The notes beneath the pieces were generated by a model. That model saw only the letters and a program-made list of their open reading frames with translations. It did no database searches and was not told where the DNA came from. The translations under genes and the position numbers were made by a program. Below are positions 1-64,000 of a DNA stretch of 64,000 nucleotides, piece by piece; position 1 is the stretch's first letter, and every line of letters begins with the position of its first letter. This stretch comes from an uncultured Actinomycetes bacterium (GTDB lineage Bacteria; Actinomycetota; Acidimicrobiia; IMCC26256; PALSA-610). The stretch spans positions 204,936 through 268,935 of the forward strand of contig CAVPMX010000002.1 of the NCBI GenBank assembly GCA_963706745.1. Direction: 5' to 3'.

Positions 1-888
1 GAGCGACCCGCTCATCTGCCGGGAGTCGGCGAGGAGCCATCGCAGCGGGTCGTCGACAGAGGCGTTCAGCGACTCGACCTTCGTCACCAGATCGAGGTCG
101 CAGACGTACCGCCACAAGCGTGCCCGGACTCGGGGATCCGGGGCGACCATGTCGCGAACGGTCACCCGCTTCGCGGGGTTTCCCTGCTCCCAGGAGCCGT
201 CGACCGCGTAGGCCACGTAGCCGTCGGGCCCACCTGCCGCCGACTCGTGCAGCACGTAGAACCGGGCTCCCGGTACGGCGCCCTCGTCGTGAGGCGGGTC
301 GAAGAACTCCGGTGCCCACCACATTGCCGGGCGCGACAGTGATCCGATCGTCACCAGGCGCGCGCGGTCGTAGACAGCGGGAAGCACCTCGGCGGCCTCG
401 ACCTCGTCGAGAATCCGGAGCCGGCCACCCGTGTCCACGTCGCGAAGGAACGCAGAGCGCGACGCGTCGAGCGACACCTCCATCGCCGAGGTGGCGACGC
501 CGTAGCCGTATCTCCGGTAGATGCCTCCCTCCGCCGCCAGGAGGACCAGCATCGGCTCGCCCCGCTCGATTGCGTCGGCGATCTGTCGCCGCATGATCGC
601 GCTGAGGATCCCGCGTCTGCGGTGCGTGGGCAGGACCCCGATCCACGAGACGCCGCCGACGGGCAGGCGCGCGCCGCCGGGCACGACGAGCTCCAAGGAG
701 TAGACGCGACCCACTCCGACGACGTCAGCGCCGTCGTGTGCCGCCAGGGTCCGGTCGAGCTCGGCCAGGTCCCACGCGCTCGGCTCGCGCCTGCTCTCCG
801 GACGCGGCGGCGAATGGAAAGCCCGGCGGACGGCCTCGGCAAGGCCGAGGACATCTTCGGCGGCTACCGGTCGAAGGTCCCATGACAT
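1..888 (-). CDS. Eis-like GNAT N-acetyltransferase (3' end runs off the window)
   Basis: Absent from the ORF track because it has no stop inside the window. My reverse-strand translation from ATG 888-886 reads MSWDLRPVAAEDVLGLAEAV...GVSWIGVLPTHRRRGILSAIMRRQIADAIERGEPMLVLLAAEGGIYRRYGYG (GNAT acetyl-CoA motif), then an SCP2-like tail as in Eis-family enzymes. The frame stays open to base 1. Confidence 0.7.
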   Translation of the reverse strand, partial: MSWDLRPVAAEDVLGLAEAVRRAFHSPPRPESRREPSAWDLAELDRTLAAHDGADVVGVGRVYSLELVVPGGARLPVGGVSWIGVLPTHRRRGILSAIMRRQIADAIERGEPMLVLLAAEGGIYRRYGYGVATSAMEVSLDASRSAFLRDVDTGGRLRILDEVEAAEVLPAVYDRARLVTIGSLSRPAMWWAPEFFDPPHDEGAVPGARFYVLHESAAGGPDGYVAYAVDGSWEQGNPAKRVTVRDMVAPDPRVRARLWRYVCDLDLVTKVESLNASVDDPLRWLLADSRQMSGSL

Positions 889-945
889 CCTGCATGTCTA
901 GCGCCGATCGGGCTGCGCGCTCACGCGCATTTCTGCCGACTGCCG

Positions 946-2205
946 TCAGGGAAGCGAGCGAGGTGGTGGGTCCGAGCTCCCGCGCCTCCGCTCCCGGCGG
1001 TCACGCCGCAGGTGCGCACGGCGCAGGCGGTCGCGGAGGTCCTCGTGATCGGCCGGAGTGGGGGCCGCCATCCCTGCGTGCCGATCGTCGTGCGTGGGCC
1101 CTCCCGGGCGGTAGACGGCACCCAGGTAGGTGAAGCCCGCGAAGAGCAGCACCAGCGCCACCAGGAAGAGCCCCCAGCGGCCCTCGCTCGGCATCGCGAC
1201 GGCTACGACCGCGCCCGCCACCCAGACGAGCTGGAAGCGGGTCTCGAACCTGGCAAAGGCCCGGCCGCGCGCCGCCTCGTGAGCGTCGCGTTGGACCAGG
1301 CTGTCGAATGCCAGGCGTCCGCACGACGCTCCCGCGGCGACCGCCGCAGCCGCGATGGTCAGTGCCGGCCGCCCGTACCCGCGCGCGGCGAAGACCAGGA
1401 CCCCCGCCGGGACCAGGAGCGACCCGGCCAGGATCCACTCCTCGCGGAGCCTGCGCCTCAGCAGCGGTGCGATCAGGACCCCCAGGCCGTTTCCGACAGC
1501 GCTGGCGGCGATGACGAGGCCGAACACCCAGGCCGGCTCGCCCTGCCGCTTGAGCACGAAGGCCGCGAAGAAGGTCATGAACCCGACTACGCCTCGGAAG
1601 AAGCCCATCGCCGAACCGGCCACGACGATGCTGGGCGCATGCAGTATGCGTCGGTCTGCGTCGGTCTCCTCGCGACCGACGTGCTTGGCCGTAGGGATCG
1701 CGAGGGCGAGGATCGTCGCCATCACGAAGACAGCCGCACCGAATCGCAGCACCCAGTCCCCACCGGCGACCTTGAGGATGAGAGTCGCCGGAACCGCTCC
1801 GACGGCGCCGGCGAGGACCGCTATCAACGCCAGGCGCGAGTTGGCCGAGACCAGCTCCGACTCGTTCTCGACGACCGCTGGAACGAGGGCGCTCTTCGCG
1901 ACGCTCTGTCCCTTCGACGCGACCAGGGCCCCGAAGGTGAGCGGATAGAGAAGGAAGTCGTCGATGTAGGCGGCCATCAGGACGCACAGGATCGCCCTCG
2001 CCGCTGCGGCGAGCGCGATGAGCATCCGCCGTCCGCCCCGCGTCCGGTCGAGGAACGGGCCGAGTACCGGGGCGACAACGGCGAAGGGCGCCATCGTGAA
2101 CACCAGGTAGAGCAGCACCCGCGGACGGGCTGCATCCGCGCCTATCGAGAAGAACAGCGAGTCCGCCAGGGCGATGGTGACGAAGAGATCGCCGCAGATG
2201 CCCAC
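946..2205 (-). CDS. MFS transporter
   Basis: 419-aa track ORF with multiple hydrophobic helices (LLYLVFTMAPFAVVAPVLGPFLDR, GFMTFFAAFVLK) and MFS-like loop motifs. GTG start. Confidence 0.8.
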   Translation of the reverse strand: MGICGDLFVTIALADSLFFSIGADAARPRVLLYLVFTMAPFAVVAPVLGPFLDRTRGGRRMLIALAAAARAILCVLMAAYIDDFLLYPLTFGALVASKGQSVAKSALVPAVVENESELVSANSRLALIAVLAGAVGAVPATLILKVAGGDWVLRFGAAVFVMATILALAIPTAKHVGREETDADRRILHAPSIVVAGSAMGFFRGVVGFMTFFAAFVLKRQGEPAWVFGLVIAASAVGNGLGVLIAPLLRRRLREEWILAGSLLVPAGVLVFAARGYGRPALTIAAAAVAAGASCGRLAFDSLVQRDAHEAARGRAFARFETRFQLVWVAGAVVAVAMPSEGRWGLFLVALVLLFAGFTYLGAVYRPGGPTHDDRHAGMAAPTPADHEDLRDRLRRAHLRRDRRERRRGSSDPPPRSLP

Positions 2206-2343
2206 GGCGTAGGCGAGGGCGAGGCGGGCGAACGGCGACGTGGTCGAGCTGAGCGTCTTCGGGTCCGTGCTCGCAGGTTATCGCCGCGGGAACGGGCAGA
2301 ACGGCCCGGGACGGCACCCCGGCTCCCGCGTACCATTGTCCCG

Positions 2344-4407
2344 ATGAACCCCGACGGCACAGCGGCCAACGGCCTCGGACCCGAAGAGCGGTACCTCGAC
2401 CGTGAGCTCTCGTGGCTCGACTTCAACGCTCGGGTGCTGGCCCTCGCCGAGGACGCAACGCTGCCGCTCCTCGAGAGGGCGAAGTTCTGCGCGATCTTCA
2501 GCCAGAACCTCGACGAGTTCTTCCAGGTGCGCGTATCCGCGCTACGGGAGCAGGTCCTCGCCGGCGTGCGCGGGAGCACTCCGGGCAGCCTCGCCCCGGC
2601 GGAGCAGCTCCGGGCGATTCGGGACCGGGCCGAGGAGCTGGTCACACGTCAGGCGACGGTCTTCACCAAGGAGGTCGTCCCCGCCCTCGACGATGCGGGG
2701 ATCCGCTTCGTCTCCTGGTCGGACCTCGACGCCGCCGGCAAGGCGCACGTCTCCGACGTCTTCGAGGAGCAGATCTTCTCGGTTCTCACGCCCTTGGCCG
2801 TCGACCCGGCACACCCGTTCCCCTACATCTCCAACCTCTCCCTCAACCTCGCAGTCGCCGTGCGCAACGCAGCGAGCGGAGAGGAGCGGTTCGCGCGGGT
2901 GAAGGTCCCCCCGGTGCTCCCGCGCTTCGTCGCACTCCCCGACGGTGTGCGGTTCGTCCCGCTCGAGCAGGTGATCGCCGCGCACCTCGGATCCTTGTTC
3001 CCCGGGATGGAGATACTCGCCCACCATCCGTTCCGGGTCACGCGTGACGCCGACATCGAGCTGACCGACGAGTCGGAAGACCTGTTGGCGGCGATGGAGA
3101 GCGTGCTCCGGCAGCGATCGCGCTTCGGGCTGGAGATCCGCCTCGAGATCGACACCACGATGCCAACGCAGGTGCTGGAGCTGTTGTGCCGAGAGCTCGA
3201 GCTCGCTCCGTCGGACGTCTACGTCATCGACGGGCCCCTCGACCTCGGCGGCCTCTGGGACATCTACTCGCTGCCGCGACCCGAGCTCAAGTACGCCCCG
3301 TGGGCCGGGCGTATCCCCCCGGCCCTGGCCGGCGAGGAACCCGACTTCTTCCGCGCGCTGCGCGCTGGCGACATCTTCGTCCACCATCCGTACGACTCGT
3401 TCGCCAGTACCGTCGAGGCGTTCACGGCTCAGGCGGCCGCCGACCCTCACGTCCTCGCCATCAAGCAGACGCTGTACCGCACCGGGGGAGACGAGGCCGG
3501 CATCGTGCGGTCTCTCGCCAAGGCCGCTCAGGACGGCAAGCAGGTCGTCGCCCTGATCGAGCTGAAGGCCCGCTTCGACGAGCAGGCGAACATCGAGCGT
3601 GCCCGCCTGCTCGAGCAGGCCGGGGTGCACGTCGTGTACGGGTTCGTCGGCCTCAAGACCCACGGCAAGACGCTCCTGGTGGTACGCCAGGACCCCGACG
3701 GGCTCCGCCGGTACTGCCACCTCGGTACGGGCAACTACAACCCGAAGACGGCCACGACGTACGAGGACGTGGGCGTCCTCTCGGCCGACCCCGATCTCGG
3801 CTCCGACCTGACGGAGCTCTTCAACCACCTGACCGGGTACAGCCACCAGTCCGAGTATCGACGGATCATCGTCGCCCCGACACAGCTGAGGCCCGCGCTG
3901 GCCGACCTGATCGCGGGGCAGGCACGCCCCGGGGGCCGGATCACGATGAAGATGAACTCGCTGGTCGACCGGGCCACGATCGACGCCCTGTACGAAGCCT
4001 CTTCCGCCGGCGCCGAGATCGACCTCGTCGTTCGTGGGATCTGCTGCGCGCGCCCCGGCCTGCCGGACACCTCCGAGCGGATCCGGATCCGCTCGATACT
4101 CGGCCGCTACCTCGAGCACTCGCGGATATTCCGGTTCGGCGAGCCCGGCGCGGCCGACTACCTGATCGGGTCGGCGGATCTCATGCCCAGGAACCTCGAT
4201 CGCCGCGTCGAGGTGGCGCTTCGGGTCACCGACCCGCGCCTCCAGTCGCGCCTCGACGAGATCCTCGCCGTCAATCTCGCCGACGACACCCTCGCATGGT
4301 CTCTCGCCCCCGACGGCGTCTGGCACAAGGTGCCCACCGTGGAAGGATCCGACACGCACGACCGCCTCCAGGAGCTCGCTCTGGCTCGGACTGCGAGCGT
4401 GGATTGA
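2344..4407 (+). CDS. ppk: polyphosphate kinase 1
   Basis: Within track ORF 1012..4407, the in-frame ATG at 2344 gives MNPDGTAANG...RYLDRELSWLDFNARVLALAEDATLPLLERAKFCAIFSQNLDEFFQVRV, the PPK1 N-terminal signature, with PLD-like C-domains. The 1012-2343 part is a shadow antisense to the MFS gene. Confidence 0.95.
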   Translation: MNPDGTAANGLGPEERYLDRELSWLDFNARVLALAEDATLPLLERAKFCAIFSQNLDEFFQVRVSALREQVLAGVRGSTPGSLAPAEQLRAIRDRAEELVTRQATVFTKEVVPALDDAGIRFVSWSDLDAAGKAHVSDVFEEQIFSVLTPLAVDPAHPFPYISNLSLNLAVAVRNAASGEERFARVKVPPVLPRFVALPDGVRFVPLEQVIAAHLGSLFPGMEILAHHPFRVTRDADIELTDESEDLLAAMESVLRQRSRFGLEIRLEIDTTMPTQVLELLCRELELAPSDVYVIDGPLDLGGLWDIYSLPRPELKYAPWAGRIPPALAGEEPDFFRALRAGDIFVHHPYDSFASTVEAFTAQAAADPHVLAIKQTLYRTGGDEAGIVRSLAKAAQDGKQVVALIELKARFDEQANIERARLLEQAGVHVVYGFVGLKTHGKTLLVVRQDPDGLRRYCHLGTGNYNPKTATTYEDVGVLSADPDLGSDLTELFNHLTGYSHQSEYRRIIVAPTQLRPALADLIAGQARPGGRITMKMNSLVDRATIDALYEASSAGAEIDLVVRGICCARPGLPDTSERIRIRSILGRYLEHSRIFRFGEPGAADYLIGSADLMPRNLDRRVEVALRVTDPRLQSRLDEILAVNLADDTLAWSLAPDGVWHKVPTVEGSDTHDRLQELALARTASVD

Positions 4408-4823
4408 CGCTCCCGGGAGGTTCCGCCCACGCGACGGTCCTGGCGGCGGGCGGAGTTGTGATCCGAGGCACGGGCGAGGCCGCCGAGGTCCTCCTGGTGC
4501 ACAGACCGCGCTACGACGACTGGAGCCTGCCCAAGGGCAAGGTCGACGACGGCGAGACCGACGAGGAGGCCGCGATTCGTGAGGTGGAGGAGGAGACCGC
4601 CGTGACCGCCGAGCTGATCGACGAGCTCGCGACCATCCGCTACACCGACCACAAGGGACGTCCCAAGAGGGTGCGCTACTGGCGGATGCGCGTCGTCGCC
4701 GAGGGGGACCTGATCCCGACCGAGGAGGTCGACGAGGCTCTCTGGCTGACTCTCGGCGAGGCGGTGTCGCTGCTCACGTACGAACACGACCGCGCCCTTC
4801 TGTCGTCGCTGAGGAGACCGTGA
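4404..4823 (+). CDS. Nudix hydrolase (MutT1 N-domain-like)
   Basis: Tail of track ORF 3186..4823 contains a Nudix box: LPKGKVDDGETDEEAAIREVEEETAV. The TTG at 4404 overlaps the ppk stop; the exact start is uncertain (alternative GTG ~4458). Confidence 0.8.
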   Translation: MTLPGGSAHATVLAAGGVVIRGTGEAAEVLLVHRPRYDDWSLPKGKVDDGETDEEAAIREVEEETAVTAELIDELATIRYTDHKGRPKRVRYWRMRVVAEGDLIPTEEVDEALWLTLGEAVSLLTYEHDRALLSSLRRP

Positions 4824-5284
4824 CCCTCTACCTCCTGCGACACGCGAAGGCCGGGTCCAGGTCGTCGTGGGACGGCGAAGACCGCCTCCGCCCGCTCTCC
4901 GGAACGGGTCGTCGGCAGGCAGCCCGGATCGCCGAGAGCCTGGCGGGACTCCCGTTCGCGCGAGTTCTTAGCAGCCCGTACACGCGGTGCACCGAGACGG
5001 TCGCCCCGGTCGCCGGGTCGCGCGGCCTCGCCGTCGAGGAGACCGACGCTCTCGCCGAGGGTGCCCTGCTCCCCGACGTCCTCGCTCTCGTGGGCGCCGT
5101 CTCCGCCGGTGGAGCCGTCCTATGCAGCCACGGCGACGTGATACCGATGCTCCTCGACCACTTCGCGTCGACCGGCCTCGAGCTCGGTCCCGAACCGGCG
5201 TGCAAGAAGGGCTCGATCTGGGTCATCGACACGGACGTGCCCGAACACCCCATGGCCCGATACCTCGAGCCACCGCTCTCCTGA
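4820..5284 (+). CDS. histidine phosphatase family protein (SixA-like)
   Basis: MTLYLLRHAKAG (RHG-type catalytic motif) and CSHGDVIP. The GTGA overlap with the Nudix stop implies translational coupling. Confidence 0.8.
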   Translation: MTLYLLRHAKAGSRSSWDGEDRLRPLSGTGRRQAARIAESLAGLPFARVLSSPYTRCTETVAPVAGSRGLAVEETDALAEGALLPDVLALVGAVSAGGAVLCSHGDVIPMLLDHFASTGLELGPEPACKKGSIWVIDTDVPEHPMARYLEPPLS

Positions 5285-5402
5285 GCGTTCGACGCCGCCG
5301 TTCGTGGGAGCGTGCTCGTCTTCGTCTCGCCCACGCTCGCCGAGCCCCGCGGTCGTAGACTCGCACCGTCGCGACGCAACCGCGTCCGCCGAGAGGAGGG
5401 GC

Positions 5403-5510
5403 ATGACAATCGAGTCCGGCCGGTTGGCCGCCGACACCCCCTCCTCCGCCTACCTCGAGACACGGCGCGTCACGCACGAGTGCGAAGCCGTGCCCTCCGG
5501 ACTCGCGTGA
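5403..5510 (+). CDS. possible 35-aa small ORF
   Basis: ATG preceded by a strong SD (GAGAGGAGGGG, ~3 nt spacer). No recognisable similarity. Speculative. Confidence 0.2.
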   Translation: MTIESGRLAADTPSSAYLETRRVTHECEAVPSGLA

Positions 5511-5524
5511 AGTGGGAGGCGTCG

Positions 5525-5854
5525 ATGGTGCGGTTCTCCGACCTGATGGGCAACGGCGACGGTCCTGACGACGAGTCGTCTCAAGGCGGGAGCCCCGGTG
5601 CTCCGGCCGTACCGACACCCGTTGCCGAGGTGCCGACCGCCGAGGGGGCCTCACAATCGTCTACGCCGGCACGGCCGCCGGGGCCCGACGAACGACCGGG
5701 AGCTCTCCCGCCCGACTCGGGTGCCCCCACGCCCGCCGCCTCCCCGGCGGCGGACACCCCGCCGGATCGCGAGCGGGACACCGAAGCAGGCCCCGAGAGG
5801 CCGGCTCCGGCGTTCGACGACGACCTGCTCCCCCGGCGGAGGCGCCGGCGGTGA
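5525..5854 (+). CDS. hypothetical Pro/Ala-rich disordered protein (109 aa)
   Basis: ATG 5525 preceded by a GGGAGG SD. Low-complexity sequence ending in RRRRRR. In-frame part of track ORF 5312..5854. Confidence 0.35.
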   Translation: MVRFSDLMGNGDGPDDESSQGGSPGAPAVPTPVAEVPTAEGASQSSTPARPPGPDERPGALPPDSGAPTPAASPAADTPPDRERDTEAGPERPAPAFDDDLLPRRRRRR

Positions 5855-5891
5855 TGCAGTCGCGCGCAAGGTGTCGCCGAATCGTCTGCGC

Positions 5892-6596
5892 CTAGATCGG
5901 CTCGTACCTGTAGCCGACGCCGCGCACGGTCACGATCCGGGCCGGGTTCGCCGGGTCCGGCTCGACCTTCGAGCGGAGCCGCTTGATGTGCACGTCGAGG
6001 GTCTTCGTATCTCCGTAGTAGTTCGGCCCCCACACCCGGTCGATGAGCGCGTCGCGTGTCAGCACCCTGCCCGCGTTGTGGAGAAGCGTCTCGAGCAGCT
6101 CGAACTCCTTGAGCGGCAGCGACACCCCCTCGCCGCGCACGAAGACTTCGTGTCGCGCCGTGTCCATGCGTACGTCGCCCACCTCGATCACTTCACGGCT
6201 CTCTGCGGACGGTCGGCTCGCGGTCGGGGCGCGCCGCAGGGCGGCCCTCACGCGGGCGACCAGCTCCCGCAGGCGGAACGGTTTCGTCACGTAGTCGTCG
6301 GCACCGACCTCGAGGCCCACGACAGCGTCGATCTCACCCGCCCTCGCCGTGACCATGATGATCGGTACACGCGAGCGCGCCCTGATCTCGCGACAGACGT
6401 CGATCCCCGACACGTTCGGGAGCATCACGTCGAGCAGGACCACGGCCGGGTTCACTGCGTCGAAGACCTCTAGCGCCTCGGCACCGTCGGACGCCGTGAC
6501 CACCGCGAAGCCCTCGCTCTCGAGTGCGACGCTCAGAGCGTCGCGGTACGACTGCTCGTCGTCGACAACCAGCACCAGGGGGGGATCCGCCATCAC
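5892..6596 (-). CDS. regX3: OmpR-family response regulator (RegX3/PhoP-type)
   Basis: LVLVVDDE...VVLLDVMLPNVSGIDVCREIRARSRVPIIMVTARAGEIDAVVGLEVGADDYVTKPFRLRELVARVRAALRR plus a winged-helix C-terminus. Closely RegX3-like. 4-nt overlap with the upstream kinase gene. Confidence 0.9.
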   Translation of the reverse strand: MMADPPLVLVVDDEQSYRDALSVALESEGFAVVTASDGAEALEVFDAVNPAVVLLDVMLPNVSGIDVCREIRARSRVPIIMVTARAGEIDAVVGLEVGADDYVTKPFRLRELVARVRAALRRAPTASRPSAESREVIEVGDVRMDTARHEVFVRGEGVSLPLKEFELLETLLHNAGRVLTRDALIDRVWGPNYYGDTKTLDVHIKRLRSKVEPDPANPARIVTVRGVGYRYEPI

Positions 6597-7897
6597 GCTC
6601 CTCCGGGTTCTGTGTCGGCCCCACCCCGGGCAGCCGGCAACTCGTCGTCGCGAGCGCTGCTCGTGGCTGCTCCGTCGGTGTCGAGGGCCGGGAGCACGAC
6701 GCAGAACCTCGAGCCCTCGCCCTCGCGCGACTCGACGGTGACCTCGCCGCCGTGGGCCCGCACCGTGTGCCGCACGATCGAGAGGCCGAGACCCGTCCCC
6801 CCGGTGTCGCGGCTCCGGGCACGGTCCACTCGGTAGAAGCGTTCGAAGATCCGCTCGAGGTGGCGGCTGGGGATCCCGTACCCCTCGTCGCTCACCGCTA
6901 TGGAGACGCTCCCAGCCGAGGCGGAGACCGACACCTCGACCCGCGAGCCCCTCTCCGAGTACTTGACGGCGTTCTCCAGCAGGTTCACCAGGGCGCCGAC
7001 CAGACGGCGGCGGTCCCCCGCGACAGCGGCCCCCGCGGAGCTGTCGGCGACGTCGAGGGAGGTGCCGGCGGCGACCGCCAGGGCCCTGACCCGATCGACG
7101 GCCTCGGCGACGATCTCGCGGACAGGGACCGGGTCTCTCAGCGGCGTCGCGTCGGCCTCGATCGCGCTCAGGTCGAGGAGATCGTCGACAATTCGACCTA
7201 GACGCTCCGCCTCCCGCACTATCCGCTCGGCGAGACGCTCCCTGACAGCCGCCTCCTGCGCCGTCGCTATCGTCTCGCCGAGCAGCACGACGGCTCCGAT
7301 CGGCGTTCGGAGCTCGTGGCTGACGTTGGCGACGAAGTCGCGCCGCACGCTGTCGACCCGCCGGGCGCCCGAGACGTCCTCGACGACGGCGAGCGCGCCG
7401 GCGCCCCCGCCCGCCTGCTGCAGGCGGTGCGCTCGCAGGAAGAGCTCCCGCCTCGGCGGGCCGTAGAGGCTCAGCTCGCGCGCCACTACCTCGCCTCTGC
7501 GCGCCTCGTCGAGTGCCTGCTCGACGGCCTCGTCGACGAGCGCCCCGGACGGCCCGTCGGCGCTCAGAGCATCGGCGGAGCGGTTCCGCAGCACGATCTC
7601 ACCTTCAGCACCCGAGACCACGATCGCCTCGGCCACGCCGTCGAGGGCGGCCCGCAGCAGCGCCGTCACCGTCTCGGCATCTCCGACGCGCTCGAGAACG
7701 GCTGCGGCAGCGCTCTCCAGCTCGGAGAGGACCTCCTCTGAACCTGCCGTGAGCGACACGGGTGCGCCGCTCCGAAGCCGGGCCGCTACCCCGGCCGATC
7801 TCCGCAGGTCCCTCCCGCGCGCCCGGGACACGACGAACGCTCCCGCCGCCACGGCGACCACTGCGACCACGGCGCCCCAGATCATCAGGTTGTTCAC
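6593..7897 (-). CDS. senX3: sensor histidine kinase (SenX3/PhoR-type)
   Basis: N-terminal TM helix, H-box FVANVSHELRTPI, and N/G boxes LVNLLENAVKYS and GGTGLGLSIV. Confidence 0.9.
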   Translation of the reverse strand: MNNLMIWGAVVAVVAVAAGAFVVSRARGRDLRRSAGVAARLRSGAPVSLTAGSEEVLSELESAAAAVLERVGDAETVTALLRAALDGVAEAIVVSGAEGEIVLRNRSADALSADGPSGALVDEAVEQALDEARRGEVVARELSLYGPPRRELFLRAHRLQQAGGGAGALAVVEDVSGARRVDSVRRDFVANVSHELRTPIGAVVLLGETIATAQEAAVRERLAERIVREAERLGRIVDDLLDLSAIEADATPLRDPVPVREIVAEAVDRVRALAVAAGTSLDVADSSAGAAVAGDRRRLVGALVNLLENAVKYSERGSRVEVSVSASAGSVSIAVSDEGYGIPSRHLERIFERFYRVDRARSRDTGGTGLGLSIVRHTVRAHGGEVTVESREGEGSRFCVVLPALDTDGAATSSARDDELPAARGGADTEPGGA

Positions 7898-7995
7898 CGC
7901 TCCGCCCGAGGCGAGGTGCGGCCGGCGGCGGTCCGAGTTGAGTGGCGACGGCGCGTCGGGGAGACTTCCCCGCGCCCGCCAGACTCGGAGGTCCC

Positions 7996-8616
7996 GTGGT
8001 GAGATTCCGGCTGCTCCCCCGCGACGAGGGGTTCTTTCCGCTCTTCGACGCCGCCGCCGAGAACATTGCCGAGTGCGCGCGCAGGCTGAGGACGATCATC
8101 GGCGACCTCACAGACCTCGAGGCCAAGCAGAGACTCGTCGTCGAGTGCGAGAAGCGCGGCGACGAGCTCACCTCGACGATCCTCACGCGCCTCAACTCCT
8201 CTTTCGTGACGCCCTTCGACCGCGAGGACATCCACGCCCTCACCGAGATGCTCGACGACGTCGTCGACGACATGCAGGCTGCCTGCGACCTCCTGTTGCT
8301 CCACAACGTGACGGCACCTCTCCCCGACATGGGTGAGATGGGCGACATCCTCGTGCGGGCGGCAGAGGCGACGGTCTCGCTGATCTCGAAGCTGCCCCGA
8401 CTGCGCGGCCTCGAGAGCGATCTCGCAGCCATAGACGAGCTCGAGAGTGCTGCCGACAGCATCTACCGCCGATCCGTCGCCCATCTGTTCTCCGGCGACT
8501 ACGACGCGTTCGACGTGCTCAAGTGGAAGGACGTGGTCGAGTCGATCGAGGCCGCCGTCAACGCCATAGAGCGCATCTCCGACATCGTCGAGAGCATCGC
8601 GCTCAAGCACGCCTGA
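7996..8616 (+). CDS. DUF47/PhoU-like phosphate transport regulator (Pit accessory protein)
   Basis: VVRFRLLPRDEGFFPLFDAAAENI...FVTPFDREDIHALTEMLDDVVD matches the TIGR00153/DUF47 family. GGAGG SD sits before GTG 7996/7999. Immediately upstream of pit. Confidence 0.85.
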   Translation: MVRFRLLPRDEGFFPLFDAAAENIAECARRLRTIIGDLTDLEAKQRLVVECEKRGDELTSTILTRLNSSFVTPFDREDIHALTEMLDDVVDDMQAACDLLLLHNVTAPLPDMGEMGDILVRAAEATVSLISKLPRLRGLESDLAAIDELESAADSIYRRSVAHLFSGDYDAFDVLKWKDVVESIEAAVNAIERISDIVESIALKHA

Positions 8617-8623
8617 GCTGACG

Positions 8624-9615
<992 letters not shown>

Positions 9616-9616
<1 letters not shown>

Positions 9617-9825
9617 TGGACCACCGCGCGGTCTTCTTCCTCGCGGCCTCGGCTATGTGCGCCGCGCTGTGGCCGCTCGCGCCCACGGATACGCGCTGGG
9701 TGAACGTGTGGCTCGCGGTCGCCTACGTGGTTCTCGCGCTCGCATCGCTCGCCGACTTCGTCTCGCGCCGTCGCCAGACCGGGCGAGAAGCGGCTGAACC
9801 CCCGGACTCCGCCCGCCCCACCTAG
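9616..9825 (+). CDS. small membrane protein (69 aa), coupled to pit
   Basis: ATGA overlap with the pit stop. Two hydrophobic helices (AVFFLAASAMCAALWPLA, VWLAVAYVVLALASLA). In frame with track ORF 9274..9825. Confidence 0.4.
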
Positions 9826-9866
9826 ACGAGCCGTACGCACTGCGGTCGACGGCCGGCGACCGGCCA

Positions 9867-10718
9867 TCAGCCGAAGCGACCGGTGATGTACCCCTCGGTC
9901 CGCGGGTCGGACGGGTTGGTGAAGATCTTCTCCGTTTGATCGAACTCGACGAGACGCCCGACACGGGCCCCGGAATCCTCGACCTCGGTCGTAAGGAAGG
10001 CCGTCATGTCGGAGACCCGCGCCGCCTGCTGCATGTTGTGCGTGACGATCACGATGGTGTAGTCGCGCTTCAGCTCGGTCATGAGATCTTCGATCCGCGC
10101 CGTGGCGATCGGGTCGAGCGCGGAGCACGGTTCGTCCATGAGTATCACGTCGGGCTCCACGGCGAGGCAGCGAGCTATGCAGAGCCGCTGCTGCTGGCCG
10201 CCGGAGAGAGCGAACGCGCTCTTCTTGAGCTTGTCCTTAACCTCGTCCCAGAGGGCCGCGCGCACCAACGCCTCTTCGACCGTCGAGTCGAGATCGCCGC
10301 GATTCCCGTTCACGCGCGGCCCGAACGCGACGTTGTCGTAGATCGACTTGGGGAACGGGTTCGGTTTCTGGAAGACCATCCCGATCCGGCGGCGGACCTC
10401 GACTGCGTCGACGCGCGGGTCGTACAGGTCCTCGCCGTGGTAGCGGACGTCACCGGAGACCTTCGCCCCCGGCACGAGATCGTTCATGCGGTTCAGGCAG
10501 CGCAGGAAGGTGCTCTTGCCGCATCCGGAAGGCCCGATCAGAGCGGTGATGCGCCTCTCCGGGATGTCCAGCGAGATGGCGTCGACCGCCAGGACGGACG
10601 AGTAGGCGACGGCGAGATCGCGCACCTCGAAGACCACGTGGGGCTCGGGCACCTCGGGCGCGTCGGGCGCCTCGTCGTCGTGTGCGAGCGTCGACACGTC
10701 GACGACGGTACTCGTCAT
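9867..10718 (-). CDS. pstB: phosphate ABC transporter ATP-binding protein
   Basis: Walker [13 protein letters not shown] signature [13 protein letters not shown], Walker [12 protein letters not shown], and the PstB tail [10 protein letters not shown]. Start at the MTSTVVDV codon with a GGGAGG SD. Confidence 0.95.
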
Positions 10719-10855
10719 TGACCTCCCGCCACCTCTCGAATGCACAGGGATCTCCTCCGCCACGCGGCCCTCCTCGACCCTGCGATCCGAGGTGAGTACC
10801 GCGAGCCCGCGAGCGTAGGGGGTGATCCTTGCCCGCACACGATGAGAGGGTGGCC

Positions 10856-10892
10856 GGCCCCTGAACGACCGGTGAACACTGGTTCACGGATG
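10856..10892. promoter_or_regulatory. PHO-box-like repeats in the pstB/phoU divergent spacer
   Basis: Minus strand: GTTCACCGGTC + GTTCAGGGGCC, two adjacent 11-nt units (10877-10856). Plus strand: GTTCACGGATG (10882-10892). Together they form GTGAAC-ACTG-GTTCAC. Confidence 0.5.
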
Positions 10893-10960
10893 ACCCGCAC
10901 GTGGCGATCGCGCGCTCGACCTGCGACGATGCGAGTACCGCGCACCCCGGGGAGGCCTTG

Positions 10961-11641
10961 GTGACCGAGACACGCCGCTCGTACGACGAGCAGCTGAACG
11001 AGATCCGCGACGACGTCGTCAGGCTCGCCGCCCGCGTGTGCGAGACCATCGGCGCCGCGACCGAGTCGCTCCTCGCCGGCGACCTTGCGGCCGTCGACAG
11101 GGTCTACCAGGACCGGCGGGAGGTCCTCGAGGCAGGCAGCGCCGTGGAGCAGCGGGCCTATCAGCTGCTGGCCCTTCAGCAGCCGATGGCCGCCGACCTG
11201 CGCACACTCCTCGCCGTGCTGCGGATACTGCACGAGATCGAGCTGACCTCGGGCCTGATGCGAAACGTCGCAAGGGCCACGCGCCGCCTCTACCCGCACG
11301 AGCTCGCCCCACGGATCCGGGGGATCATCGAGCGCATGGGCAACCAGGCGGCCGTCCAGCTCCGCCTCGCCATAGACGCATTCTCCGACCTGAACGTGAA
11401 CGTCTCGGCTGCGCTCCCCGACATGGACGACGTCATGGACGACCTCCAGAAGGAGCTGTTCCGGGCGATCTTCGCGCTCGGCGCTCCCGACGAGGCGGCG
11501 CTGCAGCGTGCCGTCCAGGTCTCGTTCGTCGGACGCGACTACGAACGGGCCGCCGACCACGCGGTTACCATCGGCCGCTGGGTCGGCTTCATGGTCACCG
11601 GGGTCATGCCCGGCAGCGAGTCCGCCGACTCGACGTCGTGA
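10961..11641 (+). CDS. phoU: phosphate signalling complex protein PhoU
   Basis: Two PhoU repeats (DRVYQDRREVLEAGSAVEQRAYQLLALQQPMAADLR; FVGRDYERAADHAVTIGRWV). GTG 10961 has a GGGGAGG SD. The track start at 10901 is possible but less likely. Confidence 0.9.
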   Translation: MTETRRSYDEQLNEIRDDVVRLAARVCETIGAATESLLAGDLAAVDRVYQDRREVLEAGSAVEQRAYQLLALQQPMAADLRTLLAVLRILHEIELTSGLMRNVARATRRLYPHELAPRIRGIIERMGNQAAVQLRLAIDAFSDLNVNVSAALPDMDDVMDDLQKELFRAIFALGAPDEAALQRAVQVSFVGRDYERAADHAVTIGRWVGFMVTGVMPGSESADSTS

Positions 11642-11690
11642 CGCGGTGACGCCGTGACTGCGTGAAGGCCTGATCTCCCCGGCGCGCCGG

Positions 11691-12590
11691 TCACCAACGA
11701 TTCCGGAACCGGTTGCGCACCCATATGGCGAGTCCGTTCATGGTCAGTAGGAGCGCGAGCAGCATCACGATCGCGGCGGCCGCGAGCACGTGGAACTCGT
11801 CCTGCGGGCGACTCACCCAGTTGAAGATCTGAACCGGGAGCACGGTGAACGCGCTGTCGAGGCCCGTGGGATTGAACGTCACGAAGGTGAGCGCGCCCAC
11901 CATGAGGAGCGGTGCGGCCTCGCCCATGGCGCGTGACAGCGCGAGTATCACGCCGGTGGCGATTCCCGGAGTTGCGGCCGGCAGCACCTGGCGACCGACC
12001 GTCTGCAGGGGAGTGGCACCCAGGGCCAACGCTCCGTCGCGTATCGACGAGGGGACCGCGCGCAGCGCCTCACGCGACGCGATGATCACCGTCGGGAGGA
12101 CGAGCAGCGCGAGGATCACGGCGGCGGCAAGGACGACGCGACCGAGCGAGAGCGGACCGCGCACGACGAATGCCAGTCCGAGGATTCCATAGACGATCGA
12201 GGGCACCGCGGCGAGGTTCTGGATGTTGACCTCGATCAGCCGGTTGTACCAGCGGTCCCGGGGGGCGAGCTCCTCCAGGTAGACGGCTGCGGCCACTCCG
12301 ATCGGCACAGTCAGCAGCCCGGTCAGCGTGACGACCCACAGCGTCCCGAAGACCGCCGAGCGCGCACCGGCCAGGAGCGGCCTCGGCGACGGGAAGCGCC
12401 GCCACAGGCCGTCGTCGAGGCGGCCGCGTCCGTCGACGACGACACTGAGCAGGAGCGCCGCCAGAGCGAAGACCGCCACGGCGAGGCAGAGCAGCAGCAA
12501 CACGCGGAAGGCCTGCTCCTTCGCCCTCTTGGCAACGGGAGCCCGCCCGAGCCGCCCTGCGTCGCCCGAGACCGCTGTTCCGACGCTCAC
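11691..12590 (-). CDS. pstA: phosphate ABC transporter permease PstA
   Basis: 299-aa polytopic permease with the EAA-type loop [24 protein letters not shown]. Confidence 0.9.
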
Positions 12591-13598
12591 TCGTAAACCT
12601 CCCGGAATCTGCGCACGATCCGAATGCTGACGAGGTTCATCACGAACGTGGCCACGAAGAGGAGCGAGCCGACGGCGAATATCGTCTTGTACCCCGTGCT
12701 GCCGGTCGGCTGATCGCCGATCCCGGCCGCTCCGATGAACGCCGTCATCGTCTGCATCGCCTCACCGGGGTTGATGGCCAGGTTCGGCTGGCCTCCGGCG
12801 GCGATCAGCACGATCATCGTCTCGCCGACGGCGCGCGAGATCGCCAGCACGAACGACGCCGCGATACCGGACAGGGCCGCCGGCACGACCACGCGGGTCG
12901 CCACCTCGCGCCGCGTCGCTGCCGAGCGCGTAGGCCCCCTCCCGCAGTCCGGCCGGTACCGCCGTCATCGCGTCCTCGGAGAGCGACCCCACGGTGGGGA
13001 CGATCATCACACCCATCACGATGCCTGCCGAGAGAGCGTTGAACGCACCCGGCGGGTCACCGAGCGGCCAGATCGTCTGGACGATCGGGCTCACGACCTC
13101 CAGCGCGAAGTACCCGTACACGACGGTCGGTATGCCCGCCAGGAGCTCCAGCAGCGGCTTCAGGACCTGACGGGTGCGCGGCCGCGCGTACTCGCTCAGG
13201 TAGATGGCCGAGCCGAGCCCTATCGGCACGCAGACCGCGAGAGCGCACACCGTGGTGACGGCGGTACCGGCGACGAGAGGGAGCACGCCGAAGCGGGGGT
13301 TCGCGAAGAGGGGCGACCACTTCGTCCCGGTCAGGAACTCCTTGATGCTCACCTCGCCGAAGAAGTCGATCGTCGGCGGGACCAGCGAGAGCACGATCGC
13401 GACGGTCGTCGCGACCGACAGGGCAGCGCAGAGGAAGAGCAGCCCCACGACCACACGCTCGCCGTATCGCGGGCGCGCGAACCCGAGGCCCCCCCGGAGG
13501 GGGGGCCTCGACGGAACCGCGGTCGCTCCCGTCACCGTCACCGGCGGCGGGGGTCGCGGCCGGGGTGGAGAGCGGGTCTCACGTCCGCCCCTCGGCAA
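12587..13598 (-). pseudogene. pstC: phosphate ABC transporter permease PstC, interrupted by one frameshift near 12920
   Basis: The N-terminal 2/3 lies in track ORF 12762..13598 (sensible up to ...[12 protein letters not shown]). The C-terminal 1/3 lies in ORF 12587..12904 ([31 protein letters not shown]...). Removing one nt at ~12920 yields a continuous PstC. Confidence 0.85.
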
Positions 13599-14550
13599 GG
13601 TCCTGTGCCAGCTCGAGGGACTCCCGGCGCTGCAGGTCGGTCATCGGGACGAAGAGCGCCTCGTCGGCGATGCGGGTGGAGTTCTCGATGAAGTACTCGA
13701 TGAACGCGATTCCTTCGGGGCGGGAGACGAGATCATCGCTCGGGTACACGAACAGCGGTCGGGAGAGCGGCGAGTACTCGCCGGACTGAACGGTCTCGGA
13801 GCTCGGCTCGACGCACCCGTCACCGCCGTCTATCGCGACGCCCTTGACCTTGCCCGAGTTCTCCAGGAGATACGACAGGCCGAAGTAGCCGATGGCACCC
13901 TTGGCTCCCGCGACGCCGGTGACGGTCACGTTGTCGTCCTCGGTTGCGGTGTAGTCGGTACGGCTCGCGCCCTCCTCGCCGACGATCGCCTCGGTGAAGT
14001 AGTCGAACGTCCCGGAGTCGGTCCCGGCGCCGAAGAGCTCGATCGGCTCGTCGGGGAACGACGGGTCCACCTGGCTCCACCTCGTGATCTTGCCCTCCGC
14101 CCCGGGCTCCCAGATCGCCTTCAGCTGGTCCGCCGTGAGGCACTCGGCCCAGTCGTTGTCCGGGTGCACCACGACGGAGATCCCGTCGTTCGCCACCGCC
14201 AGCTCCGCGAAGGCGACACCGTTCTCCTCGCAGATCGCCGCCTCTTCCTCCTTGATCGGCCGGGAGGCGTCGCTCATGTCGGTCTCGCCGACGCAGAACT
14301 TCTCGAAGCCCCCTCCGGTGCCCGAAGTGCCGACCGTCACGCGGACGCCCGTGTTCTCCGACATGAAGTCGGCCGCCGCCGTCTCCGTGAGAGGCGCGAC
14401 CGTGCTGGAGCCGTCGACCGTGATCGACCCCGAGAGCCCACTGTCCCCCGAACCGGACTCGTCGACCTTCTCCTCGCCGCAGGCGACGAGACCCACGACG
14501 GCGAGCGACGCCGACACCAGCACTGACATCCCTCGGGCACTTCGACGCAT
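13579..14550 (-). CDS. pstS: phosphate-binding lipoprotein PstS
   Basis: Lipobox LVACG, then SITVDGSSTVAPL and GTSGTGGGFEKF, typical of PstS. Confidence 0.9.
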   Translation of the reverse strand: MRRSARGMSVLVSASLAVVGLVACGEEKVDESGSGDSGLSGSITVDGSSTVAPLTETAAADFMSENTGVRVTVGTSGTGGGFEKFCVGETDMSDASRPIKEEEAAICEENGVAFAELAVANDGISVVVHPDNDWAECLTADQLKAIWEPGAEGKITRWSQVDPSFPDEPIELFGAGTDSGTFDYFTEAIVGEEGASRTDYTATEDDNVTVTGVAGAKGAIGYFGLSYLLENSGKVKGVAIDGGDGCVEPSSETVQSGEYSPLSRPLFVYPSDDLVSRPEGIAFIEYFIENSTRIADEALFVPMTDLQRRESLELAQDLAEGRT

Positions 14551-14629
14551 CCTGCCTGCTCCTCCTGGTCGGGCTCCGTGTCAGGTGTCCGGCCGTGCGG
14601 CTCGTGGCACCGGAGCTCAACGTAGAGGA

Positions 14630-14673
14630 GGCAGGTGAACCGCCACTCCCGGCGGGGTGTACGGGGGGTAAAC
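14630..14673 (-). promoter_or_regulatory. PHO-box-like array upstream of pstS
   Basis: Four phased 11-nt units on the minus strand: GTTTACCCCCC|GTACACCCCGC|CGGGAGTGGCG|GTTCACCTGCC. Units 1, 2 and 4 resemble the actinobacterial PhoP unit G(G/T)TCAYYYR(G/C)G. Located 80-123 nt upstream of the pstS ATG. Confidence 0.5.
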
Positions 14674-14753
14674 TCATCGAGAAGCAGTGGTGCCGGGGCC
14701 TGCGGCAGGGTCGCCGCGCCCGAGAAGTGCCGCCACCCGACCCGGGTCCGTGC

Positions 14754-15029
14754 CTAGACCGGCGCCTCGACCTCTTCGTAGCCAAGGTCCCACTCGAGGA
14801 TGAGGTGCTCGCGCTCGGCGTCGCGTGCGACCCGCTCCCGGTTGCGCCGGAACTGCGGGTCGTGGGGGGGGAGGAGCTGGAGGCGCGCTATCGCCCGCTG
14901 ACGGAACTCGTCGATCGCCCTCTGGTCGCCGAAGACGCGGTGGACGTCCCAGTGCGGGGAGACGGGGCCGAGGTACACGACCTTCACGTGCCCCTGCGGG
15001 GGGATCTCCTCGAACTCCTCGGTCTCCAT
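14754..15029 (-). CDS. conserved-looking hypothetical protein (91 aa)
   Basis: Non-repetitive, balanced composition (METEEFEEIPPQGHVKVVYLGPVSPHWDVHRVFGDQRAIDEFRQR...). I do not recognise the family. Confidence 0.55.
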   Translation of the reverse strand: METEEFEEIPPQGHVKVVYLGPVSPHWDVHRVFGDQRAIDEFRQRAIARLQLLPPHDPQFRRNRERVARDAEREHLILEWDLGYEEVEAPV

Positions 15030-15124
15030 CTCGGCTCCTCGCCTCCGGGGCGCTCCCGGCAGCGAGAGGTTACCCGCCCGTTCCTCGCCCGGAGAATCTG
15101 ACGTGAGGCAACAGGGCAGACCTG

Positions 15125-16438
15125 CTACATCTGCGTCGGGCGCTCCGCGAGCACCACCGTGAAGGTTCGGACATCGCCGTCGCGCACGACCGCCACCTCG
15201 ACCTCGTCGTCCGGATCGTGGCGCCGGACCTCTCGGGCCACATCCTCCATAGACCGGATCTCGCGGCCACCGATCTCGACCACTACATCGCCGATCTCGA
15301 TCCCTGCCTCGGCTGCGGGCGCACCGTCGGTCGTCTCCACGACGAGCGCTCCGTGCTCCACCCCGAGGTCGCGCGTCGCAGCCTCGTCGGCCGTCAGGGT
15401 CCGGGTCGCGACGCCGAGGAAGGCGATCTGCGCATCGCGACCGGCCCCGAGGTCATCGATTATCGAGGCCGCGCTGGAGATCGCGATGGCGAAGCCCACG
15501 TTGTTCGACACCCCCGGGTTGGCGATCGCCGTGTTGATGCCGACGACGCGCCCGTCGGAATCGACGAGCGGTCCGCCGGAGTTGCCCGGGTTGATCGCTG
15601 CGTCGGTCTGGATCATGTTCGGCAGCAGCGTGTCGGCCTCGGTCGCGATCGACCGCTCCAGTGCGGAGACGATCCCGCTCGTGACGCTCGGCCCACCCTC
15701 GAGCCCGAGGGCTGTGCCTATCGCTACTACTGCGTCGCCAACCTGCAGCGCGTCGGAGTCGCCGAGCTCGACGGTCGGCAGATTGGTACGGTCGATCTTC
15801 ACGACGGCGAGATCGTCGTACTCGTCGACGCCGAGGATCTCGGCGGGCTCCTCGTCGCCGCCGTCGAGTATCACGGTGATGTCCTCGACGCCTTCTACGA
15901 CGTGCGCGTTGGTGACGATGACGCCGTCGCTGCCGACGATGAACCCGCTGCCGGCACCGCTGCCCTGAGCACTACCGATATTGATCCTGACCACCGCGGG
16001 CTGCACCTTGTCGAGGATCGCGCGGATGTCGCCGGGCGCGGAGACGACAGTGGACGCGCGAACGGGCGAGGTCGCGCCCGCGGCACCGACTCCCCGCGCT
16101 GCGTCGCCCGAGCCTCCGCCGTCGTCGTCGAACGCCACGAAGAGGCCACCTGTGACCAGTGAGGCAACGACGGCTCCGGCGATGCCGCCGACGATCGCAG
16201 ACCGCAGGCCGCCACGGACCCGCGGCTCGGCGCCACCCGGCTCCACCGGGTTCGCCGTCCAGGTCACAGCAGCCGGCGGCGCCATCTCCCTCTCGGGCGG
16301 CTGCGGAGGCGGCGTCGCCGGCGGCGCGGTCGTGGGCGGCGGCTGGTGGCGCGGGGGCGCAGTCCGGGCGGCCCACGGCGGGATCCCCGACCAGGGGTCG
16401 CCCGGGGGAACCGCAGCATCGTCTCGTTCGTCGTTCAT
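15125..16438 (-). CDS. htrA: HtrA/DegP-type S1C serine protease with PDZ domain
   Basis: Pro-rich N-terminus plus a TM helix. Catalytic motifs TNAHVV, D, GNSGGPLVD. C-terminal PDZ domain. ATG 16438 has a GGGAGG SD. Confidence 0.9.
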   Translation of the reverse strand: MNDERDDAAVPPGDPWSGIPPWAARTAPPRHQPPPTTAPPATPPPQPPEREMAPPAAVTWTANPVEPGGAEPRVRGGLRSAIVGGIAGAVVASLVTGGLFVAFDDDGGGSGDAARGVGAAGATSPVRASTVVSAPGDIRAILDKVQPAVVRINIGSAQGSGAGSGFIVGSDGVIVTNAHVVEGVEDITVILDGGDEEPAEILGVDEYDDLAVVKIDRTNLPTVELGDSDALQVGDAVVAIGTALGLEGGPSVTSGIVSALERSIATEADTLLPNMIQTDAAINPGNSGGPLVDSDGRVVGINTAIANPGVSNNVGFAIAISSAASIIDDLGAGRDAQIAFLGVATRTLTADEAATRDLGVEHGALVVETTDGAPAAEAGIEIGDVVVEIGGREIRSMEDVAREVRRHDPDDEVEVAVVRDGDVRTFTVVLAERPTQM

Positions 16439-16585
16439 CTGGCCTCCCTGAAGGGTTCTTCGGCTATTGAACGACACGTGCACCCAGCGCGTTCCCAGGG
16501 CGTCTGAGAGAGAACTGAGAGAATCTCACGAAGATCTCGTCCCTGACGGGAAGTCATGGGCGGGGCGGAGAGTTGGAGAGGTGTG

Positions 16586-16879
16586 ATGGACGAGCGCCCC
16601 GAGGAATACGCCTGGATGCTGAGGGCCAAGTGCCGCGGCATCTCACCGACCGAGTTCTTCCCGTCCGACGGCGTCGGCGTGGAGGTCGCGCAGCACATCT
16701 GCGACGGCTGTCCGGTCGTGTCCGAGTGCCTCGAGTACGCGCTCGAGAACCGGATCGAGCACGGCGTGTGGGGCGGGGCGTCAGAGCGGGAGCGTCGGCG
16801 GATCCTTCGCAGGCGCCGCCAGGCGGCGGCTGCGCGCCCGGTCGAGCCCGAGCCGCTGCAGGCCGCCCACCAGGGCTGA
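16586..16879 (+). CDS. WhiB-family transcriptional regulator
   Basis: Four Cys (C-x29-C-x2-C-x5-C), FFP, and GVWGGASERERRRI motifs. ATG 16586 has a GGAGAGG SD. Confidence 0.85.
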   Translation: MDERPEEYAWMLRAKCRGISPTEFFPSDGVGVEVAQHICDGCPVVSECLEYALENRIEHGVWGGASERERRRILRRRRQAAAARPVEPEPLQAAHQG

Positions 16880-16942
16880 GACGGGCAGATCCGGCCCGGC
16901 GGCCCGGCGTCGACAGGCGCGGTGCCCCCGAGCGCGAGGTCG

Positions 16943-17155
16943 TCAGTTCGGGCTCGGGTCCGAGCCGGGATTCGAGGTCGGACCGGGCACGGGGGTCCCG
17001 GACTGCGGTTCGCTCTTGTCCCCCTCGGCGAGGCCCTGCTTGAACTCCTTCTGCGCCTGGCCCATCGAACGGGCGAGCTTGGGGAGCTTGGAGCCGCCGA
17101 AGATCACGAGCACGATCAGCAAGATGATGCCCAGCTCGGGCGCACCTAGGCTCAT
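16943..17155 (-). CDS. tatA: twin-arginine translocase subunit TatA/E
   Basis: MSLGAPELGIILLIVLVIFGGSKLPKLARSMGQAQKEFK is a canonical TatA N-terminus. Confidence 0.9.
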   Translation of the reverse strand: MSLGAPELGIILLIVLVIFGGSKLPKLARSMGQAQKEFKQGLAEGDKSEPQSGTPVPGPTSNPGSDPSPN

Positions 17156-17215
17156 GCGGCCACCTCTCTCTCGTGTGGTTGCCGTCCCTGCCAGGGTACC
17201 AACACCCCGGAGCGA

Positions 17216-18211
17216 TCACGGCACCGACTTCATCGCTTCCGCGAGCGCGATCACGTCGTCGGTGTCGCCCACGTGGAACGGGACGGCCCCGGGGCCGAGT
17301 ATGAGCGTCTCCACGCCGAGCGAGGCCCATTCCTCCGCCTGTTCGACCACCTGATCCGGCGTGCCGACGAGGCGTCCGACGCGCCAGTCCGCCAACGTCG
17401 CACCGTCGAGGACCCCGGGCGGCGACTGCGCCCGCAGGCGCTCGAAGCGCCTCGCGAGGTCTCGCTCGTCGGAGCCGCAGAGCGCGTACAGACCGACCGA
17501 GCGCCAGAGCGTCGAGGGGTCACGTCCTGCTGCGTCGCACTCCCTCTCGAGCACCGCGAGACGTTCGCGATAGGAGTCGTGCGTCCAGACCCAGCAGGTG
17601 TTCCAGCCGTCGGCGCGGCGCGCCGCCAACCGAAGGAGCCTGTCGCCCTTCCCTCCCACGAAGACGGGTGGACGCGGCTTCTGCATCGGTGGTGGATGGA
17701 GTCGGGCGCCGTCGGCCCTGTGATGTGCGCCGTCGAAGGTCACGACCTCCCCTGCGAGGAGCCCCGTGAGGATCTGGACCGCCTCCTCGAGACGGCTCAG
17801 ACGCTCGGCGGGCGGAGGCATCTCGAGGGCGATCGCGGTGTAGTCGGGCTCGTACCAGCCGGCGCCCATCCCCACGTCGAGGCGACCACCGCTGATCCTG
17901 TCGAGGGTCGCGAGCGCATGGGCGAGCACCGCGGCGGGCCGGAGTGCCTCGAGGAGCACCAGTGTTCCGAGCCTGACCCTCGGCACGGCTCGCGCCAGCG
18001 CCGCGAGCGTCACCAGCGGCTCGAACACGCCGTGCGGATCGGGGCCACCTCCGTACTTGTCGAGGTCGAGAACGAGGTGGTCGGAGAGCCAGACGGAGTC
18101 GTACCCGCACCTCTCCGCGAGGAGGGCGTGCTCGGCCACGGTCTCGAACCGCAGCGGGCTCTCGCCCGGGACCGAGTAGTCGTACTGAGGCAGCGCAAGA
18201 CCGAACCGCAT
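17216..18211 (-). CDS. LLM-class (luciferase-like) F420-dependent oxidoreductase
   Basis: MRFGLALPQY...GYDSVWLSDHL...RLGTLVL...GGRLDVGMGAGW, typical of the LLM family. Confidence 0.85.
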   Translation of the reverse strand: MRFGLALPQYDYSVPGESPLRFETVAEHALLAERCGYDSVWLSDHLVLDLDKYGGGPDPHGVFEPLVTLAALARAVPRVRLGTLVLLEALRPAAVLAHALATLDRISGGRLDVGMGAGWYEPDYTAIALEMPPPAERLSRLEEAVQILTGLLAGEVVTFDGAHHRADGARLHPPPMQKPRPPVFVGGKGDRLLRLAARRADGWNTCWVWTHDSYRERLAVLERECDAAGRDPSTLWRSVGLYALCGSDERDLARRFERLRAQSPPGVLDGATLADWRVGRLVGTPDQVVEQAEEWASLGVETLILGPGAVPFHVGDTDDVIALAEAMKSVP

Positions 18212-18252
18212 GCCTCGCAGGCTACCGGCAGGGGTGTCGGTAGCCTGCGGGG

Positions 18253-19137
18253 GTGCTGGAGTGCGTCGCCAACGTCTCGGAGGGCCGGGACGCCCGGGTG
18301 ATCGACGCTCTCGCCGCGGCCTGCCGGCCCTCGCTCCTCGACCTGCACTCCGACCCGGATCACAACCGGAGCGTCTTCACTCTCGCCGGTCCGGGCGAGC
18401 GCGACGCCGGCGCGGCGGCCCGTTCACTCGCCGACTCGGTCGCCCGTCTCGTCAGCATCGTCGGGCACGAGGGTGTGCACCCACGCCTGGGGGCGCTCGA
18501 CGTGGTGCCCTTCGTGGCCCTGGGTGGCCCGGCACCGCGGCGCGACGACGCCGTCGAGGCGGCGCACTCCTTCGCCCGCTGGTGGGCGGAGACGTTCGAG
18601 GTCCCGGTCTTCCTCTACGACGACGCCTCCCCGACCGGCGCGACCCTCCCGGCCGTGCGCCGCGATGCGTTCCGCACGATCCCGCCCGATCTCGGTCCCC
18701 CGTCGCCGCACCCGACCCTCGGCGCCACTGCCGTCGGCGCTCGCACGCCCCTGGTGGCCGTCAACTGCCACCTCGACGTCGGCGACCTCGACGTCGCGAA
18801 GCGCATCGCGTCGGCCGCCAGGGAGGCCGGCGGTGGGCTCCCGGGAGTCCGGGCTCTCGGGCTCTCTCTCGCGTCGGCCCGCTGCGTTCAGGTGTCGATG
18901 AACCTCGTCGATCTCGCAGCGACTGGCCTGGAGGCCGCCGTTGCACGGGTCCGGGAGCTGGCCCGGCTCGACGGGGCCGAGGTGGCCCGTGTCGAGGTCG
19001 TCGGGCTCGTGCCGGAAGCCGAGCTGGCCCGCTGCAGTCGCGGGTTCACCGACTGGGCCCGCATCGGCCCGTCGATCACGATCGAGGCGCGCCTGGTGGC
19101 CCCCACTCCCTGCGGGGACTCCGGCCCAGCCGGTTGA
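18253..19137 (+). CDS. glutamate formimidoyltransferase (FtcD N-domain type)
   Basis: MLECVANVSEGRD start and DPDHNRSVFT motif, characteristic of formiminotransferases. Confidence 0.8.
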   Translation: MLECVANVSEGRDARVIDALAAACRPSLLDLHSDPDHNRSVFTLAGPGERDAGAAARSLADSVARLVSIVGHEGVHPRLGALDVVPFVALGGPAPRRDDAVEAAHSFARWWAETFEVPVFLYDDASPTGATLPAVRRDAFRTIPPDLGPPSPHPTLGATAVGARTPLVAVNCHLDVGDLDVAKRIASAAREAGGGLPGVRALGLSLASARCVQVSMNLVDLAATGLEAAVARVRELARLDGAEVARVEVVGLVPEAELARCSRGFTDWARIGPSITIEARLVAPTPCGDSGPAG

Positions 19138-19240
19138 CGCCGAACGCCGTCAGACGCGCGCGGAACGCGTCGGAGGGCCCGGCGGGCGGGCGTAGGTCGC
19201 CCCGGAGTCGACCGGGACCAAGCGGGGTGGTGCCGGCGGG

Positions 19241-19531
19241 TCAGGCCGAGGAGGCGAGGCCCCTGCGGGCCAACGCACGCTGTCGGCGCAGGCGACGTCT
19301 CTCCCGCTCCGACATGCCTCCCCAGATCCCGAACTTCTCCCCGTTGCGCAGCGCGTACTCCAGGCAGTCGAGGCGCACCTCGCAACCGCCGCAGACGCCC
19401 TTCGCCTCCTTGGTGGAGGCGCCGCGCTCCGGGAAGAACAGGTCGGGGTCGACCCCGAGGCAGTTGGAACGCTCCTGCCACCGCCGGTCCTCGATCTCTT
19501 GCTCCAGTGTCTGCACCAGGCTCTCCCTCAC
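19241..19531 (-). CDS. WhiB-family transcriptional regulator
   Basis: WQERSNCLGVDPDLFFPERGASTKEAKGVCGGCEVRLDCLEYALRNGEKFGIWGGMSERERRRL. GTG start. Confidence 0.9.
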   Translation of the reverse strand: MRESLVQTLEQEIEDRRWQERSNCLGVDPDLFFPERGASTKEAKGVCGGCEVRLDCLEYALRNGEKFGIWGGMSERERRRLRRQRALARRGLASSA

Positions 19532-19554
19532 CGGCCGCCCCCTCTGCCGTCACG

Positions 19555-19602
19555 AAATGCTGCCGGAACCGCTGCCGGAAATGCTGCCGGAAATGCTGCC
19601 GA
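19555..19602 (-). repeat. four tandem 12-bp repeats in the whiB-like gene leader/promoter
   Basis: Plus strand: AAATGCTGCCGG|AACCGCTGCCGG|AAATGCTGCCGG|AAATGCTGCCGA. Located 24-71 nt upstream of GTG 19531. A fifth degenerate CGGCAG follows in phase. Confidence 0.85.
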
Positions 19603-19784
19603 TGGAATTACAACGGTGTCATCTTGACCCGCGCGACGCCCGTCCGCAAGGGGGAGTTCGCTTTTCTGGGGCCCGGAGACGGCCTGCTCAGGCCGCGACG
19701 GGACCTTCGGCCGAGCGTTTCGCGGGGGTTAGCACCTTTACTCCCCCGACCGGCACCCACCCGAGCGCGGCGTCGCCGCCGGGA

Positions 19785-20204
19785 TCACTCCTCCGGCTGA
19801 GGCTCCAGGCGCAGGGAGGCGGAGTTGATGCAGTACCTCAGGCCCGTCGGCTGATCCGGGGCGTCGTCGAAGACGTGGCCCAGGTGGGCATCGCAGTTGC
19901 TGCAGCGCACCTCGGTGCGCACGACCCCGAAGCTCCGGTCCTCGCGCTCCTCCACCGGAGCGCCGTCGGCCGGGCGGAAGAAGCTCGGCCACCCGCACCC
20001 GGAGTCGAACTTCGCCATCGACTCGAACAGGGGCGTGCCGCAGCAGACGCACTCATATGTGCCGGCGTCGTGACAGTTCCAGTACTCGCCGCTGAAGGCC
20101 CGCTCGGTGCCCCCCTCGCGGGTCACGTGGTACTGCTGAGGCGACAGCCGCGCCCGCCACTCCTGCTCATCGGGATTCTGCTCGTCGTCGGGCTTCTCGG
20201 CCAT
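19785..20204 (-). CDS. msrB: peptide-methionine (R)-S-oxide reductase
   Basis: CVCCGTPLF...GCGWPSF...[21 protein letters not shown]. Starts at the MAEKPDD codon of track ORF 19785..20492. Confidence 0.95.
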
Positions 20205-20266
20205 CGAGCGCCGCCTCCATTGATCATCGCCGCCGCCGTGGTGCCGCGAGACGACAAGGCTACGCG

Positions 20267-20683
20267 CTACCGATCGGCAGACGGCGACGGCCTTACCGGC
20301 GCCGGCACACGATCTCGCGCCACGACCTCGTGGGCCGTGCGCGCGACGTACTGCGCGTCGAAGGGCCCGGGAGCGAACGCGTCGGCACCGAGATCGAAGG
20401 CCCGCTGCTGCTCGTCGACCCGAGTAGGAGCGGAGCAGACGACCAGCTTCGGGCGGATCGCTCTCGCCCCCAGCTGCGCGAGGAGCAGCCACCCGTCGAG
20501 CGCGGGCATCCCGAGATCCAGTACCACGGCGTCGGGTGGGTCGGCATCCGCGGCACGCAGCGCAGTCTCACCGTCGGCCGCGACGCGGTGCTCGGACCCC
20601 AGCGCCTCCAGCGCGTTCCCCAGTGCCGCGGCCACTCCGGCGCGTTCGGTGACCACGAGAACCCTGATCGGGCGTCCCTTCAT
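20267..20683 (-). CDS. stand-alone response-regulator receiver domain protein
   Basis: IRVLVVTE...[14 protein letters not shown]...KLVVCSA is a CheY-like fold with no output domain. Starts at the MKGRPIR codon (computed from the track frame). Confidence 0.75.
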
Positions 20684-20831
20684 CGTCGGACCGTCATCGT
20701 GAGAGCTCCTCCGTGAGCTTCTGAGCGTCCTGCGTGCGTTCCGTTCGGCCGGTGACAGGCCCAGTCGAGGGTGCCGCAGCCGAGAGTTACCAACTTCACA
20801 AGTAACGCTCGCCCGCCCCCAAACCCGCTTC

Positions 20832-20870
20832 GGCGTCACTTGGTCACGACTATTGCGAGTAAGTGACGCC
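20832..20870 (-). promoter_or_regulatory. perfect 10-bp inverted repeat (hairpin or operator)
   Basis: GGCGTCACTT-N19-AAGTGACGCC in a locally lower-GC spacer, 24 nt past the VWA gene stop and upstream of the receiver gene. No U-tract. Confidence 0.3.
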
Positions 20871-20893
20871 AAAGCTGCCCTGGGGGGAAGGGC

Positions 20894-22901
20894 CTATGCG
20901 GTGTGCCGGCGCTGGTGGCGCTGCTGGTCGAGGAAGTCGACGAGCACGTAGTCGCCGAGGGTCTCCGGTGTCGTGTAGAACGCCCGTCCTCGGTTCAGCC
21001 GCATCATCCGCTCCACGAACTCGCGCAGGTAGACGCTCTCGTCGAGCATGAACGTGTTGATGCGTATGTCCTCGCGCGTGCAGCGCTGCACCTCGCGGAG
21101 GGTCTGCTCGATCGTGCGCGGATGACGGCGGGTAGTCGAAGAACGCGTCGTCGCCCTCGATGTGGGCGGTCGGCTCGCCGTCGGTGATCATGATGATCTG
21201 CTTCCGGCCCGCCTGCCGGCGAGAGCATCCGGCGAGCGAGCAGCATCGCGTGCTGCATGTTCGTGCCCCACTCGAAGTCCCAGGTCGCCTCGGGCAGGCG
21301 CTCGGGCTTCACCTCGCGCGCCACCCGCCCGAAGCTCGACGAGGCCGAGGTAGTCGCGCGGGAACTGCGTCGTGATCAGCGAGTGCAGCGCCATCGCGAC
21401 CTTCTTCGCCGCGAGGAACCGACCTCGCATCTCCATCGAGAGCGACACGTCGAGCATCAGCGACCGTCGCAGTGACGCGTGTGACCTGCTCGGTCCGCTC
21501 GATCTCGAAGTCGTCGGGCGAGAGCCGCACCGGAGTGCCCGACCCCTGGCGTCGGATCGCGTTGCGGATCGTCTCACCCACGTCGAGGTGGAACGGGTCG
21601 CCGAACTCGTAGGGCTTGTTCTCGTCGGCGCGCTCGTGACCCGCACCGGAGTGCTCGATCTCGTGACGGCCTCCGCGATCCTGCAGGAGCCGTTGGAACA
21701 GGTCGCCGAGCGCGCGCTGGCCGATCGCCCTGATCCCCTTGGGCGTCAGCTCGTAGCGCCCCTCGCGCTGCTCGATCAGGCCGGCCTCCTCGAGCATCCT
21801 CGCGAGCTCGGCGAGGCGCTCGAGCGACTGGGCGGCGTCGTCGCCGAGCAGGTCGCGCGCCTGGTCGAGGTCGACCTCGGCGAGCTGGCCGGGTTGCGTC
21901 GCTCCGCGAAGGAGGCTGCTCGAGGTCGTCGAGGTCGCCGAGCTCGTCGAGGACACCGCTCATCTGGTCGAGCGGCATCGGCTCGTCGCCGCGGAAGCGC
22001 ATCTGCGTGACCACCCGGCGTCGCGGGAACGCCTGCTGGAGGTTGCGGGCGAGCTCCTCCACCTGCCAGCGGAGGTCCATGTCGTCGAGAGGGAGTCCGA
22101 TGAGCTGGCGGAGCTGCGCGCGCTGCTCGGGCGTCATCGAGTTGAGCATCTGCTGCATCTGGGCCATCTGACCGCGCCATCTGCTCGAGCAGCTCGTCGA
22201 GGGTCTGCGGGTTGCCGGGGAAGAAGTCGCCGTAGCGCTCCATGAACCCCTCGAAGTCGGGCTCCTCGCCCCGCTCCCGCTGCTCGAGCATCCTGGTTCA
22301 GCTCGGCGAGCATGTCCTTCATGCGCGCGAGCTGCTCCGGGGTCATCTCCGACATGCCCTGCGTCATCTGGTTGAACATGGAGTCGAGGAGCTGCTTCTG
22401 GAGCTCATCGATCAGCTCGTCGAACGCCCGCCGGGCCTCGTCGTCCATGAAGTCGTACTCCTGGAGCTCGCGGACGCGCCCGGCAAGATCGGGCGGCAGC
22501 TCGTCGAGCTGTTGCCGCCGCTCGCGCGCCAGGCCTTCGAGGAGCTCCTCCCGGCGCCGGTCTCCCGACTGGCGGGCGTCTTCGAGGCGCCGATCAATGC
22601 CGTCCCGCTCCTGCTCGACTATCTCGTCGAGCCGACGGGCGATGTCCTCGAAGGGCCCGCCGAGCTCGTAGCGGTCGAGCGTCTCCCGGCGTCGCTCCCG
22701 CAGCCGCTCGAGCATCTCCCGGAGGCCTTCGACCTCCCGGCCCTCGCGGTCGCGGAAGCCCTGCTGGAGCATCCGGCGCATCGCGGCGTTGAGATCGCCG
22801 TGGTAAAGGAGATCGTCGGTCATCTCGTCGAGTAGTGCGTCGGCGTCGAGGTCGAACCCGACCTGCGTACCGTCCCATCGCGAGTAGCGGAAACCCCTCA
22901 C
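20894..22901 (-). pseudogene. VWA-domain (CoxE-like) protein, broken by seven frameshifts
   Basis: Eight overlapping track ORFs carry consecutive sensible segments: FRYSRWDGTQVGFDLD..., MLEQRERGEEPDFEGFMERYGDFFPGNPQTLDELLEQMA, MAQMQQMLNSMTPEQRAQLRQL..., LLRGATQPGQLAEVDLDQ...DFEIERTEQV, SLMLDVSLSMEMRG (MIDAS DxSxS), AREVKPERLPEATWDFEWGTNMQHA, MITDGEPTAHIEGDDAFFDYPP, QRCTREDIRINTFMLDE. Junctions at ~22292, 22171, 21915, 21482, 21334, 21219, 21122. Confidence 0.85.
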
Positions 22902-22960
22902 CCTCGAACCGTAGCCGCCGTCGCCACGAGCCCGTGCCGCGGCGGGATACCGTCGGGTGC

Positions 22961-24181
22961 ATGAGCTTCCCCGAGACGTTCTGGTGGGGGACGGCCGCGT
23001 CGTCGACCCAGTGCGAGGGCGCAGCGCCCCAGGGCGACTGGCTCGCATGGGAGCGGGCCGGCAGGGCCCCTCCCTCCGGCGACGGCAACGGCTTCGCGAC
23101 CCGCTACGCCGAGGACTTCGCCCTGTACGCGTCGTACGGGCTGACCCACCACCGACTCTCCATCGAGTGGGCGCGCATCGAGCCGCGCGAAGGCAGGCGC
23201 GACGACGCCGCCATCGAGCACTACAGGCAGGTGCTGACCGCTGCGCGCGACGCCGGCGTCCACCCCTGGATCTGTCTCCACCACTTCACCCTCCCCGGTT
23301 GGTTCGCCGACGAGCGCGCGTTCCTCGACGACCGGTCCCGCTCCTACTACTGGGCCCGCCACGTCGCGTTCTGCGCCGAGGCGTTCGGCGACCTCGCGTT
23401 CGGCTGGAAGCCGATCAACGAGCCCTTCGCGTACGCGGCGGCCGCATACCTGCTCGGTGCCAACCCGCCCGGCACGAACGATCTCGACAAGCTCTTCGAG
23501 GCGTACCGCGGGATCCTCCTCGCGCACCGCGACGCCTGGCGCGAGCTGCGGGGCGGCGGCTCACCCGTCGCGACGGTGCACAACCTCTCGCCGCTCTACC
23601 CCGCCGACGACTCCGTTCCTGCCGAGCGCAACGCGCGCGCCGTCGACGACCTCATGTGGGGCGCCTGGATCCGGGCCGACCGCGACGGCGTGCTCGAGCT
23701 CCCAGGGCGTGCAGCGGAGAAGGTCGCCGACATGCGCGAGAGCGCCGACCTGATCGGGTTCAGCTACTACAGCGCGAACGCGGTGAACCGCGACCTCACG
23801 TTCTCCCCGTACCCGGGCGGCGCTCGGGTCGGGCCTCTCGGGTACGCGCCCTGGAGCGAGGGTCTGGGCATCGTGCTGCGCCGCCTCGCGGACGAGCTAC
23901 CCGGGCGTCCGCAGCTGATCTGCGAGCACGGCGTCGGCACCGACGACGACGCCTGGCGCTGCTCCGTGCTCGCCGAGTCGCTCTCGATCGTCGAGGACGC
24001 GATCGCCGACGGTGTCGACGTGCGCGGCTTCTTCCACTGGACCGGCGTCGACAACTACGAGTGGCTCCACGGCAACGACGTCCCGTTCGGCCTCTTCACC
24101 CGCGACCGCGAACCCCGCCCCAGCGCCGACCTGCTCGCCGGCTACGCGCACGCACCTCGCGGTCAGCCGCGCGAGCGGTAG
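22961..24181 (+). CDS. glycoside hydrolase family 1 (beta-glucosidase-like), intact
   Basis: MSFPETFWWGTAASSTQCEG, acid/base KPINEP, nucleophile region ICEHGVG, FHWTGVDNYEW. The 3' end overlaps the ATPase 3' end by ~19 nt (convergent). Confidence 0.85.
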   Translation: MSFPETFWWGTAASSTQCEGAAPQGDWLAWERAGRAPPSGDGNGFATRYAEDFALYASYGLTHHRLSIEWARIEPREGRRDDAAIEHYRQVLTAARDAGVHPWICLHHFTLPGWFADERAFLDDRSRSYYWARHVAFCAEAFGDLAFGWKPINEPFAYAAAAYLLGANPPGTNDLDKLFEAYRGILLAHRDAWRELRGGGSPVATVHNLSPLYPADDSVPAERNARAVDDLMWGAWIRADRDGVLELPGRAAEKVADMRESADLIGFSYYSANAVNRDLTFSPYPGGARVGPLGYAPWSEGLGIVLRRLADELPGRPQLICEHGVGTDDDAWRCSVLAESLSIVEDAIADGVDVRGFFHWTGVDNYEWLHGNDVPFGLFTRDREPRPSADLLAGYAHAPRGQPRER

Positions 24182-25565
24182 GAGGCTCGAGAGCCGAGCG
24201 CGTCCTTGTTGAGACGCTTGGTGAGGTGCAGGCCCTCGAGCACGAGCTCGACGCCCGACGCGATGCCGGCCGGTGACTCGCCGACCTCGAGCTCGGCGAG
24301 CACCGGAGCGAGCGCCGGCACAGCGGCGAGGACCTCCGTGTAGCGCGCCGCCGGAACATCCTCCCCCGTGTCGATCACGAGCCCTTCCTCGAACGACTTC
24401 ACGATCTCGCCGAGGCGCTCCGGGCTCACACGCGAGCGGAAGACCTCGACCACGGCGGTCTTGACGATCCGCTCGAGCACCTGGCCCTCACGCCCGTCGT
24501 CGACGGTCTCGATCTCGACCTTGCCGGCCGTGGAGGCCGCGATCGCGTCGAGGTCGCTGACGCGCGGAACGACTTCGCGCTCGCCACAGGTGCGAGCGCT
24601 GGCGCGTCGCATTGGCTACCAGCGTCTCGTAGTTGGCTATCGACATGCGGGCCGAGACACCGGAGCGCTGGTTGACGTGCGGCGAACGGCGAGCGAGCTG
24701 GCTGATCTCGGCGACGATCTCGGCCATGAAGTCGGGCACCGACACGGCCAGCCCGTCGGCGACCAGCGGCCGCACCTCCTGATCGACGATCGCCATCTCG
24801 TGCTCGACGTCGAGCGGGTAGTGGGTTCGGATCTGAGAACCGAAGCGGTCCTTCAGCGGGGTGATGATGCGTCCACGGTTCGTGTAGTCCTCCGGGTTCG
24901 CCGACGCGACGAGGACCACGTCGAGCGGGAGCTGGATCTTGTAGCCGCGGATCTGGACGTCGCGCTCCTCGAGCACGTTGAGGAGCCCTACCTGGATCCG
25001 CTCCGCGAGGTCCGGTAGCTCGTTGATCGAGAAGATGCCCCTGTTGGTGCGGGGGAGCAGCCCGTAGTGAATCGTGAGCTCGTCGGAGAGGTACCGCCCC
25101 TCGGCAACTTTGATCGGGTCCACCTCGCCGATGAGGTCGGCGATCGACGTGTCGGGCGTCGCGAGCTTCTCGCCGAATCGCCTTTCGCGTGGCACCCACT
25201 CGATCGGTGTCTCCTCGCCGCGCTCCGCTACGAGGTGACGAGCGTGCTTCGAGACCGGGTGATACGGATCGTCGTTGATCTCGCTCCCCGCGACCACGGG
25301 CATCCACTCGTCGAGCAGGTTCGTCATGGAGCGGATGATGCGGGTCTTGGCCTGGCCGCGCTCGCCCAGGAAGATGACGTCGTGCCCGGCGAGGAGCGCG
25401 TTGGCGAGCTGCGGGACGACGGTGCCCTCGTACCCGACGACTCCCGGAACGAGTGATCGCCCCTCGGAGAGCGCGCGCGACGACGTTCGCGCGGAGCTCC
25501 TCCTTGACGGGTCGCGAAACCCAACCGCTGCTTCGAAGCTCGCCGAGCGAGGCTGGACGGGTCAT
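24163..25565 (-). pseudogene. AAA+ ATPase (sigma54-interaction/Mg-chelatase ChlI-like), broken by two frameshifts
   Basis: Three track ORFs (24426..25565, 24488..25327, 24163..24612) give MTRPASLGELRSSGWVSRPVKEELRANVVARAL | EGRSLVPGVVGYEGTVVPQLANALLAGHDVIFLGERGQAKT (Walker A)...IFSINELPDL... | RRASARTCGEREVVPRVSDLDAI... Junctions at ~25466 and ~24610. Confidence 0.8.
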
Positions 25566-25714
25566 CGGTGCGCTCCCTCCTGGACGTCTGCCGAGGCTAG
25601 CCCGGGGCGATCATCGCCGGAGTCGCGGCCATTCGCGGCCGGGACACGTCGCCTCGAGCGTCGGACTGACCGGCCACGTCTCCTCCGACACATCTCACCT
25701 AACCTGCTGCCGAC

Positions 25715-27904
25715 ATGACAGGCGCCCCGCTCCACGACCACGATCTCTCGGGCACCTGGCGCGCCCGTCAGGCCGAGGGCGATCTGGCGAAGATCTTCGC
25801 GGCACCGGAGCTCGACGACAGCGGCTGGACGGACGTAGTGGTACCAGGGCACTGGCGCTCGGCTCCCGCCCTGGTAGCGAGCGACGGACCGGTGCTCCAC
25901 AGGCGCCGATTCTCCTCCGACGACCTGGAGGCCGGACGGCGCCGCTTCCTCGTCCTCGACGGCGTCTTCTACTACGCCGACGTGTGGCTCGACGGGACGT
26001 ACCTCGGCGCGACCGACGGATACTTCACGCCTCACGCCTTCGAGGTGACAGGGGTGCTCGCCGGCGCCGGCGAGCACGTTGTCGCCATCGAGGTGGCGTG
26101 CCCTCCACAGACCGACAAGACGGCCAAGCGACTCGTCACCGGCGTGTTCTCGCAGTGGGACAACCTCGACCCGTTCTGGAACCCCGGAGGGCTGTGGCGA
26201 CGAGTCCACGTCGTGGAGACCGGACCCGTGCGCATGGCCCGGCACCGCGTCGTCTGCACGGAGGCGACTGCCTCGCACGGAAGGCTCGTCGTCGACCTCA
26301 CGCTCGACGCCGGCGGGGACGACGGAGCGGGCACGGGCAACGGGGCGAGCTCCGTCCTGCGCGGGCGGGGTCGCCCGGTGGCGTCGGCTCGGAGCGCCCA
26401 CATCACGATCGCGGTCGTGGGACCCTCCGGCTCGGACCTGGTTCGGACACACAAGGAGGTCACGCTCGCCGCCGGCGAGAACCACTTGTCGCTGCCTGTC
26501 GAGGTCGACGCTCCGCCGCGGTGGTGGCCGCGACGCCTCGGTGACCAGCCGCTGTGCCGAGTGTCGGCGACGGTCGAGGTCGACGGCGAGGTCAGCGACG
26601 GCTTCTCGGCGCGGACCGCCTTCCGTGAGGTGCGCCTCGATCATTGGACCTTCTCCGTGAACGGCGAGCGCCTCTTCGTCATGGGCTCCAACCACGGACC
26701 CACCCGCATGGCCCTCGCAGAGGCCTCACCGGATGAGCTGCGACGCGACGTGGCGCTGGCGGTCGAGGCCAACCTCGACCTGTTGCGTGTCCACGCGCAC
26801 GTGAGCCGGCCCGAGCTCTACGCTGCAGCCGACGAGGCGGGGCTCCTTCTCTGGCAGGACTTCCCGCTCCAATGGGGCTACGCGCGCTCTGTCCGCAAGT
26901 CGGCCCTCCGTCAGGCGCGCGAGATGGTCGACCTGCTCGGCCATCACCCGAGCATCGTCTTGTGGTGTGCGCACAACGAACCCCTCGCAGTCGACATCCA
27001 GCCCGGGGAACGACTGAAGCCGACCAAGGCGATGACGACCGGCGCTCGCGTCGCTGCGTCGATGTTCCTGCCGTCGTGGAACAAGGACATCCTGGATCGA
27101 TCCGTAGCGCGGTCGATCGGCAAGGCAGATCCCTCGCGTCCGGTAGACCGCGCTTCCGGTCTGCTGCCCGGCCCGACGAGCGGCGGCACCGACACCCACC
27201 TGTACTACGGCTGGTACTGGGGCTCCATGGGCGGCCTCGCCGGAGCACTGCGCGCATTCCCCCGCCTCGCCCGTTTCGTCACCGAGTTCGGGGCGCAGGC
27301 CGTCCCCGACACCGCCGACTGGATGGAGCCCGAACGCTGGCCCGACCTCGACTGGGATCGGCTCTTCCGGCGTCACGCCCTCCAGATCGAGTACCTCGAC
27401 AGATTCGTGCCTCGGGACGAGCACCCGACCTTCGACTCCTGGCGCGACGCGACCCAGGAATACCAGGCCGCGCTCGTGCAGCTGCAGATCGAGGACCTGA
27501 GGCGGCTCAAGCACTCCCCCACTGGCGGATTCGCGCACTTCTGCTTCGGCGACGGTCACCCAGCGGTGACCTGGTCGGTGCTGGACCACGAGCGAGTCCC
27601 GAAGCGGGGCTACTACGCGCTGCGCGACGCGTGTCGGCCCGTGCTCGGCATGCTGGACCCCAGAGACGGGCGCGTCCACGTGGTCAACGAGTTGCGGGAG
27701 GCGCTACCGAACGCTCTCGTCAGGGTCGACGTCGACGGTAGCGAGCGCTGCTTCGAGGGTGAGGTCGCGGCCGACGCCGTCACCTACATCGGCAGGGTCG
27801 ACGTCACGGCCGCGCACGAGGCCTCGGTCACCGTCTCCCACCCCTCGCTCACCCCGATCCGCAACACCTACGCACCCACCCTCTTGCGGGAGGGGCGCGG
27901 ATAG
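25715..27904 (+). CDS. glycoside hydrolase family 2 (beta-mannosidase/galactosidase-like)
   Basis: 729 aa. Sugar-binding N-domain (WTDVVVPGHW, LDGVFYYADVWLDG) and TIM-barrel region (LLRVHAHV, WQDFPLQW, VLWCAHNEP). Confidence 0.8.
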   Translation: MTGAPLHDHDLSGTWRARQAEGDLAKIFAAPELDDSGWTDVVVPGHWRSAPALVASDGPVLHRRRFSSDDLEAGRRRFLVLDGVFYYADVWLDGTYLGATDGYFTPHAFEVTGVLAGAGEHVVAIEVACPPQTDKTAKRLVTGVFSQWDNLDPFWNPGGLWRRVHVVETGPVRMARHRVVCTEATASHGRLVVDLTLDAGGDDGAGTGNGASSVLRGRGRPVASARSAHITIAVVGPSGSDLVRTHKEVTLAAGENHLSLPVEVDAPPRWWPRRLGDQPLCRVSATVEVDGEVSDGFSARTAFREVRLDHWTFSVNGERLFVMGSNHGPTRMALAEASPDELRRDVALAVEANLDLLRVHAHVSRPELYAAADEAGLLLWQDFPLQWGYARSVRKSALRQAREMVDLLGHHPSIVLWCAHNEPLAVDIQPGERLKPTKAMTTGARVAASMFLPSWNKDILDRSVARSIGKADPSRPVDRASGLLPGPTSGGTDTHLYYGWYWGSMGGLAGALRAFPRLARFVTEFGAQAVPDTADWMEPERWPDLDWDRLFRRHALQIEYLDRFVPRDEHPTFDSWRDATQEYQAALVQLQIEDLRRLKHSPTGGFAHFCFGDGHPAVTWSVLDHERVPKRGYYALRDACRPVLGMLDPRDGRVHVVNELREALPNALVRVDVDGSERCFEGEVAADAVTYIGRVDVTAAHEASVTVSHPSLTPIRNTYAPTLLREGRG

Positions 27905-28053
27905 GACGAACCCGGTGTGGTCGATCCACGCTCGTGCCACGACGGGCCGATTGCCGGGTGAAGACGGGCTCGAGGGTATGGTGCGCGGGAGAGCAGGAGC
28001 ACGCTCGCACGGGCACGTAGGGCCCTCACGAGCCGTGGATCTCGGGAGACGCG

Positions 28054-28863
28054 ATGGCCCAGGCGACATCGACGAAGCAGCGGCCCACCGCGCGGCAGGT
28101 GCGGAAGCCATCCGAGCGCAGGGGACCATGGCCGGTCGAGTTCTACCGCTCGGCGGTTGGCAAGAAGTGGGTGATGGCCGTCACCGGCCTCATGCTCCTC
28201 GGGTTCGTCCTCGTGCACATGGTCGGCAACCTCAAGCTGTACCTCTCCAAGGAGGACATCAACCTCTACGGCGAGGCGCTGCGTGACCTCGGCGGTCACC
28301 TCGTGCCCCGCACGAGCCTCCTCTGGCTGCTGCGAGGTGGAATTGCCCTTGCGCTCGTTCTGCACGTGCACTCGGCTCTCAGCCTCACCCGCATCAACCG
28401 CAGCGCACGCCCCGACAAGTACCAGGCGCCGCGCGACTACATAGCGGCCAACTACGCGTCACGCACGATGCGCTACTCAGGCGTGCTGATCGCGTTCTAC
28501 CTGCTCTTCCATCTCGCAGATCTCACCTGGGGGAATGCGAACCCCGACTTCGTGCGCGGCGATCCCTACAACAACCTCGTGCACAGCTTTCAGCGCGTGC
28601 CGGTCGCGATCCTGTACGCGGTCGCGAACGTCGCCCTGGGCGTCCACCTCCTACACGGGGTCTGGAGCGTCTTTCAGAGCCTCGGGATCAACAACCCGCG
28701 GTTCAACCAGGCCCGCCGGTGGCTTGCACAGGGAGTAGTCGGGCTGATCGTCATCGGCAACGTGAGCTTCCCCATCGCGGTTCAGGCGGGCATCATCGAC
28801 CTCGAGTGCCCGGGCTCCGAACCGACCGCCCCCTGTGAAGCGTCCGCCGACGCGGCGCTATAG
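28054..28863 (+). CDS. sdhC: succinate dehydrogenase cytochrome b (b558-type) subunit
   Basis: Five-TM protein with conserved His residues ([39 protein letters not shown]), directly upstream of sdhA and sdhB. Confidence 0.8.
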
Positions 28864-28876
28864 CCGAGGACCCGAG

Positions 28877-30795
28877 ATGACACTCGACTCCAAGATCCCC
28901 CCCGGCCCGATCGCCGAGAAGTGGGACAACCACCGCTTCTCCATGAAGCTCGTGAACCCCGCGAACAAGCGGCGGTTCGAGATCATCGTCGTCGGCACCG
29001 GTCTCGCCGGCGCATCCGCCGCCGCGACCTTCGGCGAGCTGGGGTACCGCGTGAAGGTCGTCACCTTCCACGACTCACCGCGGCGCGCGCGACTCGATCG
29101 CCGCGCAGGGCGGCATCAACGCGGCGAAGAACTATCAGAACGACGGCGACAGCATCCGCAGGCTCTTCTACGACACCGTGAAGGGCGGCGACTACCGCGC
29201 GAGGGAGGCCAACGTCTACCGGCTCGCGCAGGTCTCGGTGGACATAATCGACCAGTGCGTCGCACAGGGCGTGCCGTTTGCACGCGAGTACGGCGGGCTC
29301 CTCGACAACCGTTCCTTCGGTGGCGCGCAGGTGTCGCGCACGTTCTACGCCCGGGGCCAGACCGGCCAGCAGCTCCTGATCGGCGCCTACCAGGCGATGG
29401 CGCGACAGGTCGCTCTCGGCAACGTGGAGCTTCACAACCGCACTGAGATGCTCGAGCTCGTGATGAAGGACGGCCGTGCGGCAGGGATCGTCTGCCGCGA
29501 TCTGATCACCGGTGAGGTGTTCTCGCTCTCGGCGCACGCCGTCGTGCTCGCGACCGGCGGGTATGGCAACGTCTTCTTCCTCTCGACCAACGCGAAGAAC
29601 TCGAACGTCACGGCCGCTTGGCGCGCGGCGAAGCAGGGTGCGTACTTCGCCAACCCCTGCTACACGCAGATCCACCCCACATGCATCCCCGCCAGCGACG
29701 ACTTCCAGTCCAAGCTCACTCTGATGTCGGAGTCGCTGCGCAACGACGGGAGGATCTGGGTCCCAGAGCGCGCCGACGACGACCGATCCGCGGGGCAGAT
29801 CCCCGAAGGCGAGCGCGACTACTACCTGGAACGCCGCTACCCGGCGTTCGGCAACCTCGTACCACGCGATGTCGCGTCTCGCGCGATCGAAGCGCGAGGT
29901 CGACGCCGGACGCGGCGTAGGACCGATGAAGAACGGCGTCTTCCTCGACTTCGCCGACGCGATCAACCGCCTCGGCGAGCCCGTCATCGAGGAGCGCTAC
30001 GGGAACCTCTTCCAGATGTACGAACGCATCACCGGCGAGAACCCGTACAAGACGCCGATGCGGATCTACCCGGCCGTCCACTACGCGATGGGCGGGCTCT
30101 GGGTCGACTACAACCTGATGAGCAACGTGCCCGGCCTCTTCGTTCTCGGTGAGGCCAACTTCTCCGACCATGGCGCCAACAGGCTCGGCGCGTCGGCGCT
30201 CATGCAGGGCCTCGCCGACGGCTACTTCGTCATCCCGTACACGATCGGCGACTACCTCGCTCCCATGCTCGGCGAGAAGCCGCTCCCGACCGACGATCCT
30301 GCTTTCACCGCGGCAGAGACGGGCGTCGGGGAGCAGGTGCGGGCGTTGTTGTCGAACGGGGGCACGAAGTCCGTCGATCACTTCCACCGCGTGCTGGGCA
30401 AGGTGCTGTGGGACAACTGCGGCATGGGCCGCACCGAGCAGAGCCTCACCAAGGCGCTGTCGGAGATCCCCGCTATCCGCGAGGAATTCCACAAGGACGT
30501 CCGGGTTCTCGGCGATGGCGACTCGTTCAACCAGTCGCTCGAGAAGGCAGGCCGGGTCGCCGACTACCTCGAGTTCGCGGAGTTGATGTGCCTCGATGCT
30601 CTCCACCGCAAGGAGTCGTGCGGCGGGCACTTCCGCGAGGAGTACCAGACCGAGGAGGGCGAGGCGCTGCGCGACGACGAGAACTTCGCGTACGTCGCGG
30701 CATGGGAGTGGCAGGGCACCGGACAGGCGCCGGAGCTGCACAAGGAGCAGCTGGCCTTCGAGAACGTGCAGCTCGCCACCCGTTCCTACAAGTAG
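28877..30795 (+). pseudogene. sdhA: succinate dehydrogenase flavoprotein subunit, two frameshifts as sequenced
   Basis: Segments lie in track ORFs 28835..29446 ([17 protein letters not shown]...FHDSPRRA), 29178..30152 frame ([21 protein letters not shown]...RDVASRAI) and 29869..30795 ([12 protein letters not shown]...[14 protein letters not shown]). Junctions at ~29091 and ~29889. ATG 28877 has a GAGGA SD. Confidence 0.9.
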
Positions 30796-30818
30796 CGGAC
30801 GAAGCGGAGCCGACCTAG

Positions 30819-31598
30819 ATGTCGAAGAAGATGCACCTCACGCTCAAGGTGTGGCGGCAGGCCGGGCCGGACGAGCCGGGCAAGTTCGTCACCTATGACG
30901 CCCCCGGCGTCAGCCCGGACATGTCGTTCCTCGAAATGCTCGACGTCGTCAATGATCGACTCACCGAAGACGGGCAGGAGCCGATCGCGTTCGACCACGA
31001 CTGCCGCGAGGGGATCTGCGGTTCCTGCGGGCTGATGATCGACGGGAAGGCACACGGGCCCGAGCGCGGTACGGCGACCTGCCAGCTCCACATGCGCAAG
31101 TACTCCGACGGCGACCACGTGACAGTCGAGCCGTGGCGGGCCGCGGCGTTCCCGATCATCAAGGACTGCTCGGTGGATCGCTCGACGCTCGACCGGATCG
31201 TCGAGTCGGGCGGCTACATCACTGCCGCAACGGGCAGCGCGCCCGACGCGAACCTCATCCCGATCCCCAAGCCGGTAGCCGACGCGGCCATGGACGCCGC
31301 GGCCTGCATAGGTTGCGGGGCATGCGTAGCCGCGTGCCCCAACAGCGCGGCGCAGCTCTTCACCGCGGCGAAGCTGCAGCACCTGAACCTCCTTCCCCAA
31401 GGACAGGCCGAGCGCTGGGACCGCACGATCTCCATGGTCGAGAAGATGGAGGACTACTTCGGGTCCTGCACCAACCACGGCGAGTGCCAGGAGGCGTGCC
31501 CGAAGGAGATCAGCATCGACTTCATCGCGCTGCTGAACCGCGACTACGTGCGGGCGCAGCTCAAGCAGCGACGCCTCGCGGGTCAGAAGTTCCCCTAG
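30819..31598 (+). CDS. sdhB: succinate dehydrogenase iron-sulfur subunit
   Basis: 2Fe-2[11 protein letters not shown], and 4Fe-4S/3Fe-4S clusters [12 protein letters not shown] and [12 protein letters not shown]. Confidence 0.9.
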
Positions 31599-31616
31599 CA
31601 GAGCGTCGCGACGAAC

Positions 31617-32997
31617 CTACGTATCGCCCGACGGCGCGCGTGTGCGCAGCCGCCACAGCGCAGCGCCACCGATCAGGGCAACCAATGCGCCACCACCCAC
31701 GACCGGGACCACCGGGAAGTCGTCGTCGCCGTCGCCCCGCTCGGCCTCCTCGGCCCGACGCTCCGCGTTGCGGCCGAGGGCCTCGGCGAGCGTCGTCGGA
31801 CTGGTGCCGGGCGACGTGCTCGTCGTGGTGACAGGGTCGGAGACACGGAACGGCCCCCGGACCTCATAGGTGATGCCGCCCCCGTCGCCTCCCCGCTGCG
31901 ACGAGAAGTAGAGGCGGTCTCCCGCCGGCGAGAAGGCTGCCCCCGCCAGCTCGGAGCCCTCCTGCCCCGTCAGCCGGAGGAGCGGCGCGATCTCACCGCC
32001 GGCTGTGATCAGCACGATCTCCTGCTCGCCCGTGTGGTCCTCGCAGACCAAGAGGTCACCGAACGACGACATCACGATGTTGTCGGGCCCTGTCAACAGG
32101 GGCGGCTCCGGGACGAGGGCCGGCTCGTACAGCACGGAGAGCGTCTCGTCGGCCGTGCTGTACATCCAGACCCTCTGGTCGAGCTTGGTGACGAAGTAGA
32201 CGACGCCTTCCCGGTACCAGATGCCTTCGCCGCCGAGGAACGCCGTGCTCTCGGCCACCTGTGTGCGCGTGGCGGCACCGGTCGCCGACGGGTCGGGTAC
32301 GGGTAGCCAGGTCACCCGCCCCGCGTCTCCGACCCGCGCGACCTCCAGCGCCCCCGAGGTGAGGTCGGGGTACGACGCGGGGGTGAACCGGTACAGACGG
32401 CCGTCGGCAGCATCCTCGGTCAGGTACACCTGCTCGAGGTCGGGGTCGACTGTCGACGCCTCGTGCAGGAAGACGCCGAGCGCGGGGAGGGGGCGCGCGT
32501 CGACCTCCCCCATGGGATCGCACTCCCACACGCTGTCCCTGCTCGTGCTCCTCGCCCGAGAGCCACGTACCCCACGGCGTGGCGCCGCCGGCGCAGTTCA
32601 CCATCGTCCCGCTCAGGATCGAGTAGGCGTCGATGATCTCGCCGCCGCGGTCGAAGCGAATCGCGCCGACGCCGCCCGTCCCCTCTTCGCGAGCCTCGCT
32701 GTTCGAGACGTACACCCATCCGCCGTCGTCTGCCGCGAAGGCCGCTCCGCCGTCGGGGAAGATGTGCCACCGGTACGACGACCGCCCGACCGTCCGGTCG
32801 TAGCGAGCGATCACACGCGACTCGAAGCCCTCGGGGAGCATGAGGCCGAGCGCATCGGGCCCGCGAAGGGGCCCGTAGGGCCCGTCGGTGACGCGCAGTC
32901 CCTTCGCCGAGGCCGCGCCCACGGTGGCAGCGGCGACCGCCGTGGTGGCCCCCGTCGCGAGCACCAGGAACTCCCGTCGACCCAGCGGAGTCGCCAT
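31617..32997 (-). pseudogene. PhoX/DUF839-like secreted beta-propeller phosphatase, one frameshift
   Basis: Tat signal MATPLGRREFLVLATGATTAVAAA, then ...NCAGGATPWGTWLSGEEHEQGQ (ORF 32056..33117), continuing as VWECDPMGE... (ORF 31617..32531). Junction at ~32532. C-terminal acidic stretch plus a TM helix and RLRTR tail. Confidence 0.7.
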
Positions 32998-33145
32998 GGC
33001 CCTCCTCCATCGGGAAACGAAAGGGTACCGCCCGCTACGAACGACAACGGTGTAATCGTCCCACCCGGTCGGTACGTTTCGAATGCGGGCGGGGACGGTG
33101 CGTGGGTGGGGGCGCACCGCCCTGCACCGCGTAGTCTGCGGACCC

Positions 33146-34771
33146 GTGCCGGGCCACTCCTTCGCAAGGTCATGGGCGACGGTCGCCTCCCTCGCACCGA
33201 ATCGTGACGCAATCGTCTGCGGCGATCGGCGCGTCTCCTACGGCGACTTCGACGCCCGCTCGCACCGGCTCGCGAGAGCACTGAGCTCGTCGGGGGTGCG
33301 CTCGGGGGACAAGGTCGCCATCGAGTGCGTCAACTCACCCGAGTACCTCGAGGCCTTCTTCGCCGCACTGAAGCTCGGGGCCGTGCCGGTGAACGTCAAC
33401 TACCGCTACGTCGGTGCGGAGCTGGCATACCTCCTCGACAACTCCGACGCGTCCGCACTCGTCTTCCACGACGAGTTCGCCCCCACCGTCGCCGAGGCCC
33501 TCACGCAGCTCCCGGCCGGCCGCTCCCCCGCTCTCCTCCTGCAGGTCGCGCACCGAGGCGACGGGTCCCTCCTGGAGGGTGCTCGACGATACGAGGAGAT
33601 GCTGGCGGGCGACCCGGAGCCCGGTCTCCCGGAGGTTCACGAGCCATCCGGCGACGACCTGATCTTCATCTACACCGGCGGGACCACCGGCTCTCCGAAG
33701 GCCGTGATGTGGCGCAACGAGGACCTGTACGTGGCGCTCTGGCAGATGGCCCGGCCCGGCACCGAGCCGCCGGACCCGGCCGTGGCGATCGGGCGTGGCA
33801 AGCGCGCCGCGACCGCCCTCCCGGCCTGCCCACTCATGCACGGCACCGGTCTCTTCATAACGCTCTCCACACTCGCCGGCGGTGGCACCGTCGTCCTCCT
33901 CGACACCCCGCGACTCGACGCCGCGTTGCTGTGGCGGGCCGTCGAGACCGAGGCGGTGCAGGTGCTCACGATCGTCGGCGACGCGTTCGCCCGCCCCCTC
34001 CTCGCCGCCCTCGACGCGGAGCCCGGGCGGTGGGATCTGTCGAGCCTCTCGGCCATCACGTCTTCGGGAGTCACCTGGAGCCCCGAGACGAAGCGCGGGC
34101 TGCTGCGCCACGTACCCGACGCGCTCCTGATCGACTCGCTCGGCGCGTCGGAGGGGATCATGACCCGCAGCGAGACGCGCAGCGACGACGAGATCCGCCC
34201 CGGCCGCTTCGTGATGTCGGACCGCATGGTCGTCGTCACCGACGACGACGACCTGGTGCAGCCGGGAGACGGCCGGATCGGGATGCTGGGAGTGGGCGGC
34301 CCGATCCCACTCGGCTACTACAAGGACGACGCGAAGACCGCTGCGACGTTCCGCACCGTTCACGGGCGCCGCTACTCGATACCGGGCGACTACGCGACCG
34401 TCGAGGCCGACGGAACGATCACGCTCCTCGGGCGCGGGTCTGCCTGCATCAACACCGGCGGCGAGAAGGTGTACCCCGAAGAGGTCGAGCTCGCGTTGCA
34501 CTCATGCCCCGGGGTCGTCGACGCCGTGGTCGTCGGCGTGCCCGACGACCGATGGGGTGAGATGGTGGTCGCGCTGGTCCAGGCCCTCACGGGGTCGGAC
34601 CTGGCCGAGGCCGACCTGGCGCTGCACTGTCGGGAGACGCTCGCCGGGTACAAGATCCCCAAGCGCTTCCTCGTTCTCGACACGCTGCAGAGGTCGCCGT
34701 CGGGCAAGGCCGACTACAAGGTCCTGCGCGCACTCGCCGCCGAGGGAGTGCGGGGCGAAGAGCGCACGTAG
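33146..34771 (+). CDS. acyl-CoA synthetase / AMP-dependent ligase (FadD-like)
   Basis: AMP-binding motifs IFIYTGGTTGSPKAVMW, YATVEADGTITLLGRG, GEKVYPEEVE, and the PSGKADYK tail. The start is uncertain (the track ORF begins at 33083). Confidence 0.85.
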   Translation: MPGHSFARSWATVASLAPNRDAIVCGDRRVSYGDFDARSHRLARALSSSGVRSGDKVAIECVNSPEYLEAFFAALKLGAVPVNVNYRYVGAELAYLLDNSDASALVFHDEFAPTVAEALTQLPAGRSPALLLQVAHRGDGSLLEGARRYEEMLAGDPEPGLPEVHEPSGDDLIFIYTGGTTGSPKAVMWRNEDLYVALWQMARPGTEPPDPAVAIGRGKRAATALPACPLMHGTGLFITLSTLAGGGTVVLLDTPRLDAALLWRAVETEAVQVLTIVGDAFARPLLAALDAEPGRWDLSSLSAITSSGVTWSPETKRGLLRHVPDALLIDSLGASEGIMTRSETRSDDEIRPGRFVMSDRMVVVTDDDDLVQPGDGRIGMLGVGGPIPLGYYKDDAKTAATFRTVHGRRYSIPGDYATVEADGTITLLGRGSACINTGGEKVYPEEVELALHSCPGVVDAVVVGVPDDRWGEMVVALVQALTGSDLAEADLALHCRETLAGYKIPKRFLVLDTLQRSPSGKADYKVLRALAAEGVRGEERT

Positions 34772-34822
34772 GGTGCGCCCCGATACCCCTTGGGGTATCA
34801 TCGCTCGGCCGAAGGAGGCGCC

Positions 34823-35092
34823 ATGGAACTGCCCGAAGAGGTCGTCGACGATCTTCTCCGCCGCCTGCGCCGCATCGAGGGGCAGGTGCGCGGCGTCCAG
34901 GGCATGCTCTCCGAGCACCGCGAGTGCCGCGACGTCGTCACCCAGATAGCGGCCGCCACCAAGGCTCTCGAGCAGGTCGGTTTCAAGCTCCTCGCGTCGG
35001 GGCTCACCTCGTGCCTGCAGGATCCCGCCCGGGCGGAGGCCGAGGGCTATCCGGTCGAGGAGGTCGAGCGCCTCTTCCTCAAGCTGACGTGA
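34823..35092 (+). CDS. csoR: CsoR/RcnR-family metal-sensing repressor (DUF156)
   Basis: LLRRLRRIEGQVRGVQGMLSEHRECRDVVTQIAAATKALEQVG, a typical CsoR helix bundle with Cys/His ligand positions. Confidence 0.85.
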   Translation: MELPEEVVDDLLRRLRRIEGQVRGVQGMLSEHRECRDVVTQIAAATKALEQVGFKLLASGLTSCLQDPARAEAEGYPVEEVERLFLKLT

Positions 35093-35102
35093 GCTGACGT
35101 GA

Positions 35103-35286
35103 GCATGAGTGAGGCCGCCGCCGTCCGCTCCGGGCCGACCCAGGCCGGCCGAGCGTGGCCCGAGCGGCCCGGCCCGCAGGGCCAGGAGCGGGAAGCATGA
35201 GTGAGGCCGCCGCCGTCCGCTCCGGGCCGACCCAGGCCGGCCGAGCGTGGCCCGAGCGGCCCGGCCCGCAGGGCCAGGAGCGGGAA
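35103..35286 (+). repeat. two tandem 92-bp MIRU-like units, each a 31-codon mini-ORF with an ATGA stop/start overlap
   Basis: Unit = GC ATGAGTGAGGCCGCCGCCGTCCGCTCCGGGCCGACCCAGGCCGGCCGAGCGTGGCCCGAGCGGCCCGGCCCGCAGGGCCAGGAGCGGGAA. ATGs at 35105, 35197 and 35289 (period 92). Mini-ORFs span 35105-35200 and 35197-35292 (MSEAAAVRSGPTQAGRAWPERPGPQGQERE[A/S]*). The last ATGA is the start of the CoA-transferase gene. Confidence 0.9.
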
Positions 35287-35288
35287 TC

Positions 35289-36527
35289 ATGAGCATGAGC
35301 GGTGGACCGCTGGCCGGGGTCCGCGTGCTCGACTTCTCCAGGGTCCTCGCAGGCCCGTACTGCGGGCGCATGCTCTCCGACCTCGGGGCCGACGTCGTCA
35401 AGATCGAGCCTCCCGAGGGCGACCTGACCCGCTTCGCGGACCCGAAGGTGAACTCGATCTCGCTCTACTACGCGCAGCAGAACACCGGGAAGCGCAACGT
35501 CTCGATCGACCTGCGCCGCGCCGAGGGAGTCGACCTCGCACTCCGCCTCGCCGAGCGCGCCGACGTCGTGCTGGAGAACTCCCGACCCGGCGTGATGGAC
35601 CGGCTCGGCCTCGGGTACGACGCCGTCTCGTCGCGGAACCCGCGGGTCGTATACGCGTCGATCACCGGCTATGGCCAGAGCGGGCCGTGGTCGGGACGCC
35701 GCGGATACGCCGTGCTCGTACACGCCGAGGCCGGCCTCGACGAGGCGGGCGCAAGGCTCCGCCGCGACGCGGGCGACCCCGACGCGACCCCCGTGCAGGA
35801 CGGCACGTCGCACGCCGACGTCTATGCGGGGCTGCACGCCGCGTCGGCGATCCTCGCGTCGCTGTTCGCGCGCGAGCACACCGGTAGCGGACAGCACATC
35901 GACGTCTCGATGGCAGAGGCGATGCTGCACACCAACGACTTCGCGCACTGGGATCTCGTCGGCGCCGAGACGGGCGACAGGTGGGCAGCCCTGGCACCCG
36001 CGTACTCCCCGATCGTGCGCACCGGAGCAGGATGCTCGATCACGATCGCCGGCGACCCGGTCGCCCCGGGCCTCTTCGAGCGCTACCTCGCCGCCCTGGA
36101 TCGTCGCGACCTCGCCGACGACCCGCGCTTCGCCATGGAGCGACGTCGGCTGCACCGACGCGAGCTCCTGCACCTGATCGAGGAGTGGACACTCACCTTC
36201 GACGACGTCGACCGCCTCGAGGCGGTGCTCGACGCTCACGGTCTGCCGGTCGGACGCCTGCGAACCGTCTCCGAGCTGCTGGAGACCGACTGGGCGCGCG
36301 AGCGCGGGGTCGTCGCGCAGGTCCCCGATCGCGGGCAGGGGACCATCCCCGTGCCCCAGGCGCCATGGCGGTTCTCCTCGCTGCCCGTCGGCGTGCGTGG
36401 CGAGCCTGCATACCGCGGCGAGCACAACCGCGAGGTGCTCGGGGAGCAGCTCGGGCTCACCGGCGAGGAGCTCGACGCCCTGGACCACGACGGGGTGATC
36501 TCGAGTCGCCTGCCCCGGGATCGCTGA
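35289..36527 (+). CDS. CaiB/BaiF family III CoA-transferase
   Basis: MSMSGGPLAGVRVLDFSRVLAGPYCGRMLSDLGADVVKIEPPEGD is a canonical family III N-terminus. Confidence 0.9.
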   Translation: MSMSGGPLAGVRVLDFSRVLAGPYCGRMLSDLGADVVKIEPPEGDLTRFADPKVNSISLYYAQQNTGKRNVSIDLRRAEGVDLALRLAERADVVLENSRPGVMDRLGLGYDAVSSRNPRVVYASITGYGQSGPWSGRRGYAVLVHAEAGLDEAGARLRRDAGDPDATPVQDGTSHADVYAGLHAASAILASLFAREHTGSGQHIDVSMAEAMLHTNDFAHWDLVGAETGDRWAALAPAYSPIVRTGAGCSITIAGDPVAPGLFERYLAALDRRDLADDPRFAMERRRLHRRELLHLIEEWTLTFDDVDRLEAVLDAHGLPVGRLRTVSELLETDWARERGVVAQVPDRGQGTIPVPQAPWRFSSLPVGVRGEPAYRGEHNREVLGEQLGLTGEELDALDHDGVISSRLPRDR

Positions 36528-36532
36528 CCCAC

Positions 36533-37039
36533 GTGGAAGAGGCCGCCTTCACCCTGCGCGTCCTGACCGCGTCAGCGTCCGACCTCGACGTCGGCAAGTG
36601 GCTCGTGCGTGAGTACGTGGAGCACACCGCTCGCGAGATGGCGGAGCCCGGCTCCGAGCCCGACCTCGCCGAGATCCTCCCCTACATCCCCGACTACCAC
36701 GACTTCGCCTCGAGGTACCACGCGCCCGGCGCTCTGTTCCTGGTCGCCGAACGCGACGGCGCAGTCGGCGGCGGAGTCGGAGTCTCCCGCTACGACGACC
36801 GATCGTGCGAGATGAACCGGCTCTGGGTCCGACCCGGGCACCGCGGGCTCGGGTTGGGTCGCGCACTTGCCGCCGGGTCGCTCTCGCACGCCCGCAGCCG
36901 CGGCTACGAGCGGATGGTCCTCGACGTCCTGAAGTCGCGCACGGTACCGATCGCCCTATACCGGTCGCTCGGCTTCGTCGACGCCGAACCGATCCACGAG
37001 TACACGTTCGAAGTGGTCCCGCTCGCACTCGGCCTCTGA
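36533..37039 (+). CDS. GNAT family N-acetyltransferase
   Basis: Tail of track ORF 35981..37039: RLWVRPGHRGLGLGRALAAGSLSHARSRGYERMVLDV (acetyl-CoA motif A). GTG 36533. Confidence 0.8.
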   Translation: MEEAAFTLRVLTASASDLDVGKWLVREYVEHTAREMAEPGSEPDLAEILPYIPDYHDFASRYHAPGALFLVAERDGAVGGGVGVSRYDDRSCEMNRLWVRPGHRGLGLGRALAAGSLSHARSRGYERMVLDVLKSRTVPIALYRSLGFVDAEPIHEYTFEVVPLALGL

Positions 37040-37090
37040 GTCCCCGCGCCCGGTGACCGGGGCTGCGCCGCCTACCGGCGGGTAACCTCT

Positions 37091-38737
37091 GTGGCCGTGA
37101 CCCTGCACCGCGCCCAGTCCCTCCGCCGCCTGGCCGACGAGCACTTCGACGTGCTCGTCGTCGGCGCCGGGATCACTGGCGCCGGCGCAGCACTCGACGC
37201 CGCCGCCAGGGGCCTGCGCACCGCGCTCGTCGACAAGGGCGACTTCGCGTCGGGCACCTCCTCGAAGTCGTCGAAGCTCGTCCACGGCGGTCTGCGCTAC
37301 CTGCAGCAGAAGGAGATCCGTCTCGTGTACGAGGCGCTCGCCGAGCGCCAGCTCCTGCGCCACACGGCGCCGCACCTCGTGGAGATCCTGCCGTTCATGA
37401 TCCCGATCTTCTCCAAGGACGGCCTCATTCCGAAGTCGGTGGCGAAGGTCCTCGGTACGGCGATGTGGATGTACGACCTGACCGGCGGCGCCCGCATCGG
37501 CAAGCTCCACAAGCGCATCTCCAAGGATGACGCGCTCGCGCACATGCCGACCCTTCCCGCCGAACGCCTCGCGTCGTCGTACCTGTACTACGACGCCCGC
37601 GCCGACGACGCTCGTCTCACGCTCGCGGTCGCGCGAACCGCCGCCGACTACGGCGCGGCAGTGGCGAACTACGCGACGCTGACCGAGATCGTCAAGGACA
37701 CCGCCGGCCGCGCGTGTGGCGCACTCGTGGTGGCCGACGGCGCCGAGATCCGGGTGAGCGCCGATGCAGTGGTGAACGCGACGGGTGTCTGGGCCGACGA
37801 CGTCAGGGCGATCGACGAGGGCGTGCACCCCGACACGATCCGACCCGCCAAGGGCATCCACATCACGGTTCCGTGGTCGAAGGTGCGCAACGACATCGCC
37901 GTGGTCGTGCCAGTACCCAAGGACAGGCGCTCGGTCTTCGTGGTCCCGTGGGGCGACGACGACGGCGAACCCGCGTTCACCTACATCGGCACGACCGACA
38001 CCGATTACGAGGGCCCCCTCGACGATCCGCAGTGCACGCCAGACGACATCGCGTACCTGCTGCGCGCCATCAACCACTCGGTGACGACCGAGATCACCGA
38101 CTCCGACGTCCTCGGCGCCTGGGCCGGACTCCGTCCCCTGGTTCGCAGCGCCACCACCGAGCGCACCGCGGATCTCTCGCGGCGGCACACGGTGAAGCGG
38201 TCGGCGAGCGGTGTCATCACGGTCACGGGCGGCAAGCTCACCACCTACCGGCGGATGGCGGCGGACGTCATCGACGAGGTCGTCGACCTGCTCGGGCGCG
38301 GAGGTCGGAGCGGGACGAAGCGCATCAGGCTCGCCGGAGCGATCGGATGGGACGCCCCCGGCCTCCCGGCGCACCTGTCGGCGCGCTACGGAGGCGAGGC
38401 GCGTCGGGTACTCGCCCTTGCGGCCGACGATCCGACTCTCGCCGAGCCTCTCGTGCCCGGCCTGCCGTACCTGCGCGCCGAGGCCGTGTTCGCGGTGCGC
38501 CACGAGATGGCGATGGGCCTCGACGATGTGCTCTCCCGCCGCACCCGCGCGCGCATACTCTCCCGCGACTCGACTGCCGCGGCCGCCGGCGAAGTGGCCC
38601 TCCTCCTCGCCCGGGAGCTGGGCTGGTCGGAGGCCGAGGCGGAACGCCGGGCCGCCGAGTACCGCGCGTCGGTAGCCGAGGAACGGTCAGCGGCCCACCT
38701 ACCGGAGACGGCCCTCGACGCCGCACTCGGCTCCTGA
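37091..38737 (+). CDS. glpD: glycerol-3-phosphate dehydrogenase (FAD-dependent)
   Basis: FDVLVVGAGITGAGAALDAAARG...GTSSKSSKLVHGGLRYL. Confidence 0.9.
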   Translation: MAVTLHRAQSLRRLADEHFDVLVVGAGITGAGAALDAAARGLRTALVDKGDFASGTSSKSSKLVHGGLRYLQQKEIRLVYEALAERQLLRHTAPHLVEILPFMIPIFSKDGLIPKSVAKVLGTAMWMYDLTGGARIGKLHKRISKDDALAHMPTLPAERLASSYLYYDARADDARLTLAVARTAADYGAAVANYATLTEIVKDTAGRACGALVVADGAEIRVSADAVVNATGVWADDVRAIDEGVHPDTIRPAKGIHITVPWSKVRNDIAVVVPVPKDRRSVFVVPWGDDDGEPAFTYIGTTDTDYEGPLDDPQCTPDDIAYLLRAINHSVTTEITDSDVLGAWAGLRPLVRSATTERTADLSRRHTVKRSASGVITVTGGKLTTYRRMAADVIDEVVDLLGRGGRSGTKRIRLAGAIGWDAPGLPAHLSARYGGEARRVLALAADDPTLAEPLVPGLPYLRAEAVFAVRHEMAMGLDDVLSRRTRARILSRDSTAAAAGEVALLLARELGWSEAEAERRAAEYRASVAEERSAAHLPETALDAALGS

Positions 38738-38833
38738 GAGCGGATGGCGCCGCCACGCGAGGGTGGTCGCCGGCGGTGACCGCGCCGTAGCCTGCCCGGA
38801 CCGCCGGAGTCCCCTCATGAGGAGGCGCGAAAC

Positions 38834-40339
38834 ATGACCTTCCAGCCCAATCGCGGGATCCCGACTCCGCCGATGGCATTCGACGGCGGGCCCGCCGGGG
38901 TCACCGGACGCATCGCCGCTCGACGCGTCGAAGTGGACGACGCGACTCTCGCGAGCCTGCGCGGCTCCTGCGCCGAGGTGCTCACGTCGGACGACGAAGT
39001 CGTCGAGGCGAGCCGCGACTGGTGGCCTCTCGCGATGATCTGGGCGCTCGACCGGGAGGTCGGCGCCAGGGCGTCGGTCGTCGTGCGCCCGGCCGGTGCC
39101 GAGGAGGTCGCGGCGGTTCTCCGCGTCTGCAACGAGTCCGGCACCCCCGTGACGGTCGCCGCCGGCCGAAGCGGCGTCTGTGGGGGCAGCATCCCGCTGC
39201 ACGGTGGAGTCGTGCTCGATCTCACAGGTATGGCCGGCATCGTCTCGGTCGACGGGTCGTCGATGATCGTCGACGCCCTCGCCGGCACCTTCGGCGACGT
39301 GCTGGAGGACGAGCTGCGCGCCCGGCACGGTGCGACAGTCGGTCACTGGCCGCAGTCGATGGCGCTGTCGACGGTTGGGGGCTGGCTCGCGTGCCGCGGC
39401 GCCGGACAGCTCTCCACCCGCTACGGCAAGATCGAGGACATGGTCGTCGGCCTCGACGTCGTGCTCGCCGACGGCTCCCGGATCTCGACCGGCGGCGCAC
39501 CGCGCGCCGCCGTCGGCCCCGACCTCAACCAGCTCTTCGTCGGCTCGGAAGGGACGCTGGGCGTGATCACGGCCGCTCGCCTGAGGCTGCATCCCGAACC
39601 GGGTTCCGAGCGCCGGGCCGCGTACGCCTTCGAGTCGTTCACCGACGGCCTCGACGCATGTCGTCGAATCCTTCGCCGGGGCGCCACGCCCGCTGTACTG
39701 CGCCTCTACGACGCCATCGAGGCCGACCGCTCCTACCAGACCGGAGATCGGCACGTGCTGCTGGTCCTCGACGAAGGAGACGCACACATCGTCGACGCCG
39801 CGATGGCGATCGTCGACGAGGAGTGCCACGACGCGCAGAACCTCGACGTCGGCCTGGTCGGTAGGTGGATGGAGCACCGAAACGACGTCACCGCCCTGGA
39901 GGCGCTCCTTCGCCGCGGCTTCGTGGTCGACACGATGGAGATCGCAGCCCCGTGGTCGCGCCTGGCGCACATCTACGAGCGCGCCACCGACGCGATCCGC
40001 TCGGTCGAGCACTCCATCGTCGCTTCGGCGCACCAGTCCCACTCGTACACCGACGGCGCATGCCTCTACTTCACCTTCGCGGGCAACCCGCCTGCGGAGG
40101 GCAGGGAGAGCTACTACCGGGCCGCCTGGGATGCCGGCACGAGGGCCGTCCTGGCGGAGGGTGGGGCCCTCTCCCACCACCACGGCATCGGCCTCAATCG
40201 CGCCCGATTCGTGCGCGAGGCACTCGGGCCCGCATTCACGGTCCTGGAGGCGACGAAGCGGGCTCTCGACCCCAACGGCATCCTCAACCCGGGCAAGCTC
40301 GCCCTCGACTCCCCCTTCGGAGCGGTCCCCTGGCCGTAG
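38834..40339 (+). CDS. FAD-linked oxidase (GlcD / alkyl-DHAP synthase-like)
   Basis: FAD-binding PCMH domain (VVRPAGAEEVAAVLRVCNESGTPVTVAAGRSGVCGGS) and C-terminal HHHGIG motif. GAGGAGG SD. Confidence 0.85.
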   Translation: MTFQPNRGIPTPPMAFDGGPAGVTGRIAARRVEVDDATLASLRGSCAEVLTSDDEVVEASRDWWPLAMIWALDREVGARASVVVRPAGAEEVAAVLRVCNESGTPVTVAAGRSGVCGGSIPLHGGVVLDLTGMAGIVSVDGSSMIVDALAGTFGDVLEDELRARHGATVGHWPQSMALSTVGGWLACRGAGQLSTRYGKIEDMVVGLDVVLADGSRISTGGAPRAAVGPDLNQLFVGSEGTLGVITAARLRLHPEPGSERRAAYAFESFTDGLDACRRILRRGATPAVLRLYDAIEADRSYQTGDRHVLLVLDEGDAHIVDAAMAIVDEECHDAQNLDVGLVGRWMEHRNDVTALEALLRRGFVVDTMEIAAPWSRLAHIYERATDAIRSVEHSIVASAHQSHSYTDGACLYFTFAGNPPAEGRESYYRAAWDAGTRAVLAEGGALSHHHGIGLNRARFVREALGPAFTVLEATKRALDPNGILNPGKLALDSPFGAVPWP

Positions 40340-40383
40340 AGCCGCGGCGGGGGCGGTCGGACGACTGAGAGAGCGGTGAGCGA

Positions 40384-41838
40384 ATGAGCGTTCTGGTCAT
40401 CGACGTCGGGACGAGCGGGGTGCGCGTCGCGGTCGTCCGCCCCGACGTGTCGGTCGCCTTCGACCGTCATGTGCAGACCCTTCCGACTTCGCCGTCCCCC
40501 GGAATGGTCGAGCTCGACGCGACCGCTCTCGCCTCCACGGCGCTGCAGATCGCATTCGACGCGCTCGACGCCACCGGTCGGGTGGACGCCGTCGGCATCT
40601 CGAACCAGAGAGCATCGGTGGTCGTCTGGGATCGTGCGACCGGGGTACCCGTCTCCCCCGGCATCGGCTGGCAGGATCTGCGAACCGTCGGCCGATGCCT
40701 CGAGCTGCGCTCCCAAGGTCTGCGAATCGCACCGAACCAGTCGGCTACGAAGCTCGAGCACATCCTCGACGCGGTCGACCCCGACCGTTCCGCCGACCTC
40801 TGCTTCGGCACCGTCGACTCGTGGATCGCGTGGGCCCTGACAGACGGGGCGCTCCACGTGACCGACGCGACCAACGCCGCCGTCACGGGCCTGCTCGCGC
40901 CCGAGGCGATGGCATGGGACGCCACTGTGCTCGAGACTCTCCGGATCCCCGCGTCGATGCTCCCGGCTGTGGTCGACTCGGCCTGCCCGTCGGGTCGGGC
41001 GATCGGCGAGGCGACGGCGCTGCCGGGGGCTCCGCCGATCACCGCGATGCTCGGCGACCAGCAGGCGTCGCTCGCCGGCCAGGCCTGTGTGCGCACCGGC
41101 GACGCGAAGATCACCTTCGGCACCGGCGGCATGCTCGACCTCAACGTCGGGGAGCGCCCCCCTTCGTTCGACCGGCGCGGTCCGGCCGGCACCTTCCCGA
41201 TCGTGGCCTGGCGACACGGCGGCGCCGACACGTGGGGGATCGAGTCGATCATGCTCGCGGCAGGGACGAACGTCGAGTGGCTGCGAGACGACCTCGGCCT
41301 CGTCGAGGCCGCCGCGGAGTCGCACGACGTCGCCTCCCTCTGCGCCGACACCGGCGGCGTCGTGTACGTCCCCGCGCTGCTGGGCCTCGGCACACCCCAC
41401 TGGGATTACGGCGCCCGGGGCGCTCTCCTCGGCATCACACGCGGTACGGGCCGCCCCGAGGTGGTCCGCGCCGTCCTCGAGGGCGTCGCGCACCGTGGGG
41501 CCGACCTCGTCGAGGCGGCCGAGGCCGACTCGGGGACGACGATCCCCGTGCTGCGCGTCGACGGCGGGATGAGCGACAACCCTACGTTCGTACAGGCGCT
41601 CGCCGACGCTTCACAGCGGCCCGTAGAGGTCTCCCCCGTACGGGAAGCGACCGCACTGGGCGCCGGGCTGCTGGCAGGCATCGCCGTGGGTCATCGCGCC
41701 GGCATCGACGACATCGCGTCCACGTGGTCACCGCGGCTGCGCGTCGAGCCCGTTCGAGCGCTGGATCGCGACCGCTGGCGCGAAGCCTGCTCACGCGCGG
41801 GCGGATGGATCGGTGCCCTCTCCGGCATCGACTTCTGA
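40384..41838 (+). CDS. FGGY-family carbohydrate kinase (glycerol kinase-like)
   Basis: VLVIDVGTSGVRVAVV, ISNQRASVVVWD, FGTGGMLD, VDGGMSDNPTFVQALAD. Confidence 0.85.
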   Translation: MSVLVIDVGTSGVRVAVVRPDVSVAFDRHVQTLPTSPSPGMVELDATALASTALQIAFDALDATGRVDAVGISNQRASVVVWDRATGVPVSPGIGWQDLRTVGRCLELRSQGLRIAPNQSATKLEHILDAVDPDRSADLCFGTVDSWIAWALTDGALHVTDATNAAVTGLLAPEAMAWDATVLETLRIPASMLPAVVDSACPSGRAIGEATALPGAPPITAMLGDQQASLAGQACVRTGDAKITFGTGGMLDLNVGERPPSFDRRGPAGTFPIVAWRHGGADTWGIESIMLAAGTNVEWLRDDLGLVEAAAESHDVASLCADTGGVVYVPALLGLGTPHWDYGARGALLGITRGTGRPEVVRAVLEGVAHRGADLVEAAEADSGTTIPVLRVDGGMSDNPTFVQALADASQRPVEVSPVREATALGAGLLAGIAVGHRAGIDDIASTWSPRLRVEPVRALDRDRWREACSRAGGWIGALSGIDF

Positions 41839-41871
41839 GGCGGCCTACCGGCTCGGGATCGAGCCCGGGAA

Positions 41872-42303
41872 TCAGGTCGCGGCGGCCGTGGCGTTCGCCG
41901 CAGCGGCGTCGGCAGCGGTCCGCTCGTCGGCGAGGTCACGCGCGAGCTTCAACCCGAAACCGGCGGAGAGCGCCGCCACGACGCCGACCACGCGCGCGTG
42001 CCAGCCGAGCTTCGGCGAGAAGAGACAGACCGCTGCATCGACGCCGTCGGCGATCGCCGACATGCCGAGCCACTCAGGTCCGTGACTCCCCTCCTTGATC
42101 GCGCTCAACGACCCGATGCCGAGCACGACGTCGCGCGCTCCCATCATTCGGGCGACCGCTCGCGTCGTGGGTCCGGTGGCGCCGGCCCCCAGCCAGGATC
42201 GGGCCGACGTCGCCGGGGCGACGAGCAGAGCGAGCCCTGCGACGGCACGGGTCCGGGTGAAGACGAGCGCTGTGCTTCGGAGGTCCTGCTCCATGGCCGT
42301 CAT
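41872..42303 (-). CDS. small hydrophobic membrane protein
   Basis: Predicted helices (AVAGLALLVAPA, VVLGIGSLSAI, VVGVVAALSAGFGL). Its start overlaps the stop of the upstream gene by 4 nt. The start choice (42303 vs 42294) is uncertain. Confidence 0.5.
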   Translation of the reverse strand: MTAMEQDLRSTALVFTRTRAVAGLALLVAPATSARSWLGAGATGPTTRAVARMMGARDVVLGIGSLSAIKEGSHGPEWLGMSAIADGVDAAVCLFSPKLGWHARVVGVVAALSAGFGLKLARDLADERTAADAAAANATAAAT

Positions 42304-43289
42304 CCTCGCGCGCCGTCCGGCGGTCGCACCCACTCTGCCCAACCGGAGCCTTCTGCGCCTTCTCCCGAGCGGGCACGGCAGAGGCACCGCACGACGTGCC
42401 CTCCCCGCTCGGAGCCACCCGGGGCCCAGAGGTCATCGAGCGACACCGGGAACGCTGCAATTACATCGACGTCGAGGTCGACCGTGTGGTTGACGACGGA
42501 GCGCGCTGCCACGGGGATGCGGTCGGCGTCCCGGTGGACCTCGCCGACCAGCTCGTCGACGGGTCGACCGCCGGCCTCTGCGCTCCACAGGTACCCAGCC
42601 GGCTCACCGCCGGGCGGCGGCAGCATCAGCCCCGTGGCGAGCGACTCCCCCAGTTGGAACGCGGCGCGGCCGTCCCAGCGCGTCCACCACGGAGGCCCGC
42701 CCCACGAGTGCCCCCGCGCGCCGAGCCCCGAGATGGCGAGACTCATCGACGTCCCCAGATGGAGCTCGCCGTGAACCGAGCAGACCTGCTCGTAGAGGCC
42801 CTCCACGAGCTCACCGCCTCCGCGGCCGCGATCTCCGGTCCGGTCGAGCCGGCCCGTGCCGAACGTCATCGGCGGGGCGGTCGACTCGACGTCGAGCTCG
42901 AACGCGATCGGGAGGCGCTCCCCGTACTCGCTCGCCAGCGCCTCGACCGGGTCCTCCACGCGGACCCCGTACGTCTCGAGGCCGACCGTCCAGTAGTGCA
43001 GAGGCTCCTCGGCCACGTGATCGGCCCACATCTGCTCGCCGCGGACGAGGAGGCGTCCCGCGCCCGGCAGCGGTAGGTCGTGGTCGCGGACGGCGACGCG
43101 TGTGCCGTCGGGGAGAACCACGTGCGCCCAGTACCAAGTGCGCGCCCGCGACGGGAATGAGGCGACGCGAACCGCGACGCCGGCGCCGTCGCCCGTCGAG
43201 ACCTCGAACCACCATGCCTCGCACCAAGCCGGACCCGCGTCCGGGCCCGGTTCGTGGGAGTGCTCGTCGTCCGTGGAGACGGTCGGCAT
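42300..43289 (-). CDS. hypothetical protein (329 aa), family not recognised
   Basis: Last 329 codons of track ORF 42300..44495, from MPTVSTDDEH. Trp-rich, non-repetitive (AWCEAWWFEV, HSWGGPPWWTRWDG). The upstream part of that track ORF is an off-frame overlap of the next gene. Confidence 0.6.
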   Translation of the reverse strand: MPTVSTDDEHSHEPGPDAGPAWCEAWWFEVSTGDGAGVAVRVASFPSRARTWYWAHVVLPDGTRVAVRDHDLPLPGAGRLLVRGEQMWADHVAEEPLHYWTVGLETYGVRVEDPVEALASEYGERLPIAFELDVESTAPPMTFGTGRLDRTGDRGRGGGELVEGLYEQVCSVHGELHLGTSMSLAISGLGARGHSWGGPPWWTRWDGRAAFQLGESLATGLMLPPPGGEPAGYLWSAEAGGRPVDELVGEVHRDADRIPVAARSVVNHTVDLDVDVIAAFPVSLDDLWAPGGSERGGHVVRCLCRARSGEGAEGSGWAEWVRPPDGARG

Positions 43290-43333
43290 CGCCCATCCCT
43301 CTGCGCAGCCGCGGCCCGGTCGGACCGCTCGGC

Positions 43334-44467
43334 TCACGGGATCAGAGGGTAGTAGGGACCGTCGCGAGTGATCTCGGGTGTGCTCTCGAAAGCCTCGAGC
43401 ATCGGGTAGAGGTCGAGACTGTCGCGAGGCATGCTCCAGTCGAGATCGCCGGTACATCCCGCGGCGTCGGCGAACGGTCTGATGAACGAGTAGTAGACGT
43501 ATGCCCCCGCGTCGATCTTCTCGCGCCTCTCCATGCCGGCGATCAGCCTGTAGCAGCGCTTCTGGGCGTCCTTCACGGCGGCGGCCAGAGCGTCGGCACC
43601 GGCGGAGTCGATCGGCGCGAGTCGCCCGCCCGACGTGTCGAAGAGGCCGAACGACTGCACGTGCGGCAGGTAGTCCTCCGGCTCGGTCAGCGAGGTGCCC
43701 CAGTCGGTCACCCTCAGGCGGACGCCGTCGAGCACGAACGCCGCGAGCACGTTGTCGTTCGGGAGGTCGCACGCGACCTCGGCACTCCACGGGAAATCGG
43801 AGACACCGAACTTGTTGAACGCCCGCAGCAGCAGCACGCGTCCGTCGGGGAGGACGTACGGGCCGGTGTCCTGGTAGCCCGCACGCGTGTCGAAGTAGAG
43901 GAGGAAGAGGTAGGAGGTGAGGAGCGCATTGAGGCGCTGGATCTTGGAGCGCCGCTCGTCGGTGACGGGTTCGCACCCGGCTACCACCTCGTCGACGTAT
44001 TCGGAGTACGGGCGGTTGACGCCACCGGTGTCCCACGCCTGGTGCGCGGCCCCCGCGTGGTACGCCCGGGCGGCGCGCTCCCAGAACTCGACCATGATCC
44101 CGCAGCGCGCGAGGTCTTCGTCCCAGTCGATCATCCCGGCAGTTGCGAGGACGTTGCGCCCGGTCAAGAAGATGTTGGTGAGCGACCACAGGTGCACCGC
44201 ATCGACCTGGTTGCCGACCGTGCGACCGGTCGCGCCGATCTCCTCGGGCGGCCTCGCCGCCGCGACCACTCGCAGCATCTCCGGGTGGCGTCGATAGCAC
44301 TCGATGCCCGAGATGAGGATGTATGCCGTCACCGGGATGAGGGCCGACTCCAACGCCGTGCGCTGCACGGTGAGCGTGTAGGAGATCTCCCCGTGGTACT
44401 CCAGCCACCGATTGACGGCGGCCTTGTCCCACCCGGCCGGCGGCTCGAGAGCTCCCGCGCCGCTCAC
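43334..44467 (-). CDS. hypothetical protein (377 aa), family not recognised
   Basis: Balanced, globular-looking composition (WLEYHGEISYTLTVQRTALESALIPVTAYILISGIECYRRHPEML...YVYYSFIRPFADAAGCTGDLDW). 4-nt overlap with the upstream gene. Confidence 0.65.
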   Translation of the reverse strand: MSGAGALEPPAGWDKAAVNRWLEYHGEISYTLTVQRTALESALIPVTAYILISGIECYRRHPEMLRVVAAARPPEEIGATGRTVGNQVDAVHLWSLTNIFLTGRNVLATAGMIDWDEDLARCGIMVEFWERAARAYHAGAAHQAWDTGGVNRPYSEYVDEVVAGCEPVTDERRSKIQRLNALLTSYLFLLYFDTRAGYQDTGPYVLPDGRVLLLRAFNKFGVSDFPWSAEVACDLPNDNVLAAFVLDGVRLRVTDWGTSLTEPEDYLPHVQSFGLFDTSGGRLAPIDSAGADALAAAVKDAQKRCYRLIAGMERREKIDAGAYVYYSFIRPFADAAGCTGDLDWSMPRDSLDLYPMLEAFESTPEITRDGPYYPLIP

Positions 44468-44811
44468 GCGGGCCGCCGGACGACGCCCAGCTCACCGCTG
44501 CAGTCGATCTCGACCGTGTCGCCGTTCGCCGGCTCGTCGCCGAGGGTGGTGCCCATGACGCACGGCACCTGGTACTCGCGACTCACGATCCCCACGTGGC
44601 TCTGCGGGGTGCCCGAGAGGCAGACGACGGCCGTGAGCTCGTCGAAGATCGGGGCGAGGAACGTCGCGCCCGCGTCGGCCACGCAGGCCACGACCCCCTC
44701 GGCCGACCCGTCCATCAGATCGAGGACGTCGTCGGGGGAGTCGAGCCGCCGCCACACTCCCTGCACCGGTGCCGCGTCGAAGACCTTTGTTCCGCTTCCG
44801 ATCTCGCTCAT
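44464..44811 (-). CDS. stand-alone PEP-utilising-enzyme mobile (swivel phosphohistidine) domain protein
   Basis: GVVACVADAGATFLAPIFDELTAVVCLSGTPQSHVGIVSREYQVPCVMG resembles the PF00391 swivel domain with the candidate phospho-His. ATG 44811 has a GGAGCGGAG SD. An in-frame 31-codon extension from ATG 44904 is possible. Confidence 0.8.
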   Translation of the reverse strand: MSEIGSGTKVFDAAPVQGVWRRLDSPDDVLDLMDGSAEGVVACVADAGATFLAPIFDELTAVVCLSGTPQSHVGIVSREYQVPCVMGTTLGDEPANGDTVEIDCSGELGVVRRPA

Positions 44812-45055
44812 GATCTCCGCTCCTGGCCCTGCGGGCCGGGCCGCTCGGGCCACGCTCGGCCAGCGCGGGACGCGAGCTCTCTCGTACAGGGCAGCCTCGC
44901 TCATGATCTCCGCTCCTGGCCCTGCGGGCCGGGCCGCTCGGGCCACGCTCGGCCGCGCGGGACGCGAGCTCTCTCGTGCTGGGCAGCCTCGCTCATGATC
45001 TCCGCTCCTGGCCGCGCGGGACGCGAGCTCTCTCGTACAGGGCAGCCTCGCTCAT
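44812..45055 (-). repeat. tandem array of three MIRU-like units (93, 92 and 59 bp) forming uORFs in the operon leader
   Basis: Minus-strand ATGs at 45055, 44996, 44904 and 44811. uORF-C: MSEAALYERARVPRGQERRS* (ATGA overlap). uORF-B: MSEAAQHERARVPRGRAWPERPGPQGQERRS* (ATGA overlap). Unit A (93 bp) reads through in frame into the gene. The 3' ~45 bp are near-identical to the 35.1-kb units. Confidence 0.9.
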
Positions 45056-45166
45056 CGGCGGGGGAGCCTACCGAGGACCGCACGGGGAGGCGAAACGCGC
45101 AGCGCCGGTGACCGAGAGCGGCTCCGGCGTGCCTTCGCGGAGTCCCGCCCCGTACGATCGCAGCCC

Positions 45167-45775
45167 GTGAGCGATCTACCGCCCGACCACGACGCCTGGG
45201 AGCTCCTGCACGACCTCCGTCTGCGGGGCCTGGTCGAGGAGTCCGAGCACGAGCACGCCGACCTCCTGGTCGAGATCGGCTTCGCCGTCCGCAAGCGGAC
45301 CTACCTCGCCGTGACCCCCGAAGGCCGGGAGCGCCACGCCGCATGGGTGCGCGTCGCCGACGACGCACCCGAGTACGACGCCGCTCGCCGCGCCTACGAG
45401 GCCTTCCTGCCGCTCAACGTCGAGCTGATCCGCCTCTGCTCCGACTGGCAGGTCCGTCCGGGCAACGTCGCGAACGACCACACCGATCTCCGCTACGACT
45501 GGGGCGTCGTCGACCGCCTGCGTGCGCTCGACGAACGAGCCGGTGGCGTCATCCGCCGCCTGGCGAGGGCCGTACCCCGATTCGCCTCATACCGACCCCG
45601 CCTGCGCGACTCCCTGCGCCGTGTCGAGGACGGGGACAACGACTGGTTCACCTCACCCCGCATCGACTCGTATCACACGGTCTGGATGCAGATGCACGAG
45701 GACCTGCTGGCGACCCTCGGCCTGTCCCGTGCGGACGAGGACCCCGGGCCAGAGCCTCCTCCGCCGGGCGCCTGA
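45167..45775 (+). CDS. hypothetical protein (202 aa)
   Basis: GTG start. Non-repetitive sequence (…DWQVRPGNVANDHTDLRYDWGVVDRLRALDERAGG…DSYHTVWMQMHEDLLATLG). Divergent from the PEP-domain operon. Family not recognised. Confidence 0.6.
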   Translation: MSDLPPDHDAWELLHDLRLRGLVEESEHEHADLLVEIGFAVRKRTYLAVTPEGRERHAAWVRVADDAPEYDAARRAYEAFLPLNVELIRLCSDWQVRPGNVANDHTDLRYDWGVVDRLRALDERAGGVIRRLARAVPRFASYRPRLRDSLRRVEDGDNDWFTSPRIDSYHTVWMQMHEDLLATLGLSRADEDPGPEPPPPGA

Positions 45776-45841
45776 CCCTCCCCTCGGACTCGCGCGGCGC
45801 CGGAGACGCACCGCGCCGCCCAGGGATGCGAGCATGGTGAG

Positions 45842-47365
45842 GTGTCGGAGGACCTGTTGGGCGAATCGGTGCGCGAGCTCGTGGAGCGGATCCGCCCCGC
45901 CGTGCTCGCCTGGCCCGAGGCCGAGGGCGCCGACTCCGACGGTGTGACGGCCGGCCTGCTGGCGGAGGCACGGCGGATCGCCGCGGCGTTCGTCGCCGCC
46001 GACGGGCGCCTCAACGACCGACAGCTCATCGCAATGCGCCTGGCGTTCGGAGCGAGAGACCCCGAGCTCGCGAATGGACCGCTCACCGCTCTGCGCACGA
46101 CCGACGTCATCACCCGCGACGCCGGCTTCACGTCGCAGCCGTCACCGCTCTTCCTGCAGCTGGCCGAGTACGACCGCTCCCACGGGACCTCCACTGCGTG
46201 GTCGTACTACGAGGCAGCGTTGGGCGTCGCGCACGCTGTCTGCGCCCTCGCCGACATACCGACGCGCGAGGTGCTCGACTCGCTCGACCGCTATCGCGCG
46301 ATGCTCCTCGAGAACCTCAGGGCTTCCTACATCGTGCGCCCGAAGCCCCCGGAGACCACCGGCGCGCGACCCGACGGGTCGAGACAGGGCGACGCCGGCA
46401 AGGCGGAGTCCGACGCCGTGGCCGCGAGATGGCACGACCCGGCCGCTCTCGGCGGACTGCCCGGTGAGGAGCCCGCCGTCGCCCCCACGCTCGACGGCCT
46501 CCTCGACGAGCTCGACGCGTTGGTCGGCCTGACCGACGTGAAGACCGAGGTGCGGCTCATCGTCAACCTGACGCGTGTCGAGAAGATGCGCGGCGACCAC
46601 GGCCTGCCGGTGCCGGATCGCAGCAGGCACCTCGTCTTCGTCGGCAATCCGGGCACCGGCAAGACGACCGTCGCCCGCCTCCTCTCCCGCATCTACGGGG
46701 TCCTCGGCGTGCTCGCGAAGGGCCACCTCGTCGAGACCGATCGCTCGGGCCTCGTGGCCGGTTACGTCGGCCAGACCGCCATTCGGGTGCAGGAGACAGT
46801 GACATCCTCCCTGGGCGGCACGCTCTTCATCGACGAGGCGTACTCGCTCAGCGGCGGAGGAGACCGCGACTTCGGCGCCGAGGCAGTGGCGACGCTCCTC
46901 AAGCTGATGGAGGACCGGCGCGACGAGCTGGTCGTCGTCGCCGCCGGGTACCCGAAGCCCATGCAGCGCTTCCTCGACTCCAACCCGGGGCTGCGCTCCC
47001 GGTTCCCGAAGACGATCCTCTTCCCCGATTACTCGACCGACGACCTCGTGAGGATCTTCGCCTCGATCGGCGAGGGCCAGAAGTACGTCGCTACCTCCGA
47101 TGCACTCGGGGTCGTGCGCGGATTCCTCGACGCGCAGGAGCGCGGCCCGACGTTCGGGAACGCCCGCCTGGCGCGCAACCTCTTCGAGGCCTCGGTCGCC
47201 CACCACGCGAGCAGGGTCGTCGAGCTGGGGGCGCCCGGCGTCGAAGAGCTCAGCACTCTGCGCCCCGAAGACATCCCCGCCGCGGGCGCCCAGCTCGACC
47301 CGGCGCACGACCCCGAACACGACACCGCGCACGGCACCGCGGCTTGCGGAGATGCGCCTTGCTGA
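45842..47365 (+). CDS. AAA+ ATPase of the CbxX/SpoVK/EccA type with an unassigned N-terminal domain
   Basis: LVGLTDVKTEVRLIVN, Walker A GNPGTGKTTVARLL, Walker B TLFIDEAYSL, and VVVAAGYPKPMQRFLDSNPGLRSRF. The N-terminal ~230 aa may be TerB-like (AAFVAADGRLNDRQLIAMRLAF); that assignment is inference only. Confidence 0.85.
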   Translation: MSEDLLGESVRELVERIRPAVLAWPEAEGADSDGVTAGLLAEARRIAAAFVAADGRLNDRQLIAMRLAFGARDPELANGPLTALRTTDVITRDAGFTSQPSPLFLQLAEYDRSHGTSTAWSYYEAALGVAHAVCALADIPTREVLDSLDRYRAMLLENLRASYIVRPKPPETTGARPDGSRQGDAGKAESDAVAARWHDPAALGGLPGEEPAVAPTLDGLLDELDALVGLTDVKTEVRLIVNLTRVEKMRGDHGLPVPDRSRHLVFVGNPGTGKTTVARLLSRIYGVLGVLAKGHLVETDRSGLVAGYVGQTAIRVQETVTSSLGGTLFIDEAYSLSGGGDRDFGAEAVATLLKLMEDRRDELVVVAAGYPKPMQRFLDSNPGLRSRFPKTILFPDYSTDDLVRIFASIGEGQKYVATSDALGVVRGFLDAQERGPTFGNARLARNLFEASVAHHASRVVELGAPGVEELSTLRPEDIPAAGAQLDPAHDPEHDTAHGTAACGDAPC

Positions 47366-47376
47366 CCTCTCCCGGG

Positions 47377-48492
47377 ATGTCTCCGGTCCTCAAGCGCGCT
47401 CTTGCACTCGTCGCCGCCATCGGGATGGTCGGAGCCGCGCTCGTCATCCGATCGGTCGTCTTCGACGACGAGACCGCGGGAACCGATGGCACGGGCGGCG
47501 ACGGAACCGTCATCGGCGCCGCGCGACTCATCTGCGCCACCGAGCTCGAGAGCGCATGCCGCTCCCTGGCCGATCGACTCGGCGACGACATCACGGTCGC
47601 GACAGAGGATGCCGGCGCGACCGCAGCGCGGCTCGTCGACGCCGCACCCGGCGACGACCCCGGTCTCGACGGATGGCTGACCCTCTCGCCATGGCCTCAG
47701 ACGGTCGCGGACTCACGTGCGCGGTCCAACGCCCGACCGGTCCTCGGAGCGGTCTCCGATCCGGTGGCTCGTTCGCCCCTGGTCATGGTGGTGCGCTCCG
47801 ACCGCGCCGAGGTGCTCGCCCCGCGCTGCCCGGACCGCACCCTGGGCTGGCGCTGCATAGGCGATGCTGCCGGCCGCCCGTGGAGCGAACTCGGCGGCGA
47901 GGAGACCTGGGGCAGCGTCAAGCTCGCCCACGAGGACGCGACCGGCTCAGCATCGGGAGCGCTCCTGGTGGGCCAGGCGGTGGGGCACTACCTCGCGACA
48001 CCCGAGATACCCGCGACGGCGATCTCCACGATCGACTGGGAGACGAGCGACGGCTTCGCTGCCTGGTTCCAGCGCCTCGAGGGCGCCGTGCCACGCAACG
48101 GCTTCGACCCTCCCGCCGGGAGCCCGTTCGCCCAGTTCCTCCAGGGGCGCTTCGTCGAGTACGACATCGTCGCCGCGCTCGAGGCCGAGGTCGGCCCTGC
48201 CCTCGCCCGGGCGTCCGGGCTGGGGGACTCGGTGGTGGTGGCTTACCCTGAGCCCGTGGGCACCGCCGACGTCGTCTTCGTACCGCTCCTCCGCAGCGAC
48301 TCCGCAGATCGCCTGCGCGAGTCGGCCACCGGGCCCGAGGCGCGCTCGTCCATCGCTGCGGCGGGCTGGCGCGTCGAGGGCGAAGACCGCGCTGCAGGGG
48401 TCCGCGACTCACCGCCGCTGCCCGACGGGAACGGTCTTCCCTCGGCAGGCGCAATCGACGCGCTGACGTACGCTGTGGGAGGAGGTCACCCG
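47377..48492 (+). CDS. membrane-anchored solute-binding-like protein (no stop codon before the next gene's ATG)
   Basis: First third of the 1045-aa track ORF. N-terminal TM helix (LALVAAIGMVGAALVI). The body is paralogous to the SBP-like part of the following protein. Confidence 0.55.
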
Positions 48493-50481
48493 ATGACCAG
48501 CCGCTCTTCGACCCGGGAGATCAGGGGCGACAACGGGCGCCGCCGCCCACGCCCCGGGATCCGGTTGTTCGGCGCGCTTCTCGCCGTCGCGCTCACTGCC
48601 GCGGCCTGCGGGGGCGACGACTCCGAGGTGTTGGGCGACGACGCCGACCTGCTCGACCCGGGCGACTGCCTCCCAGTCGACATGGCCGTCTCGTCGGAGA
48701 AGATCGCACTGCTCACAGATCTCGCGCAGGAGTTCAACGCCTCCGACGCCGCCGACCTCGGCGATGGCGAGTGTGTGTTCGTCAGGGTCCAGAAGAAGGC
48801 CTCCGGAAAGGCGATGCAGCTGCTCTCCGACGGCTGGTCCGACGAGGCCACCGACGGCCCCCAACCGGTCGTCTGGTCGCCCGCCGCCTCGTCGTGGGGC
48901 GCAATCCTCAACCAGCGCCTCGCCGAGCGCGGTGCCGACCCGATGGTCGGCTCTGCCGAGCCGTTCATGCTCACCCCACTGGTGATCGCGATGCCGGAGC
49001 CGATGGCCGAAGCGCTCGGGTACCCGCAGACGCCTATCGGATACGCCGACATCATCGCCCTCGCCCAGGACCCCGAAGGCTGGGGTGCGTTCGGGCATCC
49101 TGAGTGGGGCCCGTTCCGGCTCGGCAAGACGAACCCCAACTACTCGACCAGCGCACTCTCGGCGACGATCGCGCAGTACTACGCGGCGACGGGCAAGACG
49201 AGGGGGCTCTCGCTCGAAGACCTCGATCGGCCCGCCGTGGTGACCTTCGCGAAGGCGGTGGAGGGTGCCGTCGTCCACTACGGCGACATCACCATGACGT
49301 TCCTCAACAACTGGTTCCGCAACGACGCCCGCGGCACCGCCCTCACGTATGTCTCAGCCGTCGCCGTCGAGGAGAAGTCGGTCATCGACTACAACCTCGG
49401 CAACCCCGACGGCATCCTCGATCCGGGAGAGGACCCGCGCAAGCCGCGGGTCCCTCTCGTCGCGGTCTACCCGAAGGAAGGCACGCTCTACAGCGACAAC
49501 CCCTTCATGGTCCTCGACGCTCCGTGGGTCACCGATCAGGAGGCGGCTGCGGCGGAGCGCTTCGGCGACTACGTCATGCGCCCCGAAGCCCAGGAGCGGG
49601 TCGCGGAGTACGGGTTCCGGCCCGGCAACCCCGAGGTGGCCATCGGGGGCGGTGTCACGACGGCGAACGGCGTGGACCCGGACCAGCCGGAGACCCTCCT
49701 GGAGGTCCCGGAACCGGCAGTGCTGAGCGGCCTGCTCGACAGGTGGGACGGCGTCCGCAAGCGGGCGCGCGTGCTGATCGTCCTCGACGTCTCCGGCTCG
49801 ATGGGCGAGGAGGGCGACACCGTCACGGGAGAGACCAAGCTGGATCTGGCGAAGGACGCCGTGACCGATGCACTCGACCAGTTCCAGACCGACGACGACG
49901 TCGGCCTGCGCGTCTTCACCACCGACCTCGTCGACGAACCGACCGACTACGCCGACCTGGTTCCCGTCGAGGCGATCGGCGGACAGCGCGAAGGGCTGGC
50001 ACGACGCATCGACGACCTCATCCCGATGAACGGCACACCGCTCTACACCGTCACGCAGGGCTCCTACCGCGACATGCTCGACGCGTTCGTCCCCGATCGC
50101 ATCAACGCGATCGTCCTCTTGACCGACGGCCGCAACGAGGATCCGCGCAACGAGGACCTCGAAGCGTTGCTCAAGGAGCTGCGCGCGCAGGCCGAGGGCG
50201 AGAGCGCGAAGCCCGTGCGGATCTTCCCGATCGCCTACGGCGCCGACGCCGACCTCGACACGCTCAGGCGGATCGCGGAGGCTACGAACGCCGCCGTATA
50301 CGACGCATCCGACCCGACGACGATCTCGTCGGTGTTCACGGCGGTGGTCAGCAATTTCCAGGGACGCCCGTGGCCCGCGGTGTCCTCCGGCGGAGATGTC
50401 CGCGGTAGTCGGCGCGCACACGGCGCCCCGATGGGTCGTGTGAGATCAGCATGGCGATCGACCGCCTTCCAGAGCACCTGA
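48493..50481 (+). CDS. lipoprotein with a solute-binding-like domain plus a C-terminal VWA domain
   Basis: Internal ATG 48493 has a GGGAGGAGG SD. Signal/lipobox LFGALLAVALTAAACGG. VWA MIDAS VLIVLDVSGSMGEEG...LLTDGRNED. The C-terminal ~40 aa after VVSNF look non-native. Confidence 0.8.
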   Translation: MTSRSSTREIRGDNGRRRPRPGIRLFGALLAVALTAAACGGDDSEVLGDDADLLDPGDCLPVDMAVSSEKIALLTDLAQEFNASDAADLGDGECVFVRVQKKASGKAMQLLSDGWSDEATDGPQPVVWSPAASSWGAILNQRLAERGADPMVGSAEPFMLTPLVIAMPEPMAEALGYPQTPIGYADIIALAQDPEGWGAFGHPEWGPFRLGKTNPNYSTSALSATIAQYYAATGKTRGLSLEDLDRPAVVTFAKAVEGAVVHYGDITMTFLNNWFRNDARGTALTYVSAVAVEEKSVIDYNLGNPDGILDPGEDPRKPRVPLVAVYPKEGTLYSDNPFMVLDAPWVTDQEAAAAERFGDYVMRPEAQERVAEYGFRPGNPEVAIGGGVTTANGVDPDQPETLLEVPEPAVLSGLLDRWDGVRKRARVLIVLDVSGSMGEEGDTVTGETKLDLAKDAVTDALDQFQTDDDVGLRVFTTDLVDEPTDYADLVPVEAIGGQREGLARRIDDLIPMNGTPLYTVTQGSYRDMLDAFVPDRINAIVLLTDGRNEDPRNEDLEALLKELRAQAEGESAKPVRIFPIAYGADADLDTLRRIAEATNAAVYDASDPTTISSVFTAVVSNFQGRPWPAVSSGGDVRGSRRAHGAPMGRVRSAWRSTAFQST

Positions 50482-51224
50482 AGTCGAGGCGCACAGCCGA
50501 GGCGATCATGGCACCATCGGCAATACTCGCCGGTGGCGCCGGCGCATCAGCCGCAATCCTGGCGGGCGTCGGCCTCCTGCCCGTCGTGGCGGTCGGGCTC
50601 GCCGCGTACGCGGCGCTGGTCGTGTTCCGCCTGCCACGCGGCCCGCGGCCGGCCGCCGGCATCGACCCCAAGACCCTCTCCGAGACGTGGCGGCGCTTCG
50701 TGGCGGAAGCACTGCAGGCTCGTCGCCGGTTCGACGAGGTGCTGCGCACGGCTCGGCCCGGACCCGTCCGCGACCGGCTCGCCGACATCGGCTCGCGCCT
50801 CGACACAGGGGTGCAGGAGTGCTGGCGGATCGCACGGCGAGGCGACGCGCTCGAGGACGGGCTGGCGACCCTCGACATCCAGGAGGTGCGCGCCGACCTC
50901 GCCGAGCTGCAGCGCAGTGGGCTGGATCCCGCAGCGAGCGAGCGCGACGAGTCGGCGTACCTCAGCACGGTCGAGGCGCTCGAGGCGCAGATCGCGACGG
51001 CGGAGCGGATCCGCGCCGTGGCCACCGATGCGCAGGCGCGGCTCCGTCTCCTCGATGCACGGCTGGACGAGGCGGTGGCCAGGGCCGTCGAGCTCGCCCT
51101 ACAGGCCGGGGATGCCGCCGACCTGGCCGGCCTCGGCAGTGACGTCGACGCCCTGGTCGGCGACATGGAGGCCCTGCGCCAAGGTCTCGAGGAGGCCGCC
51201 CACGCCTCCTCCCCCCAGACCTAG
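50451..51224 (+). CDS. membrane protein with a long cytoplasmic coiled-coil, PspA-adjacent
   Basis: Two TM helices (AILAGGAGASAAILAGVGLLPVVAVGLAAYAALVVF), then heptad-rich Ala/Leu/Arg/Asp helices. Confidence 0.6.
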   Translation: MAIDRLPEHLKSRRTAEAIMAPSAILAGGAGASAAILAGVGLLPVVAVGLAAYAALVVFRLPRGPRPAAGIDPKTLSETWRRFVAEALQARRRFDEVLRTARPGPVRDRLADIGSRLDTGVQECWRIARRGDALEDGLATLDIQEVRADLAELQRSGLDPAASERDESAYLSTVEALEAQIATAERIRAVATDAQARLRLLDARLDEAVARAVELALQAGDAADLAGLGSDVDALVGDMEALRQGLEEAAHASSPQT

Positions 51225-51311
51225 GAGCGTCGACAGACCTCACATCGTGTGGTCGGTCGACGCTCCTGGTCACCGGTGCGGGGGAGGCGGTCGCGGGGTT
51301 AGGCTCGGCAC

Positions 51312-52121
51312 ATGCTGAAGCTCCTGCGCCGCTGGTGGAAGTACATGACCGCGAGGCTCTCGGGGAAGTTCGAGGAGTCCGCCGACCCCAAGACCCAGCT
51401 CGAGCAGGCGATCGCCGAGGCGCAGGACCAGCATCGGCGCCTCACCGAGCAGGCCGCCAACGTCATAGCGCACCAGAAGCAGACGCAGATGCGTCTCGAC
51501 AGGGCCCAGCAGGACCTCGACAAGGCAACGGGGTCGGCGCGCCAGGCGCTGCTCCTCACCGACGAGTCGACCCAGAAGGGCGACGCCGCCAAGGCCCTCG
51601 AGTACCAGCAGGCCGCCGAGAGCTTCGCCAACAGGCTCATCGCCCTGGAGCGGGAGGTCGAGGGGCTCAAGCAGATGCTCCTCGACGCAGCCCGGGCAGC
51701 CGACCAGGCGAAGGGCTCCGTCTCGCAGAACGCCCTCGCTCTCCAGAAGAAGCTCTCGGAGCGCCAGAAGCTGCTCAGCCAGCTGGATCAGGCGAAGATG
51801 CAGGAGCAGATGAACAAGGCGATGGCCCAGTTGAGTGCCACCGTCGGCGAAGACGTCCCCACCTTCGACGAGATCCGCGAGAAGATCGAGACGCGCGTCG
51901 CTCGCGCCGAGGGCATGGCGGATCTCACCTCGACCTCGGTGGAGGGCCGGATGGTCGAGGTGGAGCAGGCCCAGATGAACGCCGAGGCGCAGGCTCGCCT
52001 CTCGGAGCTCCGCACTCAGCTCGGCCTGCCCGGCGCCGCTGCTGCTCCTGACTCGGCGGCCGCCGAGTCAGGTGCCGAGTCGGCGACGGAGCAGCCCGGA
52101 GAGGGCGCCTCCCCCGCCTGA
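51312..52121 (+). CDS. pspA: PspA/IM30 family protein
   Basis: KTQLEQAIAEAQDQHRRLTEQAANVIAHQKQTQMRLDRAQQDL... is the typical PspA coiled-coil architecture. Confidence 0.9.
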   Translation: MLKLLRRWWKYMTARLSGKFEESADPKTQLEQAIAEAQDQHRRLTEQAANVIAHQKQTQMRLDRAQQDLDKATGSARQALLLTDESTQKGDAAKALEYQQAAESFANRLIALEREVEGLKQMLLDAARAADQAKGSVSQNALALQKKLSERQKLLSQLDQAKMQEQMNKAMAQLSATVGEDVPTFDEIREKIETRVARAEGMADLTSTSVEGRMVEVEQAQMNAEAQARLSELRTQLGLPGAAAAPDSAAAESGAESATEQPGEGASPA

Positions 52122-52150
52122 CCCTCCCGCCCCACCGTCCGGCGCAGCTC

Positions 52151-53089
52151 TCAGTCGACGATCCCGGGCCCTGCGGTGTCGGTACGGACGTCGAAGAGGT
52201 CCGGCTCGAGGTAGATCACCGCGCTGTGGTCGATGGATGCACGGATGCGCGCCTCGGCCTCGTCGATTCGGTCGGCGAGATCGGGGACGGCAGAGGCGCC
52301 GACGAACTCGACCTTCGCCGCGACGAGCACCTCGTCGGGACCGAGGTGCTCGGTGCGCATGTGAATCACCCGCACCTCGCCATCGTTCTCGAGCGCGGCA
52401 CGGATCGCGTCGTCGTCGGCAGTGCTGACCGCCTCGCCGATGAGGAGGCTCTTCATCTCGATCGCCAGAACCCAGGCAATACCGACGAGCAGCACACCGA
52501 TCACGAGGCTCCCTACGGCATCGAAGCGCGGCTCGTCGGTGATCACCGCTGTCGCGACCCCGGCCAGGGCGAAGCAGAGGCCGAGCAGTGCGCCGAGGTC
52601 CTCGAGCAGGACCACTGGGAGCTCCGGCGACTTGGACTGGCGTACGAAGGCCCACCACGTCCGCCCGCGTCGGAGCGGTCGAGCCTCGTGCACCGCAGTG
52701 CGGAACGAGAACGACTCGAGGAGGATCGCCGTTCCCAGAACGGCGAAGGCCCACACCGGCGACTCGAGCTCGTGCGGGTGCCGGAGCTTCTCGACCGCCT
52801 CGTAGATCGCGAAGAGCCCGCCGAGGCTGAAGAGCACGAGCGCGACGACGAATGCCCAGAAGTAGCGCACCTTCCCGTAGCCGAACGGGTGCTCGGCATC
52901 GGGCGAACGACTCGCGCGCCGACCACCGAGGAGCAGCAGCCCTTGGTTCGCGGTGTCGGCGACCGAGTGGATCGCCTCTGCGAGCAACGAAGCCGCACCA
53001 GTGAACGCGAACCCGATGAACTTCGACACTGCGATGCCCAGGTTCGCCGCGAACGCCGCGACGATCGCCTTCTTGCTGCCTTCGTGCAT
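52151..53089 (-). CDS. cation diffusion facilitator (CDF) family transporter
   Basis: AIVAAFAANLGIAVSKFIGFAFTGAASLLAEAIHSVADTANQ...HPFGYGKVRYFWAF, plus a C-terminal cytoplasmic domain. Confidence 0.9.
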   Translation of the reverse strand: MHEGSKKAIVAAFAANLGIAVSKFIGFAFTGAASLLAEAIHSVADTANQGLLLLGGRRASRSPDAEHPFGYGKVRYFWAFVVALVLFSLGGLFAIYEAVEKLRHPHELESPVWAFAVLGTAILLESFSFRTAVHEARPLRRGRTWWAFVRQSKSPELPVVLLEDLGALLGLCFALAGVATAVITDEPRFDAVGSLVIGVLLVGIAWVLAIEMKSLLIGEAVSTADDDAIRAALENDGEVRVIHMRTEHLGPDEVLVAAKVEFVGASAVPDLADRIDEAEARIRASIDHSAVIYLEPDLFDVRTDTAGPGIVD

Positions 53090-53193
53090 CTCCGTCTACC
53101 TCGCAGTGATCCCGGTGGGGCCCGGATCCGGGACGTTGATCGCGGGCCTCGACCGGCTACGACTGCCGGGTCTGCGCGCGCAACCGTCTTGGT

Positions 53194-53786
53194 TCAGGCG
53201 CTCGCTGCCCGCCAGTGTGATCGCGCGTCGGCGTAGAGATCGCCTCCGTGCGCGTCGTGCACGACCACCGCCGGGAAGTCGCTGACCTCGAGTCGGCGTA
53301 TCGCCTCGGTTCCCAGCTCTCCGAAGGCGACCACCTCCGAGGCCGTGATGGAGCGGGCGAGTATCGCCCCGAGCCCGCCGATCGCGGCGAGCGCCACCGC
53401 TCGATGCTCCCGTAGAGCGGCGCGCACCTCGGCTCCCCGCTCCCCCTTCCCCATGACCGCCTTCACGCCGTGGCGAAGCGTCATCTCGGTGAGCCCGTCC
53501 ATGCGCGACGCAGTCGTAGGGCCGGCCGATCCGATTACCTGCCCCGGCCGGGTGGGCGTGGGACCCGCGTAGTAGAGGATCGCCCCCTCGGCGGGGAACG
53601 GCCACTCCTCGCCCGACTCGTCGAGAGCGGCGAGGCGTGCGTGAGCGGCGTCGCGTGCAGTCCAGATGACGCCGTTGATCCGGACGCGATCCCCCGCCCG
53701 GAGAGCGAGCGCGTCGTCGTCGGCCAGCGGCGCCACGACCCTCACAATCCGGGCGCCGCCTTGGTCTTCGATCACATCGACGGCCA

Positions 53787-53787
<1 letters not shown>
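53194..53787 (-). CDS. Fe-S hydro-lyase beta subunit (class I fumarate hydratase / TtdB-type)
   Basis: INGVIWTARDAAHARL...ILYYAGPTPTRPGQVIGSAGPTTASRMD...VMGKGERG. Confidence 0.85.
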
Positions 53788-55223
<1,436 letters not shown>

Positions 55224-55235
55224 GTCAGGATGTCC

Positions 55236-56087
55236 CTACAGCTCGACCGTGCGAGCGCGATGTGCGTGGCACTCGATGTTGACCGCGACGGGGAGCGACG
55301 CTATGTGCGTCGGAAGCGTCTCGACCTGCACGGCGAATGCCGAGACCGTGCCGCCCATGGCCTGTGGGCCGATGCCGAGCGCCTGGATGTCGGCCAGGAG
55401 GCTCCGCTCGAAGTCGGCGACCTCCGGATCGGGATTCGCCTCCCCCACATGGCGGAGCAGCGCGCGCTTCGCGAGGATCGCCGACCACTCGAAGTTGCCG
55501 CCGACCCCGACGCCGATGATCCCCGGCGGGCAGCAGTCGGCTCCCGCCTTCGTGACCGTCTCGACTACGAACTTCCTCACGCCCTCCGTGCCGTCGGCCG
55601 GGACGAGCATCGCATGTCGGCTCTTGTTCTCCGAGCCGCCGCCCTTCGCGTCGACCGTGATGCGGAGCCGGTCACCCGGGACGATCCGGGTGTGAAGGAA
55701 CGCTGGCGTGTTGTCGCCGGTGTTCTCGCGCCCACCGATGGGGTTCGCTACGATCGACGCCCGCAGATAGCCCTCGGCGTAGCCCTGCCTGACACCTTCG
55801 TCGACTGCCTCGACCACGTCTCCGCCTATGAGGTGCACGTCTTGGCCGACGTCCATGAAGACGACCGCCGAGCCCGTGTCCTGGCAGTAGGGGAAGACGC
55901 CCTCGGCGGCGACGGCTGCGTTCTCCAGCAGGGAGCCCAGGACGTCTCTGCCTACCGGGCTCTCCTCCCGGTCGCGTGCAGCCCCTATGGCTGCGACGAC
56001 GTCGTCGCCGAGCTTGTAGGCGGCGTCCACGCACATCTGGCGGATCGCCGCCGTTATCTCGGCGACGTCGATCTCCCGCAGCGTCAT
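55236..56087 (-). CDS. Fe-S hydro-lyase alpha subunit (class I fumarate hydratase / TtdA-type)
   Basis: FPYCQDTGSAVVFMDVG...GGGSENKS...CPPGIIGVGVGG. Starts at the MTLREIDV codon of track ORF 55236..56216. Confidence 0.85.
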   Translation of the reverse strand: MTLREIDVAEITAAIRQMCVDAAYKLGDDVVAAIGAARDREESPVGRDVLGSLLENAAVAAEGVFPYCQDTGSAVVFMDVGQDVHLIGGDVVEAVDEGVRQGYAEGYLRASIVANPIGGRENTGDNTPAFLHTRIVPGDRLRITVDAKGGGSENKSRHAMLVPADGTEGVRKFVVETVTKAGADCCPPGIIGVGVGGNFEWSAILAKRALLRHVGEANPDPEVADFERSLLADIQALGIGPQAMGGTVSAFAVQVETLPTHIASLPVAVNIECHAHRARTVEL

Positions 56088-56092
56088 TCGGC

Positions 56093-56605
56093 TCAGTCCT
56101 TGGTGGTGACGCCCTCGCGGGACAGGAGTCGGCGCTTGAGCTCTGTGCCGCCACCGTCGGACCAGGCGCCGCCGTAGCCGCCGATGCGGCCCCCGGCGGC
56201 GATGACCCGGTGGCACGGGATCACGAACGGCACCGGGTTGGTCGACATCGCCGTGCCGACGGCGCGGGCGGCCTTCGGACGGCCGGCCATCGCAGCGAGC
56301 TCCCCGTAGCTGACGGTCTCGCCCCAGCCCACCTCGCGGGTGAGCGTCTCGAGCACGGTTCGGCGGAACCCGGTGACGCCTGCGGAGTCGAGGTCCACAG
56401 GGAGGTCGAGCTCGTGCCGCCGCCCGGCGAACCAGTCGTCGAGCTTCGTCGCGACCTCCTCGTCGCGCTCGGGGAGAGCAGCGTCGAGGAGCTCGTCGGT
56501 TCCGTCGCCGCCGGGTAGTGCAACCGCCGTCACCCCGGCATCGGAGACGACGACCGTCACCTCACCGTAGGGCGTCGCCTGTCGCCACCAACGAAGATCC
56601 GCCAT
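56093..56605 (-). CDS. ogt: methylated-DNA--protein-cysteine methyltransferase
   Basis: Active-site IPCHRVI and [19 protein letters not shown]. Confidence 0.9.
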
Positions 56606-56728
56606 GGTCGCTCCTCCTCCGCCACCGGTCCCCCGGGAACCTGTCCCACGCTACCCCGGTGGCGCCGCGACGATCTGCCGGCCAGATCGTGCGCGTCGGC
56701 CGTCTACCGAGCGGCCACCGGTCGCCGA

Positions 56729-57718
56729 TCAGCCGAGCAGCCCCAGATCTGCCACGGCGTCATGCTCCTCGCGCAGCTCCGCCACCGAGGACTCGATCCT
56801 CGCCCGCGAGAAGTCGTCGAGGTCGAGGCCCTGCACTATCGACCACCGCCCGTCGGCGCAGGTGGCGGGGAACGACGAGATGAGGCCGACGTCGGCACCG
56901 TACGAGCCGTCGGAGCAGACGCCCATGCTCACCCAGTCGCCTTCGGGCGTCCCAAGGACCCAGTCGTGCACGTGGCTGATCGCGGCGTTCGCAGCCGACG
57001 CCGCCGACGAGGCGCCGCGCGCCTCGATGATCGCAGCGCCGCGCTGCTGCACGGTCGGGATGAATGTGCTCTCGAGCCACGCTTGATCGCCGACCGCCTC
57101 CGCTGCGTTGCGCCCGCCGACTTCGGCGTGGAAGAGATCTGGATACTGCGTGGCCGAGTGGTTGCCCCAGATCGTCATCTTCTTGACGTCGGCGACGGTG
57201 GCGCCGACCTTGGCCGCGAGCTGCGCCATCGCGCGGTTGTGGTCGAGGCGGGTCATCGCGGTGAACCGGTCGCTCGGCACACCCGCTGCATTGTTCATCG
57301 TGATGAGGGCGTTGGTGTTCGCGGGGTTGCCGACGACGAGCACGCGTACGTCGTCGGCGGCGCCGGCCGCGATCGCCTTGCCCTGCACGGTGAAGATCGC
57401 GCCGTTGGCCTCGAGGAGGTCCTTGCGCTCCATGCCCTTGGTGCGGGGGCGGGCACCGACGAGCAGGCAGACGTTCGCGCCCTCGAAAGCCTTGTGCGCG
57501 TCGTCTGTCTGCACAACGCCTGCGAGCAGCGGGAACGCGCAGTCATCGAGCTCCATGGCGACGCCGCCGAGCGACGGCAGCGCCGGGGTGATCTCCAGCA
57601 TCTGGAGGATCACGGGCTGGTCGGGGCCGAGCATCTGGCCGCTGGCGATCCGGAACAAGAGGCTGTAGCCGATCTGGCCGGCAGCGCCGGTCACGGCGAC
57701 GCGAACTGGGTCCTTCAC
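56729..57718 (-). CDS. mdh: malate dehydrogenase
   Basis: [23 protein letters not shown]...MERKDLL...[12 protein letters not shown]. Confidence 0.95.
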
Positions 57719-57830
57719 CGTCGGGCTCCCTGATAGGTCGGATGGGGCTCCAAGACGCTAGCCCCGACCCATGGGGGCCGCCGAAGCGACCCGTGCGCCT
57801 AGCCGTCCAGCCGGGCGCGCCCGCGACCGC

Positions 57831-58055
57831 TCAGCGGGCGACGATCACGGCGACGACGGTGAGGGCGTAGACGACCGCGAGTAGGGCGACGAGCGCCCAG
57901 AGGCTCGCTGCGGTCAAGGGGTTGGGCCTCTCCGGCCCGGTCGACTGGTGGAGACCGCACGCCGGGCACCGCGCAGCACCGGCGGCGACAGGCGCGCCGC
58001 AGAGCATGCAGGCATCGCCTGCGGTGCCGGGCGAGGGCTCGGACTGAGCGGTCAC
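57831..58055 (-). CDS. small zinc-ribbon membrane protein (74 aa), coupled to folD
   Basis: Last 74 codons of the 657-aa track ORF. GTG in a GTGA overlap with the folD stop. CMLCG...CPACG plus a C-terminal TM helix (LWALVALLAVVYALTVVAVIV). Confidence 0.55.
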   Translation of the reverse strand: MTAQSEPSPGTAGDACMLCGAPVAAGAARCPACGLHQSTGPERPNPLTAASLWALVALLAVVYALTVVAVIVAR

Positions 58056-58097
58056 GATCTCCGCTCCTGGCCCTGCGACCCGGCCCGCCGCTCGGCC
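58052..58097 (-). repeat. partial copy (3' module) of the MIRU-like repeat embedded in the folD 3' end
   Basis: Minus strand: GAGCGGCGGGCCGGGTCGCAGGGCCAGGAGCGGAGATCGTGA, versus GAGCGGCCCGGCCCGCAGGGCCAGGAGCGGAGATCATGA at 44.8 kb. The 22 nt before the start codon are identical. Confidence 0.65.
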
Positions 58098-58936
58098 GCC
58101 TCGACGGTGGACCTGAGGAGCATCGCGATGGTCATCGGGCCGACACCCCCCGGGACCGGCGCGACCCACTCCGCCACCTCCATCACGTCGTCGGCGACGT
58201 CGCCGGCGATCCCCTCGTCGGTGCGCGTGATACCGACGTCGAGAACGGCCGCGCCGGGCTTGACCATGTCGGCCGTGATCAGCCCCGCCCTGCCTGTGGC
58301 CGCGACGAGGATGTCGGCCTGCCGGGTGAACTCCGGGAGGAAGTGCGTCCCCGTGTGGCACTGGGTCACGGTGGCGTTCGCGTTCTCGGCCTTGAGCGAC
58401 AGCAGCATCGAGAGCGGTCTGCCGACGGTCGGACCGCGCCCGACGATGACGACGTGGCGCTCCTCGATCGGCACCTTGTGCCGCACGAGCAGCTCGACGA
58501 TGCCCTGCGGCGTACCGGGCCTCGGGTGGCCGGGCACCCCGAGTGCGAGGTACCCGAGGTTCTGGGGATGGAGACCGTCGACGTCCTTGGTCGGATCGAC
58601 CGCGAGGATCAGCTCCGAGTAGTCGAGGTGGTCGGGGACCGGGTACTGGATCAGGTACCCGTCGACCTGCGGGTTCGCGTTGAGCTGCGCTATCAGGTCG
58701 AGCACCTCTTCTCGCGACGAGTCGGCCGCGAGGTCGTGCCTCCACGAGGCAACCCCCAGCTCCGCGCAGGCCCGGTGCTTGCTGCGGACGTACACGTGCG
58801 AGCCCGGGTCGTCGCCGATCAGGACCGTCGCGAGCCCGGGTGTGACGCCACGCTCGGCGAGGGACTCGACACGAGCCCGGAGCTCGTCCTTGATCACCGC
58901 AGCCTTGGCCCTGCCGTCGAGAATCGTCGCAGTCAC
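58052..58936 (-). CDS. folD: bifunctional methylenetetrahydrofolate dehydrogenase/cyclohydrolase
   Basis: ILDGRAKA...YVRSKHRAC...[14 protein letters not shown]...[15 protein letters not shown]. Confidence 0.95.
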
Positions 58937-58963
58937 CGTCGCCCTCCTCTCTTCGCCCCGTCG

Positions 58964-60481
58964 TCAGTGCAGGAAGTGCCGCTCGCCCGTGAAGACCATC
59001 GCCAGGCCGAGCTCGTCGGCGCGCTCGATCACTGCCTCGTCGCGCACCGAGCCGCCCGGCTGGATCACCGCCGCCACACCCGCCGCGGCCGCCGCCTCCA
59101 CGCCGTCGGGGAAGGGATAGAACGCGTCGGAGGCGCAGGCACCACCTTCCGCCCGCCCCGCCGCCTTCTTGGCCGCGATCTCGCCCGACTCGACACGGTT
59201 CTGCTGCCCCGCCCCGATGCCGACGGCCTGCCCGCCCTTCACCAGCACGATCGCATTCGACTTGACGTGCCCGCAGACGCGCCAGGCGAGCTCGACGTCG
59301 CGCCACTGCGCGTCGGTGGGCGACGCCTTGGTCACCACCTTCCACTGGTCGCGCCCTGCAACGAAGGCGTGTGGCGCCTGAACCAGGAATCCGCCCGAGA
59401 TCTGCCGGAAGTCGAGATCGACGCCACCCGGAGGGGGCGCTTCCAGTAGGCGCGTGTTCTTCCGCTTCGCAGCGAGCGCCTCGATCGCTCCTGGGGCGAA
59501 TCCGGGGGCTATCACGAGGTCTGCCTGCGGGCCGGCGACCATTCGCTCCACGGTCTGCGCATCGACCGTTCGGTTCACCGCGACGATCCCGCCGAATGCA
59601 GAGCGCTCGTCGCACGCGAGCGCCCGGTCGTAGGCGACGGCGAGCGTGGCGTCGAGAGCCACGCCGCAGGGGTTGGCGTGCTTGATGATCGCGCAGGCGG
59701 GCGAGGCGCCGAGATCGTGCACGAGGTGCCAGGCCGCGTCGGCGTCGTAGTAGTTGAGGTACGAGAGGGCGAGGCCACCGTGCTGCGCGACGTAGTCCCA
59801 CCAAGAGGTCGTGCCGCGTCTGCGGTAGCGGGCGGCGCGCTGGTGAGGGTTCTCGCCGTAGCGGAGCTCCTCGTCGGTCCGTTCGAGCGGCACGACGACG
59901 TGGCGCGGCAGGCGCTCACCCTCCTGCAACCACTCGACGATCGCGGCGTCGTATGCGGCGGTGTGCGCGAACGCCTCGAGCGCGAAGTCGCGGCGGGTCT
60001 CGTCGCCGATCGTGCCGTCGTTGGCGCGCAGCTCCGCGATCAGCGGCGCGTACTGGTCCGGTGAGGTGACGATCGTGACCCAGGCGTGGTTCTTCGCCGC
60101 GGCGCGGACCATCGTCGGGCCCCCGATGTCGATCGTCTCCACGTCGGGGCGCTCCAGGAACGGGTACAGGTTCGAGACGACGAGCTCGAACGGCCTGATG
60201 CCCAGTCGGTCGAGGTCGGCCCTGTGGCTCTCCTTGCCGAGGTCGGCGAGGATCCCGCCGTGGATCGCGGGGTGCAGCGTCACCACCCGGTGCTCGAGCA
60301 TCTCGGGGCTGCCGGTCACGTCGGCGACGCGGGTGACGGGGAGCCCGGCGTCCTCGATCGCGGTGGCGGTGCCTCCCGAGGAGACGAGCTCGACCCCCAG
60401 GTCTGCCAGCGCGCGTGCCAGCTCGGAGAGGCCGTCCTTGTCGAAGACCGACAGGAGGGCCCTCGTGATCTTCGTCCTCAT
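58964..60481 (-). CDS. purH: bifunctional AICAR transformylase / IMP cyclohydrolase
   Basis: [12 protein letters not shown]...SSGGTA...GGILA...AFYPFPDG...[10 protein letters not shown]. Confidence 0.95.
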
Positions 60482-60527
60482 TCCTTCACTCTCGTTCCTT
60501 GGTTCTCGCTGCCGCGGCCCGGGCCAT

Positions 60528-61115
60528 TCACCGGGTGGCCTCTTCGCGGACCATGCGCTCCAGGACCTCGGGGTAGAGGCGACGCTCGACCTCCTTGATC
60601 CTCTCGTGAAGGGTCTCGACCGTGTCTCCGGGGAGCACCTCCACCGCCTCCTGAGCGAGGATCGGGCCGTCGTCGACGTCGAGCGTGGCGATGTGGACGG
60701 TGCACCCCGTCACCTTCACACCCGCCGCCACGGCCTCGTGCACTGCGTGCGCTCCCTTGAACGCGGGTAGCAGCGCCGGGTGCGTGTTCGTGATCCGTCC
60801 CCCGTAGGCGTCGAAGAGCGGCCTCTCCAGAATTGTCATGAACCCTGCCATAGCGACCATATCGACCTCACTTCGGCGGAGCACGTCGACCACCCTGTGG
60901 GTGTAACGAACCCTGTCGAAGGAGGGACCGAACTCCGTGCGCTCGACGATCTCGACCGGCACCTCCGCTCCGCGGGCCACCTCGACGGCCCCGCAGTCCC
61001 TGTCGACGACCACCTCCACGACCGGCAGGCCGCGGTCGAGGATCGCCCGCAGGATCGTGCCGCTCCCCGATGCCAGTACCCCGAGTCGCACGCGGCGGAG
61101 GCTAGCGCGAGACAC
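60528..61115 (-). CDS. purN: phosphoribosylglycinamide formyltransferase
   Basis: LGVLASGSGT...MAGFMTIL...ITNTHPALLPAFKG...GCTVHIATLDVDDGPILAQ. Confidence 0.9.
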   Translation of the reverse strand: MSRASLRRVRLGVLASGSGTILRAILDRGLPVVEVVVDRDCGAVEVARGAEVPVEIVERTEFGPSFDRVRYTHRVVDVLRRSEVDMVAMAGFMTILERPLFDAYGGRITNTHPALLPAFKGAHAVHEAVAAGVKVTGCTVHIATLDVDDGPILAQEAVEVLPGDTVETLHERIKEVERRLYPEVLERMVREEATR

Positions 61116-61217
61116 CTCCGCGCGGCCCAGGGGGTCGGAAATCCTCGTCTCGCGCCGCCCGGCATGCTCTACTTGACCGCGACTCTCACGGAGCGCACGC
61201 CCTAATCGGAGGTATCA

Positions 61218-61655
61218 GTGGACAAGCTCAAAGACCTGACCCTAGGCGAGAAGATCGTTGCCGCCGCCGGGGCACTGCTCCTGATCGACAGTTTCCTGCC
61301 GTGGTACAGCGTCGACATCGGCAGCGCGTTCGGGGTCAGCTACTCCTACACCCGCAACGGCTGGCAGAGCCCCGGCGGCCTCTGGTCGATGCTGGCGGTG
61401 CTGCTGGGCGTCGCGATGGCGGCACAGGTGATCGTCTCGAAGCTCGGTCTCGCAGAGCTGCCCGAGAAGCTCGGGAACTTCTCGTGGGGGCAGGTGCACA
61501 TGTTCGCCGGCATCGGCGCGCTGGCTCTCGTCGTGATCAAGTTCCTCGGCGAGAGCGACTACGTCGGATTCGGCATGTGGATCGGCTTCCTCTGCGCCGC
61601 CGGCCTCGCGTTCGGTGGGTTCACCATCAACAAGGAGCGGGCCTCCGCCGTATAG
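61218..61655 (+). CDS. four-TM membrane protein, paralog 1 of 3
   Basis: GTG with a GGAGG SD. LLLIDSFLPWYS...SKLGLAELPEKLGNFSWGQVHMF...GMWIGFLCAAG. Confidence 0.6.
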   Translation: MDKLKDLTLGEKIVAAAGALLLIDSFLPWYSVDIGSAFGVSYSYTRNGWQSPGGLWSMLAVLLGVAMAAQVIVSKLGLAELPEKLGNFSWGQVHMFAGIGALALVVIKFLGESDYVGFGMWIGFLCAAGLAFGGFTINKERASAV

Positions 61656-61889
61656 CAGCACCGGGCTGCACGGCGAAGAACGTCGACGGCTTCGAGGTGC
61701 GCGCCCGACGAGGCGCGCACCTCGAACCGCGACAGCTCGCACCCGGGCTGCGCTGCAGTCACGGCCCCCGCTCCGGCGGGGGCCGTCCAGTTCGTCGCCT
61801 CGTCGCCGTTCGGGTGAGGCGTCGGCATTCGTTGAGGTTCGTTCCACAATGTGTTCTCATGGCCGGGTAGCAGATCACGTCAACGCTTG

Positions 61890-62309
61890 ATGCCCAGCCC
61901 TGATGGAGGCGTCGTGGAGAGACCCAAGCCGACCCCGACCGATCTGATCCTCATCGGCAGCGCCGCCGTGATGTTGGTCGGCTCGTTCCTCGACTTCAGC
62001 GGAGACACCAGCGCCTGGGACTCCCGGGCGCTGCCGATCGTCACCCTGATACCCATCTACGGCCTGCTCATGGCCCTGCCCGTCGTCCTCTCCAAGCTCG
62101 CCGGCGTCAAGCTCCCGGATCTGGTCTTCGGGTTCAGCTGGGTGCAGATGAACGCTGTCCTAGCCGTCTTCGCAGTGCTGATGTCGGCGGCATGGATGAT
62201 CACCACCAACGACCCCGAAGCGGGACTCTGGCTGATGCTCATCGGATCGGCGGGCGCGCTGTACGGGTCCCTTGCGCCCATGATCGGGAGCTCGGAGACA
62301 CCGGCGTGA
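61890..62309 (+). CDS. four-TM membrane protein, paralog 2 of 3
   Basis: VERPKPTPTDLILIGSAAVMLVGSFLDF...LSKLAGVKLPDLVFGFSWVQMN...GLWLMLIGSAG. The start is uncertain (track ORF begins at 61851). Confidence 0.6.
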   Translation: MPSPDGGVVERPKPTPTDLILIGSAAVMLVGSFLDFSGDTSAWDSRALPIVTLIPIYGLLMALPVVLSKLAGVKLPDLVFGFSWVQMNAVLAVFAVLMSAAWMITTNDPEAGLWLMLIGSAGALYGSLAPMIGSSETPA

Positions 62310-62767
62310 ATCTCGACAGCCGAGAAGGGGGCAGTGCCGTGGAGCGCAAGCAGCCGTCGACCATCGACCTCGTCACGCTCGTCGCCGGCGGCATCGTCGT
62401 CGTCGGATCGTTCCTCGACTTCTACGACTACTCCGACTTCGGGGCGAGCATCAGCATGAGCGCTTGGAGCAGCGACCTCTTCTCGCCCGTCACGCTGATA
62501 CCCGTCCTCTGCGCAGCCATAGCGATCGTCCACGTCGCGCTCTCGAGCTTCACCGGCGTGAAGCTGCCGGCGCGCTTCCTCGGGCTCGGTTGGGACCAGA
62601 TACACATCGCCGTCGGGTTCCAGGCGACCGTGATGATGGTCGCCTTCCTCATCCAGGAGAAGGAGCCCTTCGGCATCGCCATCGGGTTCTGGCTGATGCT
62701 CCTCGGCTCCGTCGCCCTGCTCGTCGCAGCCGTCGGCCGTCAACGCGGGTCGACGCTCAGCGCCTAG
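62306..62767 (+). CDS. four-TM membrane protein, paralog 3 of 3
   Basis: GTGA overlap with the paralog 2 stop. VERKQPSTIDLVTLVAGGIVVVGSFLDF...FTGVKLPARFLGLGWDQIH...GFWLMLLGSVA. In frame with track ORF 62192..62767. Confidence 0.6.
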   Translation: MNLDSREGGSAVERKQPSTIDLVTLVAGGIVVVGSFLDFYDYSDFGASISMSAWSSDLFSPVTLIPVLCAAIAIVHVALSSFTGVKLPARFLGLGWDQIHIAVGFQATVMMVAFLIQEKEPFGIAIGFWLMLLGSVALLVAAVGRQRGSTLSA

Positions 62768-62835
62768 CGGCACTCGGAGCGCAGCGGCCGTCCTGGCACC
62801 AGCGAGGGCTGTCGCCGAACACCGACCGCTCGCCG

Positions 62836-63720
62836 TCACAGAGCGAGTACGACCTCGGCCATGAGGGTGCCCACCTCGGTCGGGTTCTGAGCCACGCGCA
62901 CGCCGACCGCCTCGAGAGCCTCGATCTTCGCTGCGGCAGTCCCCTTCGATCCCGAGATGATCGCGCCGGCGTGTCCCATCTTCTTGCCGGGGGGAGCGGT
63001 CACACCCGCCACGTAGGAGACGACGGGCTTGGACATGCTCGCGCCGATGAACTCGGCGGCCTCCTCCTCGGCCGAGCCCCCGATCTCGCCGATCATGATC
63101 ACTGCGGCGGTCTCCTCGTCGGCCTCGAACCTGGAGAGGCAGTCGATGAAGGTCGTCCCTGGAACGGGGTCTCCCCCGATCCCCACGCAGGTCGTCTGAC
63201 CTATCCCCTGCCGGGTCAGCTCGTGGAGCGCCTGGTAGGTGAGGGTGCCCGAGCGGCTCACGATGCCGACGGGCCCTCCGGGCAGGGCGATCTCGCCGGG
63301 AGTGATGCCGATGTTGCACTTGCCGGGCGAGATGACGCCCGGGCAGTTCGGGCCGAGGAGCTGCGTCGCCGGGTAGCGTCGCTTCAGGTCGTTGAAGAAG
63401 AAGGCCTCGTCGTGCGCGGGCACGCCCTCGGTGATGACGACGATCAGCTCCATGCCGGCCTCGGCCGCCTCGGCCACCGCGTCCTTCACCCCGGGCGCCG
63501 GTATGAAGATGCACGACACGTTGGCGCCCGTCGCATCGCGGGCCTCGGCGACACCGGCGAAGATCGGGACCCCTTCGACGTCGGTACCGGCCTTCTTCGG
63601 GTTGGTGCCTGCCACGACCTGTGTCCCGTACGCGCGGTTGCGCATGCCGTGGAAGCGCCCCTGGCTGCCGGTCAGTCCCTGGTACACGACCTTGGTGCTC
63701 TCGTCGACGAAGATGCTCAC
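62836..63720 (-). CDS. sucD: succinate--CoA ligase subunit alpha
   Basis: [14 protein letters not shown]...[11 protein letters not shown]...GIGGDP...[10 protein letters not shown]. Confidence 0.95.
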
Positions 63721-63757
63721 TGGTAAGTCCCTCTATCCGTCATGTGGTCGCGTGCGA

Positions 63758-64000
63758 TCAGCGCGACGCGAGCTCGACGACCTTGCGGGCCGCGTCGAGC
63801 ATGGTGGGCTGGGAGATGAGGCGCTCCGACTCGTGCGACTTGATGATCGCCCGACCGTCGTCGGCGTTGGTGCCGTCGAGTCGGATCACGATGGGCGAGC
63901 GCACCTCGACACGCCCCAGCGCCTCGACGATGCCGCTCGCGACCTCGTCGCACTTGGTGATCCCGCCGAAGATGTTCACGAGTATCGCCTTGACGTTCGG
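63758..64000 (-). CDS. sucC: succinate--CoA ligase subunit beta (C-terminal part; 5' end off window)
   Basis: NIFGGITKCDEVASGIVEALGRVEVRSPIVIRLDGTNADDGRAII. The frame continues open to the window edge. Confidence 0.9.
   Translation of the reverse strand, partial: PNVKAILVNIFGGITKCDEVASGIVEALGRVEVRSPIVIRLDGTNADDGRAIIKSHESERLISQPTMLDAARKVVELASR

Follow-up and report, generated by a model that had tools for sequence, protein, structure and literature searches.

Tandem repeats of about 92 nt at gene starts in Acidimicrobiia: a probable translationally coupled element family with the logic of MIRUs

The junction between csoR and a CoA-transferase gene in the window, i.e., the whole stretch of 64,000 nucleotides analysed here, carries two units of a repeat that recurs at the starts of functionally unrelated genes. 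Taken together, the copies make it probable that the repeat belongs to a dispersed, tandemly amplifiable element of about 92 nt in Acidimicrobiia and related environmental genomes, and that this element is a start-codon-targeting, translationally coupled relay repeat working like the mycobacterial MIRUs. A unit of the family consists of the start context RTGAGYG, a short part that varies in sequence while keeping the frame, two adjacent 5-bp hairpins, the SD-like AGGAGCGG, a spacer of about 5 nt, and the following start codon, whose letters are shared with the stop of the unit (ATGA or TGATG).

TRF on the window reported a repeat at 35102-35293 with a period of 92, 2.1 copies, 99% matches, and a score of 377. 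Unit 1 (35105-35196) and unit 2 (35197-35288), both of 92 nt and on the plus strand, are distinguished by a single mismatch, GAAGC vs. GAATC, which bears out a sequence-only reading that had described two near-identical 92-bp units in this spacer. Both start with ATGAGTGAGG and encode the 31-codon product MSEAAAVRSGPTQAGRAWPERPGPQGQERE(A/S). The mini-ORF of unit 1 runs from 35105 to 35200 (31 codons plus TGA) and that of unit 2 from 35197 to 35292; their TGAs sit within the next ATGA, at 35197-35200 and 35289-35292, respectively. In each unit, hairpin 1 (GGCC-CGAGC-GGCC; 35157-35169 and 35249-35261, plus strand) is followed by hairpin 2 (GGCCC-GCA-GGGCC, with a 5-bp stem and a GNA loop; 35171-35183 and 35263-35275, plus strand) and by the SD-like AGGAGCGG (35184-35191 and 35276-35283, plus strand), which stands 5 nt before the next ATG. 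The earlier description of one 31-codon ORF per unit, with an SD and then ATGA, is therefore correct, as is its reckoning of the period as that of an ATGA chain (92 = 31 × 3 + 3 − 4).

The last ATGA of the chain provides ATG 35289, the start of a family III CoA-transferase (PF02515, CoA_transf_3) of 412 aa (35289-36527, plus strand). The sequence-only reading had proposed this start, and it agrees with a called protein (100% identity from ATG 35289) and with orthologues that begin at the equivalent site. The upstream border is marked by a 10-bp direct duplication, CTGACGTGAG x2 (35084-35103, plus strand), which spans the csoR stop (TGA 35090-35092) as had been noted. Because this duplication separates the two, there is no overlap between the csoR stop and the first mini-ORF, which has its ATG 12 nt downstream of that stop and lacks a clear SD. 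The claim that the small ORFs overlap the flanking codons thus holds for the CoA-transferase start and fails for the csoR stop. An in-frame GTG at 35099, 6 nt downstream of the csoR stop, is an alternative start for unit 1. The 45-nt core of the units has four exact occurrences in the window vs. none in 100 shuffles and recurs in many independent assemblies; the repeats are not a product of chance.

Array 2 occupies positions 45055-44812 of the minus strand, is flanked by divergent genes, and consists of units of 59, 92, and 93 nt. TAGGCT is found 9 nt upstream of its first unit. That unit (44997-45055, minus strand; 59 nt, 3n-1) has a 20-codon ORF ending in ATGA; a deletion of 33 nt between GGCC repeats has removed both hairpins while keeping the frame, and the unit has no SD. 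The second unit (44905-44996, minus strand; 92 nt) has a 31-codon ORF ending in ATGA. Its 3′ half is that of array 1, with 46 identical nt at positions 42-87, and its 5′ half is unrelated to array 1 past the first 15 nt. The third unit (44812-44904, minus strand) has 93 nt owing to one extra T, and consequently its ORF reads in frame into the downstream gene (44464-44811, minus strand), which encodes a 115-aa protein with a PEP-utilising enzyme mobile domain and begins at ATG 44811, 5 nt past AGGAGCGG. The third unit may accordingly be a 31-aa N-terminal extension of that protein. A scan for promoters and terminators around array 2 found none. One idea is that the first unit might be the start of a leaderless transcript. 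Besides the two arrays, the third and last repeat site of the window is a relic of a unit 3′ half, GGCCGAGCGGCGGGCCGGGTCGCAGGGCCAGGAGCGGAGATCGTGA (58052-58104, minus strand), which supplies the C-terminal residues of FolD; the following gene begins with GTG 58055, in a GTGA that also contains the FolD stop.

With the window, the 15 genome loci that we collected (in five Acidimicrobiia MAGs and one contig binned as Bifidobacteriaceae) give a total of 20 arrays. The genome matches to the window-type core all come from Acidimicrobiia MAGs, the exception being that one 19-kb Bifidobacteriaceae-binned contig. The 3′ module was detected on more than 120 metagenome contigs, counting only the matches listed. 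The scan patterns left the start codon free, and the metagenome scan left the hairpin free too; they did fix parts of the 3′ module, so that its conservation is partly a matter of ascertainment, and degenerate copies exist, such as the decayed one in L143. Arrays contain one to three copies, and unit lengths range from 59 to 116 nt. A search with a 45-aa ORF of the window matched only six proteins, which was uninformative as to taxonomic breadth. Viral contigs yielded a single chance-like match without the hairpin and no sign of phage carriage. The variable half of the unit is the same or nearly the same in all units of an array and differs between loci only, on which ground a CRISPR-like repeat/spacer array was rejected.

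The copies are positioned at gene starts. A start codon stands exactly 5 nt past AGGAGCGG in 71 of the 129 metagenome copies listed, compared with 3.8 expected; in 82 of the 87 assessable arrays among the metagenome matches listed, an ORF of 60 or more codons begins with this start codon, as against 62% for a random ATG/GTG. At the genome loci, an ORF of at least 74 aa begins 2-7 nt after the SD in 15/20 arrays (4-7 nt in 13 of them), and in L001, L004, L005, and L007 a unit is found without a gene start directly after it. The nuo operon has units before nuoD, nuoF, and nuoG, i.e., the nuoC/D, nuoE/F, and nuoF/G junctions are occupied. Two kinds of initiation signal precede the first mini-ORF. 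In L009, L017, and L021 (the nuoF/nuoG junction) it starts at the stop of the upstream gene, and in L006, L008, L014, and L016 a GGAGG of its own precedes it by 3-5 nt. For L004 and L005, the TGA at the 5′ end of the unit serves as the upstream stop, with TTG and CTG, respectively, instead of ATG. Since the GC skew shows no switch across the window and copies occur on both strands, orientation is set by the gene and not by replication.

Unit length is mostly 3n-1; some units have a length of 3n and are fused in frame to the gene, and a minority depart from the rule. Measured regardless of frame, 52 of the 60 metagenome units (62 to 116 nt, among the matches listed) have a length of 3n-1, and eight do not. 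The eleven 3n-1 classes are 62, 77, 80, 83, 86, 89, 92, 98, 101, 113, and 116 nt, and every class with two or more members (83, 86, 89, 92, and 101 nt) is among them. Indels in the unit body and in the spacer between SD and start codon compensate each other, the phase of the 3′ module tracking the spacer length (e.g., in L015). At the genome loci 25 of 31 units have an ORF of 20-31 codons whose stop overlaps the next start; a separate count gave such an overlap in 80 of 124 units. The few length deviations at the genome loci show no bias of indels to multiples of three, and subfamilies with tandem periods of 103, 70, and 93 nt have no start/stop overlap.

The hairpins of the 3′ module, two adjacent ones of 5 bp, are constrained as well and covary. 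Pair 55:63 of hairpin 1 occurs as C:G (11 sequences) and as G:C (9). Hairpin 2, with its GNA loop, has 56 distinct stem sequences among the metagenome copies listed, and its stem is perfect in 113/129 of them, compared with a mean of 24 after shuffling of the 3′ arms. The hairpin structure is established by this covariation only. Among the mismatches of hairpin 2 in the metagenome copies listed, G:U (10) and A:C (9) are equally common and thereby do not distinguish an RNA hairpin from a hairpin in single-stranded DNA.

The csoR/CoA-transferase junction differs between related genomes, having no unit in L147, one in L143, and two in the window; this is a comparison between species, the CoA-transferases having 84-89% amino-acid identity to that of the window. 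At the empty junction (L147, a single empty-site comparison) there is an ATGA overlap. In the FR_1 MAG orthologue, csoR stop and CoA-transferase start overlap directly (ACATGAGAC). The decayed orthologous copy in L143 retains the length of 92 nt and both ATGA overlaps. A direct repeat, (G/A)TGAGCATGAG, borders the array on either side; at this one site it may represent either a duplication or the core of a recombination event. Our reading of the unit alignments found no terminal inverted repeats, which together with a target-site duplication characterise MITEs.

From the arrangement of the copies we infer the following working of the relay repeat. The element would be placed exactly at the start codon of a gene, in the orientation of that gene, and the signal from which the gene was originally initiated (an SD, or the stop codon of the cistron before it) would now drive the mini-ORF. 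On finishing the mini-ORF, a ribosome would terminate on the start codon of the gene and reinitiate there, aided by the exposed SD of the element, and tandem units would form a ribosome relay. Thanks to such coupling, an element at an operon junction or a 5′ end would cause no polar damage. The hairpins, at a guess, may keep the SD and the start codon unpaired whatever sits upstream. As has been proposed for mycobacterial MIRUs, the element probably hands ribosomes on to the gene. The comparison of sequences directly demonstrates that the family is dispersed, where and in which orientation its copies lie, that frame and hairpins are constrained, that the peptide is not conserved, and that units are present or absent at an orthologous site. 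Translation of the mini-ORFs, reinitiation, the role of the hairpins, and the manner of movement are here deduced from DNA sequence.

A tentative alternative, which we consider rather doubtful, places the weight on the 3′ module (two hairpins, GNA loop, AGGAGCGG, and RTGAGYG) as the functional heart of an unrecognised class of start-codon-targeting elements. The two arrays of the window have an identical 46-nt module and about 27 unrelated nt in mid-unit, which implies that the module is under selection or subject to gene conversion rather than simply decaying. In one form of this alternative, the module would be a single-stranded DNA or RNA structure for a dedicated recombinase that integrates units at ATGAG. 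If true, this would also account for the movement of MIRUs. In the other, non-exclusive form, it would be a reinitiation-promoting device selected at each locus, with copy number tuning expression; both forms share the same doubtful standing. Among the mismatches of hairpin 2 in the metagenome copies listed, G:U (10) and A:C (9) are equally common and thereby do not distinguish an RNA hairpin from a hairpin in single-stranded DNA.

It is unlikely that the units are an ordinary hairpin repeat, selfish or neutral, like REPs, BIMEs, or MITEs, in which GC-rich sequence and common ancestry in a 92-nt master copy would account incidentally for the ORF, the SD, and the overlap. In favour of this, none of the six frames of the core contains a stop, most units are open in frame 3 as well, and sequence of 70% GC often has long open frames. 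Many copies owe their equal length to descent, and REP-like elements typically form hairpins. Single-sequence folds are likewise unremarkable, being no better than those of shuffled sequences (z from +0.14 to −1.8 over five folds, −0.85 for the locus-1 unit). A neutral repeat does not, however, readily explain eleven length classes that are all 3n-1 with indels compensating at two separate places, nor the fixed 5-nt spacing to a start codon that lay outside the search pattern. The strict orientation along the downstream gene, the length and both overlaps retained in the decayed L143 copy, and the lack of terminal inverted repeats in the alignments, as we read them, speak against it as well.

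Still less probable is a cis-regulatory leader (an attenuator, RNA thermometer, riboswitch-like element, or protein-binding site) that switches the gene, with the mini-ORF as its leader peptide. The location directly 5′ of start codons and the conserved, covarying hairpins fit such a leader, and the locus-1 unit, alone among the units, has a CCGCUCC that could base-pair with its SD. This fold had suggested sequestration of the SD by the 5′ half, which was rejected as a family feature: 54 of 60 MFE folds leave the SD unpaired, and the complementarity of the 5′ region to the SD is no higher than in shuffled sequence. Furthermore, the downstream genes have no common function, the units are found in tandem and within operons (nuo, for example), regulatory codons are not conserved in the peptide, and no terminator came out of the scan around array 2. 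No covariance model of Rfam 15 matched the window anywhere at gathering thresholds, or the stretch 35050-35350 even at E ≤ 1.

That the units encode a real functional small protein of about 31 aa (MSE...ERPGPQGQERE) is extremely improbable and was rejected: although the ORF stays open, the gene caller of the source assembly predicted a 31-aa protein (P0242), and ERPGPQGQER is found again in many copies, GC is flat over the codon positions of the mini-ORFs (0.75/0.76/0.75, compared with a GC3 of about 0.9 in the genes of the window), compensatory hairpin changes rewrite the peptide (GPQGQ, GAKRQ, AAKRQ), the conserved module is read in two frames across subfamilies (the alternative one in about 15% of 3n-1 units), and the mid-peptide is unrelated between the two arrays of this genome. 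Judged by these sequence features, the peptide is not conserved and its sequence is irrelevant.

The relay repeat is best compared with MIRUs. According to a passage of PMC12548453, which cites Supply et al. 1997, MIRUs carry a coupled ORF and insert at start codons. In M. tuberculosis, the senX3-regX3 MIRUs that we examined have 77 nt (3n-1), a TGATG overlap, and a predicted hairpin followed by an SD. Both families consist of short tandem units (about 40-100 bp in the MIRU kind of element) in one to three copies, lie at gene starts or operon junctions in the orientation of the gene, and have a unit ORF whose stop overlaps the next start and a length of 3n-1. Variation of copy number among relatives may be a further parallel; in the Acidimicrobiia family it was seen between species, at the csoR/CoA-transferase junction. 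The 3′ part of the senX3-regX3 MIRU, with its predicted hairpin GGUGG...CCACC, purine-rich SD, and short spacer, also has its counterpart in the Acidimicrobiia family; a possible second hairpin, CCCG-CUUG-CGGG, was seen by eye in our reading only. The Acidimicrobiia family differs in its host class, which is Acidimicrobiia and not Mycobacterium, in a longer unit, in the RTGAGYG start, in two extensively covarying hairpins with a GNA loop, in many length subfamilies, and in some copies fused in frame to proteins. An nhmmer search with the Acidimicrobiia unit profile found no match in the senX3-regX3 MIRU region (L142 1357-1590), the best hit elsewhere having E > 0.6. The family is therefore of the MIRU type by its short dispersed units, start-codon position, and overlapping-ORF length of 3n-1, but lacks the sequence similarity and the host genus of the MIRU sequence family. 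The MIRU logic invoked by the sequence-only reading is supported as regards start placement, the 3n-1 frame, and overlapping ORFs, and the two computational checks that this reading had named both spoke for it; it needs amending in that the arrays are not intercistronic only, locus 2 lying between divergent genes. Our literature search, by concept and by literal sequence, found MIRUs as the only precedent and no description of the Acidimicrobiia family.

MIRUs have been typing markers for 25 years. To our knowledge, the idea that they are mobile units surviving by translational coupling rests on few mycobacterial loci. The Acidimicrobiia family, which is independent of MIRUs, much more diverse, and environmentally widespread, follows the same logic and adds comparative evidence from beyond mycobacteria: lengths in steps of three, compensating indels, two reading phases of one module, GC that is flat over the codon positions, and abundant covariation of the hairpins. 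This suggests that start-codon-seeking relay repeats may be a general solution in high-GC Actinomycetota. The family also offers hundreds of natural variants for dissecting termination-reinitiation and the mechanism of insertion.

Translational coupling through a short upstream ORF is treated in PMC12548453 by way of its reference 78. In coupled leaders and the bicistronic design, as would be the case in the units, the leader carries the SD of the second cistron in its 3′ end and terminates on the start codon (ATGA or TAATG), which keeps local RNA structure from affecting the expression of the gene. The bicistronic design, reportedly described by Mutalik et al. in 2013, is the synthetic counterpart of a coupled short upstream ORF. 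Coupled leaders are single ones, engineered or locus-specific, whereas the Acidimicrobiia units are repeated, presumably mobile, and tandemly amplifiable, with conserved hairpins.

REP/BIME, ERIC, Correia, and RUP elements resemble the Acidimicrobiia family in being GC-rich, hairpin-forming, multi-copy, sometimes tandem, and located between genes. They lie mostly 3′ of genes or between convergent genes, in either orientation, and we know of no start codon, SD, or frame constraint in them. In the Acidimicrobiia family, by contrast, position, orientation, and frame are all constrained; hairpins are present, but so are the start codon, the SD, the frame constraint, and a location at the 5′ end of genes, which set it apart from the REP/BIME class, whose members are extragenic imperfect palindromes that lack a coding phase and go with a RAYT transposase. 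Rickettsia palindromic elements (RPEs) share with the family that copies are translated within host proteins. For RPEs, in-frame insertion inside ORFs is the normal mode, whereas fusion to a protein is exceptional in the Acidimicrobiia family and comes about through a frame-changing indel or a lost stop. In annotating these genomes it should be borne in mind that a 30-codon ORF, an N-terminal extension, or an odd C-terminal tail can derive from a repeat, as with the FolD tail and RegX3-like extensions. Examples of unit-derived protein parts seen here are the C-terminal tail of FolD, the N-terminus of the L016 FAD-oxidoreductase, and, possibly, the 93-nt unit fused to the PEP-utiliser gene.

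The spacer between csoR and the CoA-transferase gene is filled by a tandem repeat with a period of 92 nt, detected by TRF at 35102-35293 (2.1 copies, 99% matches, score 377). The two units (35105-35196 and 35197-35288, plus strand) differ by a single base, and each carries a 31-codon ORF that ends with a TGA inside the next ATGA. A family III CoA-transferase of 412 aa begins at the final ATG of this array (35289). A sequence-only reading of this DNA had described the two near-identical units, the mini-ORFs chained by ATGA, the last ATGA as the CoA-transferase start, and a 10-bp duplication at the upstream junction, all of which hold. The duplication (CTGACGTGAG twice) is also registered by TRF as a 10-nt repeat at 35082-35113. 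That reading also likened the units to repeats whose small ORFs overlap both flanking codons, which is correct for the CoA-transferase start and incorrect for the csoR stop. The gene on the 5′ side, encoding a CsoR-family repressor (PF02583), ends at 35092; because of the duplication, the first mini-ORF does not overlap its stop, the ATG being 12 nt and an in-frame GTG 6 nt 3′ of it.

The 45-nt core pointed out in that reading has four exact occurrences in the window, compared to none in 100 shuffles, and TRF reveals a second 92-nt period at 44803-45020. This second array, on the minus strand, consists of units of 59 nt (45055-44997), 92 nt (44996-44905) and 93 nt (44904-44812) and adjoins ATG 44811, the start of a 115-aa protein that has a PEP-utiliser mobile domain. 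At the 5′ end the units of the two arrays agree over 15 nt (ATGAGYGAGGCYGCC) and at the 3′ end over ~50 nt (one exact 46-nt run, AGGAGCGG and most of the spacer), while ~27 nt in mid-unit are unrelated. The 59-nt unit has suffered a 33-nt deletion between two GGCC repeats and lacks both hairpins of the unit, yet its Shine-Dalgarno sequence (SD), frame, 3n-1 length and ATGA overlap are kept. An extra T in the 93-nt unit brings its ORF in frame into the downstream gene, so that the PEP-utiliser-domain protein could gain 31 N-terminal residues; the SD and ATG 44811 are still usable for normal initiation. The first unit of the array has no SD in front of it, and TAGGCT is found 9 nt 5′ of its ATG (45056-45080, minus strand). 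Since the array lies between divergent genes, its first mini-ORF might begin a leaderless transcript; a promoter scan around the array detected none. A partial copy, the diverged 3′ half of a unit, is located at 58104-58052 (minus strand) and codes for the last residues of FolD, the stop of which overlaps the GTG of the next gene, that of a 74-aa zinc-ribbon protein. The FolD C-terminal tail is a repeat relic turned coding sequence.

The repeat extends well beyond this window. A scan of one genome per species with the pattern GGCCGAGCG-N(5-30)-GCAGGGCCAGGAGCGG, start codon not specified, in a collection that lacks the window's own genome, yielded 21 loci. Fifteen are true copies, distributed over five Acidimicrobiia MAGs and a single 19-kb contig binned under Bifidobacteriaceae; the remaining six appear to be chance matches inside genes. 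A profile of the unit recovers 20 arrays from the 15 loci and the window, that is, 31 units and the FolD relic. The 8-kb locus L021 (CAWIEA010000009.1), a nuo operon, bears three units in front of nuoD and single units in front of nuoF and nuoG (oriented coordinates 1927-2200, 3977-4068 and 5394-5483). A metagenome pattern leaving unspecified the 13-nt hairpin and everything 3′ of AGGAGCGGR gave at least 135 matches on at least 120 contigs; in 2.9 million viral contigs it gave only one chance-like match.

From 5′ to 3′ the unit comprises an RTGAGYG start context, a locus-variable stretch, hairpin 1 (GGSSC-CGAGC-GSSCC), hairpin 2 (a 5-bp stem with a 3-nt loop), AGGAGCGG, ~5 nt and the next start. 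Of 129 distinct contexts among the metagenome matches listed, 113 have a perfect hairpin 2 stem, and the stem occurs in 56 different sequences. Shuffling the 3′ arms between sequences leaves on average 24 perfect stems and at most 40, and sliding the partner leaves none. The loop is GNA in about 111, and the closing pair C:G in 122, of 124 listed matches. DNA mini-hairpins of exceptional stability, e.g., d(GCGAAGC), have the motif C-GNA-G. RNAalifold places both hairpins in the consensus structure of 20 units (99.4% of cells paired, 18 with changes on both sides), with a covariation score reached by 0 of 500 shuffles; one pair of hairpin 1 is C:G in 11 sequences vs. G:C in 9. The hairpins are thus constrained and may have a role. 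Since G:U and A:C mismatches are about equally frequent (10 vs. 9 among the matches listed), RNA is not separable from single-stranded DNA as the folded form. Of 60 MFE folds, 54 leave the SD unpaired, and complementarity of the 5′ part to the SD is no higher than that of shuffled sequence; the CCGCUCC:GGAGCGG pairing predicted in the csoR-junction unit is therefore a local accident.

Some variants were observed. The nuoD array has hairpin 2 as GACCC-GTC-GGGTC, a compensatory G:C to A:U change. A lower-GC subfamily (loci L022, L027, L035, L039, L048, L082, L100, L104, L110 and L133) combines the same 3′ module, hairpin 2 being fixed as GCCGC-GAA-GCGGC, with a different 5′ part, GAGGCTCCGCAAA...TTTGCGGAGCC, that may form a long-range stem. 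In a subfamily of 83-86 nt (L023, L025, L040, L068, L083, L107, L118, L125, L130 and L131), the 5′ half is a third hairpin with a covarying stem and the apex GGTAYCC, as in GCGGCAGG-TAC-CCTGCCGT and GGGCCGGG-TAT-CCCGGCCC.

The placement of the units at gene starts is borne out by the metagenome matches listed: of 129 copies, 71 have a start codon exactly 5 nt 3′ of AGGAGCGG (3.8 expected) and 92 have one at +4 to +7 (16 expected). This codon begins an ORF of at least 60 codons in 82 of 87 assessable arrays, compared to 62% for random ATG/GTG. The downstream genes have no common function. Among their products are CoA-transferase, PEP-utiliser domain, zinc-ribbon and LapA-domain proteins, cytochrome c assembly, methionine aminopeptidase, DUF1385, a flippase and NuoD/F/G; their second codon is AGC or AGT in 33 of 82 listed cases. 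At the upstream end, the first mini-ORF begins on the stop of the preceding gene in genome loci L009 and L017 and at the nuoF/nuoG junction, and has its own GGAGG 3-5 nt 5′ in L006, L008, L014 and L016. The upstream stop in L004 and L005 is provided by the TGA with which the unit begins at its 5′ end, the ATG being replaced by TTG and CTG, respectively. This pattern is as expected for a unit placed exactly on the original start codon of a gene. GC skew is negative throughout the window and copies occur on both strands, so orientation follows the gene, not the replication fork.

Among the genome loci, 25 of 31 units contain an ORF of 20-31 codons, its stop overlapping the following start in the form ATGA, TGATG or TAATG. 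In the metagenome matches listed, with length measured between the closest RTGAGYG on the 5′ side and the start codon on the 3′ side, irrespective of frame, 52 of 60 units are 3n-1, in agreement with the predicted length rule. The lengths are 62, 77, 80, 83, 86 (24 units), 89, 92 (9 units), 98, 101, 113 and 116 nt, and all those occurring more than once are 3n-1. Of these listed units, 42 have the 3′ module in reading phase 2 (spacer of 5 or 2 nt) and 9 have it in phase 1 (spacer of 6 or 3 nt). Shifts of the body are thus offset by shifts of the spacer, and L015 reveals the same compensation with TAATG. The mini-ORF variable part has a flat GC of 0.75/0.76/0.75 over codon positions 1-3, while window genes have GC3 ~0.9 and GC2 ~0.5, and compensatory hairpin changes rewrite residues of the peptide. 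Judged from these features and the use of two phases, the peptide is not conserved, so what is maintained is the frame and the termination site, not the product.

There are exceptions. Eight of the 60 listed units are not 3n-1, the final array units of L006 and L021 are 91 nt long, and no gene follows the unit immediately in L001, L005 and L007. Arrays in L004 (3260-3443, period 93 nt) and L075 (period 70 nt) have no start codons at unit junctions, are open across units and do not fit the coupling scheme. Among the metagenome matches listed, two subfamilies lack the overlap: the 70-nt-period one and the lower-GC one (103/104-nt periods), which has ATGGCG starts. Indels in the few deviations from 92 nt at the genome loci show no bias to multiples of three. 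An FAD-dependent oxidoreductase in L016 (99-188, JAOSJK010000001.1) has a unit fused to it in frame (...QGQEREAFDVIVVGAGPG); the Rossmann motif FDVIVVGAGPG comes directly after ...QGQEREA, so the unit's own start codon is the only one available.

Close homologues of the CoA-transferase share the gene order AMP-ligase, csoR, CoA-transferase. In MAG FR_1 (L147, 89% identity) the csoR stop directly overlaps the CoA-transferase start (ACATGAGAC), i.e., the site is empty; L143 (84% identity) has a single unit, exactly 92 nt long, which overlaps its neighbours through ATGA on either side and has decayed hairpins and SD; the window has two. L144 and L145 carry a 38-nt spacer unrelated to the unit. 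At this one junction there are thus 0, 1 or 2 units, a difference between related genomes and not strains. The repeat would be a mobile element. The flanks of the array in the window (GTGAGCATGAG left, ATGAGCATGAG right) would fit either duplication or recombination at an ATGAG core, as far as this one site goes.

According to a passage in PMC12548453 citing Supply et al. (1997), a mycobacterial interspersed repetitive unit (MIRU) has an internal ORF that comes to be coupled with the gene, probably keeping its effect on expression to a minimum. In the M. tuberculosis senX3-regX3 spacer, units are 77 nt long (3n-1; ATGACCTGCGCC...GGTGGGGGCACCACCCGCTTGCGGGGGAGAGTGGCGCTG|ATGACC) and overlap by TGATG; their purine-rich SD comes after hairpins, one predicted by folding (GGUGG...CCACC) and a second read by eye (CCCG-CUUG-CGGG). 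A 3n-1 length, stop/start overlap and hairpins followed by SD are common to the Acidimicrobiia unit, so logic and layout are the same; however, the profile of that unit finds no match in the senX3-regX3 MIRU region. Together with position, orientation and frame, this layout supports the MIRU logic originally put forward: by sequence comparison, the Acidimicrobiia repeat appears to work like a MIRU outside the MIRU sequence family. The mini-ORF would be translated and terminate at the next start, where the ribosome would reinitiate. Rfam gave no match to the unit, and a literature search by concept and literal sequence, with most subscription journals outside its coverage, turned up no account of the family. 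The repeats are an instance of a large MIRU-like relay-repeat family, undescribed as far as checked.

M. tuberculosis RegX3 homologues (P0001-P0006) are recorded at 245-347 aa compared to the normal 227 aa. In at least P0003 (256 aa, L142), a gene call starting inside the MIRU array accounts for the additional residues; the CoA-transferase start in the window poses the same annotation problem.

The window also contains, at 19554-19601, four tandem copies of an AT-richer 12-mer, GAAATGCTGCCG (TRF score 82), unrelated to the 92-nt repeat. They are found immediately beyond the start of an ORF on the minus strand (18888-19553) and could be repeated operator-like sites.

Follow-up and report, generated by a model that had tools for sequence, protein, structure and literature searches.

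The window, meaning the whole 64-kb stretch of DNA that was analysed, contains a conserved and uncharacterised operon of four co-oriented genes on the minus strand (A, B, C and D, within 41872–44811). These genes had been proposed as a set from a reading of the sequence alone, and their coordinates were confirmed. Gene A encodes a bona fide phosphohistidine swivel domain, and B is its obligate partner. The functional unit reaches past 41872–44811 and takes in the divergent gene E. The sequence-only reading had overlooked this gene, and other lineages have it fused to A-B. The locus may constitute a phosphohistidine-relay enzyme system of several components, with A, B and E as its core.

Layout, conservation and 5' region of the operon

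Table 1. Position and description of the genes and of the elements upstream of gene A.
Feature	Position	Strand	Description
Gene A	44464..44811	-	115 aa; stand-alone phosphohistidine swivel domain; catalytic His72
Gene B	43334..44467	-	377 aa; GTG start; family without a name
Gene C	42300..43289	-	329 aa; DUF7065/DUF7064 protein
Gene D	41872..42303	-	143 aa; Ala/Gly-rich, probably a membrane protein
Gene E	45167..45775	+	202 aa; divergent to gene A
92-nt tandem repeat, 2.4 copies	44803..45020	-	5' region of gene A
TAGGCT (-10-like), 9 nt, then ATG	45053..45070	-	conserved upstream of gene A

Genes A and B overlap by 4 nt (GTGA), and so do C and D (ATGA), D being translationally coupled to C; between B and C there is a 44-nt gap that carries a Shine-Dalgarno-like site (GAGGGA). 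The exact sequences of A, B, C and E are on record as called genes in public collections, and the exact 143-aa sequence of D has no record in the same collections. The order A-B-C-D was found again in 9 further loci from about 7 distinct genomes; the identity across the order-conserving loci was 73–93% for A (a range that refers to the Acidimicrobiia loci) and 60–91% for B. This recurrence indicates that the arrangement did not arise by chance, and the gene association noticed in the sequence-only reading is thus conserved in other genomes. Genes for an FGGY kinase, an FAD oxidase, glycerol-3-P dehydrogenase, malate dehydrogenase and fumarase flank the operon in syntenic positions across the Acidimicrobiia loci; this housekeeping-like synteny gives no hint of the substrate. 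No gene for an APH kinase, a PSL or a P450 was found in the window, which leaves A and B as the sole phosphotransfer candidates beside C.

The tandem repeat in the 5' region of A (96% matches, TRF score 401) includes a 26-mer with three exact copies versus 0 expected, and each repeat copy holds GGAGCGGAGATC-ATG-AGCGAG. The same architecture, with a different variable half, is present in a 91%-identical relative (L002). Of the uORF repeat leader described previously, the repeat itself is real; it has no match in Rfam, and with a fold z-score of 0.11 its stability is not unusual. Immediately 5' of gene A, TAGGCTCC-N7-ATG/GTG was seen in L001, L002 and L007/L008. The TAGGCT-9 nt-ATG arrangement probably marks the ancestral start of A, leaderless or nearly so, and has a putative promoter function; a generic sigma-70 scan found nothing.

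The swivel domain and its partners B and E

For gene product A the sole match is PF00391, the mobile domain of PEP-utilizers (E 7.7e-10; 38.7 bits, cut-off 23.1), which is covered over positions 3–70 of the 72 in the profile. Its top NCBIfam matches are the C-terminal swivels of PRK08296, PEP synthase, PigC and RPH-type proteins. The motif reads LSGTPQSH(72)VGIVSREYQVPCVMG, with His72 lying within SGTPQSHVGIV, and the loop fits the G-x-x-x-(S/C)-H-x-x-(I/V) pattern of the swivel catalytic His. This residue was invariant in all 32 of the 32 relatives compared, which comprised split, fused and PPDK_N-linked swivels. Both the earlier description of A as a swivel domain and nothing else and the choice of its candidate phospho-His are borne out, the His being conserved among the orthologues; phosphorylation of His72 is predicted on this basis.

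Protein B had been called unrecognisable, and HMM and structure searches gave the same outcome: no match was found in Pfam, NCBIfam or PDB sequences. The family is large: >1426 homologues were counted in 90%-identity clusters, and 427 cluster representatives at 50% identity. The AlphaFold2 model (pLDDT 92.6, pTM 0.91) retrieved nothing from the PDB with Foldseek at E≤0.001 (TM at most 0.17), so that B is predicted to adopt a fold that lacks a solved relative. Searches of Pfam and NCBIfam and with Foldseek revealed no P-loop and no similarity to ATP-grasp or PEP-utilizers_C domains, nor was similarity to known substrate- or nucleotide-binding domains detectable. Residues R104, R195, R215, Y49, Y204, Y325 and W227 are conserved throughout the superfamily, and 60% identity, including the Arg triad R104/R195/R215, is retained across a class. 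The putative role of B is deduced from its conservation and from gene fusions only.

In more than 100 proteins from Solirubrobacterales and Pseudonocardia, an N-terminal PF00391 domain corresponding to A is fused ahead of B; P0164, P0213, P0254, P0276 and P0298 carry this fusion. The roughly 120 listed fusions of ∼770 aa come from Conexibacter, Paraconexibacter, Baekduia, Pseudonocardia and Actinomycetospora. The order in these proteins is A-B-E, the E-like part forming the C-terminus; in 119 fusion proteins the last ∼180 aa aligned with E, at blastp E values of 1e-24 to 1e-34. The many natural A-B and A-B-E fusions indicate that A and B are functional partners, as the sequence-only reading had proposed. 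The orders in which the fusions occur are distant from the host of the window.

Gene E adjoins A divergently in L001, L002, L003 and L007/L008. The intergenic DNA between A and E is 355 bp long. No Pfam or NCBIfam family, including HTH and wHTH families, matched E at E≤1, and a sequence-profile search of the PDB returned only coiled-coil noise. In the AlphaFold2 model (pLDDT 91.2) a degenerate winged-helix unit is combined with a helical bundle; where a helix-turn-helix is expected, between strand 1 and the wing, there is merely a 6-residue helix (31–36). The best Foldseek matches were weak, all with E >0.05: PadR (E 0.056, probability 0.93, TM 0.25) and the MarR-type Hpr (68 columns, rmsd 1.8) were among them. 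The L002 orthologue is labelled 'MarR family transcriptional regulator' by PGAP. Residues H15, H57, R138, H170, H177, E178 and D179 are conserved, and conservation is strongest for the bundle residues H170/H177/E178/D179/R138, not for a recognition helix.

Gene C, gene D and the neighbours of the fused genes

Protein C, which had likewise been regarded as unrecognisable, in fact passes the Pfam threshold for DUF7064 (PF23212; 30.1 bits, cut-off 24.7) and matches DUF7065 weakly, below threshold (PF23213; 15.3 bits, cut-off 27); many of its homologues carry both domains. It contains 15 Trp residues (4.6%). An hmmsearch of the PDB with the C family profile retrieved 25-phosphosteroid lyase (9fzn/9g2i/9g4c, E 4e-4), and hhalign of the C family against the PSL family gave a probability of 96.3% (E 1.9e-9, 171 columns), compared to just 52% when C was used as a single sequence. 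The alignment takes in the Y-E-Q...G-x-R-[DH]-x-SWG block, in which GARGHSWG of C is matched with GSRDRSWG of 9fzn, and G190, R192, H194, W196 and G197 are invariant in the C family. C is thus a distant homologue of 25-phosphosteroid lyase (∼16% identity), for which lyase activity is predicted. This homology makes it more likely that C would act after phosphotransfer. Neither B nor C was found to belong to a well-characterised family unrelated to phosphotransfer. C-like genes directly follow B in L001, L003 and L018 and are also found in places where A and B are missing. In L004/L005 and L007/L008 C is shortened and the R-x-H-x-WG block is gone, from which it follows that C is not obligatory for the phosphotransfer core.

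Gene D is kept at the end of the operon in all Acidimicrobiia-type loci (43–89% identity). The protein has 3–4 weakly hydrophobic segments (Kyte-Doolittle maximum 1.2–1.6), and its match to DUF4267 is weak and below the gathering score (15.9 bits, cut-off 27.8, E 0.013).

A PPDK_N+swivel gene (VadK-like ATP-grasp) lies directly after the fused gene in three of the six fusion loci (L009, L010 and L014), in L011 and L012 this place directly after the A-B-E fusion is taken by a C-like gene, and L013 has neither neighbour. The PPDK_N proteins beside the fusions have a swivel domain of their own, which makes direct transfer from their ATP-grasp domain to A less obvious. No PPDK_N or ATP-grasp gene was detected in the window by tblastn and HMM searches over six-frame ORFs, and no ATP-grasp or PEP-binding donor in flanks of roughly ±8 kb of the Acidimicrobiia loci. 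The likeliest reading is that the phosphate donor is not encoded in the operon; given these negative searches, charging of A in trans is an assumption. A true PSL orthologue is located beside the fused gene in L010 (E 7e-36 to 9fzn), a locus that also has an APH-DUF7065-DUF7064 fusion; in L009, the fused gene has a 72%-identical counterpart of this PSL ∼7 kb upstream. Other neighbours of the fused genes encode P450, aldehyde dehydrogenase, SDR, acyl-CoA dehydrogenase, enoyl-CoA hydratase and TetR proteins, a context that suggests a hydrophobic substrate. PucR-type regulators are common in fusion loci.

Proposed mechanism, alternatives and relation to known systems

In the mechanism that we propose, A would be the mobile carrier, phosphorylated on His72; its phosphate would most likely come in trans from an ATP-grasp enzyme (PPDK_N-type, VadK- or PpsB/HpeI-like) whose gene lies elsewhere in the genome. 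B would provide the docking site for the swivel, and the phosphate would pass to a bound hydroxyl-bearing, probably hydrophobic, small molecule; E, with its conserved His/Glu/Asp/Arg, would assist as a dedicated accessory or regulatory subunit. The phosphoester could then become the substrate of C, which would eliminate the phosphate and form an alkene, so that the net outcome would be a dehydration driven by ATP. At the membrane, D may retain the hydrophobic substrate or hand it on. This chain of events, from A through B and E to C, is plausible in our judgement, somewhat short of probable. That B is a new catalytic fold which takes phosphate from the swivel and, together with E, phosphorylates an unactivated alcohol group on a hydrophobic metabolite, either endogenous or from the environment, after which the DUF7065/7064 lyase eliminates the phosphate, is a possibility that we put forward with some doubt. 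If true, the system would represent a previously unrecognised and widespread actinobacterial 'dikinase-phospholyase' route of ATP-driven dehydration, with a mechanism unlike that of the APH-type 25-HSK/25-PSL pair. In a bolder sub-case B may be a new phosphate-donor domain (using ATP, PEP or polyphosphate), which would make the operon self-sufficient.

The features of E invite another explanation, namely that the locus is a signalling module. E would regulate the divergent operon as a DNA-binding protein of the MarR/PadR type, B would be a ligand sensor, and A a receiver that is His-phosphorylated by a VadK-like kinase and modulates E; the fused protein would act as a one-component regulator elsewhere in actinobacteria. 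The divergent transcription of E, the PGAP label of its orthologue and the winged-helix regulators (PadR, VanR, MarR-type and IclR-type) among its best Foldseek matches would suit a solely regulatory E equally well, and the frequency of PucR-type regulators in fusion loci is consistent with this. Proteins of the VadK-like PPDK_N+swivel type, which adjoin the fusions, act as regulatory kinases that autophosphorylate on His, as VadK does (PMC13400623). However, E has no HTH match in Pfam or NCBIfam, its Foldseek matches have a TM of only ∼0.25 and E values above 0.05, and both the short helix in the helix-turn-helix place and the conservation of the bundle rather than a recognition helix speak against this explanation. 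Moreover, B is conserved like an enzyme (60% identity across a class, Arg triad), and a metabolic role would suit the steady linkage to a lyase-family gene. Overall, we consider a signalling module unlikely.

The sequence-only reading had favoured a self-contained split dikinase, with B as a new ATP- or PEP-binding donor that charges A and C as the acceptor or substrate module. A canonical donor domain is indeed absent from the window and from the Acidimicrobiia flanks, the invariant Arg/His/Asp-rich surface of B would suit phosphoanion binding, and the genes are tightly coupled in translation. The partnership of A and B survives from that model, but the homology of C is to a phosphoester lyase and not to a phospho-acceptor domain, and C is degenerate in some operons; B has none of the donor signatures searched for, and canonical PPDK_N donors sit directly beside fused A-B-E genes in half of the six fusion loci. 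These observations make the split dikinase quite improbable. Least of all do we expect A/B/E and C to be unrelated neighbours, held together by Acidimicrobiia housekeeping synteny, with A charged by and serving a canonical PEP synthase or PPDK. The flanks from FGGY kinase to fumarase are syntenic too and C-like genes can stand alone, but the fusions in distant orders largely refute this idea for A-B-E, C-like genes come right after the fused gene in unrelated contexts (L011 and L012), and the A/B and C/D junctions are overlaps.

Several known systems resemble parts of the locus. Like PadR/MarR-type ligand-responsive regulators, E has an N-terminal winged-helix-like unit followed by a helical domain, is divergent to an operon and has an orthologue labelled 'MarR family'; unlike them, it has no HMM match, a truncated helix-turn-helix and a polar cluster in the bundle, and in most relatives it is fused C-terminally to an enzyme-like protein. 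VadK (Rv1127c), PPDK and PEP synthase use a PF00391 swivel His, as proposed for A (PMC13400623), whereas A has neither an ATP-grasp domain nor a PEP/pyruvate TIM-barrel and B is related to neither of these. The characterised partner of 25-PSL is the APH-type 25-hydroxysteroid kinase, 25-HSK (PMC8449060; PMC11061730). In this system for ATP-dependent dehydration in Sterolibacterium denitrificans, as in our locus, the phosphotransfer gene adjoins a PSL-family gene, and the loci with the fused form hold true PSL orthologues and APH-DUF7065-DUF7064 fusions. In contrast to a phosphohistidine relay, 25-HSK is a one-polypeptide APH-family kinase that forms a ternary complex (PMC8449060), and the host of our locus is an Acidimicrobiia MAG that lacks a steroid-degradation context and whose C is, as noted, only distantly similar to 25-PSL.

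There are established dikinases of several components whose ATP-grasp part is a subunit of its own: PpsAB (phenylphosphate synthase), CreHI and HpeHI (PMC12167813). In these and in the single-chain relative RPH (rifampin phosphotransferase) the swivel carries phosphate to a small molecule in a separate domain, as would be the case here, and PpsAB, CreHI and HpeHI share with the locus the distribution of components over several polypeptides. PpsA and CreH also have, like A, a Ser immediately before the catalytic His (PMC12167813); A lacks the regulatory Thr that PEP synthase has. The locus differs from PpsAB/CreHI/HpeHI by the extra subunit E and by the lack of an ATP-grasp subunit in the operon. 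A further likeness lies in the best NCBIfam matches of A, C-terminal swivels of PRK08296 proteins of ∼600 aa. B is not an RPH-type substrate-binding domain: it matched neither PRK08296 nor PRK06241 in NCBIfam, and the Foldseek search of the PDB, which should include the deposited RPH structures, was empty. The swivel is a separate 115-aa protein here, and in the fusions it precedes its partner, whereas in RPH the substrate domain is N-terminal to the swivel. Overall, the system would count among the multi-component dikinases (PpsAB, HpeHI, RPH) as a variant that is coupled to kinase/lyase dehydration chemistry.

Organization and conservation of the operon

The minus-strand operon of four genes that the sequence-only reading had placed at 41872-44811 was confirmed; four co-oriented genes (A to D) are present there. 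A and B overlap in GTGA and C and D in ATGA, and B and C are separated by a 44-nt gap with a ribosome-binding site (GAGGGA). D contains 3–4 weakly hydrophobic Ala/Gly-rich segments. The G+C content of the window is ~70%, and the frame of C is open 731 codons upstream (42300..44495, minus), across B in another frame, which is a typical high-GC artefact. The true start of C is the ATG at 43289, in agreement with the recorded 329-aa protein. A, B, C and the divergently transcribed gene E are called genes in public assemblies, with identical sequences on a 567-kb contig; the exact sequence of D is not on record in the public assemblies that carry these four. The closest named relatives are Acidimicrobiia MAGs. 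The genes on either side do not belong to the module. The FGGY/FAD-oxidase pair also occurs in the related loci L003, L004/L005, L007 and L018, a glycerol-3-P-dehydrogenase-like gene in L004/L005 and L007, and AAA+ genes in L003 and L018.

Positions of the operon genes, the repeat leader and the neighbouring genes in the window
Feature	Coordinates	Strand	Description
FAD-linked oxidase and FGGY sugar/glycerol kinase	38834..41838	+	501 aa and 484 aa; flank
D	41872..42303	minus	143 aa
C	42300..43289	minus	329 aa
B	43334..44467	minus	377 aa, GTG start
A	44464..44811	minus	115 aa
Start region of A with 92-nt repeat	44803..45070	minus	2.4 copies
E	45167..45775	+	202 aa, divergent from A
AAA+ ATPase with AAA_lid_6 domain and 1045-aa ORF	45842..50481	+	507 aa (ATPase); flank

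In Pfam, A matches the mobile domain of PEP-utilising enzymes (PF00391) and nothing else; at E 7.7e-10 the match exceeds the gathering score. The motif in which the phosphorylated histidine had been proposed is present, and this catalytic residue, His72, is invariant in 32 out of 32 aligned split and fused relatives. The order A-B-C-D was the same in eight related loci from about six distinct genomes (tblastn of A–D), with identities of 73–93% for A, 60–91% for B, 35–83% for C and 43–89% for D; a further operon, A-B-C-(MOSC)-D, was met in L018 via the look-up of a C homologue. The histidine is thus conserved among orthologues and the gene association in other genomes, and no match of B or C to a well-characterised family unrelated to phosphotransfer was found. 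Apparent frameshifts interrupt B, C and D of L002 (6001..8520) and C of L003 (9086..9790), and in the NCBI records B of L002 is split into MCZ7535943 and MCZ7535944. The interruptions probably stem from misassembly of long-read MAGs and do not mark pseudogenes.

The repeat before gene A is real, and L002, a 91%-identical relative, carries it as well (5380..5666). Between the two genomes the conserved half of the repeat unit is the same and the variable half different; the variable half is uniform among the copies inside each genome, which implies concerted evolution or independent expansions. Relatives without repeats have TAGGCT, 9 nt and then ATG/GTG conserved directly before gene A, and TAGGCTCC-N7-ATG/GTG is conserved directly upstream of A in the window (45053..45070), L001, L002 and L007/L008. 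The E-A intergenic region of L001 and L007/L008 comprises a few dozen bases only; that of the window measures 355 bp. Judged from these sequences, the A mRNA may be leaderless or near-leaderless, with a very compact divergent promoter region, and the ATG at 45055 may be the ancestral leaderless start of A. In the present sequence this ATG starts an ORF of 20 codons, the stop of which overlaps the ATG at 44996 (ATGA); the next ORF, of 31 codons, ends in a second such overlap (ATGA) with the ATG at 44904, which is in frame with the ATG of A at 44811. A riboswitch or attenuator was rejected: the leader had no Rfam match, its folding energy was no better than that of shuffled sequences (z 0.11), and a scan found no terminator-like or sigma-70-like sites. 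The leader has the appearance of a tandemly duplicated 5' end of gene A, not of a structured regulatory RNA. In another Acidimicrobiia lineage, an in-frame 15-nt repeat encoding (Q/E)IGTG lies at the N-terminus of A (three copies in L004, about 7625..7660; five in L005, about 7595..7660; also L006, 1..30). This is a second, independent kind of expansion at the start of the gene.

Protein B, protein E and the fused forms

The families of B and C had both gone unrecognised. This holds for B, which had no match in Pfam or NCBIfam, but not for C, which passes the Pfam threshold for DUF7064. Scanned one by one against Pfam, 54 homologues of B showed no common or consistent family, and the B family profile found nothing among PDB sequences at E≤10. 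There are more than 1426 homologues in 90%-identity clusters, every one labelled 'hypothetical', and clustering at 50% identity leaves 427 representatives with E≤0.001; a single-protein query against genome contigs, which reaches close relatives only, returned 2 loci. The AlphaFold2 model of B (54 homologues as input; pLDDT 92.6, pTM 0.91) is helical in its N-terminal half, contains a region of six-stranded sheet and ends in two long helices. Compared by Foldseek with 350,542 PDB chains, a library that should include the RPH (rifampin phosphotransferase) structures 5FBS, 5FBT and 5HV1 (named in PMC12167813), the model had no match at E≤0.001; TM-scores reached 0.10–0.17 at best. By hhalign, B is neither a diverged PPDK_N ATP-grasp domain (probability 0.7%) nor related to C (probability <1%). 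R104, R195, R215, Y49, Y204, Y325 and W227 are among the residues shared by 90% or more of the family, split, fused and distant members taken together; this would suit a phosphate or anion site beside a hydrophobic pocket. A distant branch of B (P0212, P0275) has no swivel domain and a different ~190-aa C-terminal extension with a faint match to DUF4172 (Fic N-terminal; E 0.011). Representatives of odd length (P0175, P0195, P0293 and others) were considered as B-C fusions and had no Pfam match. On inspection they are low-quality metagenomic frameshifted read-throughs from B into an adjacent C-like gene, and are therefore independent further cases of B-C adjacency and not of fusion.

Distant B homologues are often longer, and an N-terminal PF00391 was found in 5 of the 10 long representatives scanned. 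With one of the homologues (P0254) as query, about 120 proteins of ~770 aa were among the matches listed, from Conexibacter, Paraconexibacter (two paralogues), Baekduia, Pseudonocardia and Actinomycetospora; their sole annotation is 'PEP-utilizing enzyme'. The C-terminal ~180 residues of these fusions and protein E both end in S-x-H-T-V-W-M-E-x-H-E-D-Y-L, and blastp matched E to the C-termini of 119 fusion proteins (E 1e-24 to 1e-34). In L001, L002, L003 and L007/L008, too, A has E as its divergently transcribed neighbour, and the arrangements seen are A|B|E (window), A-B, B-E and A-B-E. The fusions, together with the homology of E to their C-termini, thus define a conserved functional core of A, B and E, and they lend strong support to a physical cooperation of A with B. 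The operon A–D stands as described, but the feature is not confined to it, since E belongs to the core.

No match of E was found in Pfam or NCBIfam, and PDB sequence profiles yielded coiled-coil noise. The predicted structure (E and 103 fusions as input; pLDDT 91.2) has a helix (8–20), a strand (22–24), a short helix (31–36), a two-stranded wing (40–49) and a bundle of long helices (68–191). Its Foldseek matches were weak throughout, with PadR on top (E 0.056, probability 0.93, TM 0.25) and the MarR-type Hpr among them (68 columns, rmsd 1.8); in PGAP annotation the orthologue of L002 is a 'MarR family transcriptional regulator'. The more distant fusions P0247 and P0276 have a full-length winged helix-turn-helix, which is reduced to one short helix in the window E and most fusions. 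The best-conserved positions (H15, H57, R138, H170, H177, E178 and D179) lie mostly within the bundle. We read E as a regulator-derived subunit for which DNA binding is doubtful; a regulatory role is a serious rival.

Protein C and the neighbourhoods of the fused genes

C contains 15 Trp (4.6%). Its match to DUF7065 is weak, and most of its 35 detectable homologues have both DUF7064 and DUF7065, for which no publication was found. The C family profile matched three PDB entries, all of 25-phosphosteroid lyase (25-PSL; 9fzn, 9g2i and 9g4c, E 4e-4), and profile-profile comparison of the enlarged C family with the PSL family gave a probability of 96.3% (E 1.9e-9, 171 columns). The match to 25-PSL includes a block, G-x-R-D/H-x-S-W-G, that is kept in C of the window, L001, L003 and L018 and lost from the shortened C genes of L004/L005 and L007/L008. 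25-PSL strips the phosphate from 25-phospho-steroids made by the APH-family kinase 25-HSK (25-hydroxysteroid kinase), and the two together perform an ATP-dependent dehydration (PMC8449060, PMC11061730). Given this homology, a phosphoester lyase that acts once phosphate has been transferred is a better explanation of C than the novel donor or acceptor module proposed earlier; C is a DUF7064 member and a remote homologue of 25-PSL. The C family is not always beside a kinase: of three distant C-like genes sampled, two had neither A/B nor APH genes as neighbours.

The neighbourhoods of the fused gene were examined in six loci (L009–L014). The fusion is directly followed by a DUF7065/7064 gene in L011 and L012, by a PPDK_N + PEP-utilizers gene (509–518 aa) in L009, L010 and L014, and by neither in L013. 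In L009, L010 and L014, PSL-like, APH and DUF7064 genes are found no more than a few kb away from the fusion. The surroundings include P450, aldehyde dehydrogenase, SDR, luciferase-like monooxygenase, acyl-CoA dehydrogenase and enoyl-CoA hydratase genes, as well as TetR and PucR regulators, and suggest catabolism of hydrophobic compounds. VadK (Rv1127c), which has the PPDK_N + swivel architecture, autophosphorylates on histidine (PMC13400623). A compact Paraconexibacter cluster (L010, 10307..14941; also L014, 3656..4729 and 9310..10866), downstream of P450, aldehyde dehydrogenase and SDR genes, combines, in this order, the A-B-E fusion, a VadK-like PPDK_N + swivel gene, a true 25-PSL orthologue beside the fusion (360 aa; E 7e-36 to PDB 9fzn) and an APH-DUF7065-DUF7064 fusion (656 aa). 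The cluster may encode dehydration by kinase/lyase chemistry in an aerobic actinobacterium.

Proposed mechanism and comparison with known systems

RPH and the two-component dikinases (PpsAB, CreHI and HpeHI) rely on a swivel histidine that takes up phosphate at an ATP-grasp subunit and delivers it to the domain that binds the substrate (PMC12167813). By analogy, A would receive its phosphate in trans, from an ATP-grasp enzyme whose gene lies elsewhere, dock on B with the assistance of E, and phosphorylate a bound hydroxyl compound, from which C would then eliminate the phosphate; D may handle a membrane-soluble substrate. The domain identities, the invariant histidine, the fusions, the order of the genes and the homology of C to 25-PSL are shown. 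The direction of transfer, the donor, the substrate and the coupling of C to A and B are what we infer here, and we give the scheme as a whole somewhat less than an even chance.

The module could instead serve signalling or regulation, with E as its DNA-binding output. The regulator-like matches of E agree with this, and its helix-turn-helix is reduced; we consider such a role unlikely. The self-contained split dikinase of the sequence-only reading would make B the donor; this reading appears improbable. Neither tblastn nor an HMM search over all six-frame ORFs found a PPDK_N gene in the window, nor does the window contain APH kinase, PSL, P450, alpha/beta-hydrolase or MOSC genes. That C is adjacent by mere synteny seems very improbable.

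Swivel-histidine enzymes (PPDK, PEP synthase, PTS enzyme I, RPH, PpsAB/HpeHI) form a small, well-studied set. The proposed scheme, if true, would add a branch with a free 115-aa carrier protein, a partner of predicted fold without a solved relative and a third subunit derived from a winged-helix regulator. The family is large, with hundreds of 50%-identity clusters across Acidimicrobiia, Solirubrobacterales and Pseudonocardiales, whose annotation so far does not go beyond 'hypothetical' or 'PEP-utilizing enzyme'. A testable chemistry, phosphorylation followed by elimination, and a function for DUF7064/DUF7065 come from the link to 25-PSL. Unactivated alcohols may also be dehydrated at the cost of ATP far more commonly than the one Sterolibacterium case would indicate. 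Compared with the multi-component dikinases, the working mode is alike, but of their defining features an RPH-type substrate domain was looked for and not found in the present system, and an adjacent ATP-grasp subunit is absent from this window. The 25-HSK/25-PSL pair likewise couples phosphotransfer genes to a PSL-family gene, but with a different type of kinase.

Follow-up and report, generated by a model that had tools for sequence, protein, structure and literature searches.

Why does a short, ORF-bearing sequence stand three times, in versions of 59, 92 and 93 bp, directly ahead of a single gene? The question is raised by a locus in the window, the whole 64,000-nucleotide stretch of Acidimicrobiia DNA analysed here, in which an array on the minus strand adjoins the ATG (44811) of a gene for a swivel-domain protein. 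The initial annotation had described the three units, and direct reading, a script and Tandem Repeats Finder all bore them out, the last reporting a period of 92, 2.4 copies and 96% matches at 44803-45020. We consider that the array is probably made up of three tandem copies of a dispersed, duplicating repeat which sits on start sites in a clade of Acidimicrobiia, is translationally coupled to the gene that follows, and is of the MIRU kind.

Anatomy of the array at the swivel gene

The array and the gene have the following features.

44997 to 45055, minus strand: unit C, 59 bp with the core deleted; a 20-codon ORF (MSEAALYERARVPRGQERRS) ending in ATGA.
44905 to 44996, minus strand: unit B, the canonical 92 bp, with a 31-codon ORF, the invariant core, AGGAGCGG and a stop codon overlapping the next ATG.
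44913 to 44930, minus strand: hairpin and Shine-Dalgarno of unit B; GGCCC-GCA-GGGCC at 44930-44918, then AGGAG at 44917-44913.
44812 to 44904, minus strand: unit A, 93 bp; its ORF continues in frame into the gene, giving 146 aa.
44820 to 44837, minus strand: hairpin (44837-44825) and Shine-Dalgarno (44824-44820) of unit A, the latter 8 nt upstream of the gene ATG.
44464 to 44811, minus strand: swivel gene, encoding a 115-aa PEP-utilizers mobile (swivel) domain protein (Pfam PEP-utilizers, E 7.7e-10).

Direct reading and the script place ATGAGCGAG on the minus strand at 45055, 44996, 44904 and 44811; these 9 nt are common to the start of each unit and also open the swivel gene. In units B and C the TGA overlaps the following ATG, closing ORFs of 31 and 20 aa. 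Alignment with empty and filled orthologous sites puts the ATG of unit C at the position of the ancestral gene start. Unit C had first been described as unit B less an exact 33-nt segment. The 33-nt deletion holds, and falls between two GGCC motifs, but the exact identity with unit B does not: over its first 42 nt unit C equals unit A (CTGTAC), and two positions separate it from unit B (CAGCAC).

Unit A carries a single additional T at the junction of its variable and constant parts (CGCGC-T-GGCC), and keeps its own AGGAGCGG-N5-ATG ahead of the 44811 start. The extra base and the in-frame fusion stand as first described, but to regard the fusion as designed was an over-reading. One-nucleotide length variants elsewhere in the family are found in frame (L065 and the first unit of L083) as well as out of frame (L008, L022 and L015), and because both kinds occur, the extra T of unit A may be no more than a chance indel that the locus tolerates. 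Part of the metagenome-assembled genomes (MAGs) compared are long-read assemblies, where single-base indels may be errors, and both the exact copy number and the extra T at the swivel locus are open to change on resequencing.

Within the window, the 35-nt core occurs four times against 0 expected, and the tail GGCCAGGAGCGG-N5-RTGA seven times (six exact, with one mismatch allowed) against 0.02 expected. Copies away from the swivel gene are as follows.

35105 to 35196, plus strand: array 1, unit 1, 92 bp with a 31-codon ORF ending in ATGA; it begins 12 nt after the stop codon of a CsoR-like repressor gene.
35197 to 35288, plus strand: array 1, unit 2, 92 bp; a CoA-transferase family III gene follows, its ATG (35289) overlapped by the stop codon of the unit.
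58052 to 58095, minus strand: a third copy, degenerate, retaining the 3' half of the core and GGAGCGGAGATCGTGA.

Tandem Repeats Finder gave array 1 a period of 92, 2.1 copies and 99% matches at 35102-35293. The degenerate copy (58095-58052) forms the in-frame C-terminal tail (..GSQGQERRS, then stop) of a FolD-like ORF, and its stop codon overlaps the GTG of the following ORF. The initial annotation was right to place both arrays in one modular repeat family, the last ~47 nt being identical between them. It was mistaken in calling their 5' halves completely different: the first 15 nt agree at 13 positions (ATGAGYGAGGCYGCC), and the locus-specific part between arrays 1 and 2 is only ~27 nt, in the middle of the unit.

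Dispersal across Acidimicrobiia and occupancy of orthologous sites

A 27-nt core, GAGCGGCCCGGCCCGCAGGGCCAGGAG, is present as an exact match in 68 loci of 33 Acidimicrobiia species-representative MAGs, a single genome contributing as many as 7; the family set was gathered with this exact 27-mer and is therefore biased towards conserved copies. In all, 92 copies make up 74 arrays, of which 59 contain one unit, 12 contain two and 3 contain three, with array periods of 92 (11 times), 93, 53, 51, 86 and 89 bp and unit lengths of 51-98 bp across the family. All hosts found are Acidimicrobiia. Whole units, including the 'variable' part, can be common to different loci of one genome (L021/L045/L061; L015/L039). 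What the initial annotation missed is that this is a multi-species, genome-wide element on start codons and not a leader specific to two genes. We could not find a published description of the family; a literature search for Acidimicrobiia repeats with upstream ORFs (uORFs) found nothing, and blastn of the units against plasmid sequences gave no match.

Wherever a copy has a neighbouring gene, its core lies on the coding strand of the gene downstream, as a rule 8 nt ahead of ATGA, and usually continues to AGGAGCGG-N5-ATGA. A downstream start is found 5-11 nt past the core in ~84 of the 92 copies, and the ATG of the first unit overlaps the stop codon of an upstream ORF on the same strand in 33 of 64 arrays. 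At the fliM-fliN junction there are two units with ATGA at either end, identical in 5 independent samples. The downstream proteins (n = 52) match 89 Pfam families, none of which is represented by more than three proteins. Because the same element precedes unrelated genes in at least 33 species, it resembles a MIRU and not a gene-specific switch. Orphan copies lacking a start codon are also present (L003, L010, L030, L039 and L068), and the ORFs listed around them revealed nothing suggestive.

At the swivel locus, orthologues carry 0, 1 or 3 units at the same position.

45065 to 45095, minus strand: promoter-like block, TTTCGC at 45095-45090, a spacer, and TAGGCT at 45070-45065.
L070-74, L075/76 and L080-82: empty swivel sites.
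L069: swivel site with one unit.
L079: swivel site with at least one unit; the contig breaks inside the core.
The window and L017: swivel sites with three units.

L017 is the closest relative, and the variable part of its three units has diverged. Filled sites have the 9-nt ATGAGCGAG repeated at either end; at empty sites the TAGGCT box leads straight to ATGAGYGAR, without a Shine-Dalgarno. The promoter-like block ends 9 nt before the ATG of the first unit and is kept in all orthologous swivel loci, with or without units. On conservation only, this TTTCGAC-N-TAGGCT block is a putative promoter; a sigma-70 and terminator scan of 44700-45300 with the E. coli consensus returned no sites. Since no Shine-Dalgarno follows the TAGGCT block, the swivel gene start would be of the leaderless type. 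A metagenome scan with the conserved promoter-plus-start pattern returned two loci, both already in our set. The core evolves slowly: across orthologous pairs its identity is 0.93-0.98, and in the same pairs that of third codon positions in the downstream gene is 0.66-0.81 and that of the variable part 0.63-0.98.

Proposed translational coupling, RNA structure and rival explanations

A unit comprises a start codon (ATGAGCG...), ~25-40 nt of lineage- or locus-specific, stop-free sequence, and an almost invariant 3' module of ~45 nt consisting of a short GC hairpin and the Shine-Dalgarno AGGAGCGG, followed ~5 nt later by an ATGA in which the stop of the mini-ORF overlaps the next start codon. 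In the explanation that we propose, new copies would form by insertion in register with a pre-existing start, either a promoter-proximal ATG lacking a Shine-Dalgarno, as at the swivel locus, or an ATGA junction between operon genes, and the original initiation event would be taken over by the unit. Ribosomes would then traverse the unit and melt its structure, terminate on the start codon of the gene, and re-initiate there with the aid of the supplied Shine-Dalgarno, so that an insertion would be nearly transparent to expression and thus tolerated. The direct repeats at the unit ends (ATGAGCG...) would promote tandem gain, loss and internal deletion, which would account for the 59/92/93-bp variants here and the 0, 1 or 3 copies in relatives. 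Transcription start and uORF translation at the array are likewise predictions from sequence.

Translation through the units appears to be under selection. Coupled mini-ORFs, which open at most 80 nt upstream and close, in the same frame, on a stop overlapping the next start, are found in ~77 of the 92 copies, mostly with ATGA. Stop codons interrupt the start-codon frame in 2 of 65 units; the other two frames contain them in 8 and 13 units, and shuffled sequences in 10.4 +/- 2.8. In copies with a 9- or 10-nt spacer the start is shifted correspondingly, and coupling is therefore kept though the core is read in another frame; the core lies in frame 1 or 2 in L005, L007, L011, L037, L043 and L063. 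The coupling and the depletion of stops favour the earlier suggestion that translation through the units matters. A few copies depart from the pattern, with a frame off by 1 nt, namely L008, L022, unit 2 of L015 and L065.

Folding of the core had been proposed on the basis of TGGCCC...GGGCCA arms. These are 85.4% paired, a value matched by 215 of 500 shuffles, and their end positions vary freely (T/G/C/A and C/T/A/G), so the arms in that form were not upheld. The hairpin GGCCC-GCA-GGGCC is 95.9% paired, with compensatory changes at 2 pairs, and 1-4 of 500 shuffles reach the observed values. Its compensated cells number three (U-A in L013; C-G and G-C in L062), and shortened or re-looped versions are seen in L011, L028 and L037. 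There is thus modest support for a 5-bp hairpin directly 5' of AGGAG. The RNAalifold consensus agrees with the helix of the initial annotation, with a covariation term of only -0.54 kcal/mol; statistical power for covariation is low because the core is too invariant. In single-sequence folding the energies were not better than those of shuffles (z +0.6 to -2.0). A search of the whole window against Rfam gave no match at the gathering threshold, and 44700-45200 gave none even at E <= 1.

In a rival reading the array would be a structured, cis-regulatory leader RNA, for example a translational operator or thermometer whose core folds or binds a trans-acting factor and gates initiation at the adjacent Shine-Dalgarno; on this view the carrier genes make up a translational regulon, with the mini-ORF of secondary importance. 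Such a reading would fit the near-invariance of the core in 33 species, third-codon positions included, its retention at orthologous sites despite diverged flanks, and the compensatory changes directly 5' of the Shine-Dalgarno (L013, L062). We nevertheless regard it as unlikely: the genes downstream have no function in common, close relatives differ in whether a given orthologous gene carries the element, its copy number varies, the Shine-Dalgarno lies outside the supported hairpin, and the Rfam, folding-energy and covariation results speak against it. If instead the peptide were what counts, the units would encode a genuine small-protein or leader-peptide family (~31 aa, ending ...AWPERPGPQGQER..), for instance a nascent arrest peptide controlling the downstream gene. 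The frame is indeed open and coupled, the C-terminal peptide is the same in most copies, and in-frame multi-unit ORFs are found, but the peptide identity is an automatic consequence of nucleotide identity, and copies with 9- or 10-nt spacers use other core frames. The variable part shows no codon-position signature (no GC3 bias, 0.66/0.72/0.67, and no three-base periodicity), and substitutions among core variants are roughly 9 non-synonymous to 3 synonymous, or ~3:1, by manual count from the sequences. W/G and P/S replacements are common at the edge of the core, and most of the peptide is missing from the short forms and from units without a core, for example unit C. All this makes a peptide function very improbable.

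Least credible is a local event or artefact only, be it a tandem duplication of the 5' region of the gene or assembly collapse or expansion. In its favour, the units of one array differ very little (96-99% matches), the element can interrupt a short-read contig (L079), and single-base length differences could be sequencing errors; on the other side, the core stands at two other sites of the window and recurs in 33 independent assemblies, long- and short-read, at 68 loci, the three units of L017 at the swivel locus have a variable part that has diverged, and a two-unit array is identical in five samples. As a complete explanation it is already refuted. Several known classes were also set aside: a CRISPR-like array, the 'spacers' within an array being near-identical and the units being ORFs; a riboswitch, for lack of a gene theme; and an attenuator or terminator, for lack of a U-tract. 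The REP/RAYT or IS200/IS605-derived MITE class is extragenic and in either orientation, whereas the copies here are co-oriented and in register with the start.

For the dispersed start-site repeat that we favour, the extreme conservation of the core between species, vertically inherited orthologous sites included, exceeds what a neutral passenger would need, and hints at a function or at recognition by a factor. The analysis covered 8-kb loci around the copies, and no transposase or other partner was identified. It is conceivable, though unlikely, that the core (hairpin plus AGGAGCGG) is the recognition site of a dedicated trans-acting factor, either a copying machinery or an RNA-binding regulator. 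With a copying machinery, the cassette would be copied specifically onto ATGAGC-type start codons. With a regulator, ~10-20 tagged genes per genome would constitute a copy-number-tunable translational regulon, and leaderless genes would be converted to Shine-Dalgarno-dependent, uORF-coupled genes.

Comparison with known repeats

MIRUs insert at start codons, and the ORF inside them is coupled with a -4 spacing to the gene (PMC12548453). PMC12548453 and PMC2734929 describe them (Supply et al. 1997, 2000) as sequences of 40-100 bp at tens of loci, often in tandem and variable in copy number, which occupy intercistronic junctions or start codons, point the same way as the genes, and contain a small ORF with a 4-nt overlap with the downstream gene, an arrangement thought to render insertion harmless to expression. 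The Acidimicrobiia repeat is alike in its dispersed and tandem units of 51-98 bp and its variable copy number (0, 1 or 3 at the swivel locus), in its co-oriented position at start codons and junctions (~84/92 downstream starts; 33/64 upstream stop overlaps), and in an internal ORF whose stop overlaps the downstream start (~77/92). Its 59/92/93-bp and 51-53-bp forms are comparable to those of ETR-F, with modular 55- and 79-bp units whose shorter and longer classes differ by internal segments (PMC2734929). However, the hosts are uncultured Acidimicrobiia and not Mycobacterium, and as this holds for all hosts found, the repeat is not a MIRU in the taxonomic sense. The likeness described here is one of architecture; a literature text search with a MIRU sequence string gave no match. 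Unlike in MIRUs, a core of 27-45 nt is almost invariant over many species and the remainder of each unit is specific to its lineage, and the element at the swivel locus sits on a probably leaderless start devoid of a Shine-Dalgarno, to which it adds one.

PMC12548453 (citing Shell et al. 2015) reviews short uORFs from which a coupled gene receives its ribosomes, as well as termination-reinitiation at ATGA junctions of operons. Common to these and our repeat are the 4-nt stop/start overlap, the Shine-Dalgarno just upstream and the unimportance of the peptide sequence, and here too translation of the upstream frame would be expected to unfold structure and to supply the downstream start with ribosomes. 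Coupled uORFs are single and locus-specific, whereas the uORF of the Acidimicrobiia repeat recurs at many genes as a repeated cassette of variable copy number.

Rickettsia palindromic elements are likewise small repeats that persist by keeping frames open and genes functional, but they insert within coding sequence, end up in the translated protein, and have no start-codon registration, no Shine-Dalgarno and no stop-start junction. REPs are extragenic, mostly 3' of genes, and occur in both orientations. Our repeat shares with REP/BIME elements and IS200/IS605-derived MITEs that it is short, GC-rich, hairpin-containing and dispersed, with a lineage-conserved sequence; REPs differ in lacking an ORF and start-codon registration. 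By analogy, sequence conservation of the REP/BIME type could reflect recognition by a trans-acting enzyme.

Typing of M. tuberculosis has relied on MIRUs for decades, and to our knowledge they are confined to one genus, with little sequence diversity. Their architecture is now seen in a different class of Actinomycetota, in dozens of species and with clear empty and filled orthologous sites. The unit variants (92, 93, 86, 89 and 51-53 bp, and core-less remnants) are natural mutants, and the sharply conserved core offers a comparative handle on the spread, tolerance and possible function of MIRUs. The swivel locus illustrates how a putatively leaderless gene could gain a leader, a Shine-Dalgarno and an upstream ORF in a single step. 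The units also have consequences for annotation and assembly: they break short-read assemblies and give rise to wrong N-terminal extensions and to spurious 'hypothetical proteins' of 31-62 aa, and a protein search with a two-unit concatenate found 9 proteins, in-frame double units among them.

Units of the second array and related copies in the window

Sequence reading and a script placed the motif ATGAGCGAG on the minus strand at 45055, 44996, 44904 and 44811, and these four positions mark the starts of three units, arranged head to tail and 59, 92 and 93 bp long, and of the swivel gene behind them.

Units of the second array and the downstream gene, by start position
45055, minus strand: unit C, 59 bp; 33 nt missing between two GGCC motifs, conserved core lost
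44996, minus strand: unit B, canonical 92 bp; 31-codon frame with the end ...GGGCCAGGAGCGGAGATCATGA, TGA overlapping the next ATG
44904, minus strand: unit A, 93 bp; one additional T, in frame with the gene to give a 146-aa ORF
44811, minus strand: gene of 115 aa, PEP-utilizers mobile ("swivel") domain (Pfam E 7.7e-10)

Unit C has kept its frame (20 codons) and its ATGA despite core loss, and all three length variants are frame-compatible, as the initial annotation had stated. Its description of unit C as unit B minus 33 nt is right about the deletion but not exact, as the first 42 nt match unit A and unit B differs from them at two positions. Tandem Repeats Finder independently recovered this array and, in front of a CoA-transferase III gene, the 2 x 92-bp array at 35102-35293. 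That the two arrays are of the same repeat family was borne out by a common 35-nt core, with four occurrences in the window and none expected. The tail GGCCAGGAGCGG-N5-RTGA occurs seven times with one mismatch allowed (six exact), compared to 0.02 expected. One of the exact matches, the sixth, belongs to a degenerate copy at 58095-58052 (minus strand). This copy is fused in frame as the C-terminal tail of a FolD-like ORF (58052-58936); its TGA and the GTG of the next ORF, which is small, Cys-rich and hydrophobic, overlap in a GTGA junction. A 10-bp tandem repeat (AGCTGACGTG, 3.2 copies, 35082-35113, plus strand) covers the stop of a CsoR-like gene and reaches the ATG of the first unit of the CoA-transferase array; it is a possible trace of slippage where the insertion joins. 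Another tandem repeat, of 12 bp (GAAATGCTGCCG, 19554-19601, plus strand; 4 copies with 88% matches and a score of 82), has more AT than the sequence around it and no relation to the element.

Distribution and anatomy of the family

An exact scan for the 27-mer GAGCGGCCCGGCCCGCAGGGCCAGGAG in one genome per bacterial and archaeal species gave 68 loci (L numbers below) in 33 MAG species, with up to seven loci per genome. Host labels were mostly Acidimicrobiia, with two Actinomycetota and three Bifidobacteriaceae or Bifidobacterium. The records titled Bifidobacteriaceae or Bifidobacterium breve MAGs (L012, L016, L027, L044, L057) look mislabelled; the downstream protein of L057 is ∼98% identical to that of L006, a locus of a Lake Baikal Acidimicrobiia MAG. 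Allowing up to three mismatches in the core, we counted 92 copies in 74 arrays, 59 with one unit, 12 with two and three with three, and array periods were 92 bp (11 times), 93 (twice), 53 (twice), 51, 86 and 89. Rfam (whole window; 44700-45200 at E <= 1), a literature search and a plasmid search (blastn) yielded neither a description of nor a match to the family; we found no description of this repeat family, and the kind of element is already known from mycobacteria.

The general unit consists of a start [A/G]TGAGCG-R-R-GC, ∼25-40 nt specific to the lineage or locus, a constant module ...GCGGAGCG(T/G)GGCC(C/T)-GAGCGGCCCGGCCCGCAGGGCCAGGAGCGG, and ∼5 nt before ATGA. A short form of 51-53 bp is without the variable segment, and short (L004) and long (L031) forms occupy the same orthologous site. 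Since the 52 downstream proteins are spread over 89 Pfam families and no family has more than three of them, the element is not a regulon-specific leader; the genes include Der/EngA, NuoD, NuoH, KdpA, citrate synthase, ArgJ, EPSP synthase, ABC transporters and luciferase-like oxidoreductases. L068 (2900-3150, plus strand) carries the same core within an 89-bp tandem repeat of other make-up, the partner segment of which holds the palindrome CCTGCGCGG...CCGCGCAGG; no start codon or gene follows, and this orphan context is unexplained by a start-codon model. Further orphan or decayed copies are L003, L010, L030 and L039.

An open, coupled frame and insertion at start codons

In most copies ATGA lies 8 nt after the core end, and the start codon lies 57 nt 5' of the core, in frame with that TGA. 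By a strict test 75 of the 92 copies are coupled mini-ORFs, and L031 and L052 are additionally coupled through TGATG. Where the spacer is 9 or 10 nt (L005, L007, L011, L037, L043, L063), the start has moved to -50, -52 or -55, so that the stop-start overlap is retained and the core is read in another frame. Among 65 distinct units, stops in the variable part occur in 2 in the start-codon frame and in 8 and 13 in the other frames, compared to 10.4 +/- 2.8 in shuffles. These observations support the earlier suggestion that translation through the units matters. GC by codon position in the variable part is 0.66/0.72/0.67, compared to ∼0.72/0.50/0.90 in genes of the window, no three-base periodicity was found in its column entropy, and core-variant substitutions are ∼3:1 non-synonymous to synonymous by our own count of few substitutions. 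Because coupling is kept and stops are depleted, while a codon signature is absent and substitutions run ∼3:1, the frame appears to be selected to remain free of stops and to finish at the next start codon, with no selection detectable on the peptide. Of 64 arrays, 33 begin with a unit whose ATG overlaps the TGA of an ORF located upstream on the same strand, and in 7 more such an ORF ends within 60 nt. A two-unit array between fliM and fliN, identical in five samples, has ATGA at both ends and a 93-bp first unit in frame with the second; in-frame units like unit A thus exist elsewhere. The view that the fusion of unit A to the swivel gene is designed was not accepted, as one-nucleotide out-of-frame variants also occur (L008, L022, L015 unit 2).

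Orthologous loci, found through homologues of the swivel protein, include both filled and empty sites.

State of the swivel gene start in orthologous loci
Window: three units, 59/92/93 bp
L017, closest relative (neighbouring ORF ∼91% identical): three units of 92 bp each
L069: a single unit, with GGA in place of GCA in the loop
L079: at least one unit; the contig is broken within the core
L070-L074: empty
L075/L076: empty
L080-L082: empty

The closer loci (window, L017, L069, L070, L075) have in common an upstream block GTTTCGAC-N15/16-TCGGTAGGCT-N9-ATG, which directly abuts the gene, without a Shine-Dalgarno, in L070-L074 (ATGAGTGAAATAGGG) and L075/L076 (ATGAACGAGATAGGG); the more distant empty loci L080-L082 have TAATGT-N7-ATGAGCGAGATCGGG. 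The ATG of the first unit in filled sites is at the exact place of the gene's ATG in empty sites, and the inserted block is flanked by the 9-nt direct repeat ATGAGCGAG, already present in empty sites. When loci are ordered by identity of the adjacent 377-aa ORF, filled and empty states interleave, which requires at least two gain or loss events. The variable parts of L017 and the window appear to have a common ancestor, since they are ∼70% identical by our own count. The TAGGCT box 9 nt before an ATG without Shine-Dalgarno suggests a leaderless or near-leaderless start; a scan of the array region (44700-45300) with the E. coli promoter consensus gave no promoter.

Family-wide, 46 of 68 downstream starts are [A/G]TGAG[C/T]; for long ORFs of these loci the figure is ∼8%. 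The direct repeats that the unit start shares with the gene start have a median length of ∼7 nt and are up to 20 nt long. Whole units, including the 'variable' part, are common to different loci of one genome (L021/L045/L061 and L015/L039). Start-sequence bias, terminal direct repeats and this sharing together indicate duplicative spread to sites like the unit's own ends.

In L017 (3122-4600, plus strand, FR_1 MAG) a stop interrupts the swivel gene after 93 nt, and the alignment of the 377-aa ORF falls into two pieces, which reflects either assembly indel errors or pseudogenes; in both cases, single-base length differences in long-read MAG copies of the element call for caution. In the window this ORF (43334-44467, minus strand) overlaps the swivel gene stop (44464-44467) and has no Pfam match. 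It accompanies the swivel gene as a conserved partner in every relative, at 71-91% identity, and could supply the catalytic part of a split PEP-utilising enzyme.

A probable MIRU-like cassette with a conserved core

The best-supported reading is of a MIRU-like element, a short cassette on start codons that would stay harmless through being translated itself. The element would capture the original initiation event, be it at an ATG without a leader or at an operon junction of the ATGA type; the ribosome would read through it and be passed to the gene start by the stop-start overlap, helped by the element's own Shine-Dalgarno. For the second array, initiation at 45055 would lead through mini-ORFs C and B to unit A, with a predicted mix of the 146-aa extended protein and the 115-aa protein started at 44811. 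Terminal direct repeats and internal short repeats (GGCC, GGAGCGG) would account for tandem expansion and the 33-nt deletion in unit C. MIRUs are likewise inserted at start codons with an internal ORF coupled at -4, and have little expression impact (recent review, PMC12548453); they are 40-100 bp, occupy 41 loci in H37Rv, are copy-number polymorphic at 12 of these, and include loci whose modular units are 55/79 bp (PMC2734929). The likeness drawn here is one of architecture. The present family spans many species and has natural variants in length as well as clear empty sites, and so lends itself to studying the spread and tolerance of start-codon repeats.

As the family was gathered by an exact 27-mer, the relevant evidence on the core is not its raw invariance but the comparison of orthologous pairs. 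In four pairs, identity was 0.93-0.98 in the 44-nt core, 0.63-0.98 in the variable part and 0.66-0.81 at third codon positions of the downstream gene. By this comparison the nucleotide sequence of the core is under constraint or is being homogenised, including in copies inherited vertically. A model of a transparent passenger does not account for such conservation, which would be compatible with a site recognised in mobilisation or regulation.

In an alignment of 25 distinct core variants, pairing reaches 95.9% in a hairpin GGCCC-GCA-GGGCC that immediately precedes AGGAG, with compensatory changes in two pairs (GGTCC/GGACC in L013, GCGCC/GGCGC in L062), values reached by only 1-4 of 500 shuffles. 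Loop variants GGA, CCA, GAA and GTT and a symmetrically shortened stem are also compatible with it. The TGGCCC...GGGCCA helix originally proposed, with its inner GCGG/CCGC helix, performed no better than shuffles (85.4% paired, reached by 215 of 500); RNAalifold favours it, with a covariation term of only -0.54 kcal/mol. Folding energies of single sequences were unremarkable (z +0.6 to -2.0). One subfamily has a covarying hairpin in its variable part (GGCGGG-TAC-CCCGCC, GCCGGG-TAT-CCCGGC, GGCGCAGG-TAA-CCTGCGCC). At columns 6 and 49 of alignment A4, which equal unit positions, the T of ATGAGT goes together with the A of GAACG/GAATG in 6 of 9 cases, and the combination C-A does not occur; either a long-range pair or simply a signature of a subfamily may lie behind this.

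Follow-up and report, generated by a model that had tools for sequence, protein, structure and literature searches.

A conserved gene cluster of Acidimicrobiia and Nitriliruptoria as a possible PspA-based membrane-stress module

Where a pspA gene is found next to genes for an AAA+ ATPase, two exported binding proteins and a membrane protein, the question arises whether these genes work together or are neighbours only in the genome at hand. The locus that raises this question is located at 45167-52121 of a window of 64,000 nt, the whole stretch of DNA that was analysed (positions 204,936-268,935 of the forward strand of contig CAVPMX010000002.1, assembly GCA_963706745.1, from an uncultured Acidimicrobiia bacterium). 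The initial annotation had described six co-directional genes, g1 to g6, and all are present on the + strand where it had placed them, with coding status of the described ORFs backed by GC3 frame analysis (+ strand, 45167-52121), but g1 is not part of the unit. Comparison with 80 related loci, taken from species-level Acidimicrobiia and Nitriliruptoria genomes, established that such an arrangement goes far beyond what chance would give, the gene order being kept in dozens of such genomes from two classes. The best reading, to which we give about an even chance, is that of a PspA membrane-stress module specific to the Acidimicrobiia and Nitriliruptoria lineages, with an older trans-membrane unit of three genes as its base.

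The core of the cluster is a trio encoding a membrane-anchored SBP-like protein (g3), an exported SBP+VWA protein (g4) and a two-TM helical protein (g5), which co-occur wherever the flank allows. The g3 gene was found in 62 of 62 loci, and g4, with 57-92% identity the best-conserved gene, in 75 of 80; PspA is encoded downstream of g5 in 63/72 loci and the AAA+ ATPase (g2) upstream of the trio in 49/57. Median gaps amount to 9 nt for g2-g3 (overlapping in 17/41 loci), -4 nt for g3-g4 (overlapping in 46/52), 8 nt for g4-g5 and 48 nt for g5-pspA. Judged on sequence, g3, g4 and g5 are shown to be translationally coupled. The initial annotation, which had the junctions 47365/47377 and 50481/50451 at their correct coordinates, had suggested a neighbourhood analysis of PspA; over the 80 loci the association proved to be conserved and tightly spaced, so that functional linkage is no longer based on adjacency in one genome. 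Every functional link or interaction among the products, here and below, is one that we infer.

The limits of the unit are also clear from the comparison. Flanks beyond g2-pspA are conserved in close relatives only, and the 202-aa ORF g1 (45167..45775, + strand), earlier counted as a member, must be removed from the cluster since it is present in only 11/51 loci, every time with divergent upstream genes. It has no Pfam, NCBIfam or PDB match, its orthologue in the closest genome carries the name MarR family regulator, and it is probably a MarR-like winged-helix regulator. Within the unit, PspA and the AAA+ ATPase occur together in 34 loci and are both missing in 4, with PspA alone in one and the ATPase alone in none. 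One clade keeps the trio without either of them, and PspA thus appears as an added output and not as an obligate partner. This clade, in which the joint absence represents a single evolutionary event, counts against the best reading, as does the lack of the AAA+ gene in the PspA-containing loci L044 and L058 and in the kinase variant L084.

On the extracytoplasmic side, g4 (48493..50481, + strand) carries a signal peptide with lipobox Cys39, an SBP_bac_11 domain (Pfam, aa 64-376, E 7e-17) and a VWA domain (aa 427-615, E 2e-9), for which the nearest solved structures are BatB-like. The MIDAS sequence DVSGS lies at 49786-49800 (+ strand) within the VWA domain, and residues D432, S434, S436, T515 and D545 are invariant in 28 orthologues, in agreement with the earlier description of an SBP-VWA lipoprotein with an intact MIDAS; a signal peptide is found in all orthologues and a lipobox in many. 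The bitopic g3 product (47377..48492, + strand) combines an N-terminal TM anchor with an extracytoplasmic SBP-like domain that is a paralogue of the g4 SBP domain (hhalign profile-profile comparison, probability 97%, E 7e-11, 247 columns). Nearly all of 56 orthologues have the anchor, with hydropathy >2, and cysteines C53, C61 and C160 are invariant, so the designation as a TM-anchored SBP-like protein can be maintained on the basis of anchor and paralogy. Both proteins have export signals and conserved cysteine pairs, and in the compared loci no ABC permease or ATPase accompanies them.

The third member of the trio, g5 (50451..51224, + strand; 257 aa), belongs to a family without annotation and was characterized by alignment, AlphaFold2 modelling and hydropathy analysis. 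Its start is the ATG at 50451, according to an alignment of 30 homologues, and a conserved N-terminal cytoplasmic motif, DRLPEHLKSRRT, is followed by a hydrophobic TM hairpin at residues 19-63 and, over residues 78-253, by a helical bundle on the cytoplasmic side. The model (pLDDT 84) and the predicted N-in/C-in topology confirm the annotated two-TM protein, with a predicted large cytoplasmic helical domain. There is no Pfam, NCBIfam or PDB match and no relative of known function was detected, which, as with the N-terminal domain of g2, counts against the best reading; the family itself comprises 1063 cluster representatives at E<=1e-3. Elsewhere the g5 module is fused to a Ser/Thr kinase (Pkinase), to wHTH+BTAD (a SARP-type regulator) or to TerD, and the kinase-fused form in L084 adjoins an FHA gene and a cluster of g3-like, SBP+VWA and PspA genes. 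These fusions suggest a signalling, adaptor or transducer role. The conserved motifs are also retained in the PspA-less clade and hence are not PspA-specific, a further point against the best reading.

The fusion to TerD, which has a second TerD gene adjoining it, brings up the possibility of a Ter-like, ion-responsive chemical-stress system, in which the SBP cleft and the MIDAS would bind an anion or divalent metal, g5 would be part of a Ter-type membrane complex, and PspA would only stabilise the membrane, receiving no dedicated signal from g3/g4. In favour of it, most of the SBP_bac_11 family binds oxyanions, cation transporter genes occur as neighbours (CDF in the window, MgtE in L084), and 1 of 28 N-domains of g2 gives a weak TerB hit (E 0.015). 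We nevertheless regard such a system as unlikely, as Pfam and NCBIfam revealed no TerB, TerC, TerD or TelA domain in the window cluster and the SBP proteins lack an ABC permease or ATPase. The TerB-like character that had been considered for the N-domain of g2 is not supported by fold and profile searches.

The ATPase itself (g2, 45842..47365, + strand) is of the CbbX/SpoVK/EccA type, with the Pfam domains AAA (residues 265-395) and AAA_lid_6 (420-478), each at E 1e-15, best NCBIfam matches to SpoVK (4e-79), EccA (5e-67) and CbbX (6e-64) that all remain under the equivalog cut-offs, and CbbX (2e-54) and EccA1 (1e-46) as nearest solved structures; the Pfam and NCBIfam matches bear out the CbxX/SpoVK-type assignment made earlier. 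Walker A (GNPGTGKT), Walker B (DE), the YVGQT pore loop and the arginines of RSRF show no variation, and with these motifs the AAA+ domain looks catalytically active. The N-terminal ~220 residues have no family match, as noted before for a domain of ~230 aa, and comprise a domain made of helices only (aa 1-~165), after which comes a disordered linker (aa ~166-215). Structure prediction, which the initial annotation had proposed, gave an AlphaFold2 model of 8 helices (pLDDT 92), and fold and profile searches with this domain detected neither a PDB match nor a relative of known function; we are confident that the modelled domain represents a new all-helical fold.

The tightest link of g2 is a 4-nt stop/start overlap with g3, seen in 16/41 loci. 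That g2 is coupled most tightly to g3 and not to pspA counts against the best reading, and it fits an explanation in which g2 serves the exported g3 and g4 proteins as a cytoplasmic chaperone or unfoldase for export or assembly, while PspA only buffers secretion or membrane stress. Partnerships of AAA+ and VWA proteins are a known theme, and parallels would be EccA, to which g2 is related by NCBIfam match (and to EccA1 among solved structures), acting for type VII substrates, and MoxR-type AAA+ proteins acting for VWA partners. However, g2 is not of the MoxR type, and the VWA domain of g4 is on the opposite side of the membrane since g4 has a signal peptide. Moreover, a whole clade has the trio but no g2, as do L044, L058 and L084, whereas g2 was never seen without PspA, which makes a chaperone for g3 and g4 quite unlikely.

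The PspA/IM30 identity of g6 (51312..52121, + strand) stands, with a Pfam PspA_IM30 match of E 8e-33 (114 bits, cut-off 33.9) and Vipp1 and PspA as nearest solved structures. When read against an alignment of 64 orthologues, the protein shows a basic helix in its N-terminal part (MLKLLRRWWKY), a conserved one in its C-terminal part (ARLSELRxxLGL) and a tail rich in Pro, Ala and Glu. A -10-like hexamer, TAGGCT (51300..51305, + strand), ends 6 nt 5' of the pspA ATG; the TANNNT pattern occurs at -16..-10 of pspA in 51/67 loci, as compared to 0.34% at random positions and 0/66 before g4, and in 28 loci it stands apart from the stop codon of g5, while in 14 the two coincide. Thus pspA probably has its own promoter, with the putative -10 element placed for a leaderless transcript, which again counts against the best reading. 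Genes for MurJ (7 loci) or a cyclopropane-fatty-acid-synthase-like protein (2 loci) are inserted between g5 and pspA, and we count these in favour, as they fit the envelope theme; insertions of unrelated genes also occur between g4 and g5. Inherited synteny without common function, with PspA and AAA+ merely flanking an unrelated surface-protein trio, could draw on the -10-like element, on the possibility of unrelated insertions at g4/g5 or g5/pspA and on the trio standing alone in one clade, but is very improbable in view of an order that two classes share, with genes that overlap or almost abut, of PspA remaining beside g3-g4 even with a relocated, kinase-fused g5, and of flank conservation that stops at close relatives outside g2-pspA.

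The envelope-stress module of the initial annotation is therefore supported in part, by conservation, spacing, predicted topology and g5 fusions, and needs revision in that g1 lies outside, the trio can lack PspA and AAA+, and a separate promoter for pspA is probable. The topology as predicted agrees with the proposal, with g3 and g4 exported, a cytoplasmic g5 bundle, and no hydrophobic segment in PspA or g2 by hydropathy. In the membrane-stress module that we favour, g3 and g4 would form a complex on the outer membrane face that reports the state of the envelope, with either a protein or wall ligand bound at the MIDAS or a small molecule within the SBP cleft as possible input. The single TM helix of g3 may contact the g5 hairpin, since the external loop of g5 is almost nil, and the g5 bundle could act as a membrane docking or transducing platform to which PspA, an ESCRT-III-superfamily polymer, would be recruited as effector. 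By analogy with Vps4/ESCRT-III and PspF/PspA, a g2 hexamer targeted by its N-domain might use ATP to remodel, release or disassemble PspA assemblies. Additional transcription of pspA from its own promoter, as a leaderless mRNA, would make the effector inducible independently of the sensor genes.

PspA falls within the ESCRT-III superfamily, for which a Vps4-like ATPase is described as apparently missing from bacteria (PMC7619361), and the cluster provides a candidate, open to testing, for the bacterial equivalent of the ESCRT-III/Vps4 pair that has been lacking. As in CdvB/CdvC and the archaeal and eukaryotic systems, a gene for an ESCRT-III-superfamily polymer lies beside one for a single-ring AAA+ ATPase with an aromatic pore loop and an N-terminal helical domain, for which targeting is our proposal in the case of g2. 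Unlike Vps4, g2 has no MIT or Vps4_C domain, belongs to the CbbX/SpoVK/EccA subfamily and carries an 8-helix N-domain without PDB match. For other phyla, an association of PspA with classical AAA+ ATPases and secreted proteins of the PBP fold is on record, in operons of Handelsmanbacteria, Archangium and Clostridium that combine PspA with secreted PBPB(+OmpA), an ABC transporter, Snf7 and tandem classical AAA+ domains, and for which ATP-dependent membrane remodelling was proposed (Ravi et al. 2024; PMC11237479). The window cluster, from a different phylum, likewise links PspA with a secreted protein of periplasmic-binding fold and with an AAA+ of classical type, but has one active AAA domain instead of an inactive-plus-active tandem, lacks the ABC transporter, Snf7 and OmpA, and is extended by a VWA-MIDAS domain, by a second paralogue of the SBP and by the g5 family.

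The gene content is distinct from the mycobacterial ClgR-PspA-PspM-PspN system (Rv2745c-Rv2742c), as noted in the initial annotation. Both are actinobacterial, have pspA beside a gene for a small two-TM protein, in mycobacteria thought to tether PspA, and lack PspB, PspC and PspF. However, the window cluster has no ClgR-like HTH or DUF3046 gene, its membrane protein is encoded upstream instead of downstream of pspA and has a large cytoplasmic helical bundle, and there are AAA+, SBP-like and SBP+VWA genes in addition; PspM is reported to occur only in mycobacteria and corynebacteria (PMC11237479). The proteobacterial PspF-PspABC system also combines PspA with an AAA+ ATPase and membrane sensor proteins, but PspF, which bears a Fis HTH, is one of the NtrC-type enhancer-binding proteins, whereas g2 is CbbX/SpoVK-type without a DNA-binding domain, and PspB/PspC domains were not found in the window cluster. 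In Bacillus LiaI-LiaH, a PspA homologue is recruited by a small membrane protein, as we propose here, although that protein comes from an unrelated family, the LiaFSR two-component system provides the regulation, and AAA+, SBP and VWA genes are lacking. MoxR-VWA pairs and the BatA/BatB aerotolerance proteins likewise have an AAA+ ATPase and a VWA-MIDAS protein in one operon, and the g4 VWA is nearest to BatB-like structures, but g2 is not MoxR-type and the g4 VWA is exported and fused to an SBP domain.

The window copy of the cluster contains two lesions, one in g3 and one in g4, which also count against the best reading. In 69/69 comparable loci g3 and g4 are separate ORFs, whereas in the window no stop separates them and 47344-50481 is a single ORF of 1045 codons. 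Pairwise DNA alignment with the closest relative, L001, located a one-base insertion at about 48465 (48460..48472, + strand), due to which g3 and g4 are fused and the ATGA stop/start overlap is lost; with one base removed, g3 ends in the conserved LWEEVTR followed by TGA at 48494-48496. The Shine-Dalgarno sequence GGAGGAGG (48478..48485, + strand), 7 nt 5' of the g4 ATG, is identical in L001. The second lesion, evident from alignment with L001, is CAG at 50359..50361 (+ strand) in place of the g4 stop TAG of relatives. The conserved g4 protein ends at 50358 and the 40-codon tail is read-through, so that the 50481/50451 overlap of the initial annotation, although correct in its coordinates, arises only from this stop loss. 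Finally, a long stem-loop of about 20 bp (51222..51268, + strand) starts at the g5 stop codon, with an RNA minimum free energy of -46.7 kcal/mol (z-score -4.1); it is absent in L003-L005 and kept in L001 via compensatory changes.

Five plus-strand genes of the window form a conserved unit, which extends from a CbbX/SpoVK-type AAA+ ATPase (g2, 45842–47365, 507 aa) through a TM-anchored SBP-like protein (g3), an exported protein with SBP and VWA domains (g4) and a protein with a transmembrane hairpin and a cytoplasmic helical bundle (g5, 50451–51224, 257 aa, without family match) to pspA (51312–52121), the product of which is a member of the PspA_IM30 family. Third-position GC analysis placed the coding strand on the plus side across 45167–52121. 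For comparison, genomes were scanned, one per species, with a g5 homologue alignment as query. This gave 80 loci, mainly from Acidimicrobiia, of which metagenome-assembled genomes are the closest relatives of the window, and additionally from Nitriliruptoria (e.g. Euzebya, Egibacteraceae). Counting presence by tblastn in loci with sufficient flanking sequence, g3 was found in 62 of 62 assessable loci, g4 in 75 of 80, PspA downstream of g5 in 63 of 72, and an AAA+ gene upstream in 49 of 57. The median intergenic distances are 9 nt for g2–g3 (overlapping in 17 of 41 cases), −4 nt for g3–g4, 8 nt for g4–g5 and 48 nt for g5–pspA. The gene preceding g2, g1 (45167–45775, plus strand, 202 aa, no family match), is present in 11 of 51 assessable loci and only alongside the divergent genes upstream of it; it was therefore rejected as a member of the system, and the conserved unit comprises the five genes from g2 to pspA.

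The initial annotation divided the region 47344–50481 into two genes. This is functionally right, even though the window sequence has no stop codon between them and reads as one continuous plus-strand ORF, in which SBP_bac_11 and VWA domains come after an unassigned N-terminal part. At 69 of 69 comparable loci g3 and g4 form two distinct ORFs, which in most cases overlap by ATGA. In the window, g4 starts at ATG 48493 with a signal peptide that includes a lipobox, and a strong Shine-Dalgarno sequence, GGAGGAGG, lies upstream of this codon at 48478–48485. Alignment with the closest relative (L001) revealed one surplus base near 48465; when it is left out, g3 of the window ends in a stop codon directly after LWEEVTR, its conserved C-terminus. 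At 50359–50361 the window has CAG where the relative has the g4 stop codon TAG. Loss of this stop adds a non-conserved tail of 40 codons, and it is this read-through that causes the apparent overlap of g4 with g5. Compared to all relatives, the cluster in the window thus carries two lesions, an insertion that fuses g3 to g4 and a TAG to CAG change in g4, which are due either to errors of assembly or to real mutations marking early decay.

The two proteins concerned share a fold. The g3 ectodomain, which has no direct Pfam match, aligns with the SBP domain of g4 at 97% probability in hhalign, and the cysteines of g3 are invariant. The SBP domain of g4 was assigned to SBP_bac_11, a type 2 periplasmic-binding fold (E 7e-17, 62 bits against a cut-off of 25). 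Its VWA domain (Pfam match, 2e-9) is closest to BatB-like domains among solved structures, and the MIDAS residues (DxSxS...T...D; D432, S434, S436, T515 and D545) are invariant. Since nearly all g3 orthologues have an N-terminal TM anchor and all g4 orthologues a signal peptide, frequently with a lipobox, both proteins are predicted to be extracytoplasmic. Several known types of system were considered and rejected. An ABC-type solute uptake system would involve an adjacent permease or ABC ATPase, and genes for these were found neither in the window cluster nor in the related loci examined. In a MoxR–VWA chaperone pair the VWA partner is cytoplasmic, whereas a signal peptide or lipobox is family-wide in g4; moreover, g2 is not of the MoxR type (AAA_3 or AAA_5) and gave only a sub-threshold match to AAA_5. 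Against PADLOC models for anti-phage defence, g2 alone among the cluster genes gave matches, and these were weak generic AAA ones.

The PspA protein matches PF04012 over its full length (residues 4–236, E 7.7e-33, 114.4 bits against a cut-off of 33.9), and its nearest solved structures are Vipp1 and PspA. At the N-terminus, 64 orthologues share the amphipathic basic helix alpha0, MLKLLRRWWKYMTARL. At the other end, the orthologues have in common a C-terminal helix, ARLSELRxxLGL, and a tail of low complexity. Around residues 225–245, this helix contains RLSELR, and a Pro/Ala/Glu-rich tail follows; the hexapeptide has a superficial likeness to RLxxL(K/R), the core of MIM1 motifs in ESCRT-III, a resemblance and nothing beyond that.

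The domain content of g2 in Pfam, an AAA core with AAA_lid_6, places it in the CbbX/SpoVK/EccA group, and it matches CbbX structures at 2e-54. Its ATPase motifs, namely Walker A and B, the pore loop (YVGQT) and the arginine fingers, do not vary in sets of 28 and 40 orthologues. It is not SpoVK, CbbX or EccA proper, since these best NCBIfam matches reach 265, 216 and 227 bits, all well under the equivalog cut-offs of 423, 459 and 467, respectively. Its N-domain is unrelated to the N-terminal region of these three proteins (TPR in EccA), and wherever the AAA+ gene is present it lies in one ORF with the ATPase. It was modelled as eight helices (pLDDT 92) and contains a D-G-x3-D/E motif. Foldseek and profile searches gave no significant structural or sequence match for this domain, and because a homologue search with the N-domain as sole query remained empty, full-length g2 was used instead.

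The start of g5 is ATG 50451 rather than the annotated internal methionine, which gives a 238-aa form, because the N-terminal motif DRLPEHLKSRRT is conserved. The protein has a single hydrophobic stretch of 45 residues, modelled as a helical hairpin, and the helical bundle that follows was modelled confidently (pLDDT 84). No match was found in Pfam, NCBIfam or the PDB; profile searches of PDB sequences were likewise empty for g3 and the g2 N-domain. An exhaustive profile search yielded 1063 cluster representatives at E ≤ 1e-3. In longer members of this family a Ser/Thr kinase, TerD or wHTH+BTAD (SARP-type) part is located N-terminal to a complete g5 module, as found for the kinase in locus L084 (GCA_036502765.1, 2377–9655), for TerD in L081 (281–2444) and for the SARP-type regulator in L083 (5861–7420). 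The kinase fusion is preceded by an FHA gene, and the other strand of its contig carries g3-like, SBP+VWA and PspA genes; a Band_7 gene is close by. Even a distant g5 (32% identity) has kept g4 directly upstream. The fusion loci show that the link of g5 to g3/g4 and PspA survives rearrangement, and the fusions speak for a role of the g5 module as a signalling or docking element anchored in the membrane. The cluster holds two unannotated protein families: g5, with about 1,000 clusters, a TM hairpin plus helical bundle and recurrent fusion to kinases, SARP regulators and TerD, and, as the second, the g2 N-domain.

The fusion to TerD, which adjoins another TerD gene, brings up the possibility that the cluster is a Ter-like ion-stress system. 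As to TerB (PF05099), one of 28 g2 orthologues gave a weak match (E 0.015), and the g2 N-domain has the D-G-x3-D/E motif noted above; TerB structures were absent from its Foldseek and profile matches. We consider a Ter-like role of the cluster unlikely.

Further indications come from loci in which the unit is incomplete. One clade has g3-g4-g5 only, in unrelated flanks. In a neighbour-joining tree of g4 these trio-only loci form one monophyletic group, which is placed among complete clusters; therefore, the AAA+ and PspA genes were lost from the locus jointly, in a single event. Where both flanks are visible, both genes are present at 34 loci, neither at 4, PspA only at 1 and the AAA+ gene only at 0. 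The alternative that g2 acts on precursors of g3 or g4 fits the close g2–g3 spacing and has to accommodate g3 and g4 persisting at the trio-only loci where the AAA+ gene is gone; we regard it as rather improbable. That the gene order is inherited synteny without a common function is very improbable in view of the tight spacing kept across two classes. Taken together, the comparison supports a functional module over chance adjacency.

For such a functional module, the most economical reading is a sequence of four steps. The exported VWA/SBP pair would work at the outer face of the membrane, which is the sole step resting on more than analogy. By analogy, the TM helix of g3 would then relay a signal to the hairpin of g5, the cytoplasmic bundle of g5 would act as a platform for PspA, and PspA would be remodelled by the AAA+ ATPase. 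PspA and Vipp1 are bacterial ESCRT-III proteins, and a Vps4-like ATPase that governs their assembly appears to be absent in bacteria according to a 2025 review (PMC7619361). It is possible, if doubtful, that g2 is a bacterial functional counterpart of Vps4, that is, a single-ring AAA+ unfoldase with a novel helical N-domain that recruits it to PspA polymers held at the receptor g5, in a cycle gated from outside by the VWA/SBP sensor pair. Vps4/CdvC has an N-terminal MIT domain and a C-terminal Vps4_C oligomerisation helix, whereas g2 matches neither and its N-domain has no MIT-like match in the PDB. If the proposal is true, a lineage of bacteria has either evolved or kept a turnover of ESCRT-III-type polymers that is driven by ATP.

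The arrangement also differs from established Psp systems. Judged by domain content, the window cluster has none of the genes that adjoin pspA in the mycobacterial ClgR-PspAMN system, i.e. ClgR (Cro-like HTH), PspM and PspN (DUF3046). The proteobacterial system includes PspB, PspC and PspF, a sigma-54 activator AAA+ protein with an HTH; such domains do not occur in the cluster, and g2 matches neither Sigma54_activat nor an HTH. The nearest published theme is found in Ravi et al. (PMC11237479), who describe for other phyla that PspA is associated with classical AAA+ ATPases in tandem and also with PBPB proteins that are secreted. The searchable text and supplement of two large comparative surveys of Psp systems mention neither VWA, nor SpoVK-type AAA+ proteins, nor this arrangement. 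From sequence, an apparently active AAA+ protein with a dedicated N-domain adjoins PspA in a conserved, tightly coupled operon in two actinobacterial classes. The cluster connects PspA with exported VWA/SBP proteins and hence with the cell exterior, and it provides a concrete PspA/AAA+ pair for in-vitro disassembly and binding tests.

Regarding transcription, as judged from sequence, 51 of 67 loci have a TANNNT hexamer (mostly TAGGCT or TAGGAT) with its first base 12–15 nt from the pspA ATG; in the window it is TAGGCT at 51300–51305. The rate for random positions is 0.34%, and upstream of g4 the hexamer occurs in 0 of 66. Leaderless promoters of actinobacteria are typically placed in this way. 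In 14 loci the hexamer coincides with the g5 stop codon and in 28 the two are separate; loci that lack it have a Shine-Dalgarno sequence in its place. This pattern points to a conserved promoter from which pspA would be transcribed as a leaderless mRNA. A 20-bp stem-loop at 51222–51268, starting at the g5 stop codon (z-score −4.1), is retained in the closest relative via compensatory changes and absent from more distant ones; it may be a terminator, an insulator or a processing site. Of 54 loci, 20 have a similar hexamer (TAACCT/TACGCT) 11–15 nt upstream of the start of g3; all trio-only loci are among them, as are L006, L007, L009, L010, L029 and L041. This hints that g3-g4-g5 is transcribed from a leaderless promoter of its own if g2 is missing or does not overlap. 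The likely layout is a g2–g5 (or g3–g5) unit plus a separately promoted pspA. A generic sigma-70 promoter and terminator scan gave nothing useful in the 71% GC DNA of the window.

As to the surroundings, g1 co-occurs solely with two divergent minus-strand genes, encoding a PEP-utilizers mobile-domain protein (44946–44464, 160 aa) and a protein without assigned function (44467–43334, 377 aa), and the three travel together in close relatives. The g1 orthologue of the closest genome is named a MarR-family regulator, and g1 may regulate the divergent pair. The ORFs at 43100–44998 (plus), 42300–44495 (minus) and 44596–45111 (plus) were rejected as genes because frame analysis puts the true upstream genes on the minus strand. 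A coding signal without assignable family is present at 41840–43331; the minus-strand ORF ending at 42300 and the weakly coding stretch 41880–42330 gave no above-threshold Pfam match. Rfam families and tRNAs were not found in the window. Downstream of pspA, a CDF cation-efflux gene and a gene for aspartate ammonia-lyase or fumarase are on the opposite strand. In some related loci an enoyl-CoA hydratase gene lies between g4 and g5. Between g5 and pspA, seven loci (L028, L036, L039, L040, L044, L056 and L060) carry murJ (Pfam 2e-85) and two (L016 and L022) a cyclopropane-fatty-acid-synthase-like gene; homologues of both are absent from the window. Both inserts, the first encoding the lipid II flippase, have envelope functions.
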